A stretch of DNA of 59,225 bases, counting the filler. It is 5 parts of 5 records of this genome, joined end to end, with 100 filler letters (N's around TTAATTAATTAA, not from the genome) between each part and the next. Parts side by side here need not be neighbours in the genome. Positions count along the whole stretch, not along the records: positions 8,603 to 35,555 come from DRR723986_7016; 4 more parts are not named here. One strand, 5' to 3'. Position numbers and translations under genes: made by a program. This document shows, piece by piece, positions 1 through 59,225 of the stretch. How positions within the stretch are numbered: position 1 is the first letter of the stretch; every line of letters starts with the position of its first letter. The notes below the pieces were generated by a model. It searched no databases. It was not told the DNA's origin and was given only the letters and a program-made list of their open reading frames with translations.

Positions 1-30
1 CATTTTCGCTCCGGTCATCTGACGTGTCAT
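1..30 (-). CDS. ilvI: Acetolactate synthase large subunit, first 10 codons only (runs off the window)
   Basis: Minus strand reads ATG ACA CGT CAG ATG ACC GGA GCG AAA ATG = MTRQMTGAKM, the N-terminus I recognise from Rhodobacteraceae AHAS large subunits. A GGAG Shine-Dalgarno and a branched-chain amino acid attenuator lie upstream. Confidence 0.8.
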   Translation of the reverse strand, partial: MTRQMTGAKM

Positions 31-66
31 TGCCTTGCTCCGTTTTGAACGCCACATAATTTAGCC

Positions 67-97
67 AAGAAAAAGCCCCCGTCTTTCGATCGGGGGC
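67..97 (-). terminator. Attenuator terminator hairpin upstream of ilvI
   Basis: Minus strand GCCCCCG-A-TC-GAAA-GA-CGGGGGC followed by TTTTTCTT. Confidence 0.85.
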
Positions 98-140
98 GCA
101 TGGGGGAACCAACTGGGTTTCCGTTACCGGCCCATGCGCC
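95..140 (-). promoter_or_regulatory. Antiterminator of the ilv attenuator
   Basis: Perfect 10-bp inverted repeat GGCGCATGGG (95-104) / CCCATGCGCC (131-140). One arm lies in the leader ORF; the other overlaps 3 nt of the terminator stem. Confidence 0.75.
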
Positions 141-171
141 ATGTCCCTAGAATTACCACGACAGATGCCAT
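124..171 (-). CDS. ilv operon leader peptide (MASVVVILGTWRMGR)
   Basis: 15-codon ORF with a VVVIL run and an AAGAAGGGG upstream purine tract, placed immediately before the antiterminator and terminator. Confidence 0.85.
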   Translation of the reverse strand: MASVVVILGTWRMGR

Positions 172-337
172 GTCGGCCCCCTTCTTGACGTTGCCGCACC
201 ATATGTCTGAGGGGGTGGGGCGTCAACCGCGAAAGCGCAAATAATGTCGCATGGACGGTCAAATATTTGCAAAAATTGCGCGATGTCGGGCCAAGGGCGC
301 GTGCGCCCCCGTGCCCATTGGCAATTTCGCCACTAAA

Positions 338-1159
338 TCAGCGTGAAATCGGGCGCAGGCCAGGCAGTTTTATATTTGCCACCTGTTCCGAGATTGGATC
401 GGTAGACAGCGGGTGCATGCTGTCATCATAGGCCTGTGCATCGCACAAGGGCGCCCAGGCACCGCCTGAATACACCTCAAGCCCCGAAAACCGCGCCTTA
501 TAGCCCATTTTCGGGCTGCCCGGCACCCAATAGCCCAGATAGACATAAGGCAGGCCCGCCTCGCGCGCGATTTCGATATGATCCAAAATCACATGGGTGC
601 CCAGGCTGTTGGCCTGCAATTCAGGCTCGTAAAACGAATAAACCAGGCTGACCCCATCATCCAGCACATCGGTCAGGCACACGGCATGCAGGGCGTTGCT
701 GTCTTGGTCGGTATATTCCACCACCCGCGTGCGGATTTGGGTTTCTTCGACCATGGCGGCGAATTCAAACACATCCATATCGGCCATACCCCCATCGGCA
801 TGGCGCGAATCCAGATAGCGGCGAAACAGATCGTATTGCTCTTCTGTGGCCCAAGGCGCGCTGGCCTTGCGGCGCAGATGCGCGTTGCGGCGCAGGGTGC
901 GTTTTTGCCCGCGCGTTGGCTGAAAATCAGCCACCTTGATGCGGGCCGACATGCAGGCCGTGCATTCCACGCAAGCGGGCCGGTAAAGCACGTTTTGCGA
1001 GCGGCGAAACCCCTGTTTTGACAGGCTGTCATGCAGCCGTTCTGCGCCCTCGCCCTGCAAGGCAGTGAACAGCTTCCGTTCCATCCTGCCGGCTAGATAG
1101 GGGCAGGGCTGCGGGGCTGTTACATAAAACTGCGGCGCAAGGGGCGGTGTATGGCGCAT
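338..1159 (-). CDS. bpt: Aspartate/glutamate leucyltransferase (ATE-like arginyltransferase family)
   Basis: [23 protein letters not shown] and YLGYWV motifs; start moved to MRHTPP. Confidence 0.9.
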
Positions 1160-1233
1160 GGAATCCGTCGTTACTGGTTTGGCAGGCAGCCTAGCAACAC
1201 AGTTTGTGGCTGCCAAGGGCCATGCGCGCAGGC

Positions 1234-1671
1234 CTAGCGGCCGGCGCGCCGGTTCAGCGCGACGGTGCCCAACACATGATCGCTTAACCCCTGGCCGCGG
1301 CGCGATGTCAGCATCAAAACCACCGATGCCACCTGCAACAGCGGCATGGCCCAGCTGATCGTGTAGCCCAGCGTATGCAGCACTGCCAAACCGCCCCCCA
1401 TGCGCAGGCCCGACGCATCGCGAAATTCAATGGCCATCACCCGCATGCCAAATGTCGCGCCCGCATTGGCCAGCGTGACCACCCGATAGGCAAAGCCCAG
1501 CACCAGATAGAGAAGCGGAAAGAAAAACAGCCCCGTAAAGGCGGTGAAGGGCAGCACCAAAACGCACAAGGCAATGATGATGACGGTATCAATAAAAAAC
1601 GCCAACAGCCGTTTGCCCGGCACATCGGCGTAGAACTCGGGGTGAAAATCAGGGTCGGGCAGGGTGCTCAT
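1234..1671 (-). CDS. RDD family membrane protein
   Basis: [15 protein letters not shown] and C-terminal LSD motifs with hydrophobic segments. Confidence 0.85.
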
Positions 1672-1763
1672 TAACCGGGGGTCCTTGGTGGGCCTAGGCG
1701 TGGGCCTGTGTGTGGCAGCTGCGATAGGGGGTGCCCACCCCGGTGCGGGGTGGGCTTTGGCCG

Positions 1764-2219
1764 TTATTGGGCCGTGTCGTTGTCGTCGTTTTGGCGGGCG
1801 GCTGCGCGGCGGTCGCGGTCGTCCATGAACTGGTCAAATTCGGCTTTGTCTTTGGCTTCGCGCAGCCGCTCGAGAAAGCTTTCAAACTGCTCTTGCTCTT
1901 GCTCAAGGCGGCGCAATGTATCGGCCTTATAGGCGTCAAAGGCGCTGTTGCCCGAGGGTTTCATGGCGCCATAGGCGTGTTTGGCCATGCGGCGGCTGCT
2001 GCGTTTGCACGAGGTCATTGAAAACATGTCACGGCTCCATCGGTTGGTGTAGGTGATATAAAAAACAAGCGCCAATCCCACGGGCCAGAAGAACACAAAC
2101 CCCAGCACCATGGCTGCAATCCATGCCCCCCGGCCCTTGCGATCCAGCCAGGCCTCGGCGCGGCGTGCCCAGCCCATGGGGGCAACATTGGTGGCGGGGA
2201 TATCTGCGGCTAGGGTCAT
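1764..2219 (-). CDS. DUF2852 domain protein
   Basis: WIAAMVLGFVFFWPVGL, SGNSAFDAYKADTLRRLE and AKDKAEFDQFM motifs. Confidence 0.9.
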   Translation of the reverse strand: MTLAADIPATNVAPMGWARRAEAWLDRKGRGAWIAAMVLGFVFFWPVGLALVFYITYTNRWSRDMFSMTSCKRSSRRMAKHAYGAMKPSGNSAFDAYKADTLRRLEQEQEQFESFLERLREAKDKAEFDQFMDDRDRRAAARQNDDNDTAQ

Positions 2220-2237
2220 CGTTGATCTCCAGTGGTA

Positions 2238-2315
2238 AAGTTAATGCCTTTTACATTAGCCAAGATGGGGGCTGGCTTGCGCCTGCGCAAGGGGTGATGT
2301 AAAACTTTTTAACAT
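2238..2315. promoter_or_regulatory. Two near-palindromic candidate operators upstream of DUF2852
   Basis: AAGTTAA-N5-TTTACAT (2238-2256) and ATGTAAA-N5-TTAACAT (2297-2315). Confidence 0.5.
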
Positions 2316-2397
2316 TGCCGATGAAAAAATTTAAATCGACTTAAAAACAATGGTTTGTCAGGGGTTCTAGGGGCCTGAAGGCCGGTTTTTCGCGGGT

Positions 2398-2865
2398 TTA
2401 TTTGGTAAAATCAGCCACCACAGCACCGCACAGGCGGGGCAAATCTTGGGGGCAAAGGGCAAAAACATGGTTTGGCGTGCCCGCCGCGGCCCACACTTGG
2501 CCAAATGCCATCAATCGCGGGTCGGCCCAGGCCCGTATGGGCGATAGATGCCCCACCGGGCTGACCCCGCCAATGGCAAAGCCCGTTTGCGCCCGGATCA
2601 GCGCGGCATCGGCCTTGCCCAGGGGTTGGCCCGCCAGCGCGCTGGCCTTTTGCGGGCATACCTGGTTTCCGCCTGCGGTCAGAAACAGCACCGCATCGCC
2701 GCTGGTTTCAGCGCGAAAGATGATGGATTTCACAATTTGATCCAGGCCACAGCCCACCGCATCGGCGGCCTCTTGGGCGGTGCGCGCGCCTGCGGTTTCA
2801 ACAATCTGGGCCGCCAGCCCCGCCTCATCCAGCGCGCGCCGCACCCGTGCCATGCTTTTGCTCAT
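2398..2865 (-). CDS. YbaK/EbsC family aminoacyl-tRNA deacylase
   Basis: QIVKSIIF and TGFAIGGVSPVGH motifs; start MSKSMARV. Confidence 0.9.
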   Translation of the reverse strand: MSKSMARVRRALDEAGLAAQIVETAGARTAQEAADAVGCGLDQIVKSIIFRAETSGDAVLFLTAGGNQVCPQKASALAGQPLGKADAALIRAQTGFAIGGVSPVGHLSPIRAWADPRLMAFGQVWAAAGTPNHVFALCPQDLPRLCGAVVADFTK

Positions 2866-2963
2866 ACTGCTGTGCCCCCCTTTGCTGGCGCCAAACTGCA
2901 CCACAAAACCGGCCGGTGCAATCGTGGCATATTGCATCCGCCGCCCCCCCGTGGCCTAGATAG

Positions 2964-5759
2964 ATGATGGATTTTGAAACCCGCATCACCCGTATGCCTG
3001 TGCCCTATGATGGCGATCGTGGCCGCGAAGCGCGCGCCGCTGTGGCGCCGCTGCAAGGCGATCTGGCACGCCTGATCGAAGGGGCCTGTGGGTGCAGCCC
3101 CTATCTGAAAACCTTGGTCGAGAAAGAGGCCGCCTGGCTGCCTGGCGCGCTGGCCGCGCCCGAGGCCGCACTTGCCACGGTTCTGGCCGGTATCGCCGAC
3201 GCGCCCCCCGATCAGCTGCCCGCGCATTTGCGCCAGGCCAAACGGCGCGTGGCGCTTTTGGCGGGCCTGGCCGATTTGGCGGGGGTCTGGCCGTTGATGC
3301 AGGTTACAGGGGCGCTGACGCAGCTGGCCGATGCGGCAGCGCATGCGGCGTTGCGCGCCTGTGTGGGGGCCGAAATTCGCCGGGGTAAATTGCCCGGCGC
3401 CCAGCCAGGCGACGCCGAAACCGCCGGCGGCATGGTGGCGCTGGCCATGGGGAAAATGGGCGCCTTCGAGCTGAATTACAGCTCGGATATCGATTTGATT
3501 TGCCTGTTTGATGAAACCCGTTTCGCCCCGGGTGACTGGATCGAGGCGCGCGCCGCCTTTGTGCGCGCCACCCGCAAGATGGCGGCCATGCTGTCGGATA
3601 TGACGGCCGAGGGCTATGTGTTTCGCACCGATCTGCGGCTGCGCCCCGATCCGGCCGTCACCCCTGTGTGCATGGCGATGGGGGCTGCGGAAACCTATTA
3701 CGAAAGCCTGGGCCGCACATGGGAGCGTGCAGCCTATATAAAGGCGCGCCCCGCGGCGGGCGATCTGGCCGCAGGTGCCGGGTTTTTGAAAACCCTCACA
3801 CCTTTCGTCTGGCGTAAACATCTGGATTTTGCCGCCATCCAAGATGCCCACGATATGCGCCTGCGCATCCGCGAGCACAAAGGCTTGGGCGGGCCCATCA
3901 CCTTGCCGCGCCACAATATGAAACTGGGGCGCGGGGGGATCCGCGAGATCGAATTTTTCACCCAAACCCGGCAATTGATCGCCGGCGGGCGCGATGCAGA
4001 TTTGCGGGTGCGGGGCACGCTGGATGGGCTGGCGGTTCTGGCCGCCAAGGGCTGGGTGCCGCAGGGCGCCGCAGATATATTGGCGCGCCATTACGTGGCC
4101 CACCGCGAGGTGGAACACCGCCTGCAAATGATCAACGACGCCCAAACCCACGATTTGCCCGGCAATGACGAGGGGTTTCAGCGCCTGGCCTGTTTCATGG
4201 GCGTGGCCCGCGATGAGCTGCTGCGCGATCTGACCGCGCGCTTGACCGAGGTGCATGATCTGACCGAAAGCTTTTTCGCGCCAGATGCCGCCAGCGCCGC
4301 GCCGCCCACTGCGGCGCACAGTTTCAACCCCGAAATTGTGGCCCGTTGGGGCAGCTACCCGGCGCTGCGCTCGGCCCGCGCGGTTGAAATTTTCGAGCGC
4401 CTCAAGCCCGAATTGCTGCACCGTTTGGGCCATACAGCCCGCCCCGACGAGGCGCTTTTGGCGCTCGATGGGTTCTTGGCGGGCTTGCCGGCGGGCGTGC
4501 AGCTGTTTTCGCTTTTTGATGCCAATCCGCAGTTGATCGATCTTTTGGTCGATATCGTTGGCAGCTCGCCCGCCCTGGCCAGCTATCTGTCGCGCAACGC
4601 ATCGGTGTTTGATGCGGTGATCGGGGGGGCGTTTTTTGATGCATGGCCCGGCTGTGCGGCTTTGGCGGCAGAACTGGCGCAGCGCCTGCAGGCCGAGCCA
4701 GATTACGAGGCGCGGCTGGATATGGCGCGGCGCTGGGCCAAGGAATGGCATTTCCGCATTGGTGTGCACCATCTGCGCGGGCTGATCAACGCCACCGAGG
4801 CCGGGGCCCAATATGCCGATTTGGCGCAGGCCTGTCTGCAGGCTCTATACCCGCAGGTGGTGGCGCAATTTGCCACCAAACACGGCCCCCCGCCGGGGCG
4901 TGGGGCTGCGGTGCTTGGGATGGGCTCGCTTGGGGCGGGGCGGTTGGGGGCCACGTCGGATCTGGATTTGATCGTGATCTATGACGCCGCCGGGGTTGAC
5001 ACCAGCACCGGGCGCCGGCCGCTGGCCACCCGCGCCTATTATGCACGCTTGACGCAGGCCATGGTGACGGCCGTCACCGCGCTGACCTCGCAGGGGCGGC
5101 TATACGAGGTGGATATGCGGCTGCGCCCCTCGGGCACGCAGGGGCCTGTGGCCACGTCCTTGGCCAGTTTCGAAAGCTACCAGATGTCTGATGCCTGGCT
5201 GTGGGAACATCTGGCGCTGACGCGGGCGCGGGCGGTTGCGGGGGATGCGGGCCTTTGTGCCGATGTCGAGGCGGTGCGCGCCCGCGTCTTGGGGCGCAGC
5301 TATACGCCCGCGCAGGTGCTGCCCGAGGTGGCGCATATGCGCGCCCGCATCGCCGCGGCCAAAACGCCTGATGGCCCGTGGGATGCCAAATTGGGCGCGG
5401 GGCGGTTGCAAGATATCGAATTGCTGGCCCAGGCTGCCAGTTTGGTGGCGCGCTATCCGGGGCGCGATTTGGGCGCGGCCCTGCAGGCGGGGGCGGCGGT
5501 GGGGCTGTTGACCGCCACCGAGGCGCAAACCCTGATCGCGACTTATGATTTATGCTGGCAAATCCAGTCGGTTTCCAAACTTTTGTCGGACAAGGCGCTT
5601 GATTTGTCGGCCTTGGGCGAGGGGGGGGCTGCCATGCTGCTACGCGAGACTGGCGCCAGATCGATCGATGATTTGGCGCAACAGCTGGCGCGCGCCAGTG
5701 TGCATGCAGCACAGGTTATCAACCGGGTTGTGGGGCAACCCACAGAGGGGGCAGAATGA
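2964..5759 (+). CDS. glnE: Glutamine synthetase adenylyltransferase/adenylyl-removing enzyme
   Basis: Two nucleotidyltransferase motifs (MGKMGAFELNYSSDIDL, MGSLGAGRLGATSDLDL), DLRLRP/DMRLRP, WERAA. Confidence 0.95.
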   Translation: MMDFETRITRMPVPYDGDRGREARAAVAPLQGDLARLIEGACGCSPYLKTLVEKEAAWLPGALAAPEAALATVLAGIADAPPDQLPAHLRQAKRRVALLAGLADLAGVWPLMQVTGALTQLADAAAHAALRACVGAEIRRGKLPGAQPGDAETAGGMVALAMGKMGAFELNYSSDIDLICLFDETRFAPGDWIEARAAFVRATRKMAAMLSDMTAEGYVFRTDLRLRPDPAVTPVCMAMGAAETYYESLGRTWERAAYIKARPAAGDLAAGAGFLKTLTPFVWRKHLDFAAIQDAHDMRLRIREHKGLGGPITLPRHNMKLGRGGIREIEFFTQTRQLIAGGRDADLRVRGTLDGLAVLAAKGWVPQGAADILARHYVAHREVEHRLQMINDAQTHDLPGNDEGFQRLACFMGVARDELLRDLTARLTEVHDLTESFFAPDAASAAPPTAAHSFNPEIVARWGSYPALRSARAVEIFERLKPELLHRLGHTARPDEALLALDGFLAGLPAGVQLFSLFDANPQLIDLLVDIVGSSPALASYLSRNASVFDAVIGGAFFDAWPGCAALAAELAQRLQAEPDYEARLDMARRWAKEWHFRIGVHHLRGLINATEAGAQYADLAQACLQALYPQVVAQFATKHGPPPGRGAAVLGMGSLGAGRLGATSDLDLIVIYDAAGVDTSTGRRPLATRAYYARLTQAMVTAVTALTSQGRLYEVDMRLRPSGTQGPVATSLASFESYQMSDAWLWEHLALTRARAVAGDAGLCADVEAVRARVLGRSYTPAQVLPEVAHMRARIAAAKTPDGPWDAKLGAGRLQDIELLAQAASLVARYPGRDLGAALQAGAAVGLLTATEAQTLIATYDLCWQIQSVSKLLSDKALDLSALGEGGAAMLLRETGARSIDDLAQQLARASVHAAQVINRVVGQPTEGAE

Positions 5760-6028
5760 AAAAGGGCGATGAAAACGACCCAAAGGGCCTGATTTTCGAG
5801 GCCTATCGCATCGAGGGGATCACCTTGCCGGAATGCCGCACGATTTTCTTGGATTGGGCGCTGAGCCTGCCTGCCGAAAAAGAGGTGCATGCCACGCTGC
5901 AAACGCTGTTGGCCCATTACCAGCCCCAAGGCCCCAAGCACCCGATGACGCAGGTCATGACCGAGGGGCTAGAGCAGGCCGCGCGCCCGCGCCGGCGTGG
6001 CGGATGGCGTGCACGCCACCACAGTTAG
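5756..6028 (+). CDS. Small hypothetical protein coupled to glnE
   Basis: ATGA overlap with the glnE stop; DPKGLIFEAYRI...IFLDWALSLP resembles a conserved Rhodobacteraceae hypothetical. Confidence 0.75.
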   Translation: MKKGDENDPKGLIFEAYRIEGITLPECRTIFLDWALSLPAEKEVHATLQTLLAHYQPQGPKHPMTQVMTEGLEQAARPRRRGGWRARHHS

Positions 6029-6052
6029 GCCCGCGCAGCTAGGCCCGCGCGG

Positions 6053-6955
6053 TTAGGGCCTTTCTTGGGTGTCGCGCTGGGCTGTGGCTTGGGCCAATAG
6101 CCAGCTGCGAAAGATCTCGGCATGGGGGTGCTGGCGCCCCTCTTGGGGGCTGAGCAGCCAAAAGCTTTCGCTGGTGGCCACGGGCAGATCAAACGGGCGC
6201 ACAAGCCGCCCGGCGGCAATCTCGCGGGCCACCATCGTGCTGCGCCCCAGCGCCACGCCGCCGCCATGCGCTGCCACCTCGTAGCTCAGCGGCGAGGTAT
6301 CAAACTGCAGCCCGGCGCCCGCATCGGGCACATCGGTGCCGGTGGCGGCCAGCCAAGTGGCCCAGCCTTGTTGATAGCCCATCACATGCAGCAGCGTTTC
6401 ATGGGCCAAATCCGCGGGGCTGCGCAGGCGCTGGGCGATTTGAGGGGTGCAAACAGGCTGCATCGTGTCCCATGTCAGGCGGTCGCAGCGCTGGCCGGGC
6501 CAATGGCCCAAGCCATAAAGGATATCAAGATCATACCGCAGCCCTTCGGTGTTTTCGTTCCATACCGACGAGACAATGCGCAGCGCCACATCGGGGTGCG
6601 CCGCCTGAAACTGCGGCAGGCGTGCCCCCAGCCACCCCAGCGCATAGCCCACGGGCGCGCGCAAGGTCAGCACCTCGCCGCGGCGCCGGCCAAACACCTC
6701 GGCTGTGCCCTCGCCCAGCCGGGCAAAGGCATCTTGCACCTTGGGCAGATAGGCCGCCCCGGCCTTGGTCAGGGCCACGCTGCGGGGCAGGCGCACAAAC
6801 AGTGGCTCGGCCAGGTGATGCTCTAGGTTTTTGACCTGTTTCGACACCGCGGCCTGCGTCAGGTTCAGCTCGGCTGCGGCGCTGGTAAAACTATGGTGGC
6901 GGGCTGTGGCCTCGAAGGCGCGCAGCCAGCTGAGGGGCGGCAGGGCATAGGTCAT
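6053..6955 (-). CDS. LysR family regulator (GcvA-like)
   Basis: LPPLSWLRAFEATARHHSFTSAAAELNLTQAAVSKQVK helix-turn-helix; start MTYALPP. Confidence 0.92.
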   Translation of the reverse strand: MTYALPPLSWLRAFEATARHHSFTSAAAELNLTQAAVSKQVKNLEHHLAEPLFVRLPRSVALTKAGAAYLPKVQDAFARLGEGTAEVFGRRRGEVLTLRAPVGYALGWLGARLPQFQAAHPDVALRIVSSVWNENTEGLRYDLDILYGLGHWPGQRCDRLTWDTMQPVCTPQIAQRLRSPADLAHETLLHVMGYQQGWATWLAATGTDVPDAGAGLQFDTSPLSYEVAAHGGGVALGRSTMVAREIAAGRLVRPFDLPVATSESFWLLSPQEGRQHPHAEIFRSWLLAQATAQRDTQERP

Positions 6956-7164
6956 TGCAAGATCTCCCGCTGCTGTTATGGGCCATTGATCTGGATATGC
7001 GCGCAATCGTGCGACATCTGGCAGTAAAAAAGCGGTGTGGTTTTGCTATTCCAAAGATTGGGGCTTAGGCCCAAAATCTGTTGTTTGTCGAAAGCCCAAA
7101 CAGTGGCGTAAGCGCAGATCAGCGGCCCATTTGCCCAAACGCCGCCCCACAAACGGAGCATAGC

Positions 7165-8268
7165 ATGTTTTCGATCAGCCCCTCGGCCCGCCTGCGGCCC
7201 TCGCCCTTTTTCGATGCCACCGTGGCCGAAGGCGTGACAGCCTTTACCACCTATAACCACATGTTGATGCCCACCTCTTATGGCAACCTTGAGGCCGAAT
7301 ATTGGCGCCTGATCAACGGGGTCAGCCAATGGGATGTGTCGGTTGAGCGGCAGGTGCAGCTGAAAGGCCCCGATGCCGCGGTTCTGGCCCAAATACTGGC
7401 GCCACGTGATTTATCGCGCCAAAAGGTGGGGCAGGGCAAATATGTGCCGCTGTGCAACCATCAGGGCGTGCTGATCAACGACCCGATCTGCCTGAAACTG
7501 GCCGATGATCTGTTTTGGCTGTCGATTGCCGATAGCAACATCTGGTTTTGGGCGCAGGCCATCGCCGCCGAGCGGGGCCTGAATGTCGAGGTCAGCGAGC
7601 CTGATGTCTCGCCCATGGCCATTCAGGGCCCCAAGGCCGAAGATGTGGTGGCCCATGTCTGCGGCGATTTCGTGCGCGATCTGAAATATTTCTGGTTTGC
7701 CGAAACCAGCATTGGCGATATTCCGGTTGTGGTGCAGCGCTCGGGCTGGTCCAAACAGGGCGGGTTTGAAATTTACCTGCGCGATGGCAGCCGCGGCACC
7801 GAATTGTGGAACATTTTCAAAGAGGCCGGCCAGCCATGGGGCATTGGCCCGGGCAACCCCAACTGGTGCGAGCGTATCGAATCTGGCCTGGTCTCGTATG
7901 GTGGCGATAGCGACACCACCACCAACCCGTTCGAGGTGCGCATGGGCAAATATGTGGATCTGGACGTGCCCGATGACACGATCGGCATTCAGGCCTTGCG
8001 CCGCATCAAGGCCGAGGGGCCAAAGCGCCATACGCTGGGGCTGGTGCTGCAGGGCGATGCGCCCATCGCACCTGGCTTTAGCTGGAACCCGATTTTGCAA
8101 GATGGCCGTAAAATGGGCGATCTGACGAATGTGGTGTTTTCGTTCCGCCTGAAAAAGAATATTGGCTTTGCGCTGGTATCGGCAGATCTGGCCATTGGTG
8201 ATGCGGTGCAGTGCCAGATTGGCGGCGCCACGCATCAGGGCCATCTGACCGATCTGCCCTTTTTGTAA
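7165..8268 (+). CDS. GcvT-family THF-dependent aminomethyltransferase/demethylase, DmdA-like paralogue
   Basis: YNHMLMP, WDVSVERQV, NDP, EPDVSP-A-QGP, RSGWSKQGGFEIY and ERIESGL-SYG are shared with DMSP demethylase DmdA as I recall it, but the N-terminal region differs from canonical DmdA. Confidence 0.8.
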   Translation: MFSISPSARLRPSPFFDATVAEGVTAFTTYNHMLMPTSYGNLEAEYWRLINGVSQWDVSVERQVQLKGPDAAVLAQILAPRDLSRQKVGQGKYVPLCNHQGVLINDPICLKLADDLFWLSIADSNIWFWAQAIAAERGLNVEVSEPDVSPMAIQGPKAEDVVAHVCGDFVRDLKYFWFAETSIGDIPVVVQRSGWSKQGGFEIYLRDGSRGTELWNIFKEAGQPWGIGPGNPNWCERIESGLVSYGGDSDTTTNPFEVRMGKYVDLDVPDDTIGIQALRRIKAEGPKRHTLGLVLQGDAPIAPGFSWNPILQDGRKMGDLTNVVFSFRLKKNIGFALVSADLAIGDAVQCQIGGATHQGHLTDLPFL

Positions 8269-8289
8269 GCCCAACCCATAGGAGACACC

Positions 8290-8502
8290 ATGCAAAGCAG
8301 CTATGAAAACCTAAAGGTCACGCGCCATGATGATGGTGTTTGGGTGGTCACTCTGGCCCGCCCAGCCAAGCGCAACGCGCTGAATGCCGACACGATCGAA
8401 GAGCTGGTGGCGCTGTTTTCCGGTGCCCGTGCCGCCGGTGCCGGGGCGATTGTTCTCAATGCCGAGGGCGATCATTTCTGCGCGGGCCTCGATCTGGTGG
8501 AA
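8290..8502 (+). CDS. dmdD: Crotonase family protein, methylthioacryloyl-CoA hydratase-like (5' part, truncated by contig end)
   Basis: [20 protein letters not shown]...[12 protein letters not shown] closely matches my recollection of the Ruegeria DmdD N-terminus; only 71 residues are visible. Confidence 0.65.
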
Positions 8503-8602
8503 NNNNNNNNNNNNNNNNNNNNNNNNNNNNNNNNNNNNNNNNNNNNTTAATTAATTAANNNNNNNNNNNNNNNNNNNNNNNNNNNNNNNNNNNNNNNNNN
8601 NN
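8503..8602. other. Contig-joining spacer
   Basis: N run containing the TTAATTAATTAA all-frame stop linker; composition and gene content change across it. Confidence 0.99.
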
Positions 8603-8608
8603 AAAACG

Positions 8609-8697
8609 TGGGAACCATGCGTTGCAACGAAGCCGCCGAGCTAGTCAACTTTACTAGACAATCCAACACGGCGACTCGCTAAACGCGAGCGTTCTGC
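8609..8697 (+). repeat. attC-like site 1
   Basis: TGGGAAC-CATGCGTTGCAACGAAGCCGCCG...CGGCGACTCGCTAAACGCGAGC-GTTCTGC, 89-bp imperfect palindrome. Confidence 0.8.
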
Positions 8698-8714
8698 TGT
8701 GGATAGGAGTAGAC

Positions 8715-9212
8715 ATGCAAGGCTTCGTGTTTCATGGATTTCTTCTGTTCTCAATTGTCGTGACGCAATCGAGCTGGAGGATCACTGGTGCTCAAGTTAC
8801 ACCTTGGGCGCATTGAAAGAAGAGCGTTCCATGCTGCTACTGGAAGATCATCCAGCTGGATGGCAAAACTAAGTTTGCCTACATGATTCGGATTACAGAG
8901 ACAGAGCTGATCGATCAGAAGCCTAGCTGGCTGAGACTGGAACGAGGCAGACTTTTTGTTAATCACGAAGAGATAAAGCCCAAATCAAATCAACTTCAAA
9001 TCGTTTTTGCTGAAAACGATGGGAAACCGCATCTAATCGTTGCAGACGAAAAGATGGCCAAGACATTACCCAAGCTGAAAGGTGCGGCGTTTCCTAAGCG
9101 CAGCGAATTGTCGACGACAACTGAGCAGATTTGCAGAGATTTCGATCAATTTTGGTCTACGCTAAAATCAACGGTAGAGCACAGGACACAGGACGGGAAG
9201 GCCAACAAGTGA
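8715..9212 (+). pseudogene. Cassette 1 gene, hypothetical, with an in-frame TGA at 8814
   Basis: GGAG-preceded ATG at 8715 with a hydrophobic N-terminus is in the same frame as ORF 8883-9212; a single stop separates the two parts. Confidence 0.55.
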
Positions 9213-9216
9213 GTCG

Positions 9217-9307
9217 GCAGTACCACGAGATGCACCCAAGGCGCGTTGGCAGGTCAACTTTGCTAAATTGAATCACTCTCGCGACTGCGTGATTCCAACC
9301 GTTCCCC
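9217..9307 (+). repeat. attC-like site 2 (degenerate)
   Basis: GCAGTAC-CACGAGATGCACCC...GCGTGATTCCAACC-GTTCCCC, 91 bp; the R'' AAC reads TAC. Confidence 0.65.
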
Positions 9308-9355
9308 GACTGTATGAGCCTCCAGCGAATCTATGCGAAAGCGTAATCATTCACG

Positions 9356-9847
9356 ATGCTGAATTGGACTAAGAGACGCCAGACAGAATTTGTCATCTTG
9401 CCCGGAAGGGGAGTTGAGGGTTGCGAAATTGGTTTTGACAAGACCACTGCACGCGATACATTTGGCAAACCGCAAAAGGAAGGCACGAAATACCTTCATT
9501 TTTACAGGACTGGGTTGGACGTATACACGGACTTTTTCACAAAAACGATTCTGTCCTTCCACTTCTTCTATCTATCCGATGAGCATCGACGGTTCTCGGG
9601 CGCTACTGCCGATGGAATTGGCGCTGATGCTACCATCGCCGACGTTCTCGAAGCTCATGGGGAACCCGATGACAGCGGGCATTCTGGCGACAACATAATC
9701 GAAACGCTGATGTATTGGCGACTTGGGATGGTCTATGATTTTAGAGACAAAAAACTCGCTCACATCACCGTTGTTGAACCGAAGCGCGACGAAAAATCCG
9801 GCGGGAAACTATCCGCTGCACCCGAGGCGCCGAGCCAAGCGTTTTGA
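9356..9847 (+). CDS. Cassette 2 hypothetical protein
   Basis: 163-aa ORF filling the cassette, with its stop inside attC-like site 3. Confidence 0.75.
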   Translation: MLNWTKRRQTEFVILPGRGVEGCEIGFDKTTARDTFGKPQKEGTKYLHFYRTGLDVYTDFFTKTILSFHFFYLSDEHRRFSGATADGIGADATIADVLEAHGEPDDSGHSGDNIIETLMYWRLGMVYDFRDKKLAHITVVEPKRDEKSGGKLSAAPEAPSQAF

Positions 9848-9893
9848 CAATGGAAGATCTCTCGCGGCGACCGGCTGATCGGTATCGTTCGTC
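9803..9893 (+). repeat. attC-like site 3
   Basis: GGGAAAC-TATCCGCTGCACCCGAGGCGCCG...CGGCGACCGGCTGATCGGTATC-GTTCGTC, 91 bp. Confidence 0.75.
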
Positions 9894-9930
9894 GCTCATC
9901 GAACCGATAAGCTCAAACCAATAGATGCAT

Positions 9931-10470
9931 ATGGCTAAGATACTTACCTCAATTATTGCGATGGCATTGTTTGCAGTTTCGTCATGGCACACAGATGACG
10001 CGTTGCTTCATACCCAAGGTAGCACCAAAACATTTACGAATGGACAATCCTACCCTGAGGGCGAGTTACGCTTCGTTGTTCCTGAAATATTCGTGAAGCA
10101 AGCTTGCGAGGTGCTAGAGACTCCTAGTTCACTATCTGATTTCGAGATCGTTTTCGTCGGCCACGAAGCAAGTTCTGGATATATTACCCTGGATGGGGCA
10201 TTCTCGGCCTCAAAAGAGCATGACTTCGATTTTGCTTTACGTGATGTCGAGTATTCCCGCGGTGAGAAATCGACGCTCGCAACCGGCAACGTTGTTTTTG
10301 GTGACACGAAGAAATTCACTCATCGGTTCGTGGTATCCGTACAGAAGATCGGCGAATCTGGCGCCAAAGAGAACCGTCATGACCGGCTGGAAGGCCATAT
10401 CTGCTGGCCCGCACTGCTGGATGCACGCGACGAACAAAGCGATAAACGCAGAGTCGCCGAGCCAAACTAG
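9931..10470 (+). CDS. Cassette 3 hypothetical exported protein
   Basis: MAKILTSIIAMALFAVSS signal-like N-terminus; stop inside attC-like site 4. Confidence 0.7.
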   Translation: MAKILTSIIAMALFAVSSWHTDDALLHTQGSTKTFTNGQSYPEGELRFVVPEIFVKQACEVLETPSSLSDFEIVFVGHEASSGYITLDGAFSASKEHDFDFALRDVEYSRGEKSTLATGNVVFGDTKKFTHRFVVSVQKIGESGAKENRHDRLEGHICWPALLDARDEQSDKRRVAEPN

Positions 10471-10519
10471 TTTTACATCATTATCATCTACGGCGACCTG
10501 GTTATCGCTGACGTTCGTC
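10429..10519 (+). repeat. attC-like site 4
   Basis: GACGAAC-AAAGCGATAAACGCAGAGTCGCCG...CGGCGACCTGGTTATCGCTGAC-GTTCGTC, 91 bp; inner AGCGATAA/TTATCGCT and GTCGCCG/CGGCGAC pairs with unpaired bases. Confidence 0.85.
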
Positions 10520-10571
10520 GCCCTTGCACATCTAGTTGCCTGAAGTGTTCGAACCACAGAAAGGAAAAGCC

Positions 10572-10805
10572 ATGAAGAGAACAATCAAACGGCAAGCTAT
10601 TACGGCCGCATTGATCTGGGAACTCTGTTGGTTACCCATTGAAATTGCCTTTGTGGGTCTCGGTCTCTGGTTGTCGCTCAAACTCCAATGGATGACAATC
10701 GGCGGCCTTTGGCTGCTGGCATTCCTCGCCGTCGATTTCATGGTCAGATACCAGCACTATTCGAAAGTCGCGCCAACAATTCACGGCCCGCAGCTTGAGC
10801 GGTAG
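10572..10805 (+). CDS. Cassette 4 small membrane protein (possibly truncated)
   Basis: AAGGA before the ATG, two hydrophobic segments; stops about 110 bp before the next attC-like site. Confidence 0.6.
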   Translation: MKRTIKRQAITAALIWELCWLPIEIAFVGLGLWLSLKLQWMTIGGLWLLAFLAVDFMVRYQHYSKVAPTIHGPQLER

Positions 10806-10917
10806 CTGCGAAGAACCAGCGGATACGAGCGTAGTATCGGACGTGCGCCTTGGACAAATGGTTTTTGCGGCAGGGCTCCAATCCCAATCTGTTCGAAGCA
10901 CACACGAACAGACTGGC

Positions 10918-11006
10918 GACGAACCAAGCGTTGCAACCAAGCCGCCGCGCCTGTCCGGCGTGCTAAACAATCAACCCCGGCGGCTCGCTGAACGCCAGCG
11001 TTCCGC
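10918..11006 (+). repeat. attC-like site 5
   Basis: GACGAAC-CAAGCGTTGCAACCAAGCCGCCG...CGGCGGCTCGCTGAACGCCAGC-GTTCCGC, 89 bp, similar to site 1. Confidence 0.85.
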
Positions 11007-11041
11007 CATTCAAGAGTCTCCGCAACTGGAGAATCACGGAC

Positions 11042-11365
11042 TTGCAAATCAACGCGAACCAGATAGAGCTTCGAACGCTTTTCGTAATCGTTTTATTCGC
11101 GGCATTGGCGACAATTGCAATTCAGTTCATCGCTTCACACGGTCCAGAAATGTTCATTCTTGCGATTATGTTCAGTGCTGCGCTAGCCCTTGCAGGCTTT
11201 GGCCTCATTGGGTTTGCACTACTGATGGCATTTTCAATTCTGCTGACACCAAACGACGGCGAACAACGAACTAACCTTTATCGATGTGGCAATCTGGCAG
11301 TGATTGGCTCAATGGCGGTACTTCCGCTCCTGATGTGGATCTTGATTCTTCCGCACACAAGGTAA
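11042..11365 (+). CDS. Cassette 5 small membrane protein
   Basis: TTG start after GGAG, three hydrophobic segments, QIELRTLF-type N-terminus often seen in planctomycete small proteins. Confidence 0.65.
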   Translation: MQINANQIELRTLFVIVLFAALATIAIQFIASHGPEMFILAIMFSAALALAGFGLIGFALLMAFSILLTPNDGEQRTNLYRCGNLAVIGSMAVLPLLMWILILPHTR

Positions 11366-11465
11366 TGTTGGCCAATAAGACAGGCACTGGCCGGAAATTT
11401 GCGACGGTTTTGTCAATGCTACAATGTCACCTAGAGGTCTCGGGGCTCGTAGAAATGCGTAACGG

Positions 11466-11535
11466 GCGAAACCAAGCGTTGCAACCGAGTTCTCGATGCC
11501 ATCCTGAATTATATCGACATCAATCCCTCGAACCG
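11466..11535 (+). repeat. attC-like site 6, right arm missing
   Basis: GCGAAAC-CAAGCGTTGCAACCGAGTTCTCGA...CTCGAACC; the left arm matches sites 1 and 5, but no ...AACGC..CGTT right arm follows. Confidence 0.6.
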
Positions 11536-11859
11536 CCTCTTCCAAGTTGTGTTCTACGAAACGGGGTGCGCGGGGCTGCGACCGAAAGTGGACTAAGCGA
11601 CTATTCGAGGTGTGAATGCCAGTGCGCGTGCTGGGCCTACGGCATCCTCTCAGTATTCTTTGCAAGCTCTTGTTCGGCGTAGCTTTCAAGCAGGCCAGAT
11701 TCTTTAGGACGGCGTGGTCTTCATATTCTGGACACTGCGATGCCGTCGTGTCGCTGTCGCATCATATCTGTTGCCCGGGTGCAACGCAATGAGCGTTCAC
11801 CTGCGCCGCATACATCGCTTTGCTCGGTCGACCTGGCAGATCCTCTCTAGTGGAGGGAC

Positions 11860-12030
11860 TCAGCGAAGGAGTCCCAATAGAATCCAGATGGCGGCGATTG
11901 CTGGCACGGCAACTGCAATCACTATGCGCATCGAGAGCCACGGGAAAGCTTGGCGCTTGGCTTTTGGAGCCTTCGCAAAAGCAATCTTGGCGTCGTTATC
12001 ATCTAATCGCTCGATTTCGTTCAAATTCAT
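11860..12030 (-). pseudogene. Short or decayed membrane-anchored ORF (MNLNEIERL...IVIAVAVPAIAAIWILLGLLR)
   Basis: GGAG upstream of the ATG, one transmembrane-like segment followed by an early stop. Confidence 0.3.
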
Positions 12031-12326
12031 GCTGATGCAACTCCCTAAATTTGTTGACTACTTAGTTGGCGTTAACGGGCGGAAGTTTGGGCGCGGAAAG
12101 GGTGTTTTTCGGGCGACTTAAGACTGGATCGACCGGGGGCTAGTATCCCAGGCCTGTTCGTTTGATCGGCCCATCCAATGCTTTCGTGAACGCAGAGCGA
12201 TCTTCTTGGCGATCCAGTCCTTGTATGCAGGCTCGAAAATTCGTGGTTAAGGAGCGACTCAAGTCGGCACTCGCTTCCCACTAGCCAGTTGACTCCGAAC
12301 CCTATCCTGAAGGCGGGGCGTTTCGG

Positions 12327-12824
12327 TTATAGGCCCGTTGCTAAATCAATTGCGCGAATCACCAGGTCCTCGTCAGGAAGGTCGCGAATCACAAACGGGT
12401 TGTGTGGATCTGATGGCTTGTAAATTGCAATCAATGGCACCGAAGAAACACCGAGTGAATCCAGCAGTTCTTGCATTGTGCCGTGAGATTCATTCGTCCA
12501 CTCGGCTTCAAGCAAGACCACGCCGCGATCTCGAATCTTTCGAGTAACCTCGCCAGACACCCAACGCATCGGGTTGGAGGTGTTGATTGACCAGTCGCCA
12601 TAAGCGACGACCATAACGGCCTTGCCGTGGTTCAGCTTTGAATCGAGCAGCTCCCGAGTATAGGTTTGGTAGTAAGGCGGGAGCCGATTCAGGTACTCTT
12701 TGATTCCCAGTGAGATTAACGCGGACGCAGCAGTCAGAATCAGCATCCACGCAAAGCTAAAACGGAAGCCTCTCGATGGAGTTGAAGTTTCGCTTTTCCG
12801 TTGCGTTGATGTAGTCGACGGCAT
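12327..12824 (-). CDS. Membrane-anchored thioredoxin-fold (DsbD gamma-like) protein lacking CxxC
   Basis: GKAVMVVAYGDWSINT, LLEAEWT and LG..SVPLIAIY resemble DsbD-gamma/Thioredoxin_7; the protein has no Cys. Confidence 0.65.
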   Translation of the reverse strand: MPSTTSTQRKSETSTPSRGFRFSFAWMLILTAASALISLGIKEYLNRLPPYYQTYTRELLDSKLNHGKAVMVVAYGDWSINTSNPMRWVSGEVTRKIRDRGVVLLEAEWTNESHGTMQELLDSLGVSSVPLIAIYKPSDPHNPFVIRDLPDEDLVIRAIDLATGL

Positions 12825-13435
12825 AGCTTGTCATCCTTGCGATTCTACAAATGAGTGCGCCTAACTCTCGCCCGCACGGCGTTGTGTTTTGTAAACCTGC
12901 TTGCCCCGCGGTACTGGGCTCAGGCGCAACCGCGAGTATTGCGGGTGGTGGTGACTTCATTTGTCAACATGAGCGGCAGTAACGCACAATGCGGTGCACC
13001 TTCCATGTACGAAGGTTCGACTACAGAGGTTGTCGCGGAATAGCTTTTTTATGGGCCTGTCTTCGAGCTTGCGTTTGGCAATCGCCCCACAGATCGAGAG
13101 ACGATGGAGGCTGCTCACAAGGAGGCTGAATCTGGCAGCAACGCGGTTTACGGGCAATGAAGTCTCCGAAAGCCGGCCAAGCCGGTCGACGCTGACTGGT
13201 CCACGCTGCGAAAGTCGCCAGGGATTTGGCAAACTTTGGGCTCTGGTAACTTGCGGCGGGGCTAGCTAGCTATTACGGTGGAATCTTGTTCTTCGCTGGA
13301 TACCGCTGATTCGTCAGTGTCGCCCCGAAACCTACCTTCCACCAGCCGATACTTCGTCGCTTGCATGCTCGCTGTTGACACGACGAAAGACTAACTTCGT
13401 AGCACCAGCGATGCGACCGAGATGAACCACAAGAG

Positions 13436-16126
13436 ATGCATATGAACTATAGGTATGACGCCGAGTTGACGCGGCAGCTTCGGTGTGTGGGGCTGGCTCT
13501 GCTGATCGCAAGCGGAGTTTTCTTGTGCCCCGCCGCTGTGGCACAGGAGAAAGCCACGGCAAAAGCGAAAGCCGCTGAAGCTGATCCGAAGGCTCCTCCC
13601 CAGCCACCCGCTCAAAGCGACGCTGAGAAGGATGGAGAGGAAAAGGGCGACGGCGAAGCTGATGCGCCTCCCACAATGGCAATTGTCGGTGCTGACATAC
13701 ACACTCAGACCGGGCGTGGCGTGATCGCCGGTGGAACGATTCTGATTAGCAACGACAAGATCGTCGCGGTCGGAGACGGTGATCTTCAAATTCCCGATGG
13801 CGTTGAGACCGTCGATGGGGCGGGCTTGAACATCACGCCTGGCTTAATTGATTCACACAGTCGTCTTTGGTTGACGAGCTCCGCCGCCTCAGCAACGGCC
13901 AGCGATGGTTCCTTGAAAGTGCTCGATGGGGTTGACCCATTTGATGAGCAATGGAATGAAGTCATTCGCCACGGAGTGACGAGTGTCTATGTGCAGCCTG
14001 GCTCACGCGGAACGCTCGGAGGGTTCGGGGCCGTTCTATCAGTTGTACCGGGAGAGCTTGGTCCGGAGGTTCACTGCGAACTGGCTTCTCTACAGGCATC
14101 GTTGGGAATCGGTGCGACGACGAACCTTACACGGAATCAGCAGTACGAGCGCACGAAGAAAGCTCTCCAAGCGGCCGTTGACTATCAGAAGAAGGTCGAC
14201 GCCTATGCTGCCTATATGAAGAAGCAGGAGGCGGAGAAGAAGAAGGCCGCGGCTAAATCGAATTCGACGAAGAAGCCTGCCTCCAAGTCATCAACCAAGT
14301 CAGACGCGAAAACTGAAGCAACTGCAAAGAAGCCAACGACGGACCCAAGAGCCAAGGCGTCTTCGAAGCCGAGTTCATCAAGCTCGACTGCAAAGAGTGC
14401 ATCGGAAAAGAAGGAAAAGGCTCCTGAGAAGCCCGACGTTGATAAAAAGAAGGCCAGGCTTGCGAAAGTTGTGGCTGGTAAAATTCCGCTTCGCCTTGAG
14501 ATCAATTCGTCCGACGATGCTTATTACGCGCAGAAACTGCTAAAGGATTTCAAGGATCTGCAAGTAATTTTCACGGGGCTAGGTGATCTACGATCTGCCA
14601 AGGCAGACGTCGTCGATCTGAACGCACCGATGATTCTGGGGCCTTGGGTGGAAACAGAATCTAGCTACCGATCGCAGCCCGATAGTTGTGACCAGTGGGC
14701 CGAGTTGCTCGATGACTACGAAGGTGCCATTGTCGTGGCATCCAACGGAACCAACTCGCGAAGTTCTCGATTGCTCCGGGCACACGCTGCTCAAGCGGTT
14801 GCTTCGGGGCTCGATCACGCAACGGCCCTTGCTTCAATTACTTCTACGGCCGCTCGAGTGCTTGGCGTGGGCGACAAGATAGGAAGCGTCAAGGCTGGGA
14901 CACGTGCAGACCTGGTTGCCTTCGCTGGCGATCCTCTCGACAGCTCAGCACCAATCGTGTGGGTGATCTCTGGTGGCAAGATCGTCCATCAGGATTCCAA
15001 AGAATCGCACTCCCATGGAGCATACTCTGTTGCGGCTGAGACGGATGTCTCGATGCCACGTGCGGGTAAGATCGCAATCAAGACGAACAATTTTCTCTTG
15101 CCCAGTGGAAAAGTCGCATCACGTGTTGTTGTCATCAATCGCAAACGCGGCACGATGACAGCAACCAAACCTGGCGAATTCAAGGCTGGCAAGGGAACCA
15201 AGGTAGTCGACGTCGGGGACGCTTGGATAACGCCGGGACTATTCTCAGCACACTCAACACTTGGACTAAACCAGCTTGTCGACCCTCGCCTGTCTGATTC
15301 CAGTTATGTGGTCGCGGGCGACGCGATATCCCCCGGATTCACTCGAGAAGATGACTTGGTTGAGACGGGGTTGTTGAAAGTACTTCTTTCCCCAAGCGAC
15401 CGAAACACGCTTTCCGGTTCGAGCAGTTTGGTGCGACTGGGAGCAAAAGAGCAAGTTGCTGAGTCAATCGCAGCTCTCAAGTTCTCGATGACCGCGTCCG
15501 CTCGCACCACCGACCGCTTCCCATCGAGCCTGGCCGGTCAAGCGCAACTGATCAAAGAATCCCTGGACGGCAAACTGCTGGACACGCGACTGTACATTCC
15601 CGAAGCTGTCCAAGAGCAACTGGCCCAACAACGGCTCCAGCGGCTGAAGAGTGCCTCGGACGGTAAGACGCTTACGATCATCTCGGTTTCCAGTGATGCA
15701 GAGATCCGTGCGGCCCTCGACCTGGTCGAGCAACGCAAACTGAAGGCTGCATTGGTTGGACCCGCTCAACTCGCTCCGTTTGCGGATCGCATTGCTGAGC
15801 TAGGTGTTTCCGTTATTGCACGCCCAATCACATCGACCGACTACGATTGGTACACAGCGGATCTAGCTGCTGCATCCGAGGCGGGTGTTGAGATCACTTT
15901 CTCTGGTGAGCGTGCTCAGCAACTGCGGCTCTCGGCAGCACTTGCCGTTCAGAGCGGTATGCCAACGCAGAGGGCTCTCGCAAGTCTTTGCTATGGACCG
16001 GCATCGCTGACTGTAGAAACGAACAACGCTGACCTCGTCATCTGGACCGGATCACCCCTGAACTTGTCATCCAAAATCCTAAGCATCATGGTGGACGGAA
16101 ATGTTGTCACTTCGGATGCGAACTGA
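13436..16126 (+). CDS. Exported double-domain amidohydrolase-fold protein (both metal sites degenerate)
   Basis: Signal-like N-terminus; ITPGLIDSHSR and ITPGLFSAHST; GS-K-G--ADLV and ADLVIWTGSPL. Confidence 0.9.
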   Translation: MHMNYRYDAELTRQLRCVGLALLIASGVFLCPAAVAQEKATAKAKAAEADPKAPPQPPAQSDAEKDGEEKGDGEADAPPTMAIVGADIHTQTGRGVIAGGTILISNDKIVAVGDGDLQIPDGVETVDGAGLNITPGLIDSHSRLWLTSSAASATASDGSLKVLDGVDPFDEQWNEVIRHGVTSVYVQPGSRGTLGGFGAVLSVVPGELGPEVHCELASLQASLGIGATTNLTRNQQYERTKKALQAAVDYQKKVDAYAAYMKKQEAEKKKAAAKSNSTKKPASKSSTKSDAKTEATAKKPTTDPRAKASSKPSSSSSTAKSASEKKEKAPEKPDVDKKKARLAKVVAGKIPLRLEINSSDDAYYAQKLLKDFKDLQVIFTGLGDLRSAKADVVDLNAPMILGPWVETESSYRSQPDSCDQWAELLDDYEGAIVVASNGTNSRSSRLLRAHAAQAVASGLDHATALASITSTAARVLGVGDKIGSVKAGTRADLVAFAGDPLDSSAPIVWVISGGKIVHQDSKESHSHGAYSVAAETDVSMPRAGKIAIKTNNFLLPSGKVASRVVVINRKRGTMTATKPGEFKAGKGTKVVDVGDAWITPGLFSAHSTLGLNQLVDPRLSDSSYVVAGDAISPGFTREDDLVETGLLKVLLSPSDRNTLSGSSSLVRLGAKEQVAESIAALKFSMTASARTTDRFPSSLAGQAQLIKESLDGKLLDTRLYIPEAVQEQLAQQRLQRLKSASDGKTLTIISVSSDAEIRAALDLVEQRKLKAALVGPAQLAPFADRIAELGVSVIARPITSTDYDWYTADLAAASEAGVEITFSGERAQQLRLSAALAVQSGMPTQRALASLCYGPASLTVETNNADLVIWTGSPLNLSSKILSIMVDGNVVTSDAN

Positions 16127-16133
16127 GGGATCG

Positions 16134-17354
16134 ATGAGAACTGAGATTAGCTACATGAAATTGCAAACACTCGCGCTGCAACTCACCCTGGCATTTGTGA
16201 TGGTGCCCGTTACGTGGTGTGCCGCCGAAGACACTGTGCTCATCAGTGCGGAACACGTTTACACCATCGGCGGCGATGTTCTCTCGCCTGGACAGGTGCT
16301 GGTGCGAGACGGCAAAGTTCAGTCGGTCGCAAAGCAGATTGACGTCGATTCAGGTGTCGAGGAGCTGAAAGTGCACTCGCTCATGCCTGGTATTGTCAAC
16401 GCTTTCAGTCGAGCTGGAATTCGCGGAGGTGGGGCCGAACTGTCGCGTGAAGTAACACCGGATTTCAACACAGCAAGCACGATCGATTGGAGCGCCCGCG
16501 ACTTCGCCGAGGAGCTCGACCAAGGCGTCACAACCGTTCACATTCTGCCGGAAACGCAGAGCGTCTTCTCGGGCTTTTCGTTGGTTGCCAAGACTGCTGG
16601 CAAAGAAGAAAGCATGCTTCTCAGCCCCGAGCAATCGGTGGTCATAGCCGTAAGCAGCGACCCAACTTCTCGCAACCGCTCTCGTAGCCGTCCGGACAGC
16701 ATCTATGTTCGGCAGCCGACGAATCGCATGGGAGTTATCTGGATCATTCGCAGCACACTGCACCGAACGCAGCAGGGCGAGGTGTCTGACGCGCTCGACT
16801 CTACGACAACCGGCGTGCTCAAGGGCATGCTCGATGGCTCACGTGAAGTCGTCAGCGTCAGTCGTAAGGATTACGACATTCGCAGTGCGTTGGAATTGGG
16901 CGAGAATTTTGGATTTCAACCAGCGATTTACGGTGGCGACGAAGTCTACCGGATGATGGACGAATTCAAGGATTCCGGTGCACCGTTGGTCTACACGGCT
17001 CTGACGGTCAATGGTTCCGCGCGAAGCCTCCGGGGTGCCGAGGGTTCTGAGCTACGTTGGAACGTACCGGGTAAGCTGCAGTCAGCCGGTGTAACTTTTT
17101 GTCTCGCCGGAGAGAACGTTTTGGACCAAGCTCGCTTTGCAGTTCGATTTGGACTTTCCAAGAGCGAAGCCCTGTCAGCGATTACCCTGCGACCCGCACA
17201 AATACTGAAACTAGAAAACCAAGTCGGTTCAATTGCCGCTGGCAAGCAAGCTGACTTGGTCGCATTGAGTGGAGATCCGTTACAGCCAACCTCGACCATT
17301 TCCTGGACGATGGTGGGTGGGAAGATTTACGGCAACATCGAGAGCAACAAATGA
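16134..17354 (+). CDS. Exported amidohydrolase-fold protein (no metal ligands)
   Basis: MPGIVNAFSR, GVTTV, GSIAAGKQADLV; start 16134 or 16155. Confidence 0.88.
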   Translation: MRTEISYMKLQTLALQLTLAFVMVPVTWCAAEDTVLISAEHVYTIGGDVLSPGQVLVRDGKVQSVAKQIDVDSGVEELKVHSLMPGIVNAFSRAGIRGGGAELSREVTPDFNTASTIDWSARDFAEELDQGVTTVHILPETQSVFSGFSLVAKTAGKEESMLLSPEQSVVIAVSSDPTSRNRSRSRPDSIYVRQPTNRMGVIWIIRSTLHRTQQGEVSDALDSTTTGVLKGMLDGSREVVSVSRKDYDIRSALELGENFGFQPAIYGGDEVYRMMDEFKDSGAPLVYTALTVNGSARSLRGAEGSELRWNVPGKLQSAGVTFCLAGENVLDQARFAVRFGLSKSEALSAITLRPAQILKLENQVGSIAAGKQADLVALSGDPLQPTSTISWTMVGGKIYGNIESNK

Positions 17355-18733
17355 AGCACTATCACTCACCCAAGACACTGACTTTCTGGGGTGCCCTGTT
17401 TTGCGCAGTCGTTAGCGCGGCTGCACCGGTGATCGGTGCAGGGCCTCTCGCCATTCAAGGTGCGAAGATCATCACCGTGACTGGTGATGTCATTGAAAAT
17501 GGCACGGTGCTCGTACGTGACGGACGCATCGAAGCGGTTGGCACTGACGTGAAAGTCCCGGGAGAAGCCTTTGTTATCGATGGAACTGGCAAAGTTGTCA
17601 TGCCAGGGATTATCGACACGCATAATGCGGCCGGAATGAGTCAGGCGAATGAGCAAGCCTCCGTTGTTCCGTTCCTGTCGGTGGTTGATTCAATCGACCC
17701 AATTGCCGGCTACTTCGACGAATGTCGGCGCAATGGAATTACTACTGCATCGGTCGTGCCCGGTAACAGCACGTTGATCGGCGGCAAGGCGGCGATTGTG
17801 AAAACCGCTGGAGGCTACGTGAACGACATGCTTGTTCGTCGCGACTCCGCACTGAAGCTTTCGCTACGACCTACCGGCGGCAGTCGGATGAGTCAGCTTG
17901 CTCAGTTGCGCAGAGAGTTGGACGCCGCCAAGAAGGCTCTCAAAGAAGAAGCCGAAGCGGAAGAGAAGAAGTCCAAAGACGGCGAATCGGACAAGTCAGA
18001 AAAGAAGAGTGACGACAAGGACGAGAAATCTAAGGCCGACGAGTCAAAGGACAAAGATGCCCCTAAAGACGATGGGGACAAGGCTGCAGAACCGAAGAAG
18101 GAAGAGTCGAGCAAGGCAAAGGACGAAGGCCTTGAAGCGCTGAAGTTAGCTGTTAAGGGCGAGATGCCTGTCTACATCTACTGCGAAGTTGCGATGGATG
18201 TCGCTGCGGCAGAGAAGATCGTCAAAGATTACGGCCTGAACCCGATCTATGTTCTCGGACGTGAATGCTATCCAGCGGCCAAGCTCCTCGCCAAGCAAGA
18301 GCAGCCCGTCATCCTCGACCCAACGCTTGTCTACTGGAAGACGGACCCGCGAACACGGGAAGACGAGAAGATTGAATTGCCGAAGATCTATCACGATGCT
18401 GGCGTGCCGTTTGTGTTCCAGGTGAGTGATTCCAGTCGCCGCACGACGTTGGGAACGAGCTACTTCTGGTACCAGGCTGCAACTGCCGTGAAATACGGTA
18501 TCTCCGAAGCAGACGCCATGGCAGCGCTGACAATCGAGCCAGCCAAGCTGCTCGGTCTTGAAGACAGGATCGGAAGCATCGAAGTTGGCAAAGAGGCTGA
18601 CTTGGTCGTCCTGACCGGTGAACCGCTCGACATCACGACGTGGGTTGAAACCACAATCGTCGACGGTGAGGTCGTCTACAAACGCGATGATGATGAAAAG
18701 CTGAAGCGACTGCTTTCGCCGGAGGTTGAATAA
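17351..18733 (+). CDS. Exported amidohydrolase-fold protein with an acidic/basic insert (degenerate metal site)
   Basis: MPGIIDTHNA, GITTA, GSIEVGKEADLV; ATGA overlap with the previous gene. Confidence 0.9.
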   Translation: MKHYHSPKTLTFWGALFCAVVSAAAPVIGAGPLAIQGAKIITVTGDVIENGTVLVRDGRIEAVGTDVKVPGEAFVIDGTGKVVMPGIIDTHNAAGMSQANEQASVVPFLSVVDSIDPIAGYFDECRRNGITTASVVPGNSTLIGGKAAIVKTAGGYVNDMLVRRDSALKLSLRPTGGSRMSQLAQLRRELDAAKKALKEEAEAEEKKSKDGESDKSEKKSDDKDEKSKADESKDKDAPKDDGDKAAEPKKEESSKAKDEGLEALKLAVKGEMPVYIYCEVAMDVAAAEKIVKDYGLNPIYVLGRECYPAAKLLAKQEQPVILDPTLVYWKTDPRTREDEKIELPKIYHDAGVPFVFQVSDSSRRTTLGTSYFWYQAATAVKYGISEADAMAALTIEPAKLLGLEDRIGSIEVGKEADLVVLTGEPLDITTWVETTIVDGEVVYKRDDDEKLKRLLSPEVE

Positions 18734-18735
18734 GC

Positions 18736-21432
18736 ATGACGGTGATTGCAGAATTGAATCGTTCGTTCGCGATGGCACGACGTGTCGGATTAGCGCTGCT
18801 GCTATCCGCTGCAGCGTTGTGCAATCCAACGCACGGCCAAACGACCGCCTACTTCGCAGATGCGATATGGACTGGAGACGGCTCGCCCGTTCGAGACGCA
18901 GCTCTGATCGTACGCGATGGCAAAGTTGTTAGCGTTGGGGCACGCGACGACGTTGAGATCCCCAGAAACGCTCGACGTGTTGAGCTAGGGGCCGCCAACC
19001 TGATTCCTGGCTTGGTCGTTGCTCAAACCAATTTAGTGGAATCGACGCGTGCAGACGAATACTCGGTTAGTCCCGAAGTCCGGGCCGTTGATGGCTTTGA
19101 TCCGTTCGAAGACTATCACGATTTACTCGCCGCTGGAATCACCACAGTTCAAATCTCACCAGCATCCAATCGCCTGGTCCCGGGCCAGGGAGCGGTGGTT
19201 AAGTTGGGCGGTGAGGAATCGTTACAAAAGGTTCTGCTCGAGTCCGAGAGCCTCCGATTTGTGCTCACTCGAGAGGGGCTCTCGCCGCCTACCGTTTACG
19301 AGCCGCCAGTAGGAGCCGTGTCGGTAGAACGCCCTGTTGAACCAACCAAACCTCAGCTCGCGACCAGCCTTTCTCAGGCAGTGGTTGGCCTGAACGCATT
19401 GTTCAGTGTCGCAAGAAGCGGTGATGCAGACGGAAATGTTTCATTGGCGACTCTTGCAGAGCTGCTTGGTAACGGAACAGTATCTCGCTGGACCGCCAAC
19501 GGCAACGCCGAGATACAAGCGGCTCTTAAAATTGCAACCGAATACAACCTGCCATGGATCGTTGTCGATCCAGTCGATATTGACGTCCTTGCAAGTCGAA
19601 GCGTCTGGAAAAGCGAACTCGCTCGCGGCGTTGTGCTGAATCCGGAATTGCGTCCAGGACTCATCACCAATCCGAACGCCAACACCTCAGGACAAAAGCC
19701 GGAACTTCCCGTTTGGCAACGAGCTCGGAAGCTCTTCGATGCTGGAGCTGGAGACCGGTTGGCGATTCGCACGACAAGCGACCGCGATCTTGAGAAGTTG
19801 CTGTACGTTGCATCTGTCCTTGGACGCAGCGGCTTGTCAACTGCTCAGATATTAAAGACGATCACCTCAAATCCAGCACGGATTATGGGAGTCGACGACC
19901 GCGTCGGAATTCTTCAGCCTGGCGCTGATGCCGACTTCGTTGTTCTGTCGGGCAAACCATTTGATCGTGGCACCAAATTGCTGGCGACATACACGGACGG
20001 GAAATCCGTCTTTGAGCGGGAAGCGAAGAACGAGACCGCAAGTGTGATTCGCGCTTCGAGTATCTATACGGCCGACGGCGTAGTTTCCGGAGGTAGCGTT
20101 ACCGTATCTGGAGGCAAGATTGCTGGCCTTGGCAATGACGTTTCACTACCAAAGGGCGCTGAAGTCAAAGACTTTGGGGACGCCGTCATAATTCCTGGAA
20201 TGATCGACTGCTCGACTAGTCTTGGTTTCGGAGCAACATACAGCTCTGCTGCGGGACTTGGTACCAAGCTGGGTGGTTTGCTGGGACGCGACGATGATCA
20301 AGTCGCACGAGGGAGACAGGGCGGAGTGACGACCGGCTTGGTGAGTTCATCACGTCTGCCAAGTCCGGTCCTCGCGTTCAAGCTCTCCGACTCCCCTCGT
20401 CCGCTCAAGGACCCAGTGGCGCTTCGCTACGACATCAACGGCAACCTAACCGCAGCGGAACAGCGACTTGAAAGCGTCCTGAAGGCCGGCAAGGGCTATG
20501 CAGACGCCTGGACAAAATATGACGCGGCTTACGCCCAGTACAAAAAGCAACTGGCTGAATACGAAGCGGCTAAGAAGAAGTACGACGCTGCAGTGAAGGC
20601 GGCTGAAGCGAAGAAAGCTGCTGCCGCAAAGAAAGCGGAAGAGGAAAAGAAGAAAGCAGAAGCCGCAAAGAAGAGTGGCGCTTCTCCGAAATCCTCAGAA
20701 GCTGATAAGAAGGAAAATGACAAGGATTCCGACAAAGCCGAGGAAGAGAAAGACTCAGACGGCAAGGACTCCGACGAGAAAGATTCCGCTAAGGAAGACT
20801 CAGAGAAGAAGAGCGATTCCAAGTCTGGCGACGAGCCAAAACTTGTAGCTCCAAAGAAGCCAACGGAACCCAAGAAGCCTCGAGCAAGTTCGAACCTCGA
20901 ACCCTACCGGGCGGTATTCGCCAAGAAGCTACCCGTTCTGATCGAGGTCTCCGATGTCAAAGAACTCGAGCTGGCGGTGAATATTTTCCGAAAGAAGTAC
21001 GGTCTCAAGACGGGAATTGTTGCCGGTCAAGCCGCCGCAGCACGTGCTAAGCTCTTGGCGGAGAATGAGGTTTTCGTGATTGTTGGCCCGACCTTTGTCA
21101 GTACCGATGAAGACGGGCAACTACTGAACATTCCCGCAGAGCTCGCCGTCGGCGGCGCGGACCTGGCCTTCCAGTCAAAGGCTTCCACCGGAACTAGCGA
21201 GCTACCAACGGCGATCAGCTACGCAGTTTATGAGGGGCTGGGCGCAAGCGACGCGCTCGCAGGGCTCACTCACAGTCCCGCTCAGTTCTTCAATCTTGAT
21301 AGTGTGGGCGCGATTGCTACCGGCAATGATGCCGACTTGGTCGTTCTTAGCGGTCCACCAATGCTGCTCTCAACCGAAGTACTGGCAGTCATGATCGACG
21401 GCAAGTGGGTCTACGAAAAGGAAAGCAACTGA
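18736..21432 (+). CDS. Exported double-domain amidohydrolase-fold protein (no metal ligands)
   Basis: IPGLVVAQTN and IPGMIDCSTS; two G-L/I--G-DAD-VVLSG-P motifs. Confidence 0.9.
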   Translation: MTVIAELNRSFAMARRVGLALLLSAAALCNPTHGQTTAYFADAIWTGDGSPVRDAALIVRDGKVVSVGARDDVEIPRNARRVELGAANLIPGLVVAQTNLVESTRADEYSVSPEVRAVDGFDPFEDYHDLLAAGITTVQISPASNRLVPGQGAVVKLGGEESLQKVLLESESLRFVLTREGLSPPTVYEPPVGAVSVERPVEPTKPQLATSLSQAVVGLNALFSVARSGDADGNVSLATLAELLGNGTVSRWTANGNAEIQAALKIATEYNLPWIVVDPVDIDVLASRSVWKSELARGVVLNPELRPGLITNPNANTSGQKPELPVWQRARKLFDAGAGDRLAIRTTSDRDLEKLLYVASVLGRSGLSTAQILKTITSNPARIMGVDDRVGILQPGADADFVVLSGKPFDRGTKLLATYTDGKSVFEREAKNETASVIRASSIYTADGVVSGGSVTVSGGKIAGLGNDVSLPKGAEVKDFGDAVIIPGMIDCSTSLGFGATYSSAAGLGTKLGGLLGRDDDQVARGRQGGVTTGLVSSSRLPSPVLAFKLSDSPRPLKDPVALRYDINGNLTAAEQRLESVLKAGKGYADAWTKYDAAYAQYKKQLAEYEAAKKKYDAAVKAAEAKKAAAAKKAEEEKKKAEAAKKSGASPKSSEADKKENDKDSDKAEEEKDSDGKDSDEKDSAKEDSEKKSDSKSGDEPKLVAPKKPTEPKKPRASSNLEPYRAVFAKKLPVLIEVSDVKELELAVNIFRKKYGLKTGIVAGQAAAARAKLLAENEVFVIVGPTFVSTDEDGQLLNIPAELAVGGADLAFQSKASTGTSELPTAISYAVYEGLGASDALAGLTHSPAQFFNLDSVGAIATGNDADLVVLSGPPMLLSTEVLAVMIDGKWVYEKESN

Positions 21433-22670
21433 TGAGAAAAGTCCTGTTACTCGCTTGCCTGACCTGCTTCCTGTCCTCAGCCACATTGTTGGCTGACGAA
21501 ACCGGCAAACCGAAGTATGCGATCCAGGTTGGAAAGATCATCACTTCGGCGGGCGAGCCGATTATTGGTGGCACGATCCTGGTTTCCGATGGCAAGATCG
21601 AAGCACTTGGCAAGTCGAGTGAAGTTGAGATCCCCGAGGGGTACGAAGTCGTAAAGCATCCCAACTGCTTTGCGATGCCCGGCCTGATCGATGCACACTC
21701 GCACGTCGGTGGCTCGGGTGACCTTAACGAGATGGTCTATCAGACGAATCCTGAGCTGCGCAACTGGGACCAGATCATCCCTCACAACGATGATCTGAAG
21801 GTTGCCATTGCAGGTGGCGTCACCACGATTGCGTATATCCCTGGAAGCGGAACGAATATGGGCGGCTGGGGAACGCTGATGAAGACCGGCCCCGGAAAAC
21901 TGTCGGACGTCATCATCAAGGCACCCGGCGTCCTAAAGATTGCTCAATCTGGAAATCCCGAGCGTCGCGATGGCGAAGTAGGATCCGGACGAATGGGAAT
22001 GAATTATGTCATCCGTCAACAACTGGAAGAAGGCCGCGTTTACGTAAGGCTTTGGGATGAATTCGAAGCTGGCCGCACTGATGTGAAGCCGAAGGTGAAT
22101 CTGCGGCTAGAGTACTTCAAGCCACTGTTTCGTCGCGAGATCCCTGTCGTTGTCCACACTCAGGCTTATCAGGTTGTCCAGTCGACACTCCGTATCCTGC
22201 ACGATGAGATGAACCTCAAGGTGGTCATCGACCATGGTACGTTCGACAGTTACAAGATCAGCGATGAGATCATCAAGCGTAACATTCCCGTGATGGCCGG
22301 CCCGAGAGGATTCCGCTACGAACCGGAAGACGGGCAAATCAAGGGTATCGTCGCGGAGTACGCTGACCGAGGCATAACGTGGCTAGGCGTCAACACGGAT
22401 GCTCCTGTTATTCCACAGGAAGAACTTGCTTTTCAGGCGACGATGGCGGTGCGATACGGCTGGAACGAAGAAGACGCGATTGCTGGCATGACCATAGAGG
22501 CGGCCCAGGCGCTGATGATTGACGACCGTGTTGGATCCCTCGAACCTGGAAAAGACGCTGATATCCTGATCACCACCGGCTCGATCGTGGATCCAAGAAA
22601 CTACGTCAAGCAAGTGTTCATTAATGGGCAAAGCGTTTACGACACATCCAAAGATCGGCGCAGATTCTAA
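21432..22670 (+). CDS. Exported metal-dependent amidohydrolase with an intact ligand set
   Basis: PGLIDAHSH, VVVHTQ, VIDHG, NTDAP; TGATG overlap with the previous gene; signal peptide MRKVLLLACL. Confidence 0.92.
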   Translation: MRKVLLLACLTCFLSSATLLADETGKPKYAIQVGKIITSAGEPIIGGTILVSDGKIEALGKSSEVEIPEGYEVVKHPNCFAMPGLIDAHSHVGGSGDLNEMVYQTNPELRNWDQIIPHNDDLKVAIAGGVTTIAYIPGSGTNMGGWGTLMKTGPGKLSDVIIKAPGVLKIAQSGNPERRDGEVGSGRMGMNYVIRQQLEEGRVYVRLWDEFEAGRTDVKPKVNLRLEYFKPLFRREIPVVVHTQAYQVVQSTLRILHDEMNLKVVIDHGTFDSYKISDEIIKRNIPVMAGPRGFRYEPEDGQIKGIVAEYADRGITWLGVNTDAPVIPQEELAFQATMAVRYGWNEEDAIAGMTIEAAQALMIDDRVGSLEPGKDADILITTGSIVDPRNYVKQVFINGQSVYDTSKDRRRF

Positions 22671-22724
22671 GTACCGAGTTAGCAATCGTTGCTACGAATC
22701 CGACAATTGAATAAGCAGCTTTCA

Positions 22725-23954
22725 ATGCGAATCCATATCAATGTACTCAGCCAGCGGCTTGGCAGCACACGAGCCTTACTTTGCGTGTTGTGCTTTGCCG
22801 TTCTGACACCGTCTGCAACCTTCGCAGCCAAGACAGTGGCGATAACGAATGCCACTATCGAGACCGCGACCAAGAAGGGAGTGATGCAGAATGCAACGAT
22901 TTTAGTCAAGGATGGCAAAATTGCGGCCATCGGTGAGGATGTCGACATTCCGGTCTCCGCGCAGGTGATCGACGCCTCGGGCAAATTCATCATGCCTGGT
23001 ATCGTTGATCCGTATTACGTGGTGACCATTGGCCGAAACGTTACGAGTACACCGGCACGGACCATCGTTTTCAACGGGCGCGTATTTACGATTGGTGGCG
23101 GCTCGAGAGTCATTGCAACGACATTCGCCAAAATTTCCGACGGCCTAGATCCCAAGAAAGTGAATTGGTCTCCCGCGCTACGTAGTGGCGTGACGACATT
23201 TCACGTTGTCACTGGCGGATACGCACAGTCACTCTATGCAACGCCTGATCCGGATAGCGGCATTCAGCTCAAGAGTTCCGGCGGACGCCTGCTTGTTGCG
23301 GTATCCAACGACACCAAGACGCTCGACGTGCTTCGGAAGAACTTAAAGCCAAGTACCTCAAGCCGCTCGTCGAGTTCACGGACCAGCTCAACAACTAGCT
23401 CTCCCACTGCGGCACTTTGGAAAGACGTCCGCGAGGGCAAGGTGCCCGTTTTCATTAACGTGAACAATGCGTCTGCGATACTTCATGTCGACGCGATCAT
23501 GAACGAGCATCCAAAGGCAAAGGTTGCGTTGATTGCCAGCGGGCCAAACGTCTTTGACACACTGAAAAGCCTCGACAACGATCAATACACAGTCATTCTT
23601 CCGCCGGCGATTGATCGAAAGCCCAACTCGGCCTATCGAATCAACGTCTCGAAGATGCTCGCGGAGAAAGATGTCAACTTTGCACTTTCACTTTCCCTCG
23701 CGCAGAGCGACTTCTCTTCTCAGCAGTCCACACCATTGTTCGGTACCGCCATGTTGATTCGCGCTGGGCTTGACCGTCAGGCTGCGGTTCGAGCACTGAC
23801 GATTGAACCGGCCAAGTTGATTGGCTTGGACAAGGAAGTTGGCTCGTTGGAAGTCGGCAAACAAGCAAACCTGCTAGTCTTCGGCGAAGATCCTTTCTCC
23901 ACGATGGCCAGTATCGAAGACATCTACGTTTCAGGAGAACGGGTCAATGATTAA
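22725..23954 (+). CDS. Exported amidohydrolase-fold protein (no metal ligands)
   Basis: MPGIVDPYY, GVTT, GSLEVGKQANL; start uncertain (22689 or 22725). Confidence 0.88.
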   Translation: MRIHINVLSQRLGSTRALLCVLCFAVLTPSATFAAKTVAITNATIETATKKGVMQNATILVKDGKIAAIGEDVDIPVSAQVIDASGKFIMPGIVDPYYVVTIGRNVTSTPARTIVFNGRVFTIGGGSRVIATTFAKISDGLDPKKVNWSPALRSGVTTFHVVTGGYAQSLYATPDPDSGIQLKSSGGRLLVAVSNDTKTLDVLRKNLKPSTSSRSSSSRTSSTTSSPTAALWKDVREGKVPVFINVNNASAILHVDAIMNEHPKAKVALIASGPNVFDTLKSLDNDQYTVILPPAIDRKPNSAYRINVSKMLAEKDVNFALSLSLAQSDFSSQQSTPLFGTAMLIRAGLDRQAAVRALTIEPAKLIGLDKEVGSLEVGKQANLLVFGEDPFSTMASIEDIYVSGERVND

Positions 23955-25530
23955 GTGCACGAAGCAATCCGACCATCTTGCCTGCTGCTCGCTTGCGAAC
24001 TTCGTAGCCCGTGTGCGTCTGTTCGCGGCGATGTTCGTTCTCGCCAGCGTGACCGCTGCACCGATTAATGCGCAAGATGCCGATTCAAAGAAGGAAGCTG
24101 ATCAGAAGCAGCCTTCGGAGAAGAAGCCAGCGGCAGAAAACAAGTCACAAGACAAAGACAAAGATAAAAAGAATAGTGACATCACCGCCATCGTCGGCGG
24201 TGACATCATTACAGTCACTCGCGAAACCATTCGCGGTGGCACGATTCTTATCAAAGACGGCAAGATTACCGAGATCGGTACACGTGTTACTGTGCCCAAG
24301 GGTGCGAAGCGCATTGATGCATCGGGCAAGATCATCACCCCTGGATTTGTCTCACTGAGTGTTTCTCGTGTGGGGCTTCGTACATCTTCGTCGAGCAACC
24401 AAGACAGCCTTGATCCATTCGATTCGAACGTCCGGCTGTCACTGGGAGTTGGTATCACGACCGGCTGCCAGAAAGTAACACTGCGCAGTGGAAGCTCGTC
24501 ACGCAGGTTTCCTGAATCTCCCGAAGTTAGCTTTCCTCGCACCGAGCGATTCCCCGGTCTGGACCCGGATGAATTTCAGCTCGCGATGACTCAGCCGCCA
24601 GCGGTGCTGGACTATGGGGAGTTCGTCCCCACCTGTCCGTGTTGCGGCCTGCCGATTCTCCCAACCGAGCCACTCGCCACGCCCGCACCAAAAGCCCTGT
24701 CTTCGCAAGGTTCGGCGGTCATCAAGATGTCCTACGGCGTTCTTGATGGGATGTTGCTTAGCGAGAACGTGTTCATGGACGTCAATGCTGGGGCACTTCT
24801 TGGAGCCGGAAATCAAAGAAACTGGCGCGGCCAAATTGCACTGGCCAAGAAATACCTCAAGGAACAAGCCGAGCACGAGAAGGCGACCGCTGCAGGCAAG
24901 AAGGTTAAGCCGCCTCGCAAACCTGTAAAGGATGACGTGCTGCGACTGGTGAAGGGTGAGATCGCCATGAGAATCCCAGCCAACTCAGTTACCGAAATGC
25001 AGGCCATTGTGGATCTGTCTGAAGAACTGGGTTACCGAGTTGTCATTGATGGTGCAGCCGAGTGTTGGGTTATGCCGCGTGAACTGGCGGAAGCTGACGC
25101 ATCCGTGATCCTCACGCCGAGACGACGTCGGGCTGCACGATTTGGTCGGGAGGACAGCACTGGCACTTGGATCGAAGCGTCCCGTGTCATGGAAGAACAA
25201 GGCGTTCCCTTCGCGGTCAACGCACTTAGCAGTTCGATCAGTCTGAATGGATTAGCGGGTCGCGATCTGACCAGCCTTCCTCTTGAGGCAGCTTTTGCAG
25301 TGCGTGGCGGTGCATCGGAAAGAGCGGCTCTTGCTGCGATTACGATTGTCCCCGCCAAGATGATGGGCTTGGATGATCGGATTGGAAGTCTCGAAGTGGG
25401 CAAGGACGCTGATCTGCTTATCCTCAATGGGCAGCCGCTCGACTATCGGACCTACGTTGAAACGGCAGTGGTCAATGGCAACGTTGTTTACAAACGCGAT
25501 GAAGCTCGCGTGTTGCCAGTGTACGAATAG
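23947..25530 (+). CDS. Exported amidohydrolase-fold protein (no metal ligands, CPCCG insert)
   Basis: ITPGFVSLSV, GITTG, GSLEVGKDADLL; 8-nt overlap with the previous gene. Confidence 0.88.
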   Translation: MIKCTKQSDHLACCSLANFVARVRLFAAMFVLASVTAAPINAQDADSKKEADQKQPSEKKPAAENKSQDKDKDKKNSDITAIVGGDIITVTRETIRGGTILIKDGKITEIGTRVTVPKGAKRIDASGKIITPGFVSLSVSRVGLRTSSSSNQDSLDPFDSNVRLSLGVGITTGCQKVTLRSGSSSRRFPESPEVSFPRTERFPGLDPDEFQLAMTQPPAVLDYGEFVPTCPCCGLPILPTEPLATPAPKALSSQGSAVIKMSYGVLDGMLLSENVFMDVNAGALLGAGNQRNWRGQIALAKKYLKEQAEHEKATAAGKKVKPPRKPVKDDVLRLVKGEIAMRIPANSVTEMQAIVDLSEELGYRVVIDGAAECWVMPRELAEADASVILTPRRRRAARFGREDSTGTWIEASRVMEEQGVPFAVNALSSSISLNGLAGRDLTSLPLEAAFAVRGGASERAALAAITIVPAKMMGLDDRIGSLEVGKDADLLILNGQPLDYRTYVETAVVNGNVVYKRDEARVLPVYE

Positions 25531-25639
25531 GCTTTTAAAGCGTGAGTTCACTAGGCTGACGGATGCGCGTCAGTCGAGTCAGCTCCTTCGTTTCGGCCGG
25601 ATTGACCAGGAATGTTCATCGACTTGAGGAGTCTGTTCG

Positions 25640-25870
25640 ATGACATTGAGCCATAACGAAGGCCCTCGCCCGGATGCGGACCATCAAGCTGCTGAACTAG
25701 ACAAACTTGCTGAATTGCCGCAGTCCAGTTTCTTCGCAGAGTTCGTCCAATTCTTGCGTAACAACAAGAAGTGGTGGCTCATCCCTCTCGTTGCCTCCCT
25801 ACTGCTCGTCGGTGCCGTCAGCCTTCTTTCCACAAGCGGCGCCGCCCCGTTCATCTATTCTATCTTCTAG
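25640..25870 (+). CDS. DUF5989 family small membrane protein
   Basis: EFVQFLRNNKKWWLIP...AAPFIYSIF signature; GAGGAG Shine-Dalgarno. Confidence 0.85.
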   Translation: MTLSHNEGPRPDADHQAAELDKLAELPQSSFFAEFVQFLRNNKKWWLIPLVASLLLVGAVSLLSTSGAAPFIYSIF

Positions 25871-25991
25871 CTTGCTCAACAACTCGCGTTCACTTCGTTG
25901 ATGTTCTCTGAGCAGGCACTCTTGGCTCGATCGTCGTGATGCTCGTGGACACGTTCCTGAACGAGGTCGCGGCAAGAAGAAAGCCAAGAAC

Positions 25992-26062
25992 AGAGTCGCC
26001 TTTCGCTCCGCGAAAGCAGCGCAAACAATCAACGCAACTTTCGCGGAGCGAAAGGCGACTCT
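25992..26062. repeat. REPIN-like element: two inverted 25-bp palindromic units
   Basis: AGAGTCGCCTTTCGCTCCGCGAAAG (25992-26016) and its exact reverse complement (26038-26062); each arm has an internal CTTTCGC/GCGAAAG hairpin. Confidence 0.85.
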
Positions 26063-26538
26063 TAGGCGATGATATCCGCTCAACGGCCGTCGCAGCATAA
26101 TCATTGAAAACCATGAATGACATACCACTACGCGATAGGCAGAGCATCACCAAGTACGAGATAGCAAGATAGTTCTTGCAAGCGAGCAATCTTGGCTCGA
26201 CAGCCGCCTGCTTGACGAGTGACAAGCGACCGGGGGGCTCACTCCGGCCACCGTGGCTCGTAGCTGCAACGAATCTCGAGCAGAAGGACATCCTAGCGAA
26301 GTCCGTCGAGCATGCTTTCGTGGTCGGCCAAGACGGCTTGGGCGAGGTCGTTCGAAGCCTCTTTACCGTCTGCAGTCTAAAACCAGCAAATGATTCGCTG
26401 GAGGCGGCTAAACTCCGGCATGGAGCATCGATCCGATTTAGAATGTTCCGCCGAGCGTGAAATTGGCGGAGAGGTTCTATGGTCTGTTTCTACTTAGAGA
26501 CGGAATAGGATCGAGAGACTGAAGGCAGAGCAGACACG

Positions 26539-28863
26539 ATGAGCAAGACGAGTCAAACCAACCGTCGACAAATTCTGAAGGGACTCGGCGCAGGGGCAGT
26601 CGCATCGTCGGCAGCAACCCAATTAGTGCGGGGCGCGGATACGGACGACCAAATCGAATTGGGATGGTCCGAAGCAAATGACAGGCCTTGGATTGGACCC
26701 GAATTCTGGGCCAATCCGATGGAGGACTGGTGCACGCGTGATGGGAAAGTGGAGTGCATTGCTGCGTCTGGTGGACGCAATGTGCACTGGATTACGAAAC
26801 GCATCGTTGCACCGCAGGCAGGTTTTCGAACAAGCATCACTGTCGAAACCGCAGAGGTCGGTAGCGGCGATAGTAGTTTCGGGTTCCGGCTGGGTGTGCG
26901 AAGCGATATCGACGAAACTCGTAGCAATTGCTTTGCATCCGGTGGCATCCCCGTCGGCGTCCGAGGTGGCAAGCTGATTCTGAAGCGAAAGACGGTTGAG
27001 GTCGATATCCCACAGGAAGAAACTCTCCGTTTGGAGGTCACTTGCAAAGAGGCGCCTGGCGGGAAAGTTCGGCTGCAGGTGAGTCTGTTCGCTCAAAGTG
27101 GACAACTGCTGGCGACAATCGGGGCAGTTGTCGCAGCACCAGATCTCATCGGAAACGTTTGTTTCGTCAATGGCCTCGACAGTAAGCAGAAGAAGTGCAC
27201 TCGCTATCGATTCTCCGACTGGATCCTGGACGGTGACGCCGTAGAAACCAATCCAGACGCGCGGTTCGGAGCAATCCTTTGGACCATGTACACATTGACC
27301 GATTCGCGAAGCGATGACGGATTCGTACTCAGGCTAACCGCGTTGCTTCCACCGCTTGGGAAAGACGATAGCACTTCCGTACATCTCGAATTTAGAGATG
27401 GCGACAACTGGGAGCGAAGGGAAACAACTGAGCTGGATCCTGATTCCTATACCGCTACGTTTGAGTTGCGTGGCTGGGACGAGACGGTGCCCGCAGACTA
27501 CCGTGTTGTTTACGATGAAGCGCGTCGAGAAGCCCCGCCAGTACAGCATACGTTTGAAGGCACAGTGCGGTCGAATCCCAAGGATCGACCACTGCGAATG
27601 GCTGCGATGACGTGTCAAAAAGACTACGCATTTCCGTATGAGCCGGTCGCTGAGAATGTTCTTGCGCTCGATCCAGACTTGGTTTATTTCTCTGGTGACC
27701 AGTTGTACGAAAACCACGGTGGGTTCGGAATCATTCGCGAGCCAGCCGATCGAGCGATTTTGAACTACCTTCGTAAGTACTACATGTTCGGTTGGGCGTT
27801 TCGCGAATGTATGCGAAGTGCCCCAACCGTGTGCATACCCGACGACCACGACGTCTTCCAAGGAAACATCTGGGGGGAAGGTGGAGCGCCGATGAAGGAC
27901 ATCTCGAAAGGGGCGTCCAGCAAGGGCGGCTATCGCGAGCCAGCGAGGATGGTCAATGTGGTGCACCGGACAAATGCGTCGCACCATCCGCAGCCTGCCG
28001 ACTCGACTCCTGTTCGACAGGGCATCAGCGTCTACTATGGCGACCTAGTGTACGGAGATGTCAGTTTTGCCATCCTTTCTGATCGACAATTCAAGAGCGG
28101 CCCAACGCGAGTCGAGACGGGTAGTGGGCGAGCTGATCACGTGCTCGATCCAAGCTTCGACACCGCGGTGCTCGACCGCGACGGATTGGTTCTCCTTGGT
28201 GAACGGCAGGAGTCCTTTCTTCAGCAATGGGCAAGCGATTGGAGAGGACATAGCCTGAAGGTTGTCTTGAGTCAGACCGTTTTCGCGGGGGTCGCCACGC
28301 ATCACGGGAAGTACGATGGCTACCTGAAGGCGGACCTGGATTCAGGGGGTTGGCCGCAGACGGCACGAGATCGTGCAATTGAGATTCTCAAGCCAGCAAG
28401 TGCACTGCACATCAACGGTGATCAACACCTTACATCGCTTTGCCAATACGGAGTCGACAAGCAGCGAGACGCATTTTGGTCTTTCTGCACACCAGCTATC
28501 GCCGCCGGCTACCCACGATGGTGGCGTCCCGATGAAATTGACATGCCACACGAAGGCCGGCCAGATCATGACTTGCCGAATACCGGCGAGTATCTGGATG
28601 GTTTTGGAAATCGTGTCTATGTTTACGCAGTTGGCAATCCTGAGGTGGGGACGGAAAAGAATCGCTACGATCTTGCTCATCAAAAGGGAAGCGGATTCGG
28701 CTGGGTAGTCATGGATCCAAAGAAGAAGACGTATACTGTCAATGCTTTCCGATTTCGCTGCGATCCGAAGAGCGATGATCCATCAGAGCAGTTCCCAGGT
28801 TGGCCGGTTGTAATCCACCAGTCTGAGAATGCCGGTGGGCGCAACATTGGCAAGCGAGGCTGA
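26539..28863 (+). CDS. Tat-exported PhoD-like metallophosphatase with a large N-terminal extension
   Basis: NRRQILKG Tat motif; GDQLYE, DDHDV, LSDRQFK and GDQH motifs. Confidence 0.85.
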   Translation: MSKTSQTNRRQILKGLGAGAVASSAATQLVRGADTDDQIELGWSEANDRPWIGPEFWANPMEDWCTRDGKVECIAASGGRNVHWITKRIVAPQAGFRTSITVETAEVGSGDSSFGFRLGVRSDIDETRSNCFASGGIPVGVRGGKLILKRKTVEVDIPQEETLRLEVTCKEAPGGKVRLQVSLFAQSGQLLATIGAVVAAPDLIGNVCFVNGLDSKQKKCTRYRFSDWILDGDAVETNPDARFGAILWTMYTLTDSRSDDGFVLRLTALLPPLGKDDSTSVHLEFRDGDNWERRETTELDPDSYTATFELRGWDETVPADYRVVYDEARREAPPVQHTFEGTVRSNPKDRPLRMAAMTCQKDYAFPYEPVAENVLALDPDLVYFSGDQLYENHGGFGIIREPADRAILNYLRKYYMFGWAFRECMRSAPTVCIPDDHDVFQGNIWGEGGAPMKDISKGASSKGGYREPARMVNVVHRTNASHHPQPADSTPVRQGISVYYGDLVYGDVSFAILSDRQFKSGPTRVETGSGRADHVLDPSFDTAVLDRDGLVLLGERQESFLQQWASDWRGHSLKVVLSQTVFAGVATHHGKYDGYLKADLDSGGWPQTARDRAIEILKPASALHINGDQHLTSLCQYGVDKQRDAFWSFCTPAIAAGYPRWWRPDEIDMPHEGRPDHDLPNTGEYLDGFGNRVYVYAVGNPEVGTEKNRYDLAHQKGSGFGWVVMDPKKKTYTVNAFRFRCDPKSDDPSEQFPGWPVVIHQSENAGGRNIGKRG

Positions 28864-28963
28864 TGGAACTCGACGACCGAGAACCTGCCCTAAAATTTAA
28901 TGCACAGCACAAGAACGCACTGTGTTTCTGTTGATGCTTTCAACCAGTAGAGAACTTAACGCG

Positions 28964-30520
28964 ATGCAACGTCCAGAATTGATAAGTTTAACCAAGCACA
29001 TCACGATAGCCTTCCTTGGCCTATTGGGATTGTCTTTAGGGCCTTCAACGCTGTTGGGCGATTCACCTGGATCTGGTGCTCAATCGCAGGCGGCGGATTC
29101 GCAGCCGAACATCATATTCATCCTGGCCGATGACCTCGGTTATCGTGAACTAGGGTGTTATGGTCAGACGAAGATTAAGACGCCCAATATCGATCGATTG
29201 GCAACACAAGGAATGCGGTTCACGCAGCATTATTGCGGTAATGCGGTGTGTGCGCCGTCACGATGCGTCTTAATGACGGGAAAAGATCCCGGCCACGCGT
29301 TCGTGCGGGACAACAAATCCACGCCTCCTGAGGGTCAATGGCCGATCCCCGATGCGGAGGTCACGGTTCAAGAGTTGTTGAAGCAGCAGGGCTATGCGAC
29401 GGGGGCATTTGGAAAGTGGGGCCTTGGCGGGCCAGACTCAACCGGAATGCCAGCACAGCAAGGAGTAGACCGATTCTTCGGCTACCTTTGCCAGGCTCAC
29501 GCTCATAGCTACTATCCCGCGTTTCTTCGCGACAATGGTGAGCGTTTTGAGCTTGAGAATTGGCCACCTGTCCCCGGACACGCCTCCCTGGCGAAGGATG
29601 CTGATCCCGCGAATCCTGATTCCTATCGCGTGTTTCAGGGAACCGACTATGCACCCGATCGAATCAACAAAGCTGCCTTGGACTTCGTTCGGGAAAACAA
29701 AGATGGCCCGTTCTTCCTTTACTATCCAAGTGTCATCCCACACGTCGCGTTGCACGTGCCAGATTCGGATCTGAAACAGTATCTCGATCTTGGGTGGAAC
29801 GACCCACCATTTACGAAGGCGAAGGGGTACGGCTACACGCCCCACTTTACTCCCCGCGCGGCATACGCGGCGATGATCTCGCGACTAGATATGTACGTCG
29901 GCAGACTCCTTGATCAACTGGACGAACTCGGGTTGTCAGACAACACAATTGTGGTCTTCAGTAGCGATAACGGAACGACGCACCTGGGCGAGGAGGTCGA
30001 CTACGACTTCTTCGATAGTGTCGGCGAACTCCGTGGACTCAAGGGCTCTCTGTACGAAGGTGGAATTCGAGTGCCGACAATCGTTCGCTGGCCTGGGAAG
30101 GTCGCAGCAGGGAGCACCAGTGACTATGTTTCTGGTTTCGAAGACTGGTTGCCAACCTTTGTGGAGCTATCCGGACAGAAAGCACCGAGCGACCTGAGTG
30201 GTGTGAGCTTGTTGCCAACGCTGATGGGCAAGGACCAGAAACCTCGTGAGTATTTGTACCGAGAGTTTGCGGGTTACGGTGGCCAACAAATCATTCGAGT
30301 GGGTGACTGGAAAGCCGTTCGCCAGAATCTGAAACGGAAGAAGATGATTGTCACCGAGCTCTATAACTTGGCGGATGACCCGAGCGAAGCAAAGAACCTC
30401 GCGAGCGAGAATCCCGAGAAGGTTGCGAAGCTGGAAGCTGCAATGAAGGCTGCGCGTACGCCCAGCAGGGATTTTCCGATTGCAGTCCTGGATGCACTTC
30501 ACGCCGCCGAGGCAAATTAG
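28964..30520 (+). CDS. Formylglycine-dependent sulfatase (arylsulfatase A-like)
   Basis: PNIIFILADDLG, CAPSRCVLMTG, GKWGLG, SDNG, KGSLYEGGIRVP. Confidence 0.95.
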   Translation: MQRPELISLTKHITIAFLGLLGLSLGPSTLLGDSPGSGAQSQAADSQPNIIFILADDLGYRELGCYGQTKIKTPNIDRLATQGMRFTQHYCGNAVCAPSRCVLMTGKDPGHAFVRDNKSTPPEGQWPIPDAEVTVQELLKQQGYATGAFGKWGLGGPDSTGMPAQQGVDRFFGYLCQAHAHSYYPAFLRDNGERFELENWPPVPGHASLAKDADPANPDSYRVFQGTDYAPDRINKAALDFVRENKDGPFFLYYPSVIPHVALHVPDSDLKQYLDLGWNDPPFTKAKGYGYTPHFTPRAAYAAMISRLDMYVGRLLDQLDELGLSDNTIVVFSSDNGTTHLGEEVDYDFFDSVGELRGLKGSLYEGGIRVPTIVRWPGKVAAGSTSDYVSGFEDWLPTFVELSGQKAPSDLSGVSLLPTLMGKDQKPREYLYREFAGYGGQQIIRVGDWKAVRQNLKRKKMIVTELYNLADDPSEAKNLASENPEKVAKLEAAMKAARTPSRDFPIAVLDALHAAEAN

Positions 30521-30634
30521 TGGTGCGCTCTCGAGGCAGTAGGTTCTCGGCACTGAAGAGTTTGTAGAGGCAATAACACGCCTTGCAGCAGAACCTAAAG
30601 TTCACGCAACCAGCACATTAACGACATTCTCAAT

Positions 30635-32197
30635 TTGGATTCCGCTGTGATAATTAGCCAGGCCTTTTCGTTTTTGCCGCTGAAGTATGGGTCGTCACAA
30701 ACAGCGACTCCGCTGCTGCGGTGTGTTTCTGGGTGGTGCGGAGCATTCTTGGTCATGCTGTCTGCGCTCAACACTGTTGCACACGCGCAGCAGTCCAATG
30801 AGAAAGCCGCGAAAACACGCCCCTTGAACGTGGTCATGATCGCAGTTGACGACTTGCGGCCGGAGCTGGCTTGCTATGGTGCGACTCATATACATTCGCC
30901 GAACATCGATCGCCTTGCTCGTAGTGGCCTGCGTTTTGATCGGGCGTACTGCCAAGTAGCGGTGTGCGGTGCGTCGCGCGCCAGCTTGATGAGCGGCTGC
31001 AGACCTGAGACGACCGACTGCTGGGACTATAAAACTCTTCTCAAGACCAAGATGCCGGATGTCCTGACATTGCCGCAGCACTTCCGAGCCGCTGGGTACA
31101 ACACGACGTTCCTTGGCAAGGTCTACCACTCTGGTACCGATGACCCGAAGGGGTGGAGTTTGAACGCCAACCGTTTGGCCCCCAAGCAGCCTGGAAAGGG
31201 CAGAGGCTATGTGCTTGATCACAAAGTCATTCGGAATCCTGGAAACCCAAAACTGAAACGCGGTCCGAGTGTTGAAAATGGCGGCGATGTTCCCGATGAC
31301 GCCTACAACGATGGACACAACGCAGACCGGGCGTTGAAGATCATCAAACAGCTTGCCGAGAAGGAGAAACCGTTCTTTTTCGCAGTTGGTTTCAGCAAGC
31401 CGCATTTACCTTTTGTTGCCCCGCAAAAGTATTGGGATCTCTACGATCGCGATTCGATTGTTGTGCCCAGCCGCGAAGAAGTCATCGACGGCGTTGCCTA
31501 CGCACGAAGCACATGGGGTGAGCTCAAGAATTATCCTGACATACCGACAAACGTAACGCATCTGGATGATGACAAAAGCCGCGAGTTAATGCATGGCTAC
31601 TACGCGTCGATCAGCTTCATGGATGCACAGGTCGGCAAGGTGATTCGAGGTTTGGAAGAGGCTGGTCTCCGGCAGAACACAATCGTCGTTCTCTGGGGAG
31701 ACCACGGTTGGCACCTCGGCGATTTCGGTTCCTGGTGCAAACACACAAACTACGAAATTGCAACTCGGGTGCCCTTGATTGTGTCGGCTCCGGATGGGCC
31801 AACGAACTCCCAATCTTCTGCACTTGTTGAGTTTGTTGATATCTATCCTTCACTGTGCGGCCTCGCAGGGCTGCCGGTGCCTGGCCACTGCCAAGGAACC
31901 AGTTTCGTACCGGTGCTAGATGAGCCGCAGCGAGCTTGGAAGGAAGCGGCGTTCAGCCAGTATGTGAAGAAGAAGCCTGGCAGCGGCGCGATGCTTGGGA
32001 CGAGCGTACGCACGGAACGTTTCCGTTTTACGCAGTGGCGCAGTAAGAAGAGTGGTGAACTCGACGCAGAGGAACTGTTTGATCTCAAGAAGGATCCAGG
32101 AGCAACGCGGAATGTCATCAAGCTAGAAGAGTACGACGGATTCTTGCCAACACTTCGCGATCTGTGCGAAAAATCGGCTACTGGTGTGCGTCCCTAA
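30635..32197 (+). CDS. Formylglycine-dependent sulfatase (iduronate-2-sulfatase-like)
   Basis: VDDLRP, CGASRASLMSG, GKVYH, KPHLPF, GDHGWHLG; start uncertain. Confidence 0.92.
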   Translation: MDSAVIISQAFSFLPLKYGSSQTATPLLRCVSGWCGAFLVMLSALNTVAHAQQSNEKAAKTRPLNVVMIAVDDLRPELACYGATHIHSPNIDRLARSGLRFDRAYCQVAVCGASRASLMSGCRPETTDCWDYKTLLKTKMPDVLTLPQHFRAAGYNTTFLGKVYHSGTDDPKGWSLNANRLAPKQPGKGRGYVLDHKVIRNPGNPKLKRGPSVENGGDVPDDAYNDGHNADRALKIIKQLAEKEKPFFFAVGFSKPHLPFVAPQKYWDLYDRDSIVVPSREEVIDGVAYARSTWGELKNYPDIPTNVTHLDDDKSRELMHGYYASISFMDAQVGKVIRGLEEAGLRQNTIVVLWGDHGWHLGDFGSWCKHTNYEIATRVPLIVSAPDGPTNSQSSALVEFVDIYPSLCGLAGLPVPGHCQGTSFVPVLDEPQRAWKEAAFSQYVKKKPGSGAMLGTSVRTERFRFTQWRSKKSGELDAEELFDLKKDPGATRNVIKLEEYDGFLPTLRDLCEKSATGVRP

Positions 32198-32251
32198 GCG
32201 GTACTATGTTGCTGACCTGTAGCCTCCGAATCACTCCTTGGGCATCAAAAG

Positions 32252-33319
32252 TTGAACGAACTGGAAAGACTCGCACCGCTCACCGCTGAGCAACTGTTGA
32301 TTGATTATCTGCCCGAGCAACTTCCGCGGTGGAGAGTCACCAAGGCACTGTTGATTACGAGCGGACGCGGACAAACGGCTGAGGTCGTCGCGCAGACTTC
32401 GTCGTGTACAGCGTGTGACGTATGGTACATCGATTTGTTTCTTGCAACGCTTGCTCGTGAGTACTTGCCAGAGCAAGTGGGCGAATGTCCGATATCGGTC
32501 TCCTGTAGCTCCGATATGCCGGACGAGGCGTACGATCTGATCGCAATTGCCACCAGCAAGAAAGCAGAGGCAGAGCTGACGCGCGACTATCTTCAGCAGG
32601 CCCACCAGCAGCTAGTTGATGGCGGTCGAATGGTCGTGGCCGTTGATGCACCTAGCGACACTTGGGTGCACGAGCAACTGAGCAGTATGTTCTCAAAAGT
32701 GACTCGCCAGCCGGGATCGAGCGGCGTTGTCTACATTGCCCGGAAGACGGCCGAGCTTAAGAAAGTGAAGGATTTCTGGTGCGAATTTCCGTTTCGCGAT
32801 GAGCATGACAAGATTTGGCAGCTCAAGACGCGTCCGGGCTTGTTCTCGCATCGTCGCTTGGACGCTGGAGCTCGACAACTGATGCGGACCGGCGAGATTG
32901 GGCCGAACGACAGCGTTCTCGATCTTGGTTGTGGAGCTGGTGCACTTGCTTTGACCGCATCGGGGCAGACGACAAGTACAGTATACGCCGTAGACTGCAA
33001 CGCTCGGGCAACGCAGTGCACCTCGCTCAGCGCCGACGCGAATCAGGCGGAGAATATCGAAGTCATCCTAAACGCGGACGGGGCAATCGGGCTGGACGGC
33101 ACAATTGACCTCGTACTTGCCAACCCACCTTACTTCGGCGGTGATGCGATTCCAATTCACTTCGTCGAAACGTCCATCTCAGCTTTGCGAAGCGGCGGAG
33201 CACTGCTGGTCGTCAACAAAAAACCATCGTGGTACTCTGAATACTTCGAAGGCAAACTGGACGACATCGCCATCATCGAGACTGGCAAGTATTTCGTCGC
33301 CTGCGGCCGCAAACCGTAG
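32252..33319 (+). CDS. Class I SAM-dependent methyltransferase (RsmC/RlmG-like)
   Basis: PGLFSHRRLDAG, LDLGCGAG, NPPY. Confidence 0.85.
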   Translation: MNELERLAPLTAEQLLIDYLPEQLPRWRVTKALLITSGRGQTAEVVAQTSSCTACDVWYIDLFLATLAREYLPEQVGECPISVSCSSDMPDEAYDLIAIATSKKAEAELTRDYLQQAHQQLVDGGRMVVAVDAPSDTWVHEQLSSMFSKVTRQPGSSGVVYIARKTAELKKVKDFWCEFPFRDEHDKIWQLKTRPGLFSHRRLDAGARQLMRTGEIGPNDSVLDLGCGAGALALTASGQTTSTVYAVDCNARATQCTSLSADANQAENIEVILNADGAIGLDGTIDLVLANPPYFGGDAIPIHFVETSISALRSGGALLVVNKKPSWYSEYFEGKLDDIAIIETGKYFVACGRKP

Positions 33320-33328
33320 TTCAGAACG

Positions 33329-35542
33329 CTACTTTGTGGCTTGATTCATCGCAGCGCTCTGGATCGGGGTCGGATCGACCGCAAAGCAGCTTCTGCCATG
33401 AGTGGCGATTACCAGAACGTTATCGCGTGGGTGTATCGCCATGTCATAAACTGAAGCGGTTGGTAGGTTCCCGCACAGCGAGACCCATTTGCCATCTCCA
33501 GTGTAACTGGCGTAAACGCCCATATCCGTGCCGACGTAAATCAGCCCGGCCACCTTTGGGTCTTCCAGTACGACGTTCACCGGCTCAGACGGCAACTGCT
33601 GGCCGATATTCACCCAGCTTTCTCCGAGATCATCACTGCGGAAAACATACGGTTTGAAGTCATCGATTCCCGCGCCGCTTTGGGCTGTAAAGATTGTTTC
33701 GTGAGAATGGACTGATGCGAGAACACGCGAAAAAGTGCGTTTGGGGAAGTCGGCGTCAATGGATGTCCAGGTAAGGCCATCGTCTTTGGTGACGTGCAAG
33801 TCGGCGTTGTCGGTTCCGGCGATGATCAGCCCCGCTTGAAGTGGTGACTCTGCCAATGTCGTGACGGCGCGATACCTCGGATTCTTCACCTTGTCGTCCG
33901 AAACCAAGTCTTCGCTAATCGGCTTCCACGAGTCCCCTCGATCGGTCGATTTGAAAACGCGGTTCGCACCAAAGTACCAAGTGCGTTTGTCGTGACTTGA
34001 TGGAAAGAATGGCGACATCCACGCAAAGCGCAAGCGCTCTCCTTTGACCGATGGCTGGATGCGTTTGACTTCACCGCTTAACATGTCCTTCCTTCGCAAT
34101 TCTCCCATTTGATGCTCGTAGAAGATCGTGCCGGCGTCGGACGGATCCTGATAAGTGAAATAAGAGTCGCCGCCGCCCCAGGGATCGAGATAGACGTGCT
34201 GCCAAGGATCTGGCCTTCCCGTTTTGGGCCGTGATGTAATTGGACCGAAAAGGGCTGCGTTGTCTTGCGTTCCGATGTAAGCGTTGGGGGGATGTTCCAT
34301 GTCCAACGTGACCGCGTAGCATTCGCTAATCGGCATATTGTTGTAGTGCAACCAAGTTTGGCATCGATCGTGCGAAACGAAGATTCCCCCATCAGTTCCG
34401 AAAACCACGTGGTCCGCATTGGACGGATTGATCCACATCGAGTGGGTATCAAGGTGAATTACGTCCGCCCCATGAGGAAGAAGGTGGACGATCTCGCCTT
34501 CGATCTTCTTGAAGCGATTGCCTCCATCGGAGGAGATGTAGGAGTTTTGCCCTATGCTGTAAACTTGTTGCGAATCATCGGGCGAAACGCGCAGCTCACA
34601 CCAGTCCCAGCGGGCCTGTAGTTCTTCACTGCGCTTCTGCCAACTATCTCCGCCGTCTGTGGAACAATACAAGCCATCTCGCTGTCCCTCGTCGGCAAGT
34701 GCATACAGCGTGCTGGGTGCGGACGGGGCGATGGCAATAGCAATTCTGCCAACGTTCTTGCCGGTCGGAAGACCGTTTGTCAGCGATTCCCAATTGTCAC
34801 CTGCGTCGGTGGTTCGATAGATCCCACTGGACGGCTTTGGGGGCGTGGGCGACTTCACTGAACTGTAGTTGGTTCGGGCCCACATGGAAGCGAACAGCGT
34901 TTCGGGATGCGATGGGTGCATCGCCAAGTCAATTGCGGCGGTATGGTCGTTGATATAAAGGACCTTTTCCCAGGTCTCGCCACCATCGATTGTGCGGAAG
35001 ACGCCTCTCTGTTGATTGTTGCTGTTCTGGTGGCCAATGGCAGCGACGTAGACAATGCTAGGGTTTGTTGGGTGGATGATCACTCTGGCAATATGTTGAG
35101 TGTCCACGAGCCCCATGCACATCCAAGTCGCGCCTGCATCGACTGATTTGAACACTCCGGATCCCGGCAATGACGAACGAGCAAGGAGAACTTCTCCGGT
35201 CCCAAGCCAGATCGTATCGGGGGCTGAAGCAGAAACTGCAACATCGCCAACAGCAATCGACGACTGATGATCGAAGATGGGCTTCCATGTGGTGCCCGCA
35301 TTGACGGTCTTCCAAAGCCCACCTGAACCAACACCGACATACATCGTCGATGGTTTGGACGGATGAGCCGCGATGCTCTCGATTCGGCCTCCGGAGAAAA
35401 CGGGACCGATCAACTCCCAATCCAAGTCAGCATGTGGTGAACTGCGACGCATCGCCTCGTGAAGTGCCCAGCTATCGCTGCGTTCGGCGGAATTCGTTGC
35501 TTGATCGGAAGTGTCCTTTGGCGCCTCTACGTCAGCTTGCAA
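33329..35542 (-). CDS. VPS10/BNR (Asp-box) beta-propeller protein, glycosyl hydrolase-like; probably 5'-truncated by the contig end
   Basis: Many S/T-x-D-G-G-x-T/S-W repeats; GP...GGRI N-terminal motif; IATHGR C-terminus. Confidence 0.88.
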   Translation of the reverse strand: MQADVEAPKDTSDQATNSAERSDSWALHEAMRRSSPHADLDWELIGPVFSGGRIESIAAHPSKPSTMYVGVGSGGLWKTVNAGTTWKPIFDHQSSIAVGDVAVSASAPDTIWLGTGEVLLARSSLPGSGVFKSVDAGATWMCMGLVDTQHIARVIIHPTNPSIVYVAAIGHQNSNNQQRGVFRTIDGGETWEKVLYINDHTAAIDLAMHPSHPETLFASMWARTNYSSVKSPTPPKPSSGIYRTTDAGDNWESLTNGLPTGKNVGRIAIAIAPSAPSTLYALADEGQRDGLYCSTDGGDSWQKRSEELQARWDWCELRVSPDDSQQVYSIGQNSYISSDGGNRFKKIEGEIVHLLPHGADVIHLDTHSMWINPSNADHVVFGTDGGIFVSHDRCQTWLHYNNMPISECYAVTLDMEHPPNAYIGTQDNAALFGPITSRPKTGRPDPWQHVYLDPWGGGDSYFTYQDPSDAGTIFYEHQMGELRRKDMLSGEVKRIQPSVKGERLRFAWMSPFFPSSHDKRTWYFGANRVFKSTDRGDSWKPISEDLVSDDKVKNPRYRAVTTLAESPLQAGLIIAGTDNADLHVTKDDGLTWTSIDADFPKRTFSRVLASVHSHETIFTAQSGAGIDDFKPYVFRSDDLGESWVNIGQQLPSEPVNVVLEDPKVAGLIYVGTDMGVYASYTGDGKWVSLCGNLPTASVYDMAIHPRDNVLVIATHGRSCFAVDPTPIQSAAMNQATK

Positions 35543-35555
35543 ACCTTCTACGTCA

Positions 35556-35655
35556 NNNNNNNNNNNNNNNNNNNNNNNNNNNNNNNNNNNNNNNNNNNNT
35601 TAATTAATTAANNNNNNNNNNNNNNNNNNNNNNNNNNNNNNNNNNNNNNNNNNNN
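35556..35655. other. Contig-joining spacer
   Basis: N run with TTAATTAATTAA. Confidence 0.99.
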
Positions 35656-35853
35656 AACTGATCAGTTAATAGTTAAAATCTTTCACGAATGCGCTTCGAT
35701 GGCTGCAGAAATCACTCGAAGAACAAAAGATAACATCACAAATTCCGGGACTTCTTCTATAGTAACGGGAATAACAACGTAATATGCTGCGGGGATTCTG
35801 CGGCTACATTACCGAACGCAAAGATTCAAGGCACGCGATCAAGGACATAAACA

Positions 35854-36870
35854 ATGAGGAAACTGTTGTACGCTCTGGCAGCCTCTGCGCTGCTGTTTAC
35901 CTCCTGGGCCCAGGCACAGCCGGAGCTGAGGTCTGATCATCCTGAGCGTTACACTGTCGTCAAAGGGGACACCCTCTGGGACATTTCAGCGCGATTCCTG
36001 AACAACCCGTGGTACTGGCCGGAAATCTGGCACGTGAACCCGCAGGTTGCCAACCCACACCTGATCTATCCCGGTGACCGCCTGGCACTGGTGTACATCG
36101 ATGGCAAGCCCCGGATTACCAAGGTCGCGACCAGCGATGTGGTGAAGCTCTCGCCTCAGGTTCGTTCCGAGGCCATCGACACACCAATACCGGCCATCCC
36201 CCTGGATGCCATCGCCAGTTTCCTGACAGAAACCCGTATTGTCAGCCCGGAAGAAATTAACGGTGCGCCCTATGTGCTTGAAGGTGAGGACGGCCGCATC
36301 ATCACCGGTGCCGGTGACCGTATTTACGCTCGCGGCGAGAAGCCGGCCGATCGCGTGGGTATTTTCCGTCGCAGTAAGGAATTTGTGGATCCGGACACTG
36401 GCGAGTTCCTTGGCCTGGAAGCCCGGAGCATTGCCCGCGGCAACGTTAATGCCGAAAACGGTGATGTGTTGACCGTAGGCATTACCAAATCCAGTGAGGA
36501 AGTGCGTATTGGCGACCGGCTACTGGTGAATGAAGATCGCCGGCTGACCACCAGCTTCGTGCCCAGCTCGCCGGATAGTGAGATCGAAGGCAAGATGATT
36601 TCTGTCGATGGCGGTGTCAGCCAGATCGGTCAGTACGATGTGGTCGCCATTAACCGTGGTGAGCGCGAAGGCCTGGCGCCCGGTAATGTGCTGGCGGTGC
36701 TAAAGGCGGGCAACATGGTTCGTGACCCGGTCACCGGCGAAACCATTGAATTGCCGTCTGAGCGGGCTGGCCTGCTGATGGTGTTCCAGGCCTATGAGAA
36801 AATGAGCTACGGTCTGGTGCTGCAGGCAACGCGGCCCCTCTCGGTGGGTGACAAGGTCACCAATCCCTGA
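35854..36870 (+). CDS. LysM peptidoglycan-binding protein (TsaP-like)
   Basis: Signal peptide; YTVVKGDTLWDIS...WPEIW...NPHLIYPG; usual position upstream of dprA. Confidence 0.9.
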   Translation: MRKLLYALAASALLFTSWAQAQPELRSDHPERYTVVKGDTLWDISARFLNNPWYWPEIWHVNPQVANPHLIYPGDRLALVYIDGKPRITKVATSDVVKLSPQVRSEAIDTPIPAIPLDAIASFLTETRIVSPEEINGAPYVLEGEDGRIITGAGDRIYARGEKPADRVGIFRRSKEFVDPDTGEFLGLEARSIARGNVNAENGDVLTVGITKSSEEVRIGDRLLVNEDRRLTTSFVPSSPDSEIEGKMISVDGGVSQIGQYDVVAINRGEREGLAPGNVLAVLKAGNMVRDPVTGETIELPSERAGLLMVFQAYEKMSYGLVLQATRPLSVGDKVTNP

Positions 36871-36903
36871 GGCCGCGCGTTTGATGAGTTGAAGGAATAA
36901 GAC

Positions 36904-36938
36904 ATGGCCGGGCCGGAATGCCCGGCCATTGTTGTTTT
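36904..36938 (+). terminator. Hairpin with T-rich tail between lysM and dprA
   Basis: ATGGCCGGGC-CGGAAT-GCCCGGCCAT followed by TGTTGTTTT. Confidence 0.55.
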
Positions 36939-36951
36939 CAAGGAAGAGAAA

Positions 36952-38121
36952 ATGTCAGATCAGGAATTTCTGCAAACACCGGCAGGCCAGTGGCTGCTGC
37001 TGTCACTGCTGCCCCGGTTCGGAATCCCCCTCAGGGAGCGGATTCTGGGTTCTGTTGATACGCTCACCGATATCCTGCCCCTGAATGCTGCCACGCTTCG
37101 CGCCATGGGGCTTGGCGGCGATGCCGTGGAGGCGATTGTCGCCTGGCAGGCGGGTGATCTCAGCCAGGGCGTCATTGCCCGGGCACTGGATATCTATCGC
37201 CAATGTCGGGAACGGGGTATTGGCGTGCTCGGACAGGGCCAGGCGCCCTACCCGGAATGCCTGCGCCATATCCACAATGCCCCTCTGGTGCTCTATACGC
37301 TGGGTAATGTTGAGTTATTGCAACGGGACCAACTGGGCGTGGTCGGCAGTCGCAACGCCACCCGGGCGGGGCTGGACCATGCCCGCCAGTTTTCTGCCGA
37401 ACTCAGCCGGCGAGGGCTGCTGATCACCAGTGGTCTGGCCCTGGGAATAGATGGTGCAGCCCACGCCGGCGCCCTGGATGCTGGCTATCCGACACTGGCG
37501 GTGGTGGGTTGTGGTCTCGACCGGTTGTATCCGGCCCAACATCGTAACCTGGCTCACCGCATCATTGAGAACGGTTTGATTGTTTCTGAGTACCCGCCGG
37601 GCACCCAGGCCAGGGCCGCCTATTTCCCCCAGCGTAACCGCATTATCAGTGGCCTCGCCCGGGGCGTGCTGGTGGTGGAGGCCAGCCTCCGGAGCGGTTC
37701 ACTGATTACCGCTCGAACCGCCCTCGAGCAGGGGCGGGAGGTGTTTGCCATTCCCGGTTCGGTGCACAGCCCGGTGGCCCGGGGCTGTCACCAACTGATT
37801 CGCCAGGGCGCCCGGCTGGTGGAGACCGCCGACGACGTGATGGAAGAACTGGGTACCTGGTGGTCCATGCAGGCGCAGCCCGCAGAACCGGAAGCAACGG
37901 AGAATTCGTCAGACCTGTTGTTTCTGGACCGCCGGGAAATCGCGGTATTCGAGGCTTTGGGGTATGATCCGCAGTCTACCGATGCACTGGGCCTTGCCAC
38001 GGGTTTGCCCGCGGATCAGTTGCTGCAGTCACTACTGATCCTGGAGCTTGAGGGCCTCGCCCATGCCTGCCCGGGTGGTTATCAGCGCACCGGTCGGGAC
38101 CTTGTTCATTGTTCTGCATGA
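36952..38121 (+). CDS. dprA: DNA-processing protein DprA
   Basis: VVGSR, SGLALGIDGAAH, FPQRNRIISGL, SGSLITA; start MSDQEF. Confidence 0.95.
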   Translation: MSDQEFLQTPAGQWLLLSLLPRFGIPLRERILGSVDTLTDILPLNAATLRAMGLGGDAVEAIVAWQAGDLSQGVIARALDIYRQCRERGIGVLGQGQAPYPECLRHIHNAPLVLYTLGNVELLQRDQLGVVGSRNATRAGLDHARQFSAELSRRGLLITSGLALGIDGAAHAGALDAGYPTLAVVGCGLDRLYPAQHRNLAHRIIENGLIVSEYPPGTQARAAYFPQRNRIISGLARGVLVVEASLRSGSLITARTALEQGREVFAIPGSVHSPVARGCHQLIRQGARLVETADDVMEELGTWWSMQAQPAEPEATENSSDLLFLDRREIAVFEALGYDPQSTDALGLATGLPADQLLQSLLILELEGLAHACPGGYQRTGRDLVHCSA

Positions 38122-38136
38122 GGGCGCCGATATCTG

Positions 38137-40464
<2,328 letters not shown>

Positions 40465-40502
40465 GGCAGGCGATGCAGCCGAGCCGTCGATAAGGGTCAG
40501 TT

Positions 40503-41276
40503 ATGGATATTCTTACGCTTGTCGGGTTGCTAGCCGGAACCCTGATTGTGTTGCTCGCCATGTTGGCGAATGCAACCGTACTTACCTTTCTGAACCTGCC
40601 TGGCCTGGCCATCGTACTCGGGGGTACGTTTGCCGTAACCCTGATCAAATTCCGCATGCCCTCAGTGCTGAGTGCTTTCCGGCTCGCATTCCGCGCGGCC
40701 TTTACGGACAAGCTGGCCCGCCCGGCGGAACTGATTCGGGAAGTGGGCGTGCTGGCCCGGGTGGTTCGCAAGGAGGGCATTCTGGGTCTGGAGAACCATG
40801 ACACCAAGGACGAGTTCCTGCAGAAAGCCATCAACCTCTGTGTCGATGGCCATCCGCCGGAACTGGTGGAAGAGGCCCTGTTGCAGGACAGCCAGCAGAC
40901 CGCCGAACGCTACGAAGTGGCGGAACGGGTGTTCCGCGGCATTGGCGAATCGGCACCGGCCATCGGCATGCTGGGTACACTGGTGGGGCTGGTGCAGATG
41001 CTCAATACCCTTGATGATCCCTCCTCCATTGGTCCGGCCATGGCCATTGCCCTGCTGACCACCCTGTACGGCGCATTCATTGCCCAGCTGATGGCGTTAC
41101 CCCTGGCCGACAAGCTGCAGCTGAAGGCGGAAGACGATGCCCGCAACCAGATGCTGATCATTACCTCCATCAAGAGCATCATGCGCGGTGAAAACCCCAG
41201 GGTTATGACCGAACTGTTGTCTTCCTACGTGTCTCCGGAACACCGCACCAACCTCGAACCCGAGCGGGAGGCCTGA
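40503..41276 (+). CDS. pomA: Flagellar stator A subunit, PomA/MotP-like
   Basis: APAIGMLGTLVGLV..L..LDDP..IGPAMAIALLTTLYGA, GENPR. Confidence 0.8.
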   Translation: MDILTLVGLLAGTLIVLLAMLANATVLTFLNLPGLAIVLGGTFAVTLIKFRMPSVLSAFRLAFRAAFTDKLARPAELIREVGVLARVVRKEGILGLENHDTKDEFLQKAINLCVDGHPPELVEEALLQDSQQTAERYEVAERVFRGIGESAPAIGMLGTLVGLVQMLNTLDDPSSIGPAMAIALLTTLYGAFIAQLMALPLADKLQLKAEDDARNQMLIITSIKSIMRGENPRVMTELLSSYVSPEHRTNLEPEREA

Positions 41277-41279
41277 GGT

Positions 41280-42113
41280 TTGCAACCGGCACGGCCACTG
41301 AAAAAGAACCGGGGCAAGAAAGGCACCCCGGACTGGATCGTGACGTTTGCCGATCTGGCCACATTGCTGCTGACGTTTTTTATTCTGCTGCTGTCCTTCG
41401 CCGAAATGGATGTGGAAAAGTACCGGGCCATGGCCAACTCCATGTCGCTGGCCTTTGGCTCCAGCAACGTGGTGGCGGAGGACGTGGGTGGCTCCCCTAT
41501 TACCTTGGTTGAATCGGATACCGTCTCGCTGCCCGAACCGTCGGAGTCGTTGCAACAACAACCTGAGTTTATTGATGAGCGTACCGAGCGCTCGGAAACC
41601 CGGCAGATACCCGGCGGTGTGCTGGACCTGGCCGGGCGTCTGGTTCGGGAACTGGAAGAGGAAGTGGCTTCCGAAACCCTGCATGTGAACTACGACGAGG
41701 ATCAGGTGGTTATCCGGTTCTCGGAGGAAGCGACCTTCCGCTCTGGCGACGCCACCATCAAGCCGGAAATGATCCCGATCATCGAGCGTGTGGTGAGCGT
41801 CCTGTCCGCCTGTAGCGGGGATGTGGTGGTTTCCGGGCATTCCGACGATCGACCGATTTCCAGCAGTCAGTACCGCTCAAACTGGGACCTGTCTGCTGCC
41901 CGGGCGGTCTCGGTGGTGCATGAACTGGTACTCAACCGGGATATCCCCGCCGAGCGGGTCGTTGCCGCGGGCCGTGCCGAGACCCGGCCACTGGCCCCCA
42001 ACACCAGCCCGGAAAACCGCGCTATCAATCGCCGGGTGGAAATCGCCATCCGTAACCCCGAATGCAGTGATGAAGTGCCCACCGCAGACCTGCCGGTGGA
42101 AATCCTGCCCTGA
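41280..42113 (+). CDS. pomB: Flagellar stator B subunit, PomB/MotS-like with OmpA domain
   Basis: WIVTFADLATLLLTFFILLLSF transmembrane motif; GHSD, SNWDLSAARA, NRRVEI. Confidence 0.8.
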   Translation: MQPARPLKKNRGKKGTPDWIVTFADLATLLLTFFILLLSFAEMDVEKYRAMANSMSLAFGSSNVVAEDVGGSPITLVESDTVSLPEPSESLQQQPEFIDERTERSETRQIPGGVLDLAGRLVRELEEEVASETLHVNYDEDQVVIRFSEEATFRSGDATIKPEMIPIIERVVSVLSACSGDVVVSGHSDDRPISSSQYRSNWDLSAARAVSVVHELVLNRDIPAERVVAAGRAETRPLAPNTSPENRAINRRVEIAIRNPECSDEVPTADLPVEILP

Positions 42114-42237
42114 GCCGCCGGTATCTCCGCTCTCCTTATGCTCGCAGCGCAGATACTCATAGTGGATTCATATAACCTCTGCCCATTCAAAGCCTTATAC
42201 TGTGCGCCCTGAATTGCACACAGCAGGAGATGCCAGC

Positions 42238-42555
42238 ATGAGCGGACCGGACAAACCGAAAGTCATTGGTGAGGAATGGAGTGACGAGCGGGTAAAGAGC
42301 TATCTCGACCTGACCCCCTGGGACCGAAGCATCAATGCCGATTATTTCGTGCTGAGTCGGGCTTATGAATCTATGCGGGCCGAAGACTTCGAGCGCTTTA
42401 TCAGCTTTTTTGTTGAAGCCGGTCGTGACCTGAATGCTGAAGACGAACACGGAGCAACCATTCTGGATCGGGTTGCTCTTCACCGGCGTAGTGCAGAGTA
42501 TGCCCGCGTCCTGGAAAACGCCGGCGCACAAAAAAAGGCAGCGGCCGGGAACTGA
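42238..42555 (+). CDS. PA4642 family protein
   Basis: DKPKVIGEEWSDERV, L-RAY-SMR..DF.RF. Confidence 0.85.
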   Translation: MSGPDKPKVIGEEWSDERVKSYLDLTPWDRSINADYFVLSRAYESMRAEDFERFISFFVEAGRDLNAEDEHGATILDRVALHRRSAEYARVLENAGAQKKAAAGN

Positions 42556-42590
42556 TTCCCGGCAAGGCTGCCTTGTCGCTGCTTTTTATT
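42535..42590. terminator. Hairpin at the junction of convergent genes
   Basis: AAGGCAGC..GCCGGGAA-CTGA-TTCCCGGC..GCTGCCTT with flanking A and T tracts. Confidence 0.5.
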
Positions 42591-43125
42591 CTGAGGGATT
42601 TAGGTATTCGTCTTTCAGTTTGACGTAGTTGGCGGCGGTGTATTTGAAGAACGTTTTTTCCTTGTCGCTCAGGGCCCGGGCCTGCTTGCACGGGGAGCCC
42701 ACATACAGGTAACCGGATTCCAGGCGTTTGCCTGGCGGTACCAGGGTACCGGCGCCGATAATGACTTCATCTTCCACCACGGCGCCGTCCATCACGGTAC
42801 AGCCCATGCCGACCAGAACCCGGCTGCCAATGGTGCAGCCATGCAGCAGGGCTTTGTGGCCAACGGTCACGTCGTCGCCCAGGATCAGCGGCCAGCCGCC
42901 GGGGTTGTAGTCGCTGGCGTGGGTGATGTGCAGCACCGAGCCGTCCTGGATGCTGCAACGGTCGCCGATGCGGATCTTGTGCATGTCGCCTCGGATTACG
43001 GTCATGGGCCAGACCGAGCAATCCTCCCCCATTTGTACATCTCCGATGACCACGGCGCTGTCGTCTACCCAGGTGCGTTCGCCAAATTGTGGTGTGATAC
43101 CCTTGTGAGTTCGTACATTCGCCAT
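42586..43125 (-). CDS. Gamma carbonic anhydrase family protein (YrdA-like)
   Basis: IRGD, IQDGSVLH, VGHKALLHGC hexapeptide repeats; start MANVRTH. Confidence 0.93.
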   Translation of the reverse strand: MANVRTHKGITPQFGERTWVDDSAVVIGDVQMGEDCSVWPMTVIRGDMHKIRIGDRCSIQDGSVLHITHASDYNPGGWPLILGDDVTVGHKALLHGCTIGSRVLVGMGCTVMDGAVVEDEVIIGAGTLVPPGKRLESGYLYVGSPCKQARALSDKEKTFFKYTAANYVKLKDEYLNPSE

Positions 43126-43191
43126 TACATATACCTTTTGATTGGACTCGAGTTGGGAGCAAGGAGTCTTTGGGAGGGGGCTTTCCAAAAA

Positions 43192-43291
43192 NNNNNNNNN
43201 NNNNNNNNNNNNNNNNNNNNNNNNNNNNNNNNNNNTTAATTAATTAANNNNNNNNNNNNNNNNNNNNNNNNNNNNNNNNNNNNNNNNNNNN
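43192..43291. other. Contig-joining spacer
   Basis: N run with TTAATTAATTAA. Confidence 0.99.
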
Positions 43292-43345
43292 TTCCCGTGG
43301 GACATGGCGCTGCAATACGTCGAACCTTATCGCGGCACAGATTGA
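43292..43345 (+). CDS. gpt: Xanthine phosphoribosyltransferase, C-terminal fragment
   Basis: FPWDMALQYVEPYRGTD*, recognised as the Rhodobacteraceae Gpt C-terminus. Confidence 0.7.
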   Translation, partial: FPWDMALQYVEPYRGTD

Positions 43346-43349
43346 TCAC

Positions 43350-43379
43350 AAAAACGCGCCCGATACTGGGCGCGTTTTT
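43350..43379. terminator. Intrinsic terminator after gpt
   Basis: AAAAACGCGCCC-GATACT-GGGCGCGTTTTT. Confidence 0.85.
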
Positions 43380-43448
43380 CGTTACCCCTTGTACGAATGA
43401 ACACCTCATACAGCGCCTCTGGCGTTTGTTAACTTTCAGGATCAGTCT

Positions 43449-44624
43449 ATGTCACAGAGCCGCACCGCCGCCACGTTCGCCCCTCCGGTGATGGAGGCCC
43501 GGCGCTGGCTTGATGGTGTGAGTTTTCCAGCTGATCGCCCTTTGATCAATGTCAGCCAAGCCGCCCCTGTGGACCCTCCCACAGCTGAACTGCGTCAGGC
43601 GATGGCTGATTATGCTTTGAACGAGGACAGCGCGCATCTTTATGGGCCAGTTCTGGGCAATGACGATCTGCGCAGCGAGTTGGCCTGCCAGATTTCAGAT
43701 CACTATGACGGTCAGGTTACGCCCGCACAGGTCGCGATCACCTCGGGGTGCAATCAGGCGTTCTCGGCCACGATATCCGCGCTGACGACCGAAGGGGATG
43801 AAGTCATCCTGCCAACACCTTGGTACTTCAACCATAAAATGTGGTTGGATATGGCTGGCGTCACGTCTGTTGCGTTGCAAACCGGCGAGGATCTCTTGCC
43901 GGACCCGGCCAAAGCTGAGGCGCTGATCACACCGAGCACCCGCGCCATTTCCCTTGTCACTCCGAACAACCCCGGCGGTGTCGAATACCCCGCCGAATTG
44001 GTGCAGGCGTTTTTTGACTTGGCGCGCAAACATAGCATCCGCCTGTTGGTCGATGAGACATACCGAGATTTTGACAGCCGCGATGGTGCGCCTCACCCCC
44101 TGTTTTCGATCCCAGATTGGGACGAAACATTGGTGCATCTATATTCCTTTTCCAAAGCCTACCGTTTGACCGGCCATCGTGTGGGTGCTTTGGCTACCAG
44201 CACCTCGCTACTCGCAGAAATTGAAAAATTTCTTGATACAGTCGCGATTTGCCCGGGCCAGATCGGCCAGCACGCGGCCCTTTGGGGGATGCAGAACCTC
44301 GAAACCTGGCTGGCAGGTGAACGGCAAGAAATTCTGGACCGTCGCGGCGCTATTTCGGACTTCATGCCCGCAATCGATGCCAAAGGATGGAAATTGCGCG
44401 GATTGGGAGCATATTTCGCCTATCTCGAACACCCTTACGACATGCCGTCCGATGAGCTGGCAAAGCGTTTGGTATCTGATGCTGGCGTTTTGGTGTTGCC
44501 GGGCACCATGTTTATGCCCGCCTCGGATCCTGCTGGCCAACGACAGGTTCGCATCGCATTTGCCAATCTGGATCGCGCAGGGCTGCGTCAGCTGTTTGAC
44601 AGATTGCAAAGCCTCAGCTTCTGA
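43449..44624 (+). CDS. Class I/II PLP-dependent aminotransferase
   Basis: TPNNPGG, DETY, SFSKAYRLTGHRVG. Confidence 0.92.
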   Translation: MSQSRTAATFAPPVMEARRWLDGVSFPADRPLINVSQAAPVDPPTAELRQAMADYALNEDSAHLYGPVLGNDDLRSELACQISDHYDGQVTPAQVAITSGCNQAFSATISALTTEGDEVILPTPWYFNHKMWLDMAGVTSVALQTGEDLLPDPAKAEALITPSTRAISLVTPNNPGGVEYPAELVQAFFDLARKHSIRLLVDETYRDFDSRDGAPHPLFSIPDWDETLVHLYSFSKAYRLTGHRVGALATSTSLLAEIEKFLDTVAICPGQIGQHAALWGMQNLETWLAGERQEILDRRGAISDFMPAIDAKGWKLRGLGAYFAYLEHPYDMPSDELAKRLVSDAGVLVLPGTMFMPASDPAGQRQVRIAFANLDRAGLRQLFDRLQSLSF

Positions 44625-44701
44625 CCTTGCCCACCGGCACTGCCCATCGTAGACAAGGCAGCGATCAATAAGGCACGAATTTCCGAACAAAGGGGCGAAC
44701 C

Positions 44702-46546
44702 ATGGCTGCAGGCGTTAAAAGTCTATCGAGAACATTCGTATGGATCCTGATGGGCCTGCTCATGCTAGGCCTTGCTGGGTTTGGTGCGGTGAACCTTTCT
44801 GGCACGGCCCGTACGGTGGCTGTTGTAGGCGATCAAACAGTTAGCGTTGACGCCTACGCCCGCGAGCTGCAGCGCGAAATTCGCGCTGTCGAGGCGCAAA
44901 CCGGCCAAACCCTGCCCATGCAGCAGGTCCGTGCCTTGGGTATCGACCAACTGGCCCTGTCACGCCTGATTTCGCTCGCCTCTATCGACAACGAAGTTGC
45001 GTCATTGGGCGTCTCGATCGGCGACGAGAACCTGCAAAAAGAAATCATCACCATTCCTGCGTTTCAAGGCGTCGACGGGAGTTTTGACCGCGAAGGCTAT
45101 CGTTTTGCATTGGAGCAAGCTGGATTGAGCGAACCTCAGTTCGAAGATGATCTGCGTCGGGAATCAGCCAGAACTCTGGTTCAGGGCGCCATCATCGGGG
45201 GCGTGAAGATGCCTACGGTCATGACCGACACGATTGCCAACTATGTTGCGGCACGTCGCAGTTTGACAGTTGCGACCCTTTCCCCGGAATTGCTGGATGC
45301 GCCCGTGGCCGCACCAACTGATGCGCAAATCCAAGCCTTTTATGATGAAAACACCGAGCAGTTCTTTCTGCCCGAAACCAAGCGTTTGACCTATGCGGTC
45401 TTGTCCCCTGACATGGTTTTGGATCAAGTCACCGTAGACGAGAGCGCTATCAAGAAACTGTTCGAAGATCGCGCAGCAGATTTCAACCAACCCGAGCGCC
45501 GTTTGGTTGAGCGTTTGGTGTTCGGTGATACAGCCAAGGCAACCGATGCCAAAGCTCAGCTGGAAGTCGGTGGAACAACGTTTGAACAGTTGGTTCAAGA
45601 CCGGGGCCTTGCGTTGTCTGACATTGATCTTGGCGATCTGACGGTTGACCAGCTTGGCGAGGCCGCAGAAGCCGTTTTTGCCGCGCAGGTTGGCGATGTT
45701 GTTGGTCCCTTGCCGTCTGATCTTGGGCCCGCACTGTTCCGGGTAAACGGCACATTGGCTGAACGCATCACACCGTTTGAGCAAGTTCAAGCAGAGCTGC
45801 GCGACGAGTTGGCCTTTGAACGCGCCCGCCGCCTGATCGAAGCACAGTCCGAAGACGTCAACGACCTGCTGGCCGGTGGCGCAACCTTGGAAGAACTTGA
45901 AGCTGACAGCGGCATGAAAGTTGACACGATCAACTGGACGACTGAAACAACAGACGACATCGCTGCCTATGAAACCTTCCGCACTGCCGCGATGGCTGTC
46001 ACAGCCGAAGATTTCCCTGAAATTGGCTTCTTCAAAGACGGGTCCATTTTTGCGCTGCGCCTTGACGAAGTACTGGCCCCACGCCCTGAACCTTTGGAAG
46101 ACGCCCGCAGCGCCGTGCAAAACGCTTGGGTCATTGAACAGACACAACAGGCGCTAAAGTCAAAGGCTGATGGGATCATTGCGGATCTGAAAACAGATGG
46201 CGATTTTACCAACTCTGGCCTGCCATTTCGGGTGGAAAATGCTCTGACACGCACCGCGTTTCTGGAGAACACGCCCGCCGATTTCATGAACCAGGTTTTT
46301 GATATGGAGCTTGATCAGATTGTTGCGATCCCCGGAGCCGGCAATGTGTTAATCGTGCGACTGGAAGAGACACTGCCACCCGCAGAGACCGATGAGCTGA
46401 TCCAGATACAGACCGCATTTCAGCAGCAGATGAACCAAGCTTTGGCGCAGAATCTGTTTGATGCCTATGTCCGTGATGCACAGACCCGCAGCCAGCCGAT
46501 GCTGGATCAGGCTGCATTGAATGCCGTACAGGCAAACTTTCAGTAA
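44702..46546 (+). CDS. PpiD/SurA-type periplasmic chaperone (peptidyl-prolyl isomerase)
   Basis: N-terminal membrane anchor, SurA-N region, degenerate rotamase (DLG...VVGP); usual position upstream of trpE. Confidence 0.88.
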   Translation: MAAGVKSLSRTFVWILMGLLMLGLAGFGAVNLSGTARTVAVVGDQTVSVDAYARELQREIRAVEAQTGQTLPMQQVRALGIDQLALSRLISLASIDNEVASLGVSIGDENLQKEIITIPAFQGVDGSFDREGYRFALEQAGLSEPQFEDDLRRESARTLVQGAIIGGVKMPTVMTDTIANYVAARRSLTVATLSPELLDAPVAAPTDAQIQAFYDENTEQFFLPETKRLTYAVLSPDMVLDQVTVDESAIKKLFEDRAADFNQPERRLVERLVFGDTAKATDAKAQLEVGGTTFEQLVQDRGLALSDIDLGDLTVDQLGEAAEAVFAAQVGDVVGPLPSDLGPALFRVNGTLAERITPFEQVQAELRDELAFERARRLIEAQSEDVNDLLAGGATLEELEADSGMKVDTINWTTETTDDIAAYETFRTAAMAVTAEDFPEIGFFKDGSIFALRLDEVLAPRPEPLEDARSAVQNAWVIEQTQQALKSKADGIIADLKTDGDFTNSGLPFRVENALTRTAFLENTPADFMNQVFDMELDQIVAIPGAGNVLIVRLEETLPPAETDELIQIQTAFQQQMNQALAQNLFDAYVRDAQTRSQPMLDQAALNAVQANFQ

Positions 46547-46559
46547 CGAAGGCAGATCC

Positions 46560-48071
46560 ATGGCCCTGACCCCTGAGTTTGACAGCTTCGCCCGCGCCTA
46601 TGAAGCGGGCGAAAATCAGGTTGTTTATACCCGCCTTGCTGCGGATCTAGACACACCTGTGTCGCTGATGCTGAAACTGACTGGTGCGCAAAAAGACGCC
46701 TTTATGCTGGAATCTGTTACCGGCGGAGAAGTTCGCGGACGCTATTCCATCATCGGCATGAAACCGGATCTGATTTGGCGCTGTCACGGAGGGCAGTCCG
46801 CGCTGAACCGGTCTGCTCGTTTTGATGCCGACGACTTTGTCGCGCAAGACGGCCATCCGATGGACAACCTGCGCGCCCTGCTCGCCGAATGCCGGATCGA
46901 TCTGCCGGAAGAAATGCCCCAAGCCGCTGCTGGCCTGTTTGGCTATTTGGGCTATGATATGGTCCGCTTGGTCGAACATTTGCCGGATGTGAACCCGGAT
47001 CCGCTTGGCTTGCCGGATGCTGTCATGATGCGCCCGTCGGTGGTTGCTGTATTGGATGGCGTCAAAGGTGAGGTCACGGTGGTTTCGCCCGCTTGGGCAA
47101 GCGAGGGTCAAAGCGCCAAGGCCGCTTATGCCCAAGCCGCCGAACGTGTTATGGATGCTGTGCGTGATTTGGAACGCGCTATGCCTGCAGAAACTAGGAA
47201 TTTGGGCGAAGCACATGAAGCCAGTGCGCCGGTTTCTAATTTCACCAAATCCGGGTACATGGAAGCGGTTGAAAAGGCCAAAGACTACATCCGCGCAGGC
47301 GACATCTTTCAGGTGGTGCCAGCGCAGAGATGGACGCAGGAATTCCCCCTGCCACCGTTCTCTCTGTACCGCTCTTTGCGACGGACCAACCCGTCGCCGT
47401 TCATGTTCTATTTCAACTTCGGTGGCTTTCAGGTCATCGGGGCCAGCCCAGAAATCCTAGTGCGTGTATTTGGGAACGAAGTCACCATTCGCCCGATTGC
47501 TGGCACGCGTCCGCGTGGGGCAACGCCAGAAGAAGATCGTGCACTCGAAGCGGATCTGCTTGCGGATAAGAAAGAACTGGCCGAGCATCTTATGCTGCTG
47601 GACCTTGGGCGTAATGACACCGGACGTGTGGCCAAGATCGGCACCGTGAAACCGACAGAACAGTTCATCATCGAACGCTATAGCCACGTGATGCATATCG
47701 TTTCAAATGTGGTTGGCGAGTTGGCAGACGGCAAAGATGCGCTGGACGCATTTTTTGCAGGCATGCCCGCAGGCACTGTTTCAGGCGCGCCTAAAGTACG
47801 CGCGATGGAAATCATCGATGAGCTAGAGCCCGAGAAACGCGGTGTCTATGGTGGCGGTGTCGGCTATTTCTCAGCAGGTGGCGATATGGATATGTGTATC
47901 GCGCTGCGCACAGCCGTTGTGCAAGATCAAAAGCTCTATATCCAAGCTGGTGGTGGTGTTGTTTATGATAGCAACCCCGAAGCTGAGTATATGGAAACAG
48001 TCCATAAATCCAATGCCATACGCCGGGCGGCGGCTGATGCAGCCCGGTTCGTTGGCAACGGAAACGGCTAA
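46560..48071 (+). CDS. trpE: Anthranilate synthase component I
   Basis: LESV.GGE.RGRYS, NPSPFM, RPIAGTRPRG, AEHLMLLDLGRND, PAGTVSGAPK. Confidence 0.97.
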   Translation: MALTPEFDSFARAYEAGENQVVYTRLAADLDTPVSLMLKLTGAQKDAFMLESVTGGEVRGRYSIIGMKPDLIWRCHGGQSALNRSARFDADDFVAQDGHPMDNLRALLAECRIDLPEEMPQAAAGLFGYLGYDMVRLVEHLPDVNPDPLGLPDAVMMRPSVVAVLDGVKGEVTVVSPAWASEGQSAKAAYAQAAERVMDAVRDLERAMPAETRNLGEAHEASAPVSNFTKSGYMEAVEKAKDYIRAGDIFQVVPAQRWTQEFPLPPFSLYRSLRRTNPSPFMFYFNFGGFQVIGASPEILVRVFGNEVTIRPIAGTRPRGATPEEDRALEADLLADKKELAEHLMLLDLGRNDTGRVAKIGTVKPTEQFIIERYSHVMHIVSNVVGELADGKDALDAFFAGMPAGTVSGAPKVRAMEIIDELEPEKRGVYGGGVGYFSAGGDMDMCIALRTAVVQDQKLYIQAGGGVVYDSNPEAEYMETVHKSNAIRRAAADAARFVGNGNG

Positions 48072-48170
48072 ACATCAACCCATCTTTGAATTGAAAAATG
48101 TCACGCTAGGCAGGCTCGCCTATCGTGACATTTTCGTTTAGATCCAAGTAGTTATCTCGTCAGTGAGGCC

Positions 48171-49670
48171 TCATTTTCGCGTCAATACCGCGGAAACTGG
48201 GGCAAGGGCCACGCGGCTTACACGGTCCTGCAATCCCCAAAGCAACAGCGCCGATACGGTATCCGGACGGACGCGGCCCAACATGACAACCGCGCCTTCT
48301 TGCCCGGCCCGAAACGCCGCCTGATCCAAGAAGCGACGCATGATGGTGGGGGTTTGTCCTGCGCCATCAAAATCGCGAAACACCACTGCAGCAGGAACGC
48401 CTGAACGGACAGCCAGTTTTTGTACGGTGTTCAATCCATTGTCCTGGGTGATCAAGCCACGGCCCGTATCCCCTAGAATAGCGGACACCTGACCAGACAG
48501 TTCCCGATTGCCCTGAATCCCACTTTTCGTTCCTTCTAGAATCGCAACGGTTTCAGGCAACGCATCAACCCAAACCGATAGTGAGACCTCAGCGTCTTGT
48601 GCTGTCGCTGCCGCAGGCAAGTCAGCAAGAAGCACAACCTCAAACCCAGCGGCGCGGTACCGTGCCATTTTGTCCTCGGCTTGTGGATCCGTTGGATCAA
48701 TCGCAAAGCTCAGTGGATACGGGAAATCTTGCAATGCTTCCGCGCCGAGCCCTTTGGCATCATCCATCAAGACAATTGCCATCAAGGGCTTGTCTTCTGG
48801 ATTTTCAAAGGGTTCGGAATAGATCTCAATCGGACGTTCTTGGGGATTTAGAGACGCCTCAGATTGGCCCGCCGCAACTGACACTGTGTCGCGTTCGGTC
48901 AACGGCACCACAGGCGTCCCGATCTGTGGTCGCACGGTGTTGGTCTCTTCGGTCCCGATCTGCGGCAAAGCTGCAATTTCAGGTGCCGCGTCCGAGGTTT
49001 GCGGGGCGGGGCTTTGGTTCGCCGGTGTCACAGCCGCAGATTGCGTATCAATGCTGGGCGCCTGATCGCTTTGGGGTGCAGGTGTCGGTGCCGCAATTTC
49101 TTCGGTGCTCAACCCCGCATCAGGTTGCGATTCAATGACCGGATCCGCCTCTTGCTCGACGGGCGATCCTAAGCCGGTGCCTGTTTCAGAAACATTTGGC
49201 GCCACGGGTTGTACTGGTTGTTCTTTAGAGACCGAAAGCTCTGCTTCCTCAGTTGGAACGCTCGGGGCATCACCCGGTGTTGAGGAACTAACAGGTGCCT
49301 CAGATTCAACAGCCACGTCTGCGGCATTTGCTGTGTCTGGCTTATCCAAAGCGGCGATTGCCGCGCCAACTTTTGGCTTATCTGCTGGTTCTGTAATCTC
49401 GGAGCTAAGCGAACTTAGACTATCGGAGGGTTGTTCTGTCTCAACAGGTGCGCGTGGGGCCAGTTCGACAAGATCAGCGTCCTGACCAGCGGGATTTACA
49501 CCACTTCCACCTGCCTCTGGTTCAGAGGGGTTTCCCCCCGTCGTGGCAGGTGCCACGCTCGATACATCCGGGCGTACCGGCAAAGGTGATGTCAGCGACA
49601 CGTAGGCCGACACAGATCCAACAACGAGAACCCCGGTCAGAGCTCCTCCAAAAAATCCACCCATCCCCAT
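48171..49670 (-). CDS. Divergent polysaccharide deacetylase family protein with a long Pro/Ala/Glu-rich linker
   Basis: N-terminal membrane anchor; C-terminal PLMAIVL-D...PLSFAIDP...FLDQAAFRA; start MGMGGFF. Confidence 0.85.
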   Translation of the reverse strand: MGMGGFFGGALTGVLVVGSVSAYVSLTSPLPVRPDVSSVAPATTGGNPSEPEAGGSGVNPAGQDADLVELAPRAPVETEQPSDSLSSLSSEITEPADKPKVGAAIAALDKPDTANAADVAVESEAPVSSSTPGDAPSVPTEEAELSVSKEQPVQPVAPNVSETGTGLGSPVEQEADPVIESQPDAGLSTEEIAAPTPAPQSDQAPSIDTQSAAVTPANQSPAPQTSDAAPEIAALPQIGTEETNTVRPQIGTPVVPLTERDTVSVAAGQSEASLNPQERPIEIYSEPFENPEDKPLMAIVLMDDAKGLGAEALQDFPYPLSFAIDPTDPQAEDKMARYRAAGFEVVLLADLPAAATAQDAEVSLSVWVDALPETVAILEGTKSGIQGNRELSGQVSAILGDTGRGLITQDNGLNTVQKLAVRSGVPAAVVFRDFDGAGQTPTIMRRFLDQAAFRAGQEGAVVMLGRVRPDTVSALLLWGLQDRVSRVALAPVSAVLTRK

Positions 49671-49848
49671 TTTGCCCCTTTTGGTCCAGTTGCCCGTACG
49701 TCTTGTTTTCGCCGTCTCAGCGACGTTGGTGAAGCGTGTTCTGAATCGCCATGGCCCTTGACGCTGCCGCGCAACCCTGAACATGTATGTCCCGACTACT
49801 ATACTGCGGCTGAGGCCTTCGCCACCAGCCCCTAATGAACGTGTTAAA

Positions 49849-50430
49849 ATGCTGCTGCTGATCGACAACTACGACTCTTTTACCTATAATTTGGTCCACT
49901 ACTTGGCCGAGCTTGGGGCGGATGTGGAAATTCGCCGCAATGACGCGCTGGATGTCCAAGAAGCGATGTCTCTAAATCCCACTGGCATTTTGCTCAGCCC
50001 CGGCCCGTGTGATCCAGATCAGGCGGGAATTTGCCTTGCGCTGACCCAGGCCGCTGCGGAAACAAAGACACCGCTTATGGGCGTTTGCCTTGGACACCAG
50101 ACAATCGGACAAGCTTTTGGCGGCAACGTGGTTCGATGCCACGAAATCGTGCATGGCAAGATGGGGACGATGAACCACACAGGCAAAGGTCTGTTTGCAG
50201 GTTTGCCGAGCCCCTTTGAGGCCACGCGCTATCATTCGTTGATTGTTGACCGGGACACCCTGCCCGACTGTCTGGAAATCACCGCTGAATTAGAAGACGG
50301 CACCATTATGGGACTGCAACACAAAGAGTTGCCTATTCATGGCGTGCAGTTTCACCCCGAATCAATTGCTTCGGAACATGGGCATGCCCTGCTCCAGAAC
50401 TTCCTGAATGAGATGAAGGTTTCCGCATGA
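49849..50430 (+). CDS. trpG: Anthranilate synthase component II
   Basis: [28 protein letters not shown]. Confidence 0.96.
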
Positions 50431-51446
50431 GCGACGCCCTTAAGCCCCTGATTGGTGCGGCTGCTGAGCGGTCCTTGACCCGCGCCGAGGCCGAAGACGC
50501 GTTTGGCATTCTGTTTGCAGGTGAAGCGACACCCAGCCAGATTGGCGGGCTGCTGATGGCACTGCGCACGCGCGGCGAAACGGTTGATGAATATGCCGCC
50601 GCCGCCGCTGTTATGCGATCCAAGTGCAATGCGGTCAAAGCCCCCGCTGGCGCGATGGACATCGTGGGCACGGGCGGCGATGGCAAGAACACCCTAAACA
50701 TTTCGACCGCGACCGCTTTTGTGGTGGCAGGTGCAGGCGTCGTCGTAGCCAAACACGGCAATCGCAATCTCAGCTCCAAATCTGGAACGGCGGATCTGCA
50801 ATCTCAGATGGGCATCAACGTTATGGTTGGCCCTACAGTGGTGGAACGCGCGCTGAACGAGGCTGGCATCGGGTTCATGATGGCCCCAATGCACCACCCT
50901 GCAACAGCCCATGTCATGCCGACCCGGTCCGAGCTGGGAACGCGCACGATCTTTAACATTCTCGGGCCCCTTACCAACCCTGCTGGGGTTACGCGTCAAC
51001 TGACAGGTGCGTTTTCGCGCGACCTGATCCGCCCAATGGCTGAAACGCTTGGCGTATTAGGATCAGAGCGGGCATGGCTTGTACACGGGTCTGATGGCAC
51101 CGATGAATTGACGATCACAGGCATCAGCTGGGTTTCAGCCCTGGAAGATGGCGCTGTGACGGACATAGAGCTCCACCCAGAAGACGCTGGCCTGCCTGTG
51201 CATCCGTTTGAGGCAATCGTTGGGGGTACGCCCGCCGAAAATGCCGTTGCCTTTCGCGCCTTGCTTGACGGCACCCCGTCAGCTTATCGCGATGCCGTTT
51301 TGCTAAACTCTGCCGCAGCTTTGGTCGTTGCAGATGTGGCAACTGATCTGCGCGAAGGCGTCGCCATGGCCATTGAGAGTATCGACAGTGGAAAAGCAAA
51401 AGAAAAGATCGCCGCACTGGCCCGTATCACGCAGGATTCCGCATGA
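50427..51446 (+). CDS. trpD: Anthranilate phosphoribosyltransferase
   Basis: [36 protein letters not shown]. Confidence 0.97.
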
Positions 51447-51490
51447 CCGACACCATTCTTGACAAGATCAAAGCCTACAAGCTGGAAGAA
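51443..51490 (+). CDS. trpC: Indole-3-glycerol phosphate synthase, 5' fragment
   Basis: [20 protein letters not shown] overlap with trpD. Confidence 0.85.
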
Positions 51491-51590
51491 NNNNNNNNNN
51501 NNNNNNNNNNNNNNNNNNNNNNNNNNNNNNNNNNTTAATTAATTAANNNNNNNNNNNNNNNNNNNNNNNNNNNNNNNNNNNNNNNNNNNN
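51491..51590. other. Contig-joining spacer
   Basis: N run with TTAATTAATTAA. Confidence 0.99.
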
Positions 51591-51591
51591 C

Positions 51592-52983
51592 GAGGCGCGC
51601 AAGCGCGGCAATTCCAGCTACTTCCCCGACCGCGTGGTGCCGATGCTGCCGGACCGGCTGTCGGGCGATCTGTGTTCGCTGCACGAGGGGGTGCCGCGCG
51701 CCTGCATCGCGGTCTGCATGACCATCGACAAGGACGGCAACAAGCTCCGGCAAAAGTTCCTGCGCGGGCTGATGCGCTCGCCCGCCTCGCTGAGCTACCA
51801 GCAGGTGCAGGCCGCCATCGACGGCGCGCCGGACGAGGCCACCGCCCCGCTGCTGGACCCCGTTCTGAAACCGCTCTACGCCGGCTATGCCGCGCTGAAG
51901 GCGGCGCGCGAACGGCGCCAGCCGCTGGATCTGGACCTGCCCGAGCGCAAGGTCGTGCTGACCGAAGAGGGCAAGGTGGACAGCGTCGCCTTCGTCGAGC
52001 GGCTGGAGGCGCACCGGCTGATCGAGGAATACATGGTGCTGGCCAATGTCGCCGCCGCCGAAGTCCTGATCGCCAAGAAGATGCCGCTGCTGTTCCGCGT
52101 CCACGAGGAGCCGCCGCAGGACAAGCTGGAAAGCCTGCGCGATACCGCAGAGGCGGCGGGTCTGACGCTGGCCAAGGGGCAGGTGCTGAAGACGGCGCAT
52201 CTGAACCGGCTGCTGCATCAGGCGGCCGGGACGGACGAGGCGGAACTCATCAACATCAGCACGCTGCGCAGCATGACGCAGGCCTATTACACGCCCAAGA
52301 ACTTCGGCCATTTCGGGCTGGCGCTGCAAAATTACGCGCATTTCACCTCGCCCATCCGGCGCTATTCCGACCTGATCGTGCACCGCGCGCTGATCACGGC
52401 CCATGGCTGGGGCGACGACGGGCTGACGGCGGAAGAGATCGACGGGCTGGAGAAGACCGGCCAGCATATCTCGGACACCGAGCGGCGGTCGATGATGGCG
52501 GAGCGCGACACGACGGACCGCTATCTGGCCGCCTACCTGTCGGACCGCATGGGCGCCGAGTTCACGGGCCGGGTGTCGGGCATCGCCAAGTTCGGCCTCT
52601 TCGTGAAGCTGGACGAGACCGGGGCCGACGGCCTCGTGCCGATCTCGACGCTGGGCAACGAGTATTTCCATTTCGACCGCGAGAGCGGCACGCTGATGGG
52701 CGCCGACACGGGCCGCGAGATCGGGCTGGGGATGCGCGCCCGGGTGAAGCTGGTCGAGGCGGCGCCGGTCACGGGCGGCATCGCCTTCGAACTGCTGGAG
52801 CTGGAGGGCGAGGCCTATGAGGGCGGGCGCGGCGGCGGCTCTTTCCGGCGCGGTCGGCCCCGCGGGGGCGGTGCCGGGCAGTCGCGCGGCGGGCCTTCGC
52901 CAAAGCGCAAGCTGGCCAAGGCCAAGGCCAAGGACGCCAAGACCAAGCGCAAGGTCAGCCGCCAGAGGCGCGCGAAGGGCTGA
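51592..52983 (+). CDS. rnr: Ribonuclease R, 5'-truncated
   Basis: RGNSSYFP..VVPMLP, LIEEYMVLAN, HFTSPIRRYSDL, S1 domain, basic C-terminal tail. Confidence 0.96.
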   Translation, partial: EARKRGNSSYFPDRVVPMLPDRLSGDLCSLHEGVPRACIAVCMTIDKDGNKLRQKFLRGLMRSPASLSYQQVQAAIDGAPDEATAPLLDPVLKPLYAGYAALKAARERRQPLDLDLPERKVVLTEEGKVDSVAFVERLEAHRLIEEYMVLANVAAAEVLIAKKMPLLFRVHEEPPQDKLESLRDTAEAAGLTLAKGQVLKTAHLNRLLHQAAGTDEAELINISTLRSMTQAYYTPKNFGHFGLALQNYAHFTSPIRRYSDLIVHRALITAHGWGDDGLTAEEIDGLEKTGQHISDTERRSMMAERDTTDRYLAAYLSDRMGAEFTGRVSGIAKFGLFVKLDETGADGLVPISTLGNEYFHFDRESGTLMGADTGREIGLGMRARVKLVEAAPVTGGIAFELLELEGEAYEGGRGGGSFRRGRPRGGGAGQSRGGPSPKRKLAKAKAKDAKTKRKVSRQRRAKG

Positions 52984-53203
52984 CCGCGCCGCTGCCGGGG
53001 GCCGGCTGAGCGCTTGCGCCGGTCGGCCGGGCGGGGGCGTTGCGCCTCGCCGGTGGTGGGTCATGGGGGCCGGCGCCTTGCCGTGGGTGAGGCCCCGGCG
53101 CGGGCGGTCGGGACCGGCGGCGCGCTTGGGCATCCGGGGATGACCCGTGCGGCGGGGCGGGCTCTTGCCAGCTTCCGTCAGCAGGGTGCAGGATACCGGG
53201 GCC

Positions 53204-53905
53204 ATGTCCCGCACCCATCGCCTGTTCCAGTTGATGACCGCCCTGCGCCGTCTGCCCGCCCCCGTCACCGCGCGGCAGCTTGCGCAGGAGACCGGAGTCT
53301 CGTCCCGCACCCTGTACCGCGACATCGACACCCTGCGCAGTCTTGGCGCGGTGATCGACGGAGAGCCCGGCTTTGGCTACCGGCTGGTCGAAAGCGCGCA
53401 TCTGCCGCCCTTGGGGTTCGACGACGACGAACTCGAGGCGCTGATCGTGGGGCTTCGCGAGGTCACGGCGGTGGGCGATCCGGCGCTGGCGCAGGCGGCG
53501 CAGGCAGCACTGGCCAAGCTGCGCGCCCGCCTGCCCGAGGCACAGGCGCACCGGCTGCGCCACGCCGTGCTGACCGCGCACCGCTTTGCCGTGCCGCCCG
53601 CGCCCGGCATCGACGCCAAGGCGCTGCGCAAGGCCTGCTGGGCCGAGGAGCAGGTGGTCTTCGACTACGCGGACAAGGCGGGGGTCGCGACGCGCCGCGA
53701 GGTCATGCCGCTGTCCATCGTCTTTTTCGAGCAGAGCCATTGCCTGATCGCATGGTGCCTGCTGCGCGAGGATTTCAGGATGTTCCGGCTGGACCGCATG
53801 ACCGGGCTGGAGCGTTCGGGCCAGTCCTTTCGCCCCCGCCGCGTGGCGCTGCTGCGCGATTACATGCGGATGCAGGAGGCTTGCGGGCCGGACATCGGGC
53901 GCTAG
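53204..53905 (+). CDS. HTH_11-WYL transcriptional regulator (YafY-like)
   Basis: MSRTHRLF..VTARQLA...VSSRTLYRDI; LIAWCLLREDFRMFRLDRM. Confidence 0.92.
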   Translation: MSRTHRLFQLMTALRRLPAPVTARQLAQETGVSSRTLYRDIDTLRSLGAVIDGEPGFGYRLVESAHLPPLGFDDDELEALIVGLREVTAVGDPALAQAAQAALAKLRARLPEAQAHRLRHAVLTAHRFAVPPAPGIDAKALRKACWAEEQVVFDYADKAGVATRREVMPLSIVFFEQSHCLIAWCLLREDFRMFRLDRMTGLERSGQSFRPRRVALLRDYMRMQEACGPDIGR

Positions 53906-54390
53906 AAGCGGCCTTCCTCGCAGGGGCCGCCGACGAGGCAGACGCGCAGCGCGTCCAGAAGGGCGGGCGAGGGATCGGGGTAGAGCCACTGGCCGCAGGG
54001 CTGCACCTGTATCACGCGCTTGCCGGCCTCGTGCTTGAGGAAGGCAAGGTAGCGGTGGCCGCTGCGCGCGCCGCCGCACCATGACAGGTAGCAGGACACC
54101 CGCAGCGTGACATTGCCCTGAAACGGCTGGACGAAGCCTTCGGGGCCAAGGAATTCGCCCACCATCTGCCCGCGCAACTCGGTCAGGGGAGGCGGGTCCG
54201 CCTGCTGGTCTTGCGGCACGGCGGGCAGGCGGCTTTCGTCGAAGTCGAGCCGCCCGACGACGGCGCTCCAGCGATCCTGCGAGCCGTGGGCTTCGGTGAA
54301 GTCGCGGATCGGGTCGGGTTTCATGCAGGAAAGCGCCTGCGCCTGAGAGGCCAGCGACAGCGCGAGCAGAAGGGCCAGCGCGCGTCTCAC
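53902..54390 (-). CDS. Hypothetical exported protein
   Basis: GTG start overlapping the rppH stop; signal peptide ending AQA-LSC; several Cys. Confidence 0.75.
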
Positions 54391-54881
54391 AGGTGGGACC
54401 GGAAGGCGTCGATCACCTGCTGGTAGACCGCGCGCTTGAAGGGCACGATCTGCGACAGCACCGCGTCGGCGGGCAGCCAGCGCCATTCGGTGAATTCCTG
54501 ATGGTCGTCGGCGTCCAGCCGGATCTGGTCGTCGGTGCCGTGGAAGCGCAGCAGGAACCACTTCTGCTCCTGCCCCCTGTAGCGGCCCTTCCAGATGCGC
54601 GGCACGATGTCATGCGGCAGATCGTAGGCGATCCAACCCTCGGTCTCGGCCTCGACGGTCACGAGATCGGGCGTCACGCCGGTTTCCTCGGTCAGTTCGC
54701 GCAGGGCGGCGGTGCGCGGATCCTCACCCTTGTCGATGCCCCCCTGCGGCATCTGCCATGCGGGCGGTTCGTGCGGCTGGCGGTCGGCGCGCTGGCCGAC
54801 GAAGGCGTGGCCTTCGGCGTTCACCAGCATCACGCCGACGTTGCGGCGGTAGGGCAGTCTGGCGATGTCTTCGGGGGTCAT
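54387..54881 (-). CDS. rppH: RNA pyrophosphohydrolase
   Basis: [17 protein letters not shown]....[11 protein letters not shown] Nudix box, GQEQKWF, VPFKR.VY. Confidence 0.95.
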
Positions 54882-54916
54882 GTCGGGCGCGGGCCTCTGC
54901 CTGTCTTCCGGGGGAA

Positions 54917-54938
54917 GGCGGGCTGAAGCCCGCCCTAC
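54917..54938 (-). repeat. GTAG-type REP-like palindrome
   Basis: Minus strand GTAG-GGCGGGC-TTCA-GCCCGCC. Confidence 0.6.
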
Positions 54939-54962
54939 GGACCGACGCTGCCGGTCGCGAGA

Positions 54963-54985
54963 AGGGGCGGGTGTTCCCCGCCCCT
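54963..54985 (-). terminator. Hairpin after ctpA
   Basis: AGGGGCGGG/CCCGCCCCT stem just downstream of the stop; weak U tail. Confidence 0.45.
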
Positions 54986-54991
54986 CATGGC

Positions 54992-56344
54992 TCAGTCCTT
55001 GGGGCCGAGGGCCGAGAGGCCCTTGAGGATGTCGATGGCATAGGCCAGCTGGTAGTCCTCTTCGCGCAGCGCCGCGGCCTTCTCGGCCTTCTCGCGGTCG
55101 GCCTCGATCTGCTGGATCTCGTCCTCGGTCAGCGAGTCGTTGTCGAGCGAGCCGCGCAGGTCGGCCTCGGAGCGCGAGAAGCGGTTGGTGATTTCGTCCT
55201 CGTCCTCCTCCTCGGCGTTGGGATCGACGCGGGGCTGGTCCACGACGATGTCGGGCGAAACGCCCAGCGCCTGGATCGAGCGGCCCGAGGGCGTGTAGTA
55301 GCGCGCCGTGGTCAGGCGCATGGCGCCGTCGCCGCGCAGGGGCATGACCGTCTGCACGGAGCCCTTGCCGAAGCTCTTGGTGCCCACGACGATGGCGCGC
55401 CGGTGGTCCTGAAGCGCACCGGCGACGATTTCCGACGCCGAGGCGGAGCCGCCGTTGATGAGCACCACGATGGGCTTGCCCTCTGCAAGGTCGCCCGGCA
55501 CCAGCGTTTCCGAGTTGTAGCGGTCGCCGTCCGCCGGATCGCGGCCCCGGGTGGACACGATCTCTCCGGCTTCGAGGAAGGCGTCGGAGACCATGATGGC
55601 CTGATTCAGCAGGCCGCCGGGGTTGTTGCGCAGGTCCAGAACGATGCCGTTGACCGAGTCCATGCCGCCCAGCGCCTCGACCTGCTCTTCGAGCCCGTCG
55701 CGCAGGTTGGGGAAGGTCTGTTCGTTGAAGGTGGTGACGCGCAGGACGACGGTGTCGCCCTCCGTCCGGGTGCGCACGGCGGTCAGCTTGATGGTGTCGC
55801 GGATGATCGAGACGTCGAAGGGCTCGTCCTCGCCCTCGCGGACCACGGTGATGACGATTTCCGACCCGACCGGGCCGCGCATCATGTCCACCGCCTCGTC
55901 CAGCGTCAGGCCCAGCACGGACTCGCCGTCCACATGGGTGATGAAGTCGCCGGATTCGATGCCCGCGTCCTCGGCCGGGGTGCCGTCGATGGGAGAGACG
56001 ACCTTGACGAAGCCCTCTTCCTGCGTGACCTCGATGCCCAGCCCGCCGAACTCGCCGCGCGTCTGCACGCGCATGTCGGCGGCGTCGTCGGGGGGCAGGT
56101 AGCTGCTGTGCGGGTCCAGAGAGGTGAGCATCCCGTTGATCGCCGCCTCGATCAGGTCGCGTTCGTCCACCTCTTCGACATATTGCGCGCGGATCCGCTC
56201 GAAGATGTCGCCGAAAAGGTCCAGCTGCTCGTAGACGCTGGAAGGCCGGGCCGTTTCCTGCGCCAGCAGGGGGCCCACGAATTGCGTGGTCGCGACCACC
56301 GAGGCCACTGCCCCGCCCGCCGCTGCCATCAAGAATTTCTGCAT
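54992..56344 (-). CDS. ctpA: Carboxy-terminal processing protease, S41 family
   Basis: LDPHS, FGGLGI PDZ domain, [22 protein letters not shown]. Confidence 0.94.
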
Positions 56345-56351
56345 ACTCGAG

Positions 56352-57464
56352 TCATCCCTTGTCGGTTGCGAACCACCTCAGCGGATCGTCGGGCACGTCG
56401 CCCTCTCTGACCTCTATATAGAGCGTTTCCGAACGCCCGGCGCCAGCCCCCTCACCCGAAGGTGACAGGATGTCGGCGGCTTCTCCTCCCATCAGGCCGA
56501 TGGGACTGCCGGCGGGCAGCACCTGGCCGATTTCTCCATAGACCACATCGAGGCCCGCAAAGACAAACAGAAGATCGGCCTGCGGTTCGAGGATCATGAC
56601 CAGCCCGTAATCCAGCAGCGGACCGGCGTAGCGCACCGTGGCGACGGTGGGTGTCGTGACCAGCGCGCCGGGGCGGGTGGCGATGACGACACCGGGGCGC
56701 GAGACGCCCGCCGCGTCGCGGTCGCCCGCCTCGCGCAGGACGGTGCCGCGCACCGGCAGGGGGATCGTGCCCCGCAGCCCCTCGATGGCATCGGTGGGCG
56801 CGCCGCCGTCGCCTTCGGCGATCTGGCTGAGGCCCGAGGCGAAGCCCTGAAGCGTCTCGGTCGCCGAGATCAGGATCGCGGTCTTGATCGGGTCCTCGAA
56901 GAAGCGTTGCGGCAGGTCGATGCGGTCGGCGATGGCCTGACTGAGGTCGGTGCGCGCCTGCTGGACGCCCGCCAGCCCCTCTTCGAGCGTGTCGGCGGCG
57001 TTCTCCTGCAGCGCGCGCAGGGCAGAGACCTCTTCGAGATCGGCGCGCAATTCGGCGGCCCGTTCCGCCAGCGCGGGCGTCACGGCGGCCACCAGCATCC
57101 CCGACCGCGCAGAGCCTAGCGGCCCCTGCGGATGCAAGAGCGTCTGCGGCGCGGCGCGCCCGCCGACGCTGGAGAGAACGCCCAGCAACTGCGCGACCTC
57201 CGCCTCTTGCGCGGTGAGCTTGCGGCTGAGTTCGGTCTCGCGGATTGCGGCGGCGCGCAGGCCCTCGCGCATGGCGGTCAGCCCGTCCTCGTAGGCGCGG
57301 ATCGTGTCGGTCAGCGCGGCCACGCGGTCGTTGGCGCTTTGGGCGCCCTGCAGCAGGACCGAGGCCGCCTCCAGCGCCTCTGCCGCGTCGCGCGCGGCAT
57401 CCCCGGCGGTCTGGGCCTGCGCGGCGCCGGCGGCAAGGGCGAGGATCAGCGCGAGGCGCTTCAT
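56352..57464 (-). CDS. envC: EnvC-like murein hydrolase activator (coiled coil plus degenerate M23)
   Basis: Signal peptide, coiled coil, LPV-G...YAGPLLDYG...LYIEVR; lies in the gpmI-envC-ctpA order. Confidence 0.8.
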   Translation of the reverse strand: MKRLALILALAAGAAQAQTAGDAARDAAEALEAASVLLQGAQSANDRVAALTDTIRAYEDGLTAMREGLRAAAIRETELSRKLTAQEAEVAQLLGVLSSVGGRAAPQTLLHPQGPLGSARSGMLVAAVTPALAERAAELRADLEEVSALRALQENAADTLEEGLAGVQQARTDLSQAIADRIDLPQRFFEDPIKTAILISATETLQGFASGLSQIAEGDGGAPTDAIEGLRGTIPLPVRGTVLREAGDRDAAGVSRPGVVIATRPGALVTTPTVATVRYAGPLLDYGLVMILEPQADLLFVFAGLDVVYGEIGQVLPAGSPIGLMGGEAADILSPSGEGAGAGRSETLYIEVREGDVPDDPLRWFATDKG

Positions 57465-58966
57465 GCGATGAGGCTCTGACCCGTCATTTCGCCGGGCTGG
57501 TCGAGGCCCATCAGCTGCAACAGCGTCGGCGCCACATCGGCCAGCCGCCCGTCCTTCAGGCGCGCGCCCTCGGGGCCGCCGTAGAGGATGACCGGCACGA
57601 GGTTCGTGGTATGCGCCGTGTGCGGGCCGCCGGTCTCGGGGTCCACCATGGTCTCGCAATTGCCGTGGTCGGCGATCACCAGCAGCGCGCCGCCGGTCTT
57701 CTCCAGTGTCTCGACCACGCGGCCAAGCCCGGCGTCCACCGCCTCGCAGGCCTTGATGGCGGCGTCCAGATCGCCGGTGTGGCCGACCATGTCCGGGTTG
57801 GCGTAGTTCACCACGATCAGGTCATAGCCGTGCTCGATGGCGCCCACGAAGTGCTCCGTCACCTCGCCCGCGCTCATTTCCGGCTGCATGTCGTAGGTCG
57901 CCACCTTGGGCGACTTGGGCATGAAGCGATCCTCCTGCGGCTCGGGCGTTTCCTTGCCGCCGTTCAGGAAGAAGGTGACGTGCGGATATTTCTCGGTCTC
58001 GGCGAGGCGGAATTGCGTCTTGCCCGCCTTGGCGACCCATTCGCCCAGCGTGTTGACGATCTTCCGCTTGGGATAGGCGGTGGTCATGTAGCCGTTGTGG
58101 GCGTCGGAATACTCGACCATCCCCAGAATCGCGCTGAGCTTGGGCTTGTCGCGTGCGAAGCCGTCGAAATCCGGAGCGCCGATGGCGGCGAGGATCTCGC
58201 GCGCGCGGTCGGCGCGGAAGTTGACGAAGAACAGCCCGTCGCCGGGGCCGAAACCCGCGTAGCCGCCCAGCGTGAAGGGTTCGATGAACTCGTCGGTCTT
58301 GCCCGCCTCGTAAGAGGCCTCGATCCCCGCGACGGCGGTGTCGCGCGCGGGCGCCGCGCCTTCTGCGACGGCGCGAAAGGCCTTTTCCACCCGGTCCCAC
58401 CGCGTGTCGCGGTCCATGGCGAAGTAGCGCCCCGAGACGGTCGCGACGAAGGCGCCCTCGGGCAGGGCGTCCTCGAAGGTCGAGACCTGCGCGGCGGCGC
58501 TTTGCGGGGCCACGTCGCGCCCGTCGGTGACGACGTGCACGGCGACGCGCAGCCCCTGTCCGGTCAGCACCCGGGCGGCGGCGAGGATGTGGTCGGTATG
58601 CGCATGCACGCCCCCGTCCGAGGTCAGCCCCATGACATGCGCGGTGCCGCCCGCGTCCTTGACCGTGGCGGCGAAGGCGAGGATCTCGGCGTTCTCGAAG
58701 AAGGACCCGTCCTCGATGGCAAGGTCGATCTGGCCGAGGTCCATGGCCACCACGCGGCCCGCGCCGATGTTGGTGTGACCCACTTCGGAATTGCCCATCT
58801 GCCCGGTCGGCAGCCCCACGTCCGGGCCGTGGGTGATCAGGGTGGCATGGGGGCAGGTGGCCATCAGCCGGTCGATGGTCGGGGTCCGGGCCAGCGCGGG
58901 GGCGTTGTGCGCCGTCTCCTCGCGCAGGCCCCAGCCGTCGAGGATGGTCAGGATGACGGGTTTCAT
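57461..58966 (-). CDS. gpmI: 2,3-bisphosphoglycerate-independent phosphoglycerate mutase
   Basis: ILDGWG, GQMGNSEVGH, AETEKYPHVTFF, NPDMVGHTG, ADHGN. Confidence 0.97.
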   Translation of the reverse strand: MKPVILTILDGWGLREETAHNAPALARTPTIDRLMATCPHATLITHGPDVGLPTGQMGNSEVGHTNIGAGRVVAMDLGQIDLAIEDGSFFENAEILAFAATVKDAGGTAHVMGLTSDGGVHAHTDHILAAARVLTGQGLRVAVHVVTDGRDVAPQSAAAQVSTFEDALPEGAFVATVSGRYFAMDRDTRWDRVEKAFRAVAEGAAPARDTAVAGIEASYEAGKTDEFIEPFTLGGYAGFGPGDGLFFVNFRADRAREILAAIGAPDFDGFARDKPKLSAILGMVEYSDAHNGYMTTAYPKRKIVNTLGEWVAKAGKTQFRLAETEKYPHVTFFLNGGKETPEPQEDRFMPKSPKVATYDMQPEMSAGEVTEHFVGAIEHGYDLIVVNYANPDMVGHTGDLDAAIKACEAVDAGLGRVVETLEKTGGALLVIADHGNCETMVDPETGGPHTAHTTNLVPVILYGGPEGARLKDGRLADVAPTLLQLMGLDQPGEMTGQSLIA

Positions 58967-59143
58967 GGGCGGGCCTCCCTGGTTGTTCGGGGCTTGGTGT
59001 AGCAGTGGCGCGCCGGGATGTGGAGAGCCTGCAACGGCTGCCGGAATACGGACCGCGCGCCGAAGCCTGTCTGGATCGGCGCCGTGGCTGTGCTAGATCG
59101 CGGTACAGCCGGGCCGGTCGCCCGGCGCACAGGAGTCTGCCCC

Positions 59144-59225
59144 ATGCGTTTCGCCTTCCTCGCCCTTGCCGCCCTGCCGCTGTCCGCACAGGCCGAACAA
59201 CTGACCTTCGAGATCGGGGCGGGCG
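59144..59225 (+). CDS. Exported protein, 5' fragment
   Basis: AGGAG Shine-Dalgarno; MRFAFLALAALPLSAQA-EQ signal peptide. Confidence 0.6.
   Translation, partial: MRFAFLALAALPLSAQAEQLTFEIGAG

Follow-up and report, generated by a model that had tools for sequence, protein, structure and literature searches.

Integrons occur in the Planctomycetes, as stated in excerpts of PMC4889954 and PMC8352920, and a Planctomycetes attC model with a specificity of 98-100% has already been published (PMC8352920, excerpt). The array described here lies in a 59,225-nucleotide stretch of DNA, referred to throughout as the window. With the sedentary chromosomal integrons of the phylum, as characterized in the same excerpts (PMC4889954 and PMC8352920), it has in common the host phylum, lineage-homogeneous attC sites, an arrangement on one strand and genes mostly of unknown function. 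Unlike complete planctomycete integrons, the window has a distal end only, without intI. The locus also resembles a CALIN as presented in an excerpt of PMC4889954, with at least two attC sites, intI absent from the available sequence and some five cassettes whose functions are unknown; it differs in that the absence of intI may here be an assembly artefact, since the first attC stands at the very start of the contig.

Classical attC sites and the VCRs of Vibrio offer a further comparison. The window family shares with them an R box with AAC/GTT, an unpaired central spacer, an L box, a variable loop and a length of ~90 nt, and likewise has two bulges on one arm, separated by six nucleotides (excerpt of PMC3053210). 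The extrahelical bases of classical sites are T and G (T-N6-G; PMC3053210, excerpt), whereas the second bulge of the window family is a C. According to the same excerpt, T-N6-G is preferred, but T-N6-C sites are also excised by IntI1 and work with IntI2*179E and SonIntIA (PMC3053210). Since function with these three integrases has been shown, T-N6-C is regarded as a variant within the known range.

We interpret positions 8603-11557 of the window as the promoter-distal end of a Pirellulaceae chromosomal integron cassette array, comprising six lineage-specific attC sites and five promoterless cassettes (probability roughly 0.93). The mechanism proposed for it is that of established integron biology, carried over to the window array. 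The bottom strand of each attC would fold into an imperfect hairpin with a variable loop, in which an unpaired spacer lies between the R box and an L box carrying the T-N6-C bulges; IntI would bind this hairpin and make its cut at the point that corresponds to G|TT in the top strand. Recombination between attC sites would excise cassettes as circles, which would be re-inserted at attI beside intI; as a consequence of this circular excision and re-insertion, each attC in the array would be a chimera whose final six R' bases come from the next cassette. The window cassettes would then be, or have been, moved by an IntI encoded left of the contig start or elsewhere.

A Truncated Array of Six attC Sites

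Six co-oriented attC sites of 87-92 nt span positions 8609-11557 of the window.

attC w1, 8609..8697, + strand: R'' AAC at 8613-8615, R' GTT at 8691-8693; model R1 84.7 bits, model R2 65.6 bits, E 1.4e-17; closes a cassette with its body beyond the contig start at 8603
attC w2, 9217..9307, + strand: TAC at 9221-23, GTT at 9301-03; R1 61.3 bits, R2 38.3 bits, E 3.4e-09
attC w3, 9803..9893, + strand: AAC at 9807-09, GTT at 9887-89; R1 75.3 bits, R2 66.7 bits
attC w4, 10429..10519, + strand: AAC at 10433-35, GTT at 10513-15; R2 74.5 bits, E 2.6e-20
attC w5, 10918..11006, + strand: AAC at 10922-24, GTT at 11000-02; R1 86.4 bits, R2 65.7 bits
attC w6, terminal, 11466..11557, + strand: R1 54.7 bits, R2 24.6 bits, E 5.6e-05

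Covariance model R2 was built from 33 sites at 8 loci of other Pirellulaceae genomes, with the window sequence excluded. When run with filters off over all 59,225 bases, it returned exactly six matches on the + strand (24.6-74.5 bits; E values of 2.6e-20 to 5.6e-05) and no further match on that strand at E<=1. Such a search had been suggested as a check by an earlier note made from this DNA, and a model that learned only from relatives thus finds all six sites. Model R1 recovered the identical six. A 21-nt core pattern occurs three times in the window against an expectation of 0.02, and the core motif was found at 18 loci in the genome contig collection, 13 of which are Pirellulaceae or Planctomycetia records.

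Rfam holds no corresponding family. The window gave no Rfam match besides CRISPR-DR65 on the palindromic 5' arm of w6, which was below threshold (25.4 bits against 43; E 0.6) and was taken as chance, and the loci of three relatives gave none at the gathering score. A group II intron at the relatives' array ends was rejected on the Rfam and Pfam results. A mechanical inverted-repeat finder missed the attC arms, which are too imperfect.

The AAC-to-GTT distances of w1-w5 are 75, 77, 77, 77 and 75 nt, exactly the spacings that the earlier note had listed for five palindromes, although w2 carries TAC in place of AAC; AAC is thus present in five of the six sites and GTT in all of them. GC content is 0.48-0.50 in the array versus 0.55-0.57 in the flank.

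The array is truncated by the contig start at 8603, the first attC beginning 6 nt after the join (N spacer 8503-8602). No attI or Pc is visible in the window, the left end of the array being cut by the contig start, and tblastn with the IntI frames of five relatives found no intI in the window. The array, with its six attC sites, likewise has no intI in the 27 kb to its right. Both the missing integrase and the departure of the array through the contig start had been remarked on previously, and the tblastn search and the position of the join bear this out. In run X1, the summed contig depth was 160.8 in the bin 8603-8816 versus about 0.2-8 elsewhere. The contig start adjoins an attC of a highly repeated type, and because the depth pattern is that of an assembly break within a longer array, the array most likely extends to the left of 8603.

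The four sequencing runs were represented by Logan contigs only (0.07-0.27 of sampled words), a form of data in which circles and rare junctions are invisible. They gave no direct sign of excision, and the cassette order c2-c3-c4 was kept in one of the four. Two joints, 8641>10969 and 9884>11594, were considered as excisions and rejected: their sides are short (28 and 21 nt), additional letters intervene, and they are most readily taken for other copies of attC. Stretches lacking cover and loose ends at the borders of attC sites were left out of account as evidence. The 151 family genomes sampled included no close relative, the flanking amidohydrolase finding its best counterpart in G001 at only 47% identity, and the homologous amidohydrolase loci L029 and L030 were without attC matches.

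Anatomy, Covariation and Folding of the Sites

The sites combine R and L boxes, an unpaired spacer between them and a pair of bulged bases, and show compensatory changes. In a 13-site alignment (A2), pairing holds in 89.6% of cells, and in 9 of 20 pairs both partners change; none of 500 shuffles matched this pairing and covariation, and slid controls were 28-50% paired. The 33 relatives' sites gave 95.3% paired and 15 of 20 pairs covarying, in an alignment that was fitted to the model, which favours the structure. Across both the 13 and the 33 sites, the AAC/GTT pairs vary little or not at all. The stem comprises 16 pairs, formed in 89-98% of cases; 9 of them show compensatory changes in A2 and 14 in A6, and the R and L helices are separated by an unpaired spacer of 3 nt versus 4 nt. 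The two bulges lie on the 5' arm at A2 columns 16 and 24, with 6 nt between, and read T-N6-C on the bottom strand of the consensus structure; the second bulged base is a top-strand G, and hence a bottom-strand C, in 12 of the 13 A2 sites.

Folding of the bottom strands, which the earlier note had named as a check, was significantly better than that of shuffles for w4 and w5 and not for w1, w2, w3 and w6, in either array or circle form. The best-formed hairpin is that of w4 (bottom strand -22 to -26 kcal/mol; z -4.2 to -6.5), and w5 gave z values of -2.7 to -5.5. For w3, the bottom strand reaches its lowest energy in the canonical hairpin, with z of only -0.2 to -0.9. Folding in circle form bettered w5, w6 and w3, but w2, w3 and w6 were still not significant.

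In the R2 alignment, w2 is weakened, with TAC replacing AAC in R'' and several stem pairs broken. The terminal site w6, previously described as a half-site, is in fact an attC of full length whose 3' arm has decayed: it extends to 11552 or 11557, its AAC-to-GTT distance is 74 or 78 nt according to whether R' is placed at the GTT at 11547 or that at 11551, and it belongs to a second attC subtype that is present also in L007 and L009. It keeps R'', L'' and the inner stem but has lost its L' box, with 4 of 7 L-box pairs broken (R2). These features suggest that w3-w5 may still be active, that w2 may be impaired by its TAC and that w6, with L' lost, would be dead; judged by its sequence, w6 is probably recombinogenic no longer.

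Chimeric Junctions between Neighbouring Sites

Over 60 adjacent pairs drawn from 68 sites in 6 arrays, a count that leaves out two neighbouring pairs spaced by over 1600 nt, the upstream R' and the next R'' were complementary at 5.82 of 7 positions. The corresponding values were 2.71 of 7 for pairs within the same site (n=68) and 2.70 of 7 for random pairs. The window's own junction pairs score 5, 5, 6, 7 and 4 of 7, and R'' of w5 pairs with R' of w4 at 10 of 10 positions. The matches of 6/7, 7/8, 9/9, 10/10 and 7/8 reported in the earlier note were all correct on re-reading. Its central proposal, an integron-type array with junctions left by integration at G/TT, agrees with the boxes, the spacer, the bulges, the covariation, the chimerism at G|TT and the occurrence in relatives of an intI-linked family.

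It is highly improbable that the palindromes are instead intergenic repeats of the REP/BIME type, or intrinsic terminators, unrelated to integrons. They are indeed imperfect palindromes at gene ends, and four of the six are thermodynamically unexceptional. Neither kind of element, however, would be expected to show chimeric junctions (5.8/7 versus 2.7/7), and the bulged bases stand at the canonical N6 spacing, the hairpins are without a following T-run and no such sites occur elsewhere on the + strand of the 59 kb. In addition, the attC family makes one-strand arrays divergent from adjoining integrases that are positive for TIGR02249, the subject to which we return below.

Cassettes and Their Genes

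The six sites bound five cassettes of 487-626 nt.

Cassette 1, 8692..9301, + strand: 610 nt, from the TT of w1 to the G of w2; main ORF 8883-9212, 109 aa
Cassette 2, 9302..9887, + strand: 586 nt; ORF 9356-9847, 163 aa, its final codons entering attC w3
Cassette 3, 9888..10513, + strand: 626 nt; ORF 9925-10470, 181 aa, hydrophobic N-terminus, stop within attC w4
Cassette 4, 10514..11000, + strand: 487 nt; ORF 10572-10805, 77 aa, hydrophobic, AAGGA upstream of the ATG
Cassette 5, the last, 11001..11551, + strand: about 551 nt; ORF 11042-11365, hydrophobic, 107 aa long if started at TTG and 71 aa if started at the ATG at 11150

Each cassette has a single main ORF on the + strand, in keeping with the original observation that every palindrome sets off one small co-oriented ORF. 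Cassette 1 additionally contains a possible 33-aa ORF (8715-8816) with GGAG upstream. That the cargo genes are all unknowns, as had been claimed, was borne out by searches in which the ORFs of cassettes 1, 3, 4 and 5 matched no Pfam family and few homologues were found. Homologues of the cassette 1 ORF were absent from a set of 5.8 billion proteins. The cassette 3 ORF gave no usable Atlas match, another homologue search was likewise empty, and two weak matches were found among 1.84 billion representatives (best E 4.6e-09, 29% identity). On sequence comparison, the cargo genes are without known function or near-orphan, and because homologues are none or nearly none, the coding status of three of the five main ORFs is judged from ORF shape alone.

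The protein of cassette 2 has four homologues with 55-75% identity. Its domain recurs in two other genomes, at L037 and L044, as the C-terminal half of 327-aa proteins of attC-bounded cassettes whose neighbours differ; this recurrence beside different neighbours is counted as support for cassette mobility. The AF2 model of the protein (pLDDT 73.6) bears a weak resemblance to BLIP-like/DUF4309 folds, the top structural match (TM 0.50, 11% identity) being a lead only that assigns no function. A metagenome scan for the family matched 112 pattern stretches, of which none was confirmed.

Integrases beside the Same attC Family in Relatives

TIGR02249 scored above its cut-off in three of five related genomes versus none of 14 controls. 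On contig 8 of G001, an intact intI on the + strand (437.5 bits against a cut-off of 265) is accompanied by 13 strong attC sites and one weaker site on the opposite strand, and the far side of intI is without attC. The intI of the relatives is thus divergent from the array, as in the sedentary chromosomal integrons of Planctomycetes. At L005, 20 attC sites lie beside an intI pseudogene with stops inside the match. At L001, 19 attC sites have no intI in the surrounding 20 kb, the nearest partial match being ~170 kb away on the same contig.

These arrangements bear on whether the window array is a strict CALIN, that is, an attC cluster detached from its integrase by rearrangement or intI decay and either mobile in trans or fossil. 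This would be a sub-case of the chromosomal integron reading and not another kind of element, and we regard it as possible but tentative. It would fit a window without intI in which two of six sites are degraded and an IS footprint stands at the terminus, as well as the finding that G001 arrays adjoin an intact intI, a pseudo-intI or, at L001, none within 20 kb. Such clusters are common, as stated in an excerpt of PMC4889954. On the other side, a contig start 6 nt before a highly repeated attC, coinciding with the depth peak, points to an assembly break inside a longer array, and w3-w5 appear intact.

An IS1111-like Relic at the Array End

A short remnant of an insertion sequence lies at the end of the array.

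IS1111/IS110-family relic, 11588..11619, + strand: 32 nt from the 3' non-coding region of the element

The relic is 87-91% identical to L001, L005 and L003, and its orientation relative to the cassettes is that seen in related genomes, where the element occupies attC sites. Its 23-nt core has a single occurrence in the window, where 0.01 would be expected, and all nine other occurrences lie 150-276 nt inside an IS end. No IS110-family transposase was found in the window (best tblastn E 0.58). By eye, the bases after the GTT of w6 agree with the IS end at 7 of 9 positions, a likeness too weak to claim.

The element of G001 has a DEDD_Tnp_IS110 and Transposase_20 transposase with a long non-coding region downstream of tnp. 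Its insertions lie at the R' end of attC sites, and the IS end abuts a match to the attC model at all six copy loci examined. IS1111 elements carry their non-coding region downstream of tnp and encode a seekRNA in it, and one end of attC sites serves as the target of ISKpn4 and ISPst6 (PMC11187229, excerpt). The transposase, the non-coding region and the insertion at an attC end liken the G001 element to the IS1111-attC group of ISKpn4, ISPst6 and ISPa21, as far as the excerpt of PMC11187229 describes it; the host phylum is another, and the window retains 32 nt only, without a transposase gene.

The abutting IS ends in G001, together with the relic in the window, could also be taken to mean that the repeats serve the IS1111-like element as targets or landing sites, or derive from it in the manner of MITEs, and are not integrase substrates. 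We find this barely credible, the IS occupying a minority of attC sites (2 of the 39 that L001 and L005 have between them), the repeats occurring without IS sequence and the window being without an IS110 transposase. As attC-targeting members of IS1111 are known parasites of integron sites (PMC11187229, excerpt), the IS association supports the attC reading rather than this rival.

With the repeats taken as attC sites, there is an even chance that the terminal site once held an attC-targeting IS1111-like element of which the 32-nt footprint is left. Degenerate IS1111-attC footprints were reportedly found at Pseudomonas array ends by Tetu and Holmes in 2008 (J Bacteriol 190:4959). A bolder and unlikely proposal is that Pirellulaceae arrays are colonised and capped by an attC-targeting IS1111-like lineage of their own, whose RNA, from the 3' non-coding region, would be guided to the R' box of the T-N6-C attC family, and that the 32-nt piece beside the terminal attC is functional and not debris; as part of the same joint claim, and equally speculative, the retained piece might act on the array end to this day, perhaps as a fragment of a guide RNA or of a promoter. 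If this were true, the arms race between integrons and IS1111-attC elements of Pseudomonas and clinical integrons would reach a distant phylum, and natural pairs of seekRNA and target would be available for study.

Significance

The array is the far end of an ordinary, well-formed chromosomal integron array of a kind already described for the phylum, and it leaves general knowledge of integrons unchanged. What it adds is a clean, well-delimited Pirellulaceae chromosomal integron array with a lineage-specific attC model, in which a single array displays graded site quality (intact, weakened and dead) together with five unknown cassette genes. The graded sites are of use in choosing substrates for IntI assays, and the model is of use in annotating planctomycete MAGs, whose assemblies are broken by such arrays and leave them unannotated.

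Architecture of the Repeated Sites

The window consists of five contigs placed end to end, adjoining contigs not necessarily being genome neighbours, and the spacers between them (8503-8602, 35556-35655, 43192-43291 and 51491-51590) are artificial, each comprising 44 N, TTAATTAATTAA and 44 N. The contig that carries the array spans 8603-35555, and its first palindrome lies 6 nt after the true contig start. Reading of positions 8200-13500 bore out the earlier description of five palindromes with AAC-to-GTT distances of 75, 77, 77, 77 and 75 nt; the left triplet is AAC in all but the second, where it is TAC, and the right triplet is GTT. Alignment of the six sites (w1-w6, left to right) revealed that they are homologous, beyond mere palindromy, and share the core of the 5' arm, an inner stem rich in GC, and a 3' arm closing with CGTTC.

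A 21-nt core pattern, for which 0.02 occurrences would be expected in the window, is present there three times. It matched 18 loci in a species-representative genome collection; 13 of the matches came from records of Pirellulaceae, Pirellula, Planctomycetia or Stieleria, the others being coding or chance matches. Seven full sites among these loci were joined to the six window sites in a single alignment, in which three helices (R box, L box and inner stem) were resolved using RNAalifold and a hand-written structure. Pairing was found in 89.6% of cells, with both-sided change in 9 of 20 pairs; this level was reached by none of 500 shuffles, and slid controls were 28-50% paired. The R and L boxes are set apart by a 3/4-nt unpaired spacer, the loop is variable, and on the 5' arm six intervening nucleotides separate two single-base bulges. 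The anatomy of the window sites is that which defines attC sites. It is the bottom strand of attC that is recombined, and on this strand the bulges read T-N6-C. According to Larouche and Roy (2011, PMC3053210), T-N6-G is the preferred bulge configuration, T-N6-C is excised by IntI1 as efficiently as T-N6-G, and IntI2*179E and SonIntIA excise T-N6-C better.

Detection by Covariance Models

A covariance model derived from the 13-site alignment, run on the window with filters off, returned the six sites only (54.7-86.4 bits), the next + strand match scoring 11 bits. The same model revealed one-strand arrays in relatives, with 19 sites in locus L001 and 20 in locus L005. As this model includes the window's own sites, a second was built from 33 sites in eight other loci; 95.3% of cells in its training alignment were paired and 15 of 20 pairs covaried, values that carry a bias toward the structure because the model itself guided the alignment. 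With the second model the six sites were again recovered, scoring 74.5, 66.7, 65.7, 65.6, 38.3 and 24.6 bits, with no further + strand match at E<=1 in 59,225 bases.

Thermodynamic folding support is weaker than this comparative support. As single-stranded DNA, only w4 and w5 folded significantly better than shuffles (z of -4.2 and -2.7 in one run, -6.5 and -3.5 in another). The minimum-energy fold of w3 is the canonical hairpin, without significance, and w1, w2 and w6 folded no better than shuffles. When the circle form was computed in memory, by swapping each R' for the cassette's own start, the folds of w3, w5 and w6 improved, short of significance.

Chimeric Junctions

The five junction matches listed in the earlier note were correct as read. 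The comparison was extended to 68 sites in six arrays (window, L001, L005, L027, L003 and L004), giving 60 adjacent pairs once two with a separation above 1600 nt had been excluded. The 7 nt after the upstream GTT and the 7 nt before the next AAC were complementary at a mean of 5.82 positions, compared with 2.71 matching positions for ends of the same site and 2.70 for random pairs. Such complementarity is unexpected for ordinary repeats or terminators, and is the expectation for circular cassettes inserted and excised at G|TT. One junction of the L001 array (12080/11350) has GAT...ATC where the others have GTT...AAC; the crossover triplet has changed in step at the two partner positions, and complementarity is preserved.

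Linkage to Integron Integrases in Relatives

Of five related genomes, three gave scores above the curated cut-off of the NCBIfam integron integrase model TIGR02249; of 14 control genomes, none did. Contig 8 of G001, a related Pirellulaceae genome, carries an intact intI (437.5 bits, + strand, 14248-15198); from 13013 back to the contig start runs a series of - strand attC sites, 13 of them strong and one weaker, and the far side of intI has none. This is the classical divergent geometry. In L005, the 20 attC sites extend outward from a pseudogenic intI whose frame is broken by TGA stops.

Integrase features in relatives
L005 about 15124-15914 (G001 contig 3, 707083-707873): intI pseudogene, head of the 20-site array
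L019 1135-2778 (G001 contig 8), L020 and L021: long integrase frames

Measured from stop to stop, the integrase open frames of relatives reach 501-548 codons, long for a family whose model has 315 positions; in L019, ~120 residues come after the catalytic domain and may form a C-terminal extension.

That no intI is visible and that the array runs off its contig was confirmed: tblastn with five IntI frames of relatives found no integrase in the window, a Pfam scan of 24 proteins from the array's contig was likewise negative for integrases, and this contig starts at 8603. Since the window cassettes lie on the + strand, any intI would be leftward, past the contig start. In X1, a public sequencing run in contig form, summed contig depth was 160.8 over 8603-8816 versus roughly 0.2-8 elsewhere (depths that are not copy numbers), which is consistent with an assembly break at an attC type present in many repeats.

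Site anatomy, covariance models, junction chimerism and the link to intI in relatives thus support the original reading of an integron-type cassette array. Cury et al. (2016, PMC4889954), who defined CALIN, had already described integrons from Planctomycetes, and Ghaly et al. (2021, PMC8352920) had built an attC covariance model specific to that phylum; the window array therefore belongs to an already known kind.

The Sixth Site and a Possible Insertion Sequence Footprint

The description of w6 as a half-site did not hold. It has the correct length, retains R'', L'' and the inner stem, and matches a second attC subtype that is complete in loci L007 and L009. Its L' box is replaced, so that four of seven L-box pairs fail and the position of R' is ambiguous.

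At 11588-11619, 31 nucleotides past w6, the window is 87-91% identical to a segment that stands after the last attC in L001, L005 and L003. In G001 this segment belongs to a multi-copy element (17 matches). A full copy encodes DEDD_Tnp_IS110 and Transposase_20 domains in one frame of 465 codons, after which come ~640 nt of non-coding sequence; some copies are shortened to about 1.2 kb.

IS1111/IS110-family element copies
L049 585-2618 (G001 contig 32); also L045-L048, L050 and L003 1-310

One end of the element lies at an attC in at least two Pirellulaceae genomes. An attC-model match was present at the element end in all six copy loci examined, two of which overlap L001 and L005, and in four aligned copies the element starts just before the GTT of the attC. 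A 23-nt motif core occurs once in the window (0.01 expected) and lies 150-276 nt inside the IS end in all nine other occurrences, which are in relatives' loci and include two duplicates. No IS110-type transposase was found in the window. The 32 nt can be likened to the degenerate footprints of attC-targeting IS1111 elements that Tetu and Holmes reportedly described in 2008 at Pseudomonas array ends. The odds appear roughly balanced that these 32 nt are an IS footprint, to which decay of the w6 3' arm is possibly linked. PMC11187229 describes IS1111-family elements that target one attC end and whose guide RNA gene lies downstream of tnp.

Within the L005 array, an IS copy sits on the attC at 7194-7283 and the next attC is at 5113; another copy lies just outside the locus. 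Past the IS capping the L001 array are a Mu-type transposase (rve and Mu-transpos_C_2, 747 aa) and a ParB/KorB-HTH protein (441 aa; L001 2632-5612, - strand), which suggests another mobile element beside the array end.

Flank and Cassette Order in Other Samples

Beyond the array lie the following features.

11863-12030, - strand: 56-aa ORF with a hydrophobic tail
12330-12824, - strand: 165-aa protein, sub-threshold Thioredoxin_7 match (20.4 bits, cut-off 27)
13436-25530, + strand: seven consecutive amidohydrolase-family genes (Amidohydro_1/3), then a PhoD-like phosphatase and two sulfatase genes

The two - strand ORFs separate the array end from the amidohydrolase cluster. A similar cluster of several amidohydrolase genes on G001 contig 6 includes a counterpart of the first gene at 47% identity; this locus has no attC sites. 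GC is 0.48-0.50 in the array, below the 0.55-0.57 of the flank.

In four runs from four studies, 7-27% of sampled words were present, with contigs at 90-99% identity. Contigs of X1 span cassette 2-w3-cassette 3 (9448-9969) and cassette 3-w4-cassette 4-w5 (10265-10956), so cassette order is kept in this run; run contigs are unable to reveal circles or rare rearrangements. Contig cover of 11600-12320 is unlike in X1 and X2, a second such run.

Cassette Cargo

No Pfam family was found for any cassette ORF. The homologue search with the 109-aa ORF of cassette 1 was empty; cassette 3 gave two weak matches in 1.84 billion representatives and none in two further homologue searches. The proteins encoded by cassettes 4 and 5 are small and hydrophobic. 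The 163-aa protein of cassette 2 has four homologues (55-75% identity) in 5.8 billion clusters. Its AlphaFold model (pLDDT 73.6, from a five-sequence alignment) predicts a tandem helix-plus-sheet repeat weakly like 9j9w_A (TM 0.50), DUF4309 YjgB and a putative beta-lactamase-inhibitor protein, modelled resemblances that may serve as a lead only.

The cassette 2 domain was present in 9 of 401 sampled genomes of the family. In 308 kb of loci the other window cassettes had zero matches. In L037 and L044 the cassette 2 domain makes up the C-terminal half of 327-aa proteins whose cassettes are bounded by attC sites, and in L035 an attC is close to it. Its presence in attC-bounded cassettes elsewhere indicates that this gene family travels as a cassette, with different neighbours.

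Follow-up and report, generated by a model that had tools for sequence, protein, structure and literature searches.

The closest solved relative of the active domain and of one dead domain considered here is 3OOQ, an uncharacterised amidohydrolase from Thermotoga maritima, deposited in the PDB by structural genomics with ten chains and listed as dihedral in a benchmark of complexes with 10-30 chains. It is encoded by one gene, comprises one subunit type and has neither dead paralogues nor long charged inserts. A second group is formed by exported enzymes of the COG1228 type, namely the L-Arg/L-Lys carboxypeptidase Cc2672 (3MTW), the Sgx9260-type prolidases (3FEQ, 3N2C) and the amidohydrolases 8IHQ and 9L36, which are likewise made of one subunit type, homo-oligomeric and free of dead partners.

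The locus described here lies on the + strand at positions 13436-25530 of the window, by which we mean the whole 59,225-nucleotide stretch of DNA analysed, and belongs to a planctomycete. Its seven tightly packed genes encode nine amidohydrolase-fold domains, and the seven + strand ORFs fall exactly where the first-pass annotation had placed a seven-gene, nine-domain operon. Ligand states were read against an iterated HMM at six columns, numbered as in domain D5 (H89, H91, K169, H242, H268 and D323); the competent binuclear subtype carries HxH on strand 1, Lys on strand 4, His on strand 5, His on strand 6 and Asp on strand 8. The features, with the residues at these columns for the ligand-deficient (dead) domains, are the following.

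13436..16126, + strand: ORF1, 896 aa; two fused dead domains preceded by a signal-like N-terminus and an acidic/Pro-rich linker
13658-15055, + strand: dead domain D1a of ORF1; ligand columns HRQE-G
15056-16123, + strand: dead domain D1b of ORF1; ligand columns HTKS-E
16101..17354, + strand: ORF2, 417 aa, dead domain D2; ligand columns FRVV--
17351..18733, + strand: ORF3, 460 aa, dead domain D3; ligand columns HAKYLD
18736..21432, + strand: ORF4, 898 aa; two fused dead domains behind a signal-like N-terminus
18823-20031, + strand: dead domain D4a of ORF4; ligand columns QNRTDT
20032-21429, + strand: dead domain D4b of ORF4; ligand columns SSREAK
21432..22670, + strand: ORF5, domain D5; 412 aa from the ATG at 21432, 421 aa from an upstream GTG at 21405
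22689..23954, + strand: ORF6, 421 aa from a TTG, dead domain D6; ligand columns YVLNAS
23947..25530, + strand: ORF7, 527 aa; signal-like N-terminus, then a linker, then dead domain D7; ligand columns SRDP-L
24043-24189, + strand: Lys/Asp/Ser-rich linker of ORF7, between the signal-like N-terminus and D7

The stop of ORF2 and the start of ORF3 share an ATGA at 17351, ORF3 and ORF4 are separated by 2 bases at 18734, ORF4 and ORF5 overlap by 1 base in a TGATG at 21430, and ORF6 and ORF7 overlap by 8 bases at 23947. The listed ATG of ORF2 also overlaps the end of ORF1; the true start may be a later ATG directly ahead of the hydrophobic segment, and ORF6 could likewise begin further on, with an ATG at residue 13. 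Both proteins of ~900 aa, ORF1 and ORF4, contain two full domains each.

All seven proteins score above the curated cut-offs of PF01979 (Amidohydro_1; 36.7-71.4 bits, cut-off 25) and PF07969 (Amidohydro_3; 34.8-65.8 bits, cut-off 29.7). In each of the nine domains the iterated HMM of 422 positions is matched from about position 10 to about position 420, the match being divided in two wherever an insert interrupts it, and such near full-length matches indicate homology rather than chance, with the other domains of the window 18-28% identical to D5. D5 is the sole domain of the window with a complete ligand set (HHKHHD, 6/6), and its six ligands are invariant in two orthologue alignments (n=16 and n=79). 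The other eight retain between zero and three, D3 being the best with 3/6; judged by these residues, they belong to the fold family and lie outside the active enzyme class. The motifs reported earlier are all present in the alignment, both those of D5 (DAHSH, VVHTQ, IDHG, NTDAP) and those of the other eight (DSHSR, SAHST, NAFSR, DTHNA, VAQTN, DCSTS, DPYYV, SLSVS), and the claim that D5 alone in the window keeps the ligands holds. NCBIfam gives no clue to the substrate, every model score of the seven proteins lying far under its curated cut-off; an assignment as Xaa-Pro dipeptidase or Arg-Lys carboxypeptidase (NF051886 and kin) was rejected at 81.5 bits for ORF4 and 68.1 bits for D5 against a cut-off of 500.

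The comparison with the PDB covered D5 by sequence and D3 by its model. The best sequence match of D5 is 3OOQ (E 1e-52 over 358 aligned residues, with all six ligands in register), the solved chain aligning from its residue 23, while the next entry follows at 8e-11. The AlphaFold2 model of D3 (pLDDT 90.3, pTM 0.86) matches 3OOQ and 362 chains at E<=0.001, with 3OOQ again first (E 8e-33, TM 0.83 on target) and the others at 5e-15 or worse and TM ~0.5. 3OOQ shares with the cluster domains a helical hairpin between strands 4 and 5. The COG1228-type enzymes supply the next-best sequence and fold matches; they belong to the same superfamily and combine a beta-sandwich and barrel with a binuclear site, but the matches are weak, at E 8e-11 and worse and TM ~0.5. 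That a ten-chain entry listed as dihedral is nearest to both the active D5 and the dead D3 lends support to the homo-oligomeric ancestry suggested in the first-pass annotation. As 3OOQ has no assigned function, it yields no substrate for D5.

The arrangement of the cluster is conserved. The order D1a-D1b / D2 / D3 / D4a-D4b / D5 / D6 / D7 is kept in 42/42 related loci of at least 18 kb. Among 66 loci in which the cluster is clear of the locus ends, 47 consist of exactly six dead, one active and two dead domains, two follow a 6+2+2 and one a 6+3+2 pattern, and the remaining 16 have split frames or are truncated at a contig edge. The idea of one operon-encoded system thus survives the comparison of gene number and order. 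Flanking genes vary, with no conservation across loci, indicating that the seven genes move together, independently of their surroundings. Close relatives of D5 were found in the genomes of 318 species and, in a sample of 401 Planctomycetota, in 109; within the carrier's own class the cluster is found in just 13 of 301 sampled genomes, so that it is dispensable for most relatives. Cultured carriers with complete genomes include strains SH139, SH449, SH467 and SH501.

D5 orthologues are 68-87% identical in the comparison of long loci and 46-91% in another set. Orthologues of the dead domains are 30-71% identical, with saturated synonymous sites; where dN/dS could be computed it is 0.07-0.14, apart from one value of 0.45 on a truncated locus, and the dead domains are thus under constraint. 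D3 is the best conserved of the subunits with substituted ligands, and D6 is the least conserved subunit overall. The substituting residues are themselves position-specific and conserved, as for H-x-K-Y-L of D3 across lineages. In a tree of 135 rows, eight of the nine positional classes each form one side of a branch (support: active class 100, D3 100, D7 100, D4a 97, D2 96, D4b 95, D6 92, D1b 84), and D1a needs two changes. On this phylogeny the nine positions correspond to nine old orthologous groups, and the degenerate domains proposed earlier as retained subunits pass this examination as well. A recent pile of paralogues is ruled out by the order kept in 42/42 loci together with these old position-specific groups.

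The number of active genes is less rigid. The eight dead domains are constant, while the active gene is present in one to four copies by lineage. A single catalytic subunit, as first claimed, is correct for the lineage of the window and fails for other lineages, which have two to four active paralogues and in part retain near-complete ligands at the D1b position (4-6 of 6; HHKHHD in locus L108, HLKHHD in L086). Neither the stoichiometry nor a rule of one active site is hence fixed. These observations bear on the possibility that the "dead" domains catalyse through non-canonical sites, either free of metal or built from different ligands, forming a battery of up to nine hydrolases that act on one complex substrate. 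The conserved replacement of ligands at each position, the H, K and D kept by D3 and the ligand-rich D1b of some lineages would fit such a battery, and metal-independent members of the superfamily do exist (LigI). However, seven of the eight domains retain at most two of six ligands, with none in D2, D4b, D6 and D7, and no alternative His/Asp/Cys cluster was identified in the degenerate domains of the window. We regard this explanation as very unlikely.

The N-termini of the proteins point to export. In all seven, a hydrophobic 13-mer near the N-terminus reaches a Kyte-Doolittle mean of 2.08-2.53 (2.53 in ORF1) and follows a basic n-region, whereas later 13-mers of the same proteins peak at 1.28-1.83; the assignment is based on hydropathy rather than on a trained signal-peptide predictor. 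Orthologues of all seven positions have similar N-termini by eye. The signal-like N-termini noted in the first reading are thereby recovered in 7/7, and the proteins are presumably exported and periplasmic or envelope-associated. Since each carries its own signal-like N-terminus, any assembly would have to follow separate export. The same feature would suit independent exported proteins that are co-regulated and have only a promoter and a pathway in common, with D5 acting alone or as a 3OOQ-like homo-oligomer and the dead domains serving as separate binding proteins, for instance for substrates, products or envelope polymers. The copy number of the active gene, which varies without a change in the dead set, and the much faster evolution of the dead domains are also in keeping with independence. 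On the other hand, independent proteins need neither a strict order over wide divergence, nor gene overlaps, nor repeated fusion and fission of neighbours, and eight binders derived from one enzyme, none of them lost in 50 intact end-free loci, would be unusual. We consider independence unlikely.

Fusions offer a further view of how the domains relate. D4a and D4b are fused in every locus covering both, and the AlphaFold2 model of the two-domain ORF4, which together with D3 made up the modelled set, reaches pLDDT 88.5 and pTM 0.77 over 864 residues. D1a and D1b are fused in the clade of the window, separate in L086 and L090-L092, and joined with D2 into one protein in L087/L088 and in 10 database proteins. 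Among 120 longer homologues, 75 are two-domain proteins of an active and a dead domain and 30 of a near-active and a dead one. Simpler active-plus-dead pairs or fusions of the 3OOQ subfamily occur in Planctomycetota and in proteins named as Acidobacteriota and Aminicenantes. Such fusions support a physical pairing of domains, as far as gene structure can report on it.

Four further features mark inserts within the dead domains.

14207..14467, + strand: Lys/Ser/Ala-rich low-complexity insert of D1a (ORF1 aa 258-344), net charge +16
17915..18139, + strand: Lys/Glu/Asp-rich insert of D3 (ORF3 aa 189-263)
20554..20880, + strand: Lys/Glu/Asp/Ala-rich insert of D4b (ORF4 aa 607-715)
24634..24645, + strand: CPCC (C-x-C-C) motif of D7 (ORF7 aa 230-233), within an insert of ~70 aa

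The D1a insert sits at the position of the helical hairpin between barrel strands 4 and 5 and splits the HMM match, as it does in most lineages other than that of the window. The D3 insert is modelled as a long helical hairpin (helices 150-186 and 220-239) with a disordered tip (pLDDT <50 at 195-216). That of D4b comes after a modelled helix of ~65 residues (helix 537-601, disordered 604-667 in model numbering), and further lineages also have their match interrupted here. The four-residue CxCC core is present in 71/71 D7 domains of the Pirellulaceae-type operon, the clade of the window, with nearly invariant flanking residues, and in 0/24 of other lineages; its location in an insert, outside the barrel site, speaks against the reading of the dead domains as a battery of hydrolases. 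The long Lys/Glu/Asp/Ser-rich segments of D1a, D3 and D4b, the N-terminal linkers of ORF1 and ORF7, the modelled helices of up to ~65 residues and the eight-to-one excess of non-catalytic mass might also suggest that the primary role is structural, namely an envelope or periplasmic scaffold whose charged arms bind wall or polysaccharide, with a secondary activity of D5 in, for example, maturation or remodelling of scaffold or wall. Yet conservation is far higher in D5 than in any other part, and this suggests that selection acts on catalysis; Pfam finds no wall-binding or anchoring domain, and the cluster was not found in most sampled relatives. A scaffold is in our view highly improbable.

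We therefore lean, with modest confidence, toward the seven genes encoding one exported hetero-oligomeric amidohydrolase with a single catalytic subunit type, a reading drawn from synteny, overlapping genes and fusions. Fixed order and number, position-specific orthologous groups, constraint on the dead domains, gene overlaps and variable fusions speak for the hetero-oligomer, as do the pTM of the ORF4 model and the proximity of ten-chain 3OOQ to D5 and D3; the separate signal-like N-termini, the variable active copies, the ligand-keeping D1b and the sparse distribution within the class speak against it. D5 would be a 3OOQ-type hydrolase with a binuclear metal centre, bearing the only active site and probably hydrolysing an amide or peptide-like bond outside the cytoplasm. 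The eight other domains would be ancient paralogues that lost their metal ligands and have been kept, each at its own position, for a structural or substrate-handling role. A homo-oligomer resembling the ten-chain dihedral 3OOQ is the most likely ancestor of the assembly, in which the fused pairs D1a-D1b and D4a-D4b would occupy adjacent positions, and the charged helical arms of D1a, D3 and D4b might project from the particle or tie it together.

The hetero-oligomer may further be a differentiated decamer. In its most explicit form, which we deem quite unlikely, the ten equivalent positions of an ancestral 3OOQ-like homodecamer with D5 symmetry would each have been taken over, by eight distinct, permanently dead paralogues and two active subunits, the latter being two old paralogues (ACT-a and ACT-b) in some lineages and two copies of D5 in that of the window. 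The count fits the eight constant dead orthologous groups, the ten chains of 3OOQ and the 12 of 15 "last" active copies of multi-copy operons that fall outside the clade (SH-aLRT 88) holding all single copies; operons with three or four active genes do not fit a count of ten.

The strong conservation of D5 (68-91% identity across genera) suggests an important reaction. If the proteins form one particle, it would be an extreme example among bacteria of how a homo-oligomeric enzyme can diverge until its positions are fixed and mostly non-catalytic. Eight old pseudo-enzyme types would then surround one or two active types in a particle put together outside the cytoplasm. Such a particle would also give the uncharacterised 3OOQ subfamily a function and, with the complete genomes of cultured carriers at hand, would make the persistence of dead paralogues tractable to study. 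A literature search for such a multi-subunit system found no description, and the retention of the nine-domain set in hundreds of related genomes points to an undescribed multi-subunit enzyme that appears to consist mostly of dead copies of itself.

Partial parallels come from other systems. In the aspartate transcarbamoylase of Pseudomonas, the inactive dihydroorotase-like PyrC' is an obligatory structural subunit of a large complex. As in the cluster, a catalytically dead paralogue of amidohydrolase fold is retained in an enzyme complex; PyrC' differs in having an unrelated partner (ATCase), one dead type instead of eight, a cytoplasmic location and no active amidohydrolase alongside. The eukaryotic 20S proteasome and CCT are differentiated rings in which paralogues fill fixed positions, some of them without catalysis. 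"Prozymes" are dead paralogues reported to activate the AdoMetDC and the deoxyhypusine synthase of trypanosomatids. Prozymes, proteasome and CCT share with our proposal the diversification of a homo-oligomer into positions filled by paralogues, some having lost catalysis. They have unrelated folds, occur in the cytosol of eukaryotes and are established in composition by experiment, whereas our assembly is read from genes; a hetero-decamer would be the exported bacterial counterpart of subunit differentiation in the proteasome and CCT, with a 4:1 excess of pseudo-enzymes.

The seven plus-strand ORFs between window positions 13436 and 25530 encode proteins of 896, 417, 460, 898, 412/421, 421 and 527 aa, all seven of which exceed the curated Pfam cut-offs for Amidohydro_1 and Amidohydro_3. 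In an NCBIfam search of the same proteins every model stayed far under its cut-off (the Xaa-Pro dipeptidase model scored 68 bits against D5, with a cut-off of 500). Both ~900-aa proteins consist of two complete domains, giving nine domains in total. To describe their ligand states, we iterated an HMM over all related loci and read out the six columns of the D5 metal ligands (H89, H91, K169, H242, H268, D323). The motif strings listed for the nine domains in the first-pass annotation all proved correct in the domain alignment; D5 alone carries the full set, and the other eight domains are referred to here as dead.

Domains of the cluster (plus strand, window 13436-25530): residues in the six ligand columns in the window, identity to the window among the 42 loci of at least 18 kb, and charged low-complexity segments
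D1a (ORF1): HRQE-G; 30-53%; segment of 87 aa, net +16
D1b (ORF1): HTKS-E; 30-56%
D2 (ORF2): FRVV--; 39-65%
D3 (ORF3): HAKYLD; 44-71%; segment of 75 aa
D4a (ORF4): QNRTDT; 38-67%
D4b (ORF4): SSREAK; 33-62%; segment of 109 aa
D5 (ORF5, 21432-22670): HHKHHD; 68-87%
D6 (ORF6): YVLNAS; 32-57%
D7 (ORF7): SRDP-L; 43-70%

Conservation of the cluster was followed through its active domain. Among 7998 scored database candidates, 3666 are D5 relatives at E<=1e-10, the best 120 of them being 74-90% identical, and in a scan limited to one genome per species, 318 contigs encode a close D5 relative. We compared loci on the best 80 of these contigs. The survey of operon conservation that the first-pass annotation had proposed found the order D1a-D1b, D2, D3, D4a-D4b, D5, D6, D7, assigned by best BLAST match, in all 42 loci of at least 18 kb, with a gene split over two frames in five of them. 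A stricter domain count was limited to 66 loci whose cluster is separated from the locus ends by more than 400 nt. Of these, 47 have exactly six dead, one active and two dead domains; two loci count 6+2+2, one counts 6+3+2, and the remaining 16 contain split fragments or a cluster starting at the contig edge. The seven-gene cluster has been conserved as a unit and does not represent a local pile of paralogues.

The dead domains are themselves under constraint. Synonymous sites have reached saturation between the window and the loci most similar to it, which leaves most of the 63 dN/dS cells (window against seven close loci) undefined; the ten computable values are 0.07-0.14, plus one of 0.45 from a truncated locus. 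The residues that replace the ligands are conserved position by position, as H-x-K-Y-L in D3 across lineages and as Y-V-x-N-A-S in D6 of the window's clade, the Pirellulaceae-type operon. That the dead domains are non-canonical enzymes appears very improbable to us.

A further 28 loci from the phylum sample display the same arrangement wherever the contig covers the cluster: D1a, D1b, D2 and D3, all dead, lie upstream, followed by fused D4a-D4b, an active block and the dead D6 and D7. The active block consists of one, two, three or four tandem domains with full HHKHHD. Of the nine positional classes, eight fall on one side of a branch in a FastTree phylogeny of 135 rows, which takes in 12 loci with their full sets of domains as well as outgroups; SH-like support is 100 for the active class, D3 and D7, 97 for D4a, 96 for D2, 95 for D4b, 92 for D6 and 84 for D1b. 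D1a needs two changes, and an earlier 103-row tree agrees. Classes group as D1b with D4a (91), D1a with D4b and D7 (94), and D3 with D6 (98). This indicates that the nine types are older than the split of the compared lineages, with the eight dead types constant. Degeneration of D1b depends on lineage: related loci read HHKHHD (L108, 1644-2672), HLKHHD (L086, 5570-6718), HHKYEG (L087/L088) and HHKR-D (L112, 1-975) at this position. Since all or nearly all ligands are kept in some lineages, "dead" is a lineage-specific description for D1b.

We compared the copies within the active block in a tree of 59 active domains (IQ-TREE "quick" mode), with four fused outgroup domains as the root. Single-copy genes all fall into one clade (SH-aLRT 88), and 12 of the 15 last-in-block copies lie outside it; the base of the tree is unresolved. 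This would fit, with moderate support, an old second active paralogue that is absent from single-copy lineages.

Genes of the cluster are tightly packed. ORF2 and ORF3 have a common ATGA, ORF3 and ORF4 are separated by 2 bases, the ORF4 stop and the ORF5 ATG have one base in common, and ORF6 and ORF7 overlap by 8 bases. That the genes encode independent, co-regulated binding proteins is an alternative we regard as doubtful though worth keeping in mind. Neighbouring domains undergo fusion and fission: D4a-D4b is fused in every locus covering both, D1a-D1b is fused in the window's clade and encoded by separate genes in four related loci (L086, L090-L092), and D1a-D1b-D2 forms a single 1355-aa frame in L087/L088. 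An apparent fusion of D4b to the active domain in L095 and very long open frames around D5 matches were rejected as high-GC open-frame artefacts, with the domains in different frames.

Fusions occur also among longer D5 homologues, and we classified the 120 listed by domain composition.

Domain composition of the 120 listed longer D5 homologues
Active + dead, two domains: 75
Near-active (HHKHQD or HHKH-D) + dead: 30
D1a-D1b-D2 type: 10
Dead / near-active / dead: 3
Dead + dead: 1
D4a + D4b (first half) + complete active domain in a single chain (P0235, a database protein of 1387 aa, ENA source): 1

P0235 could represent a genuine fusion of D4 to D5, or else a frame error. The two-domain active + dead proteins (among P0236-P0354) are ~840 aa long, have an active domain of the type of PDB entry 3OOQ, an uncharacterised Thermotoga amidohydrolase (for example HHKHHD + RHVH-K), and are common outside Planctomycetota, with source names including Aminicenantes, Acidobacteriota and Vicinamibacterales. 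In the 135-row tree these dead halves sit next to the active clade and not with D6, which indicates that they arose independently. Carrier genomes also contain simpler loci of the same subfamily (L101, at G001:C1:104000-115000, and L102, L103 and L104), in which a ~1100-1150-aa protein (dead + near-active HHKHQD) is followed by a dead protein of ~480 aa; in genome G001 an active gene is followed by a dead one (HVVH-G). Together, the fusions and the simpler loci show active-dead pairing to be a recurrent feature of the 3OOQ-type subfamily.

Each of the seven proteins opens with basic residues and a hydrophobic 13-mer of mean Kyte-Doolittle value 2.08-2.53, which exceeds in hydrophobicity every segment further along the chain, a signal-like pattern that suggests export; orthologues have similar N-termini when compared by eye. 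Past the signal-like segment, ORF1 and ORF7 also have a charged low-complexity stretch. A mainly structural role of these proteins in the envelope seems to us very unlikely.

Among solved structures D5 is closest to 3OOQ, with E 1e-52 across 358 residues and alignment of all six ligands; the second-best entry reaches 8e-11. An AF2 model of D3 from a 69-row alignment (pLDDT 90.3, pTM 0.86) has 3OOQ as its best fold match as well (E 8e-33, TM 0.83 on target), other amidohydrolases reaching TM ~0.5, and it places the low-complexity insert at the tip of a long helical hairpin. In the two-domain model of ORF4 (pLDDT 88.5, pTM 0.77), D4b displays a ~65-residue helix followed by 64 disordered residues. 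The 3OOQ entry contains one sequence in 10 chains, and a preprint names it among the dihedral cases of a benchmark limited to complexes of 10-30 chains (10.64898/2026.08.06.736029). Ten chains and dihedral symmetry together would imply an assembly of D5 symmetry (the point group, not the domain), hence a pentamer of dimers. A predicted complex of domains D5 and D6, run without alignments, gave a median score of 0.68, with one control at 0.69, and weighs neither for nor against binding.

The fixed set and order, the overlapping genes, the fusion and fission of neighbours, the constraint on dead domains and the decameric closest relative lead us to lean slightly towards one exported hetero-oligomer with D5 as the catalytic subunit, whose assembly, stoichiometry, location and chemistry we infer. 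One form of it, a hetero-decamer differentiated at every position (eight dead, two active), is unlikely, and its count of ten positions is not matched by operons that have three or four active genes.

D7 contains an insert of ~70 aa (about ORF7 aa 176-245) with a C-x-C-C core at window 24634-24645 (ORF7 aa 230-233), followed by a nearly constant G/N/S/D-L-P stretch that reads CPCCGLPILPTEP in the window. All 71 D7 orthologues of the window's clade have this core, and none of 24 from other lineages does; it might bind a metal or form a disulfide.

Cultured carriers with complete genomes include strains SH139 (locus L027), SH449 (L039), SH467 (L046) and SH501 (L054). The phylum of SH139 was sampled with 401 genomes, of which 109 have a D5 match at E<=1e-80, four at >=71% identity and the rest at <=55%; at E<=1e-30 the number is 167 of 401. 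Within SH139's own class, only 13 of 301 sampled genomes have a match, all at 68-82% identity, so the cluster is found in a small minority of sampled class members. The more distant versions belong to parts of the phylum outside this class, and named database relatives include Tautonia species, a Gemmataceae MAG and many "Planctomycetes bacterium" MAGs. One contig titled "uncultured Alcaligenaceae bacterium" (CAYPIE010000023.1, L073) carries a complete Pirellulaceae-type operon with D5 71-74% identical to the window's; the MAG contig is probably mis-binned or mislabelled.

Of the 12 ORFs flanking the cluster in the window, none is conserved next to it in related loci, where the only matches were of the sulfatase family (7 and 5 loci). 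An all-against-all flank search returned lineage-restricted neighbours only, such as glycosyltransferase-3-like proteins in 10 loci and PLD-like proteins in 5, and promoter and terminator scans of both flanks gave counts no higher than shuffles. Downstream of the operon, in a neighbourhood that is not conserved in related loci, lie:
26539-28863, PhoD-like phosphatase
28922-30520 and 30635-32197, two sulfatases
GC content is 0.49-0.52 at 8001-12000, against ~0.55 across the operon, and five ORFs at 9356-12121 had no match in a Pfam search. At 52001-58000 it is 0.69-0.71, against the same ~0.55; the only gene recognised in this high-GC end is iPGM (57461-58966, minus strand).

Full-text literature searches, whose coverage takes in few subscription journals, returned no account of this cluster and none of any amidohydrolase complex with dead paralogues. 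It is already known that dead paralogues can be obligatory partners and that rings can be differentiated, and the amidohydrolase fold family is known too. The interest of the cluster lies in its scale, with eight dead types, its age, its probable export, as judged from the signal-like N-termini, and its presence in cultured carriers with complete genomes.
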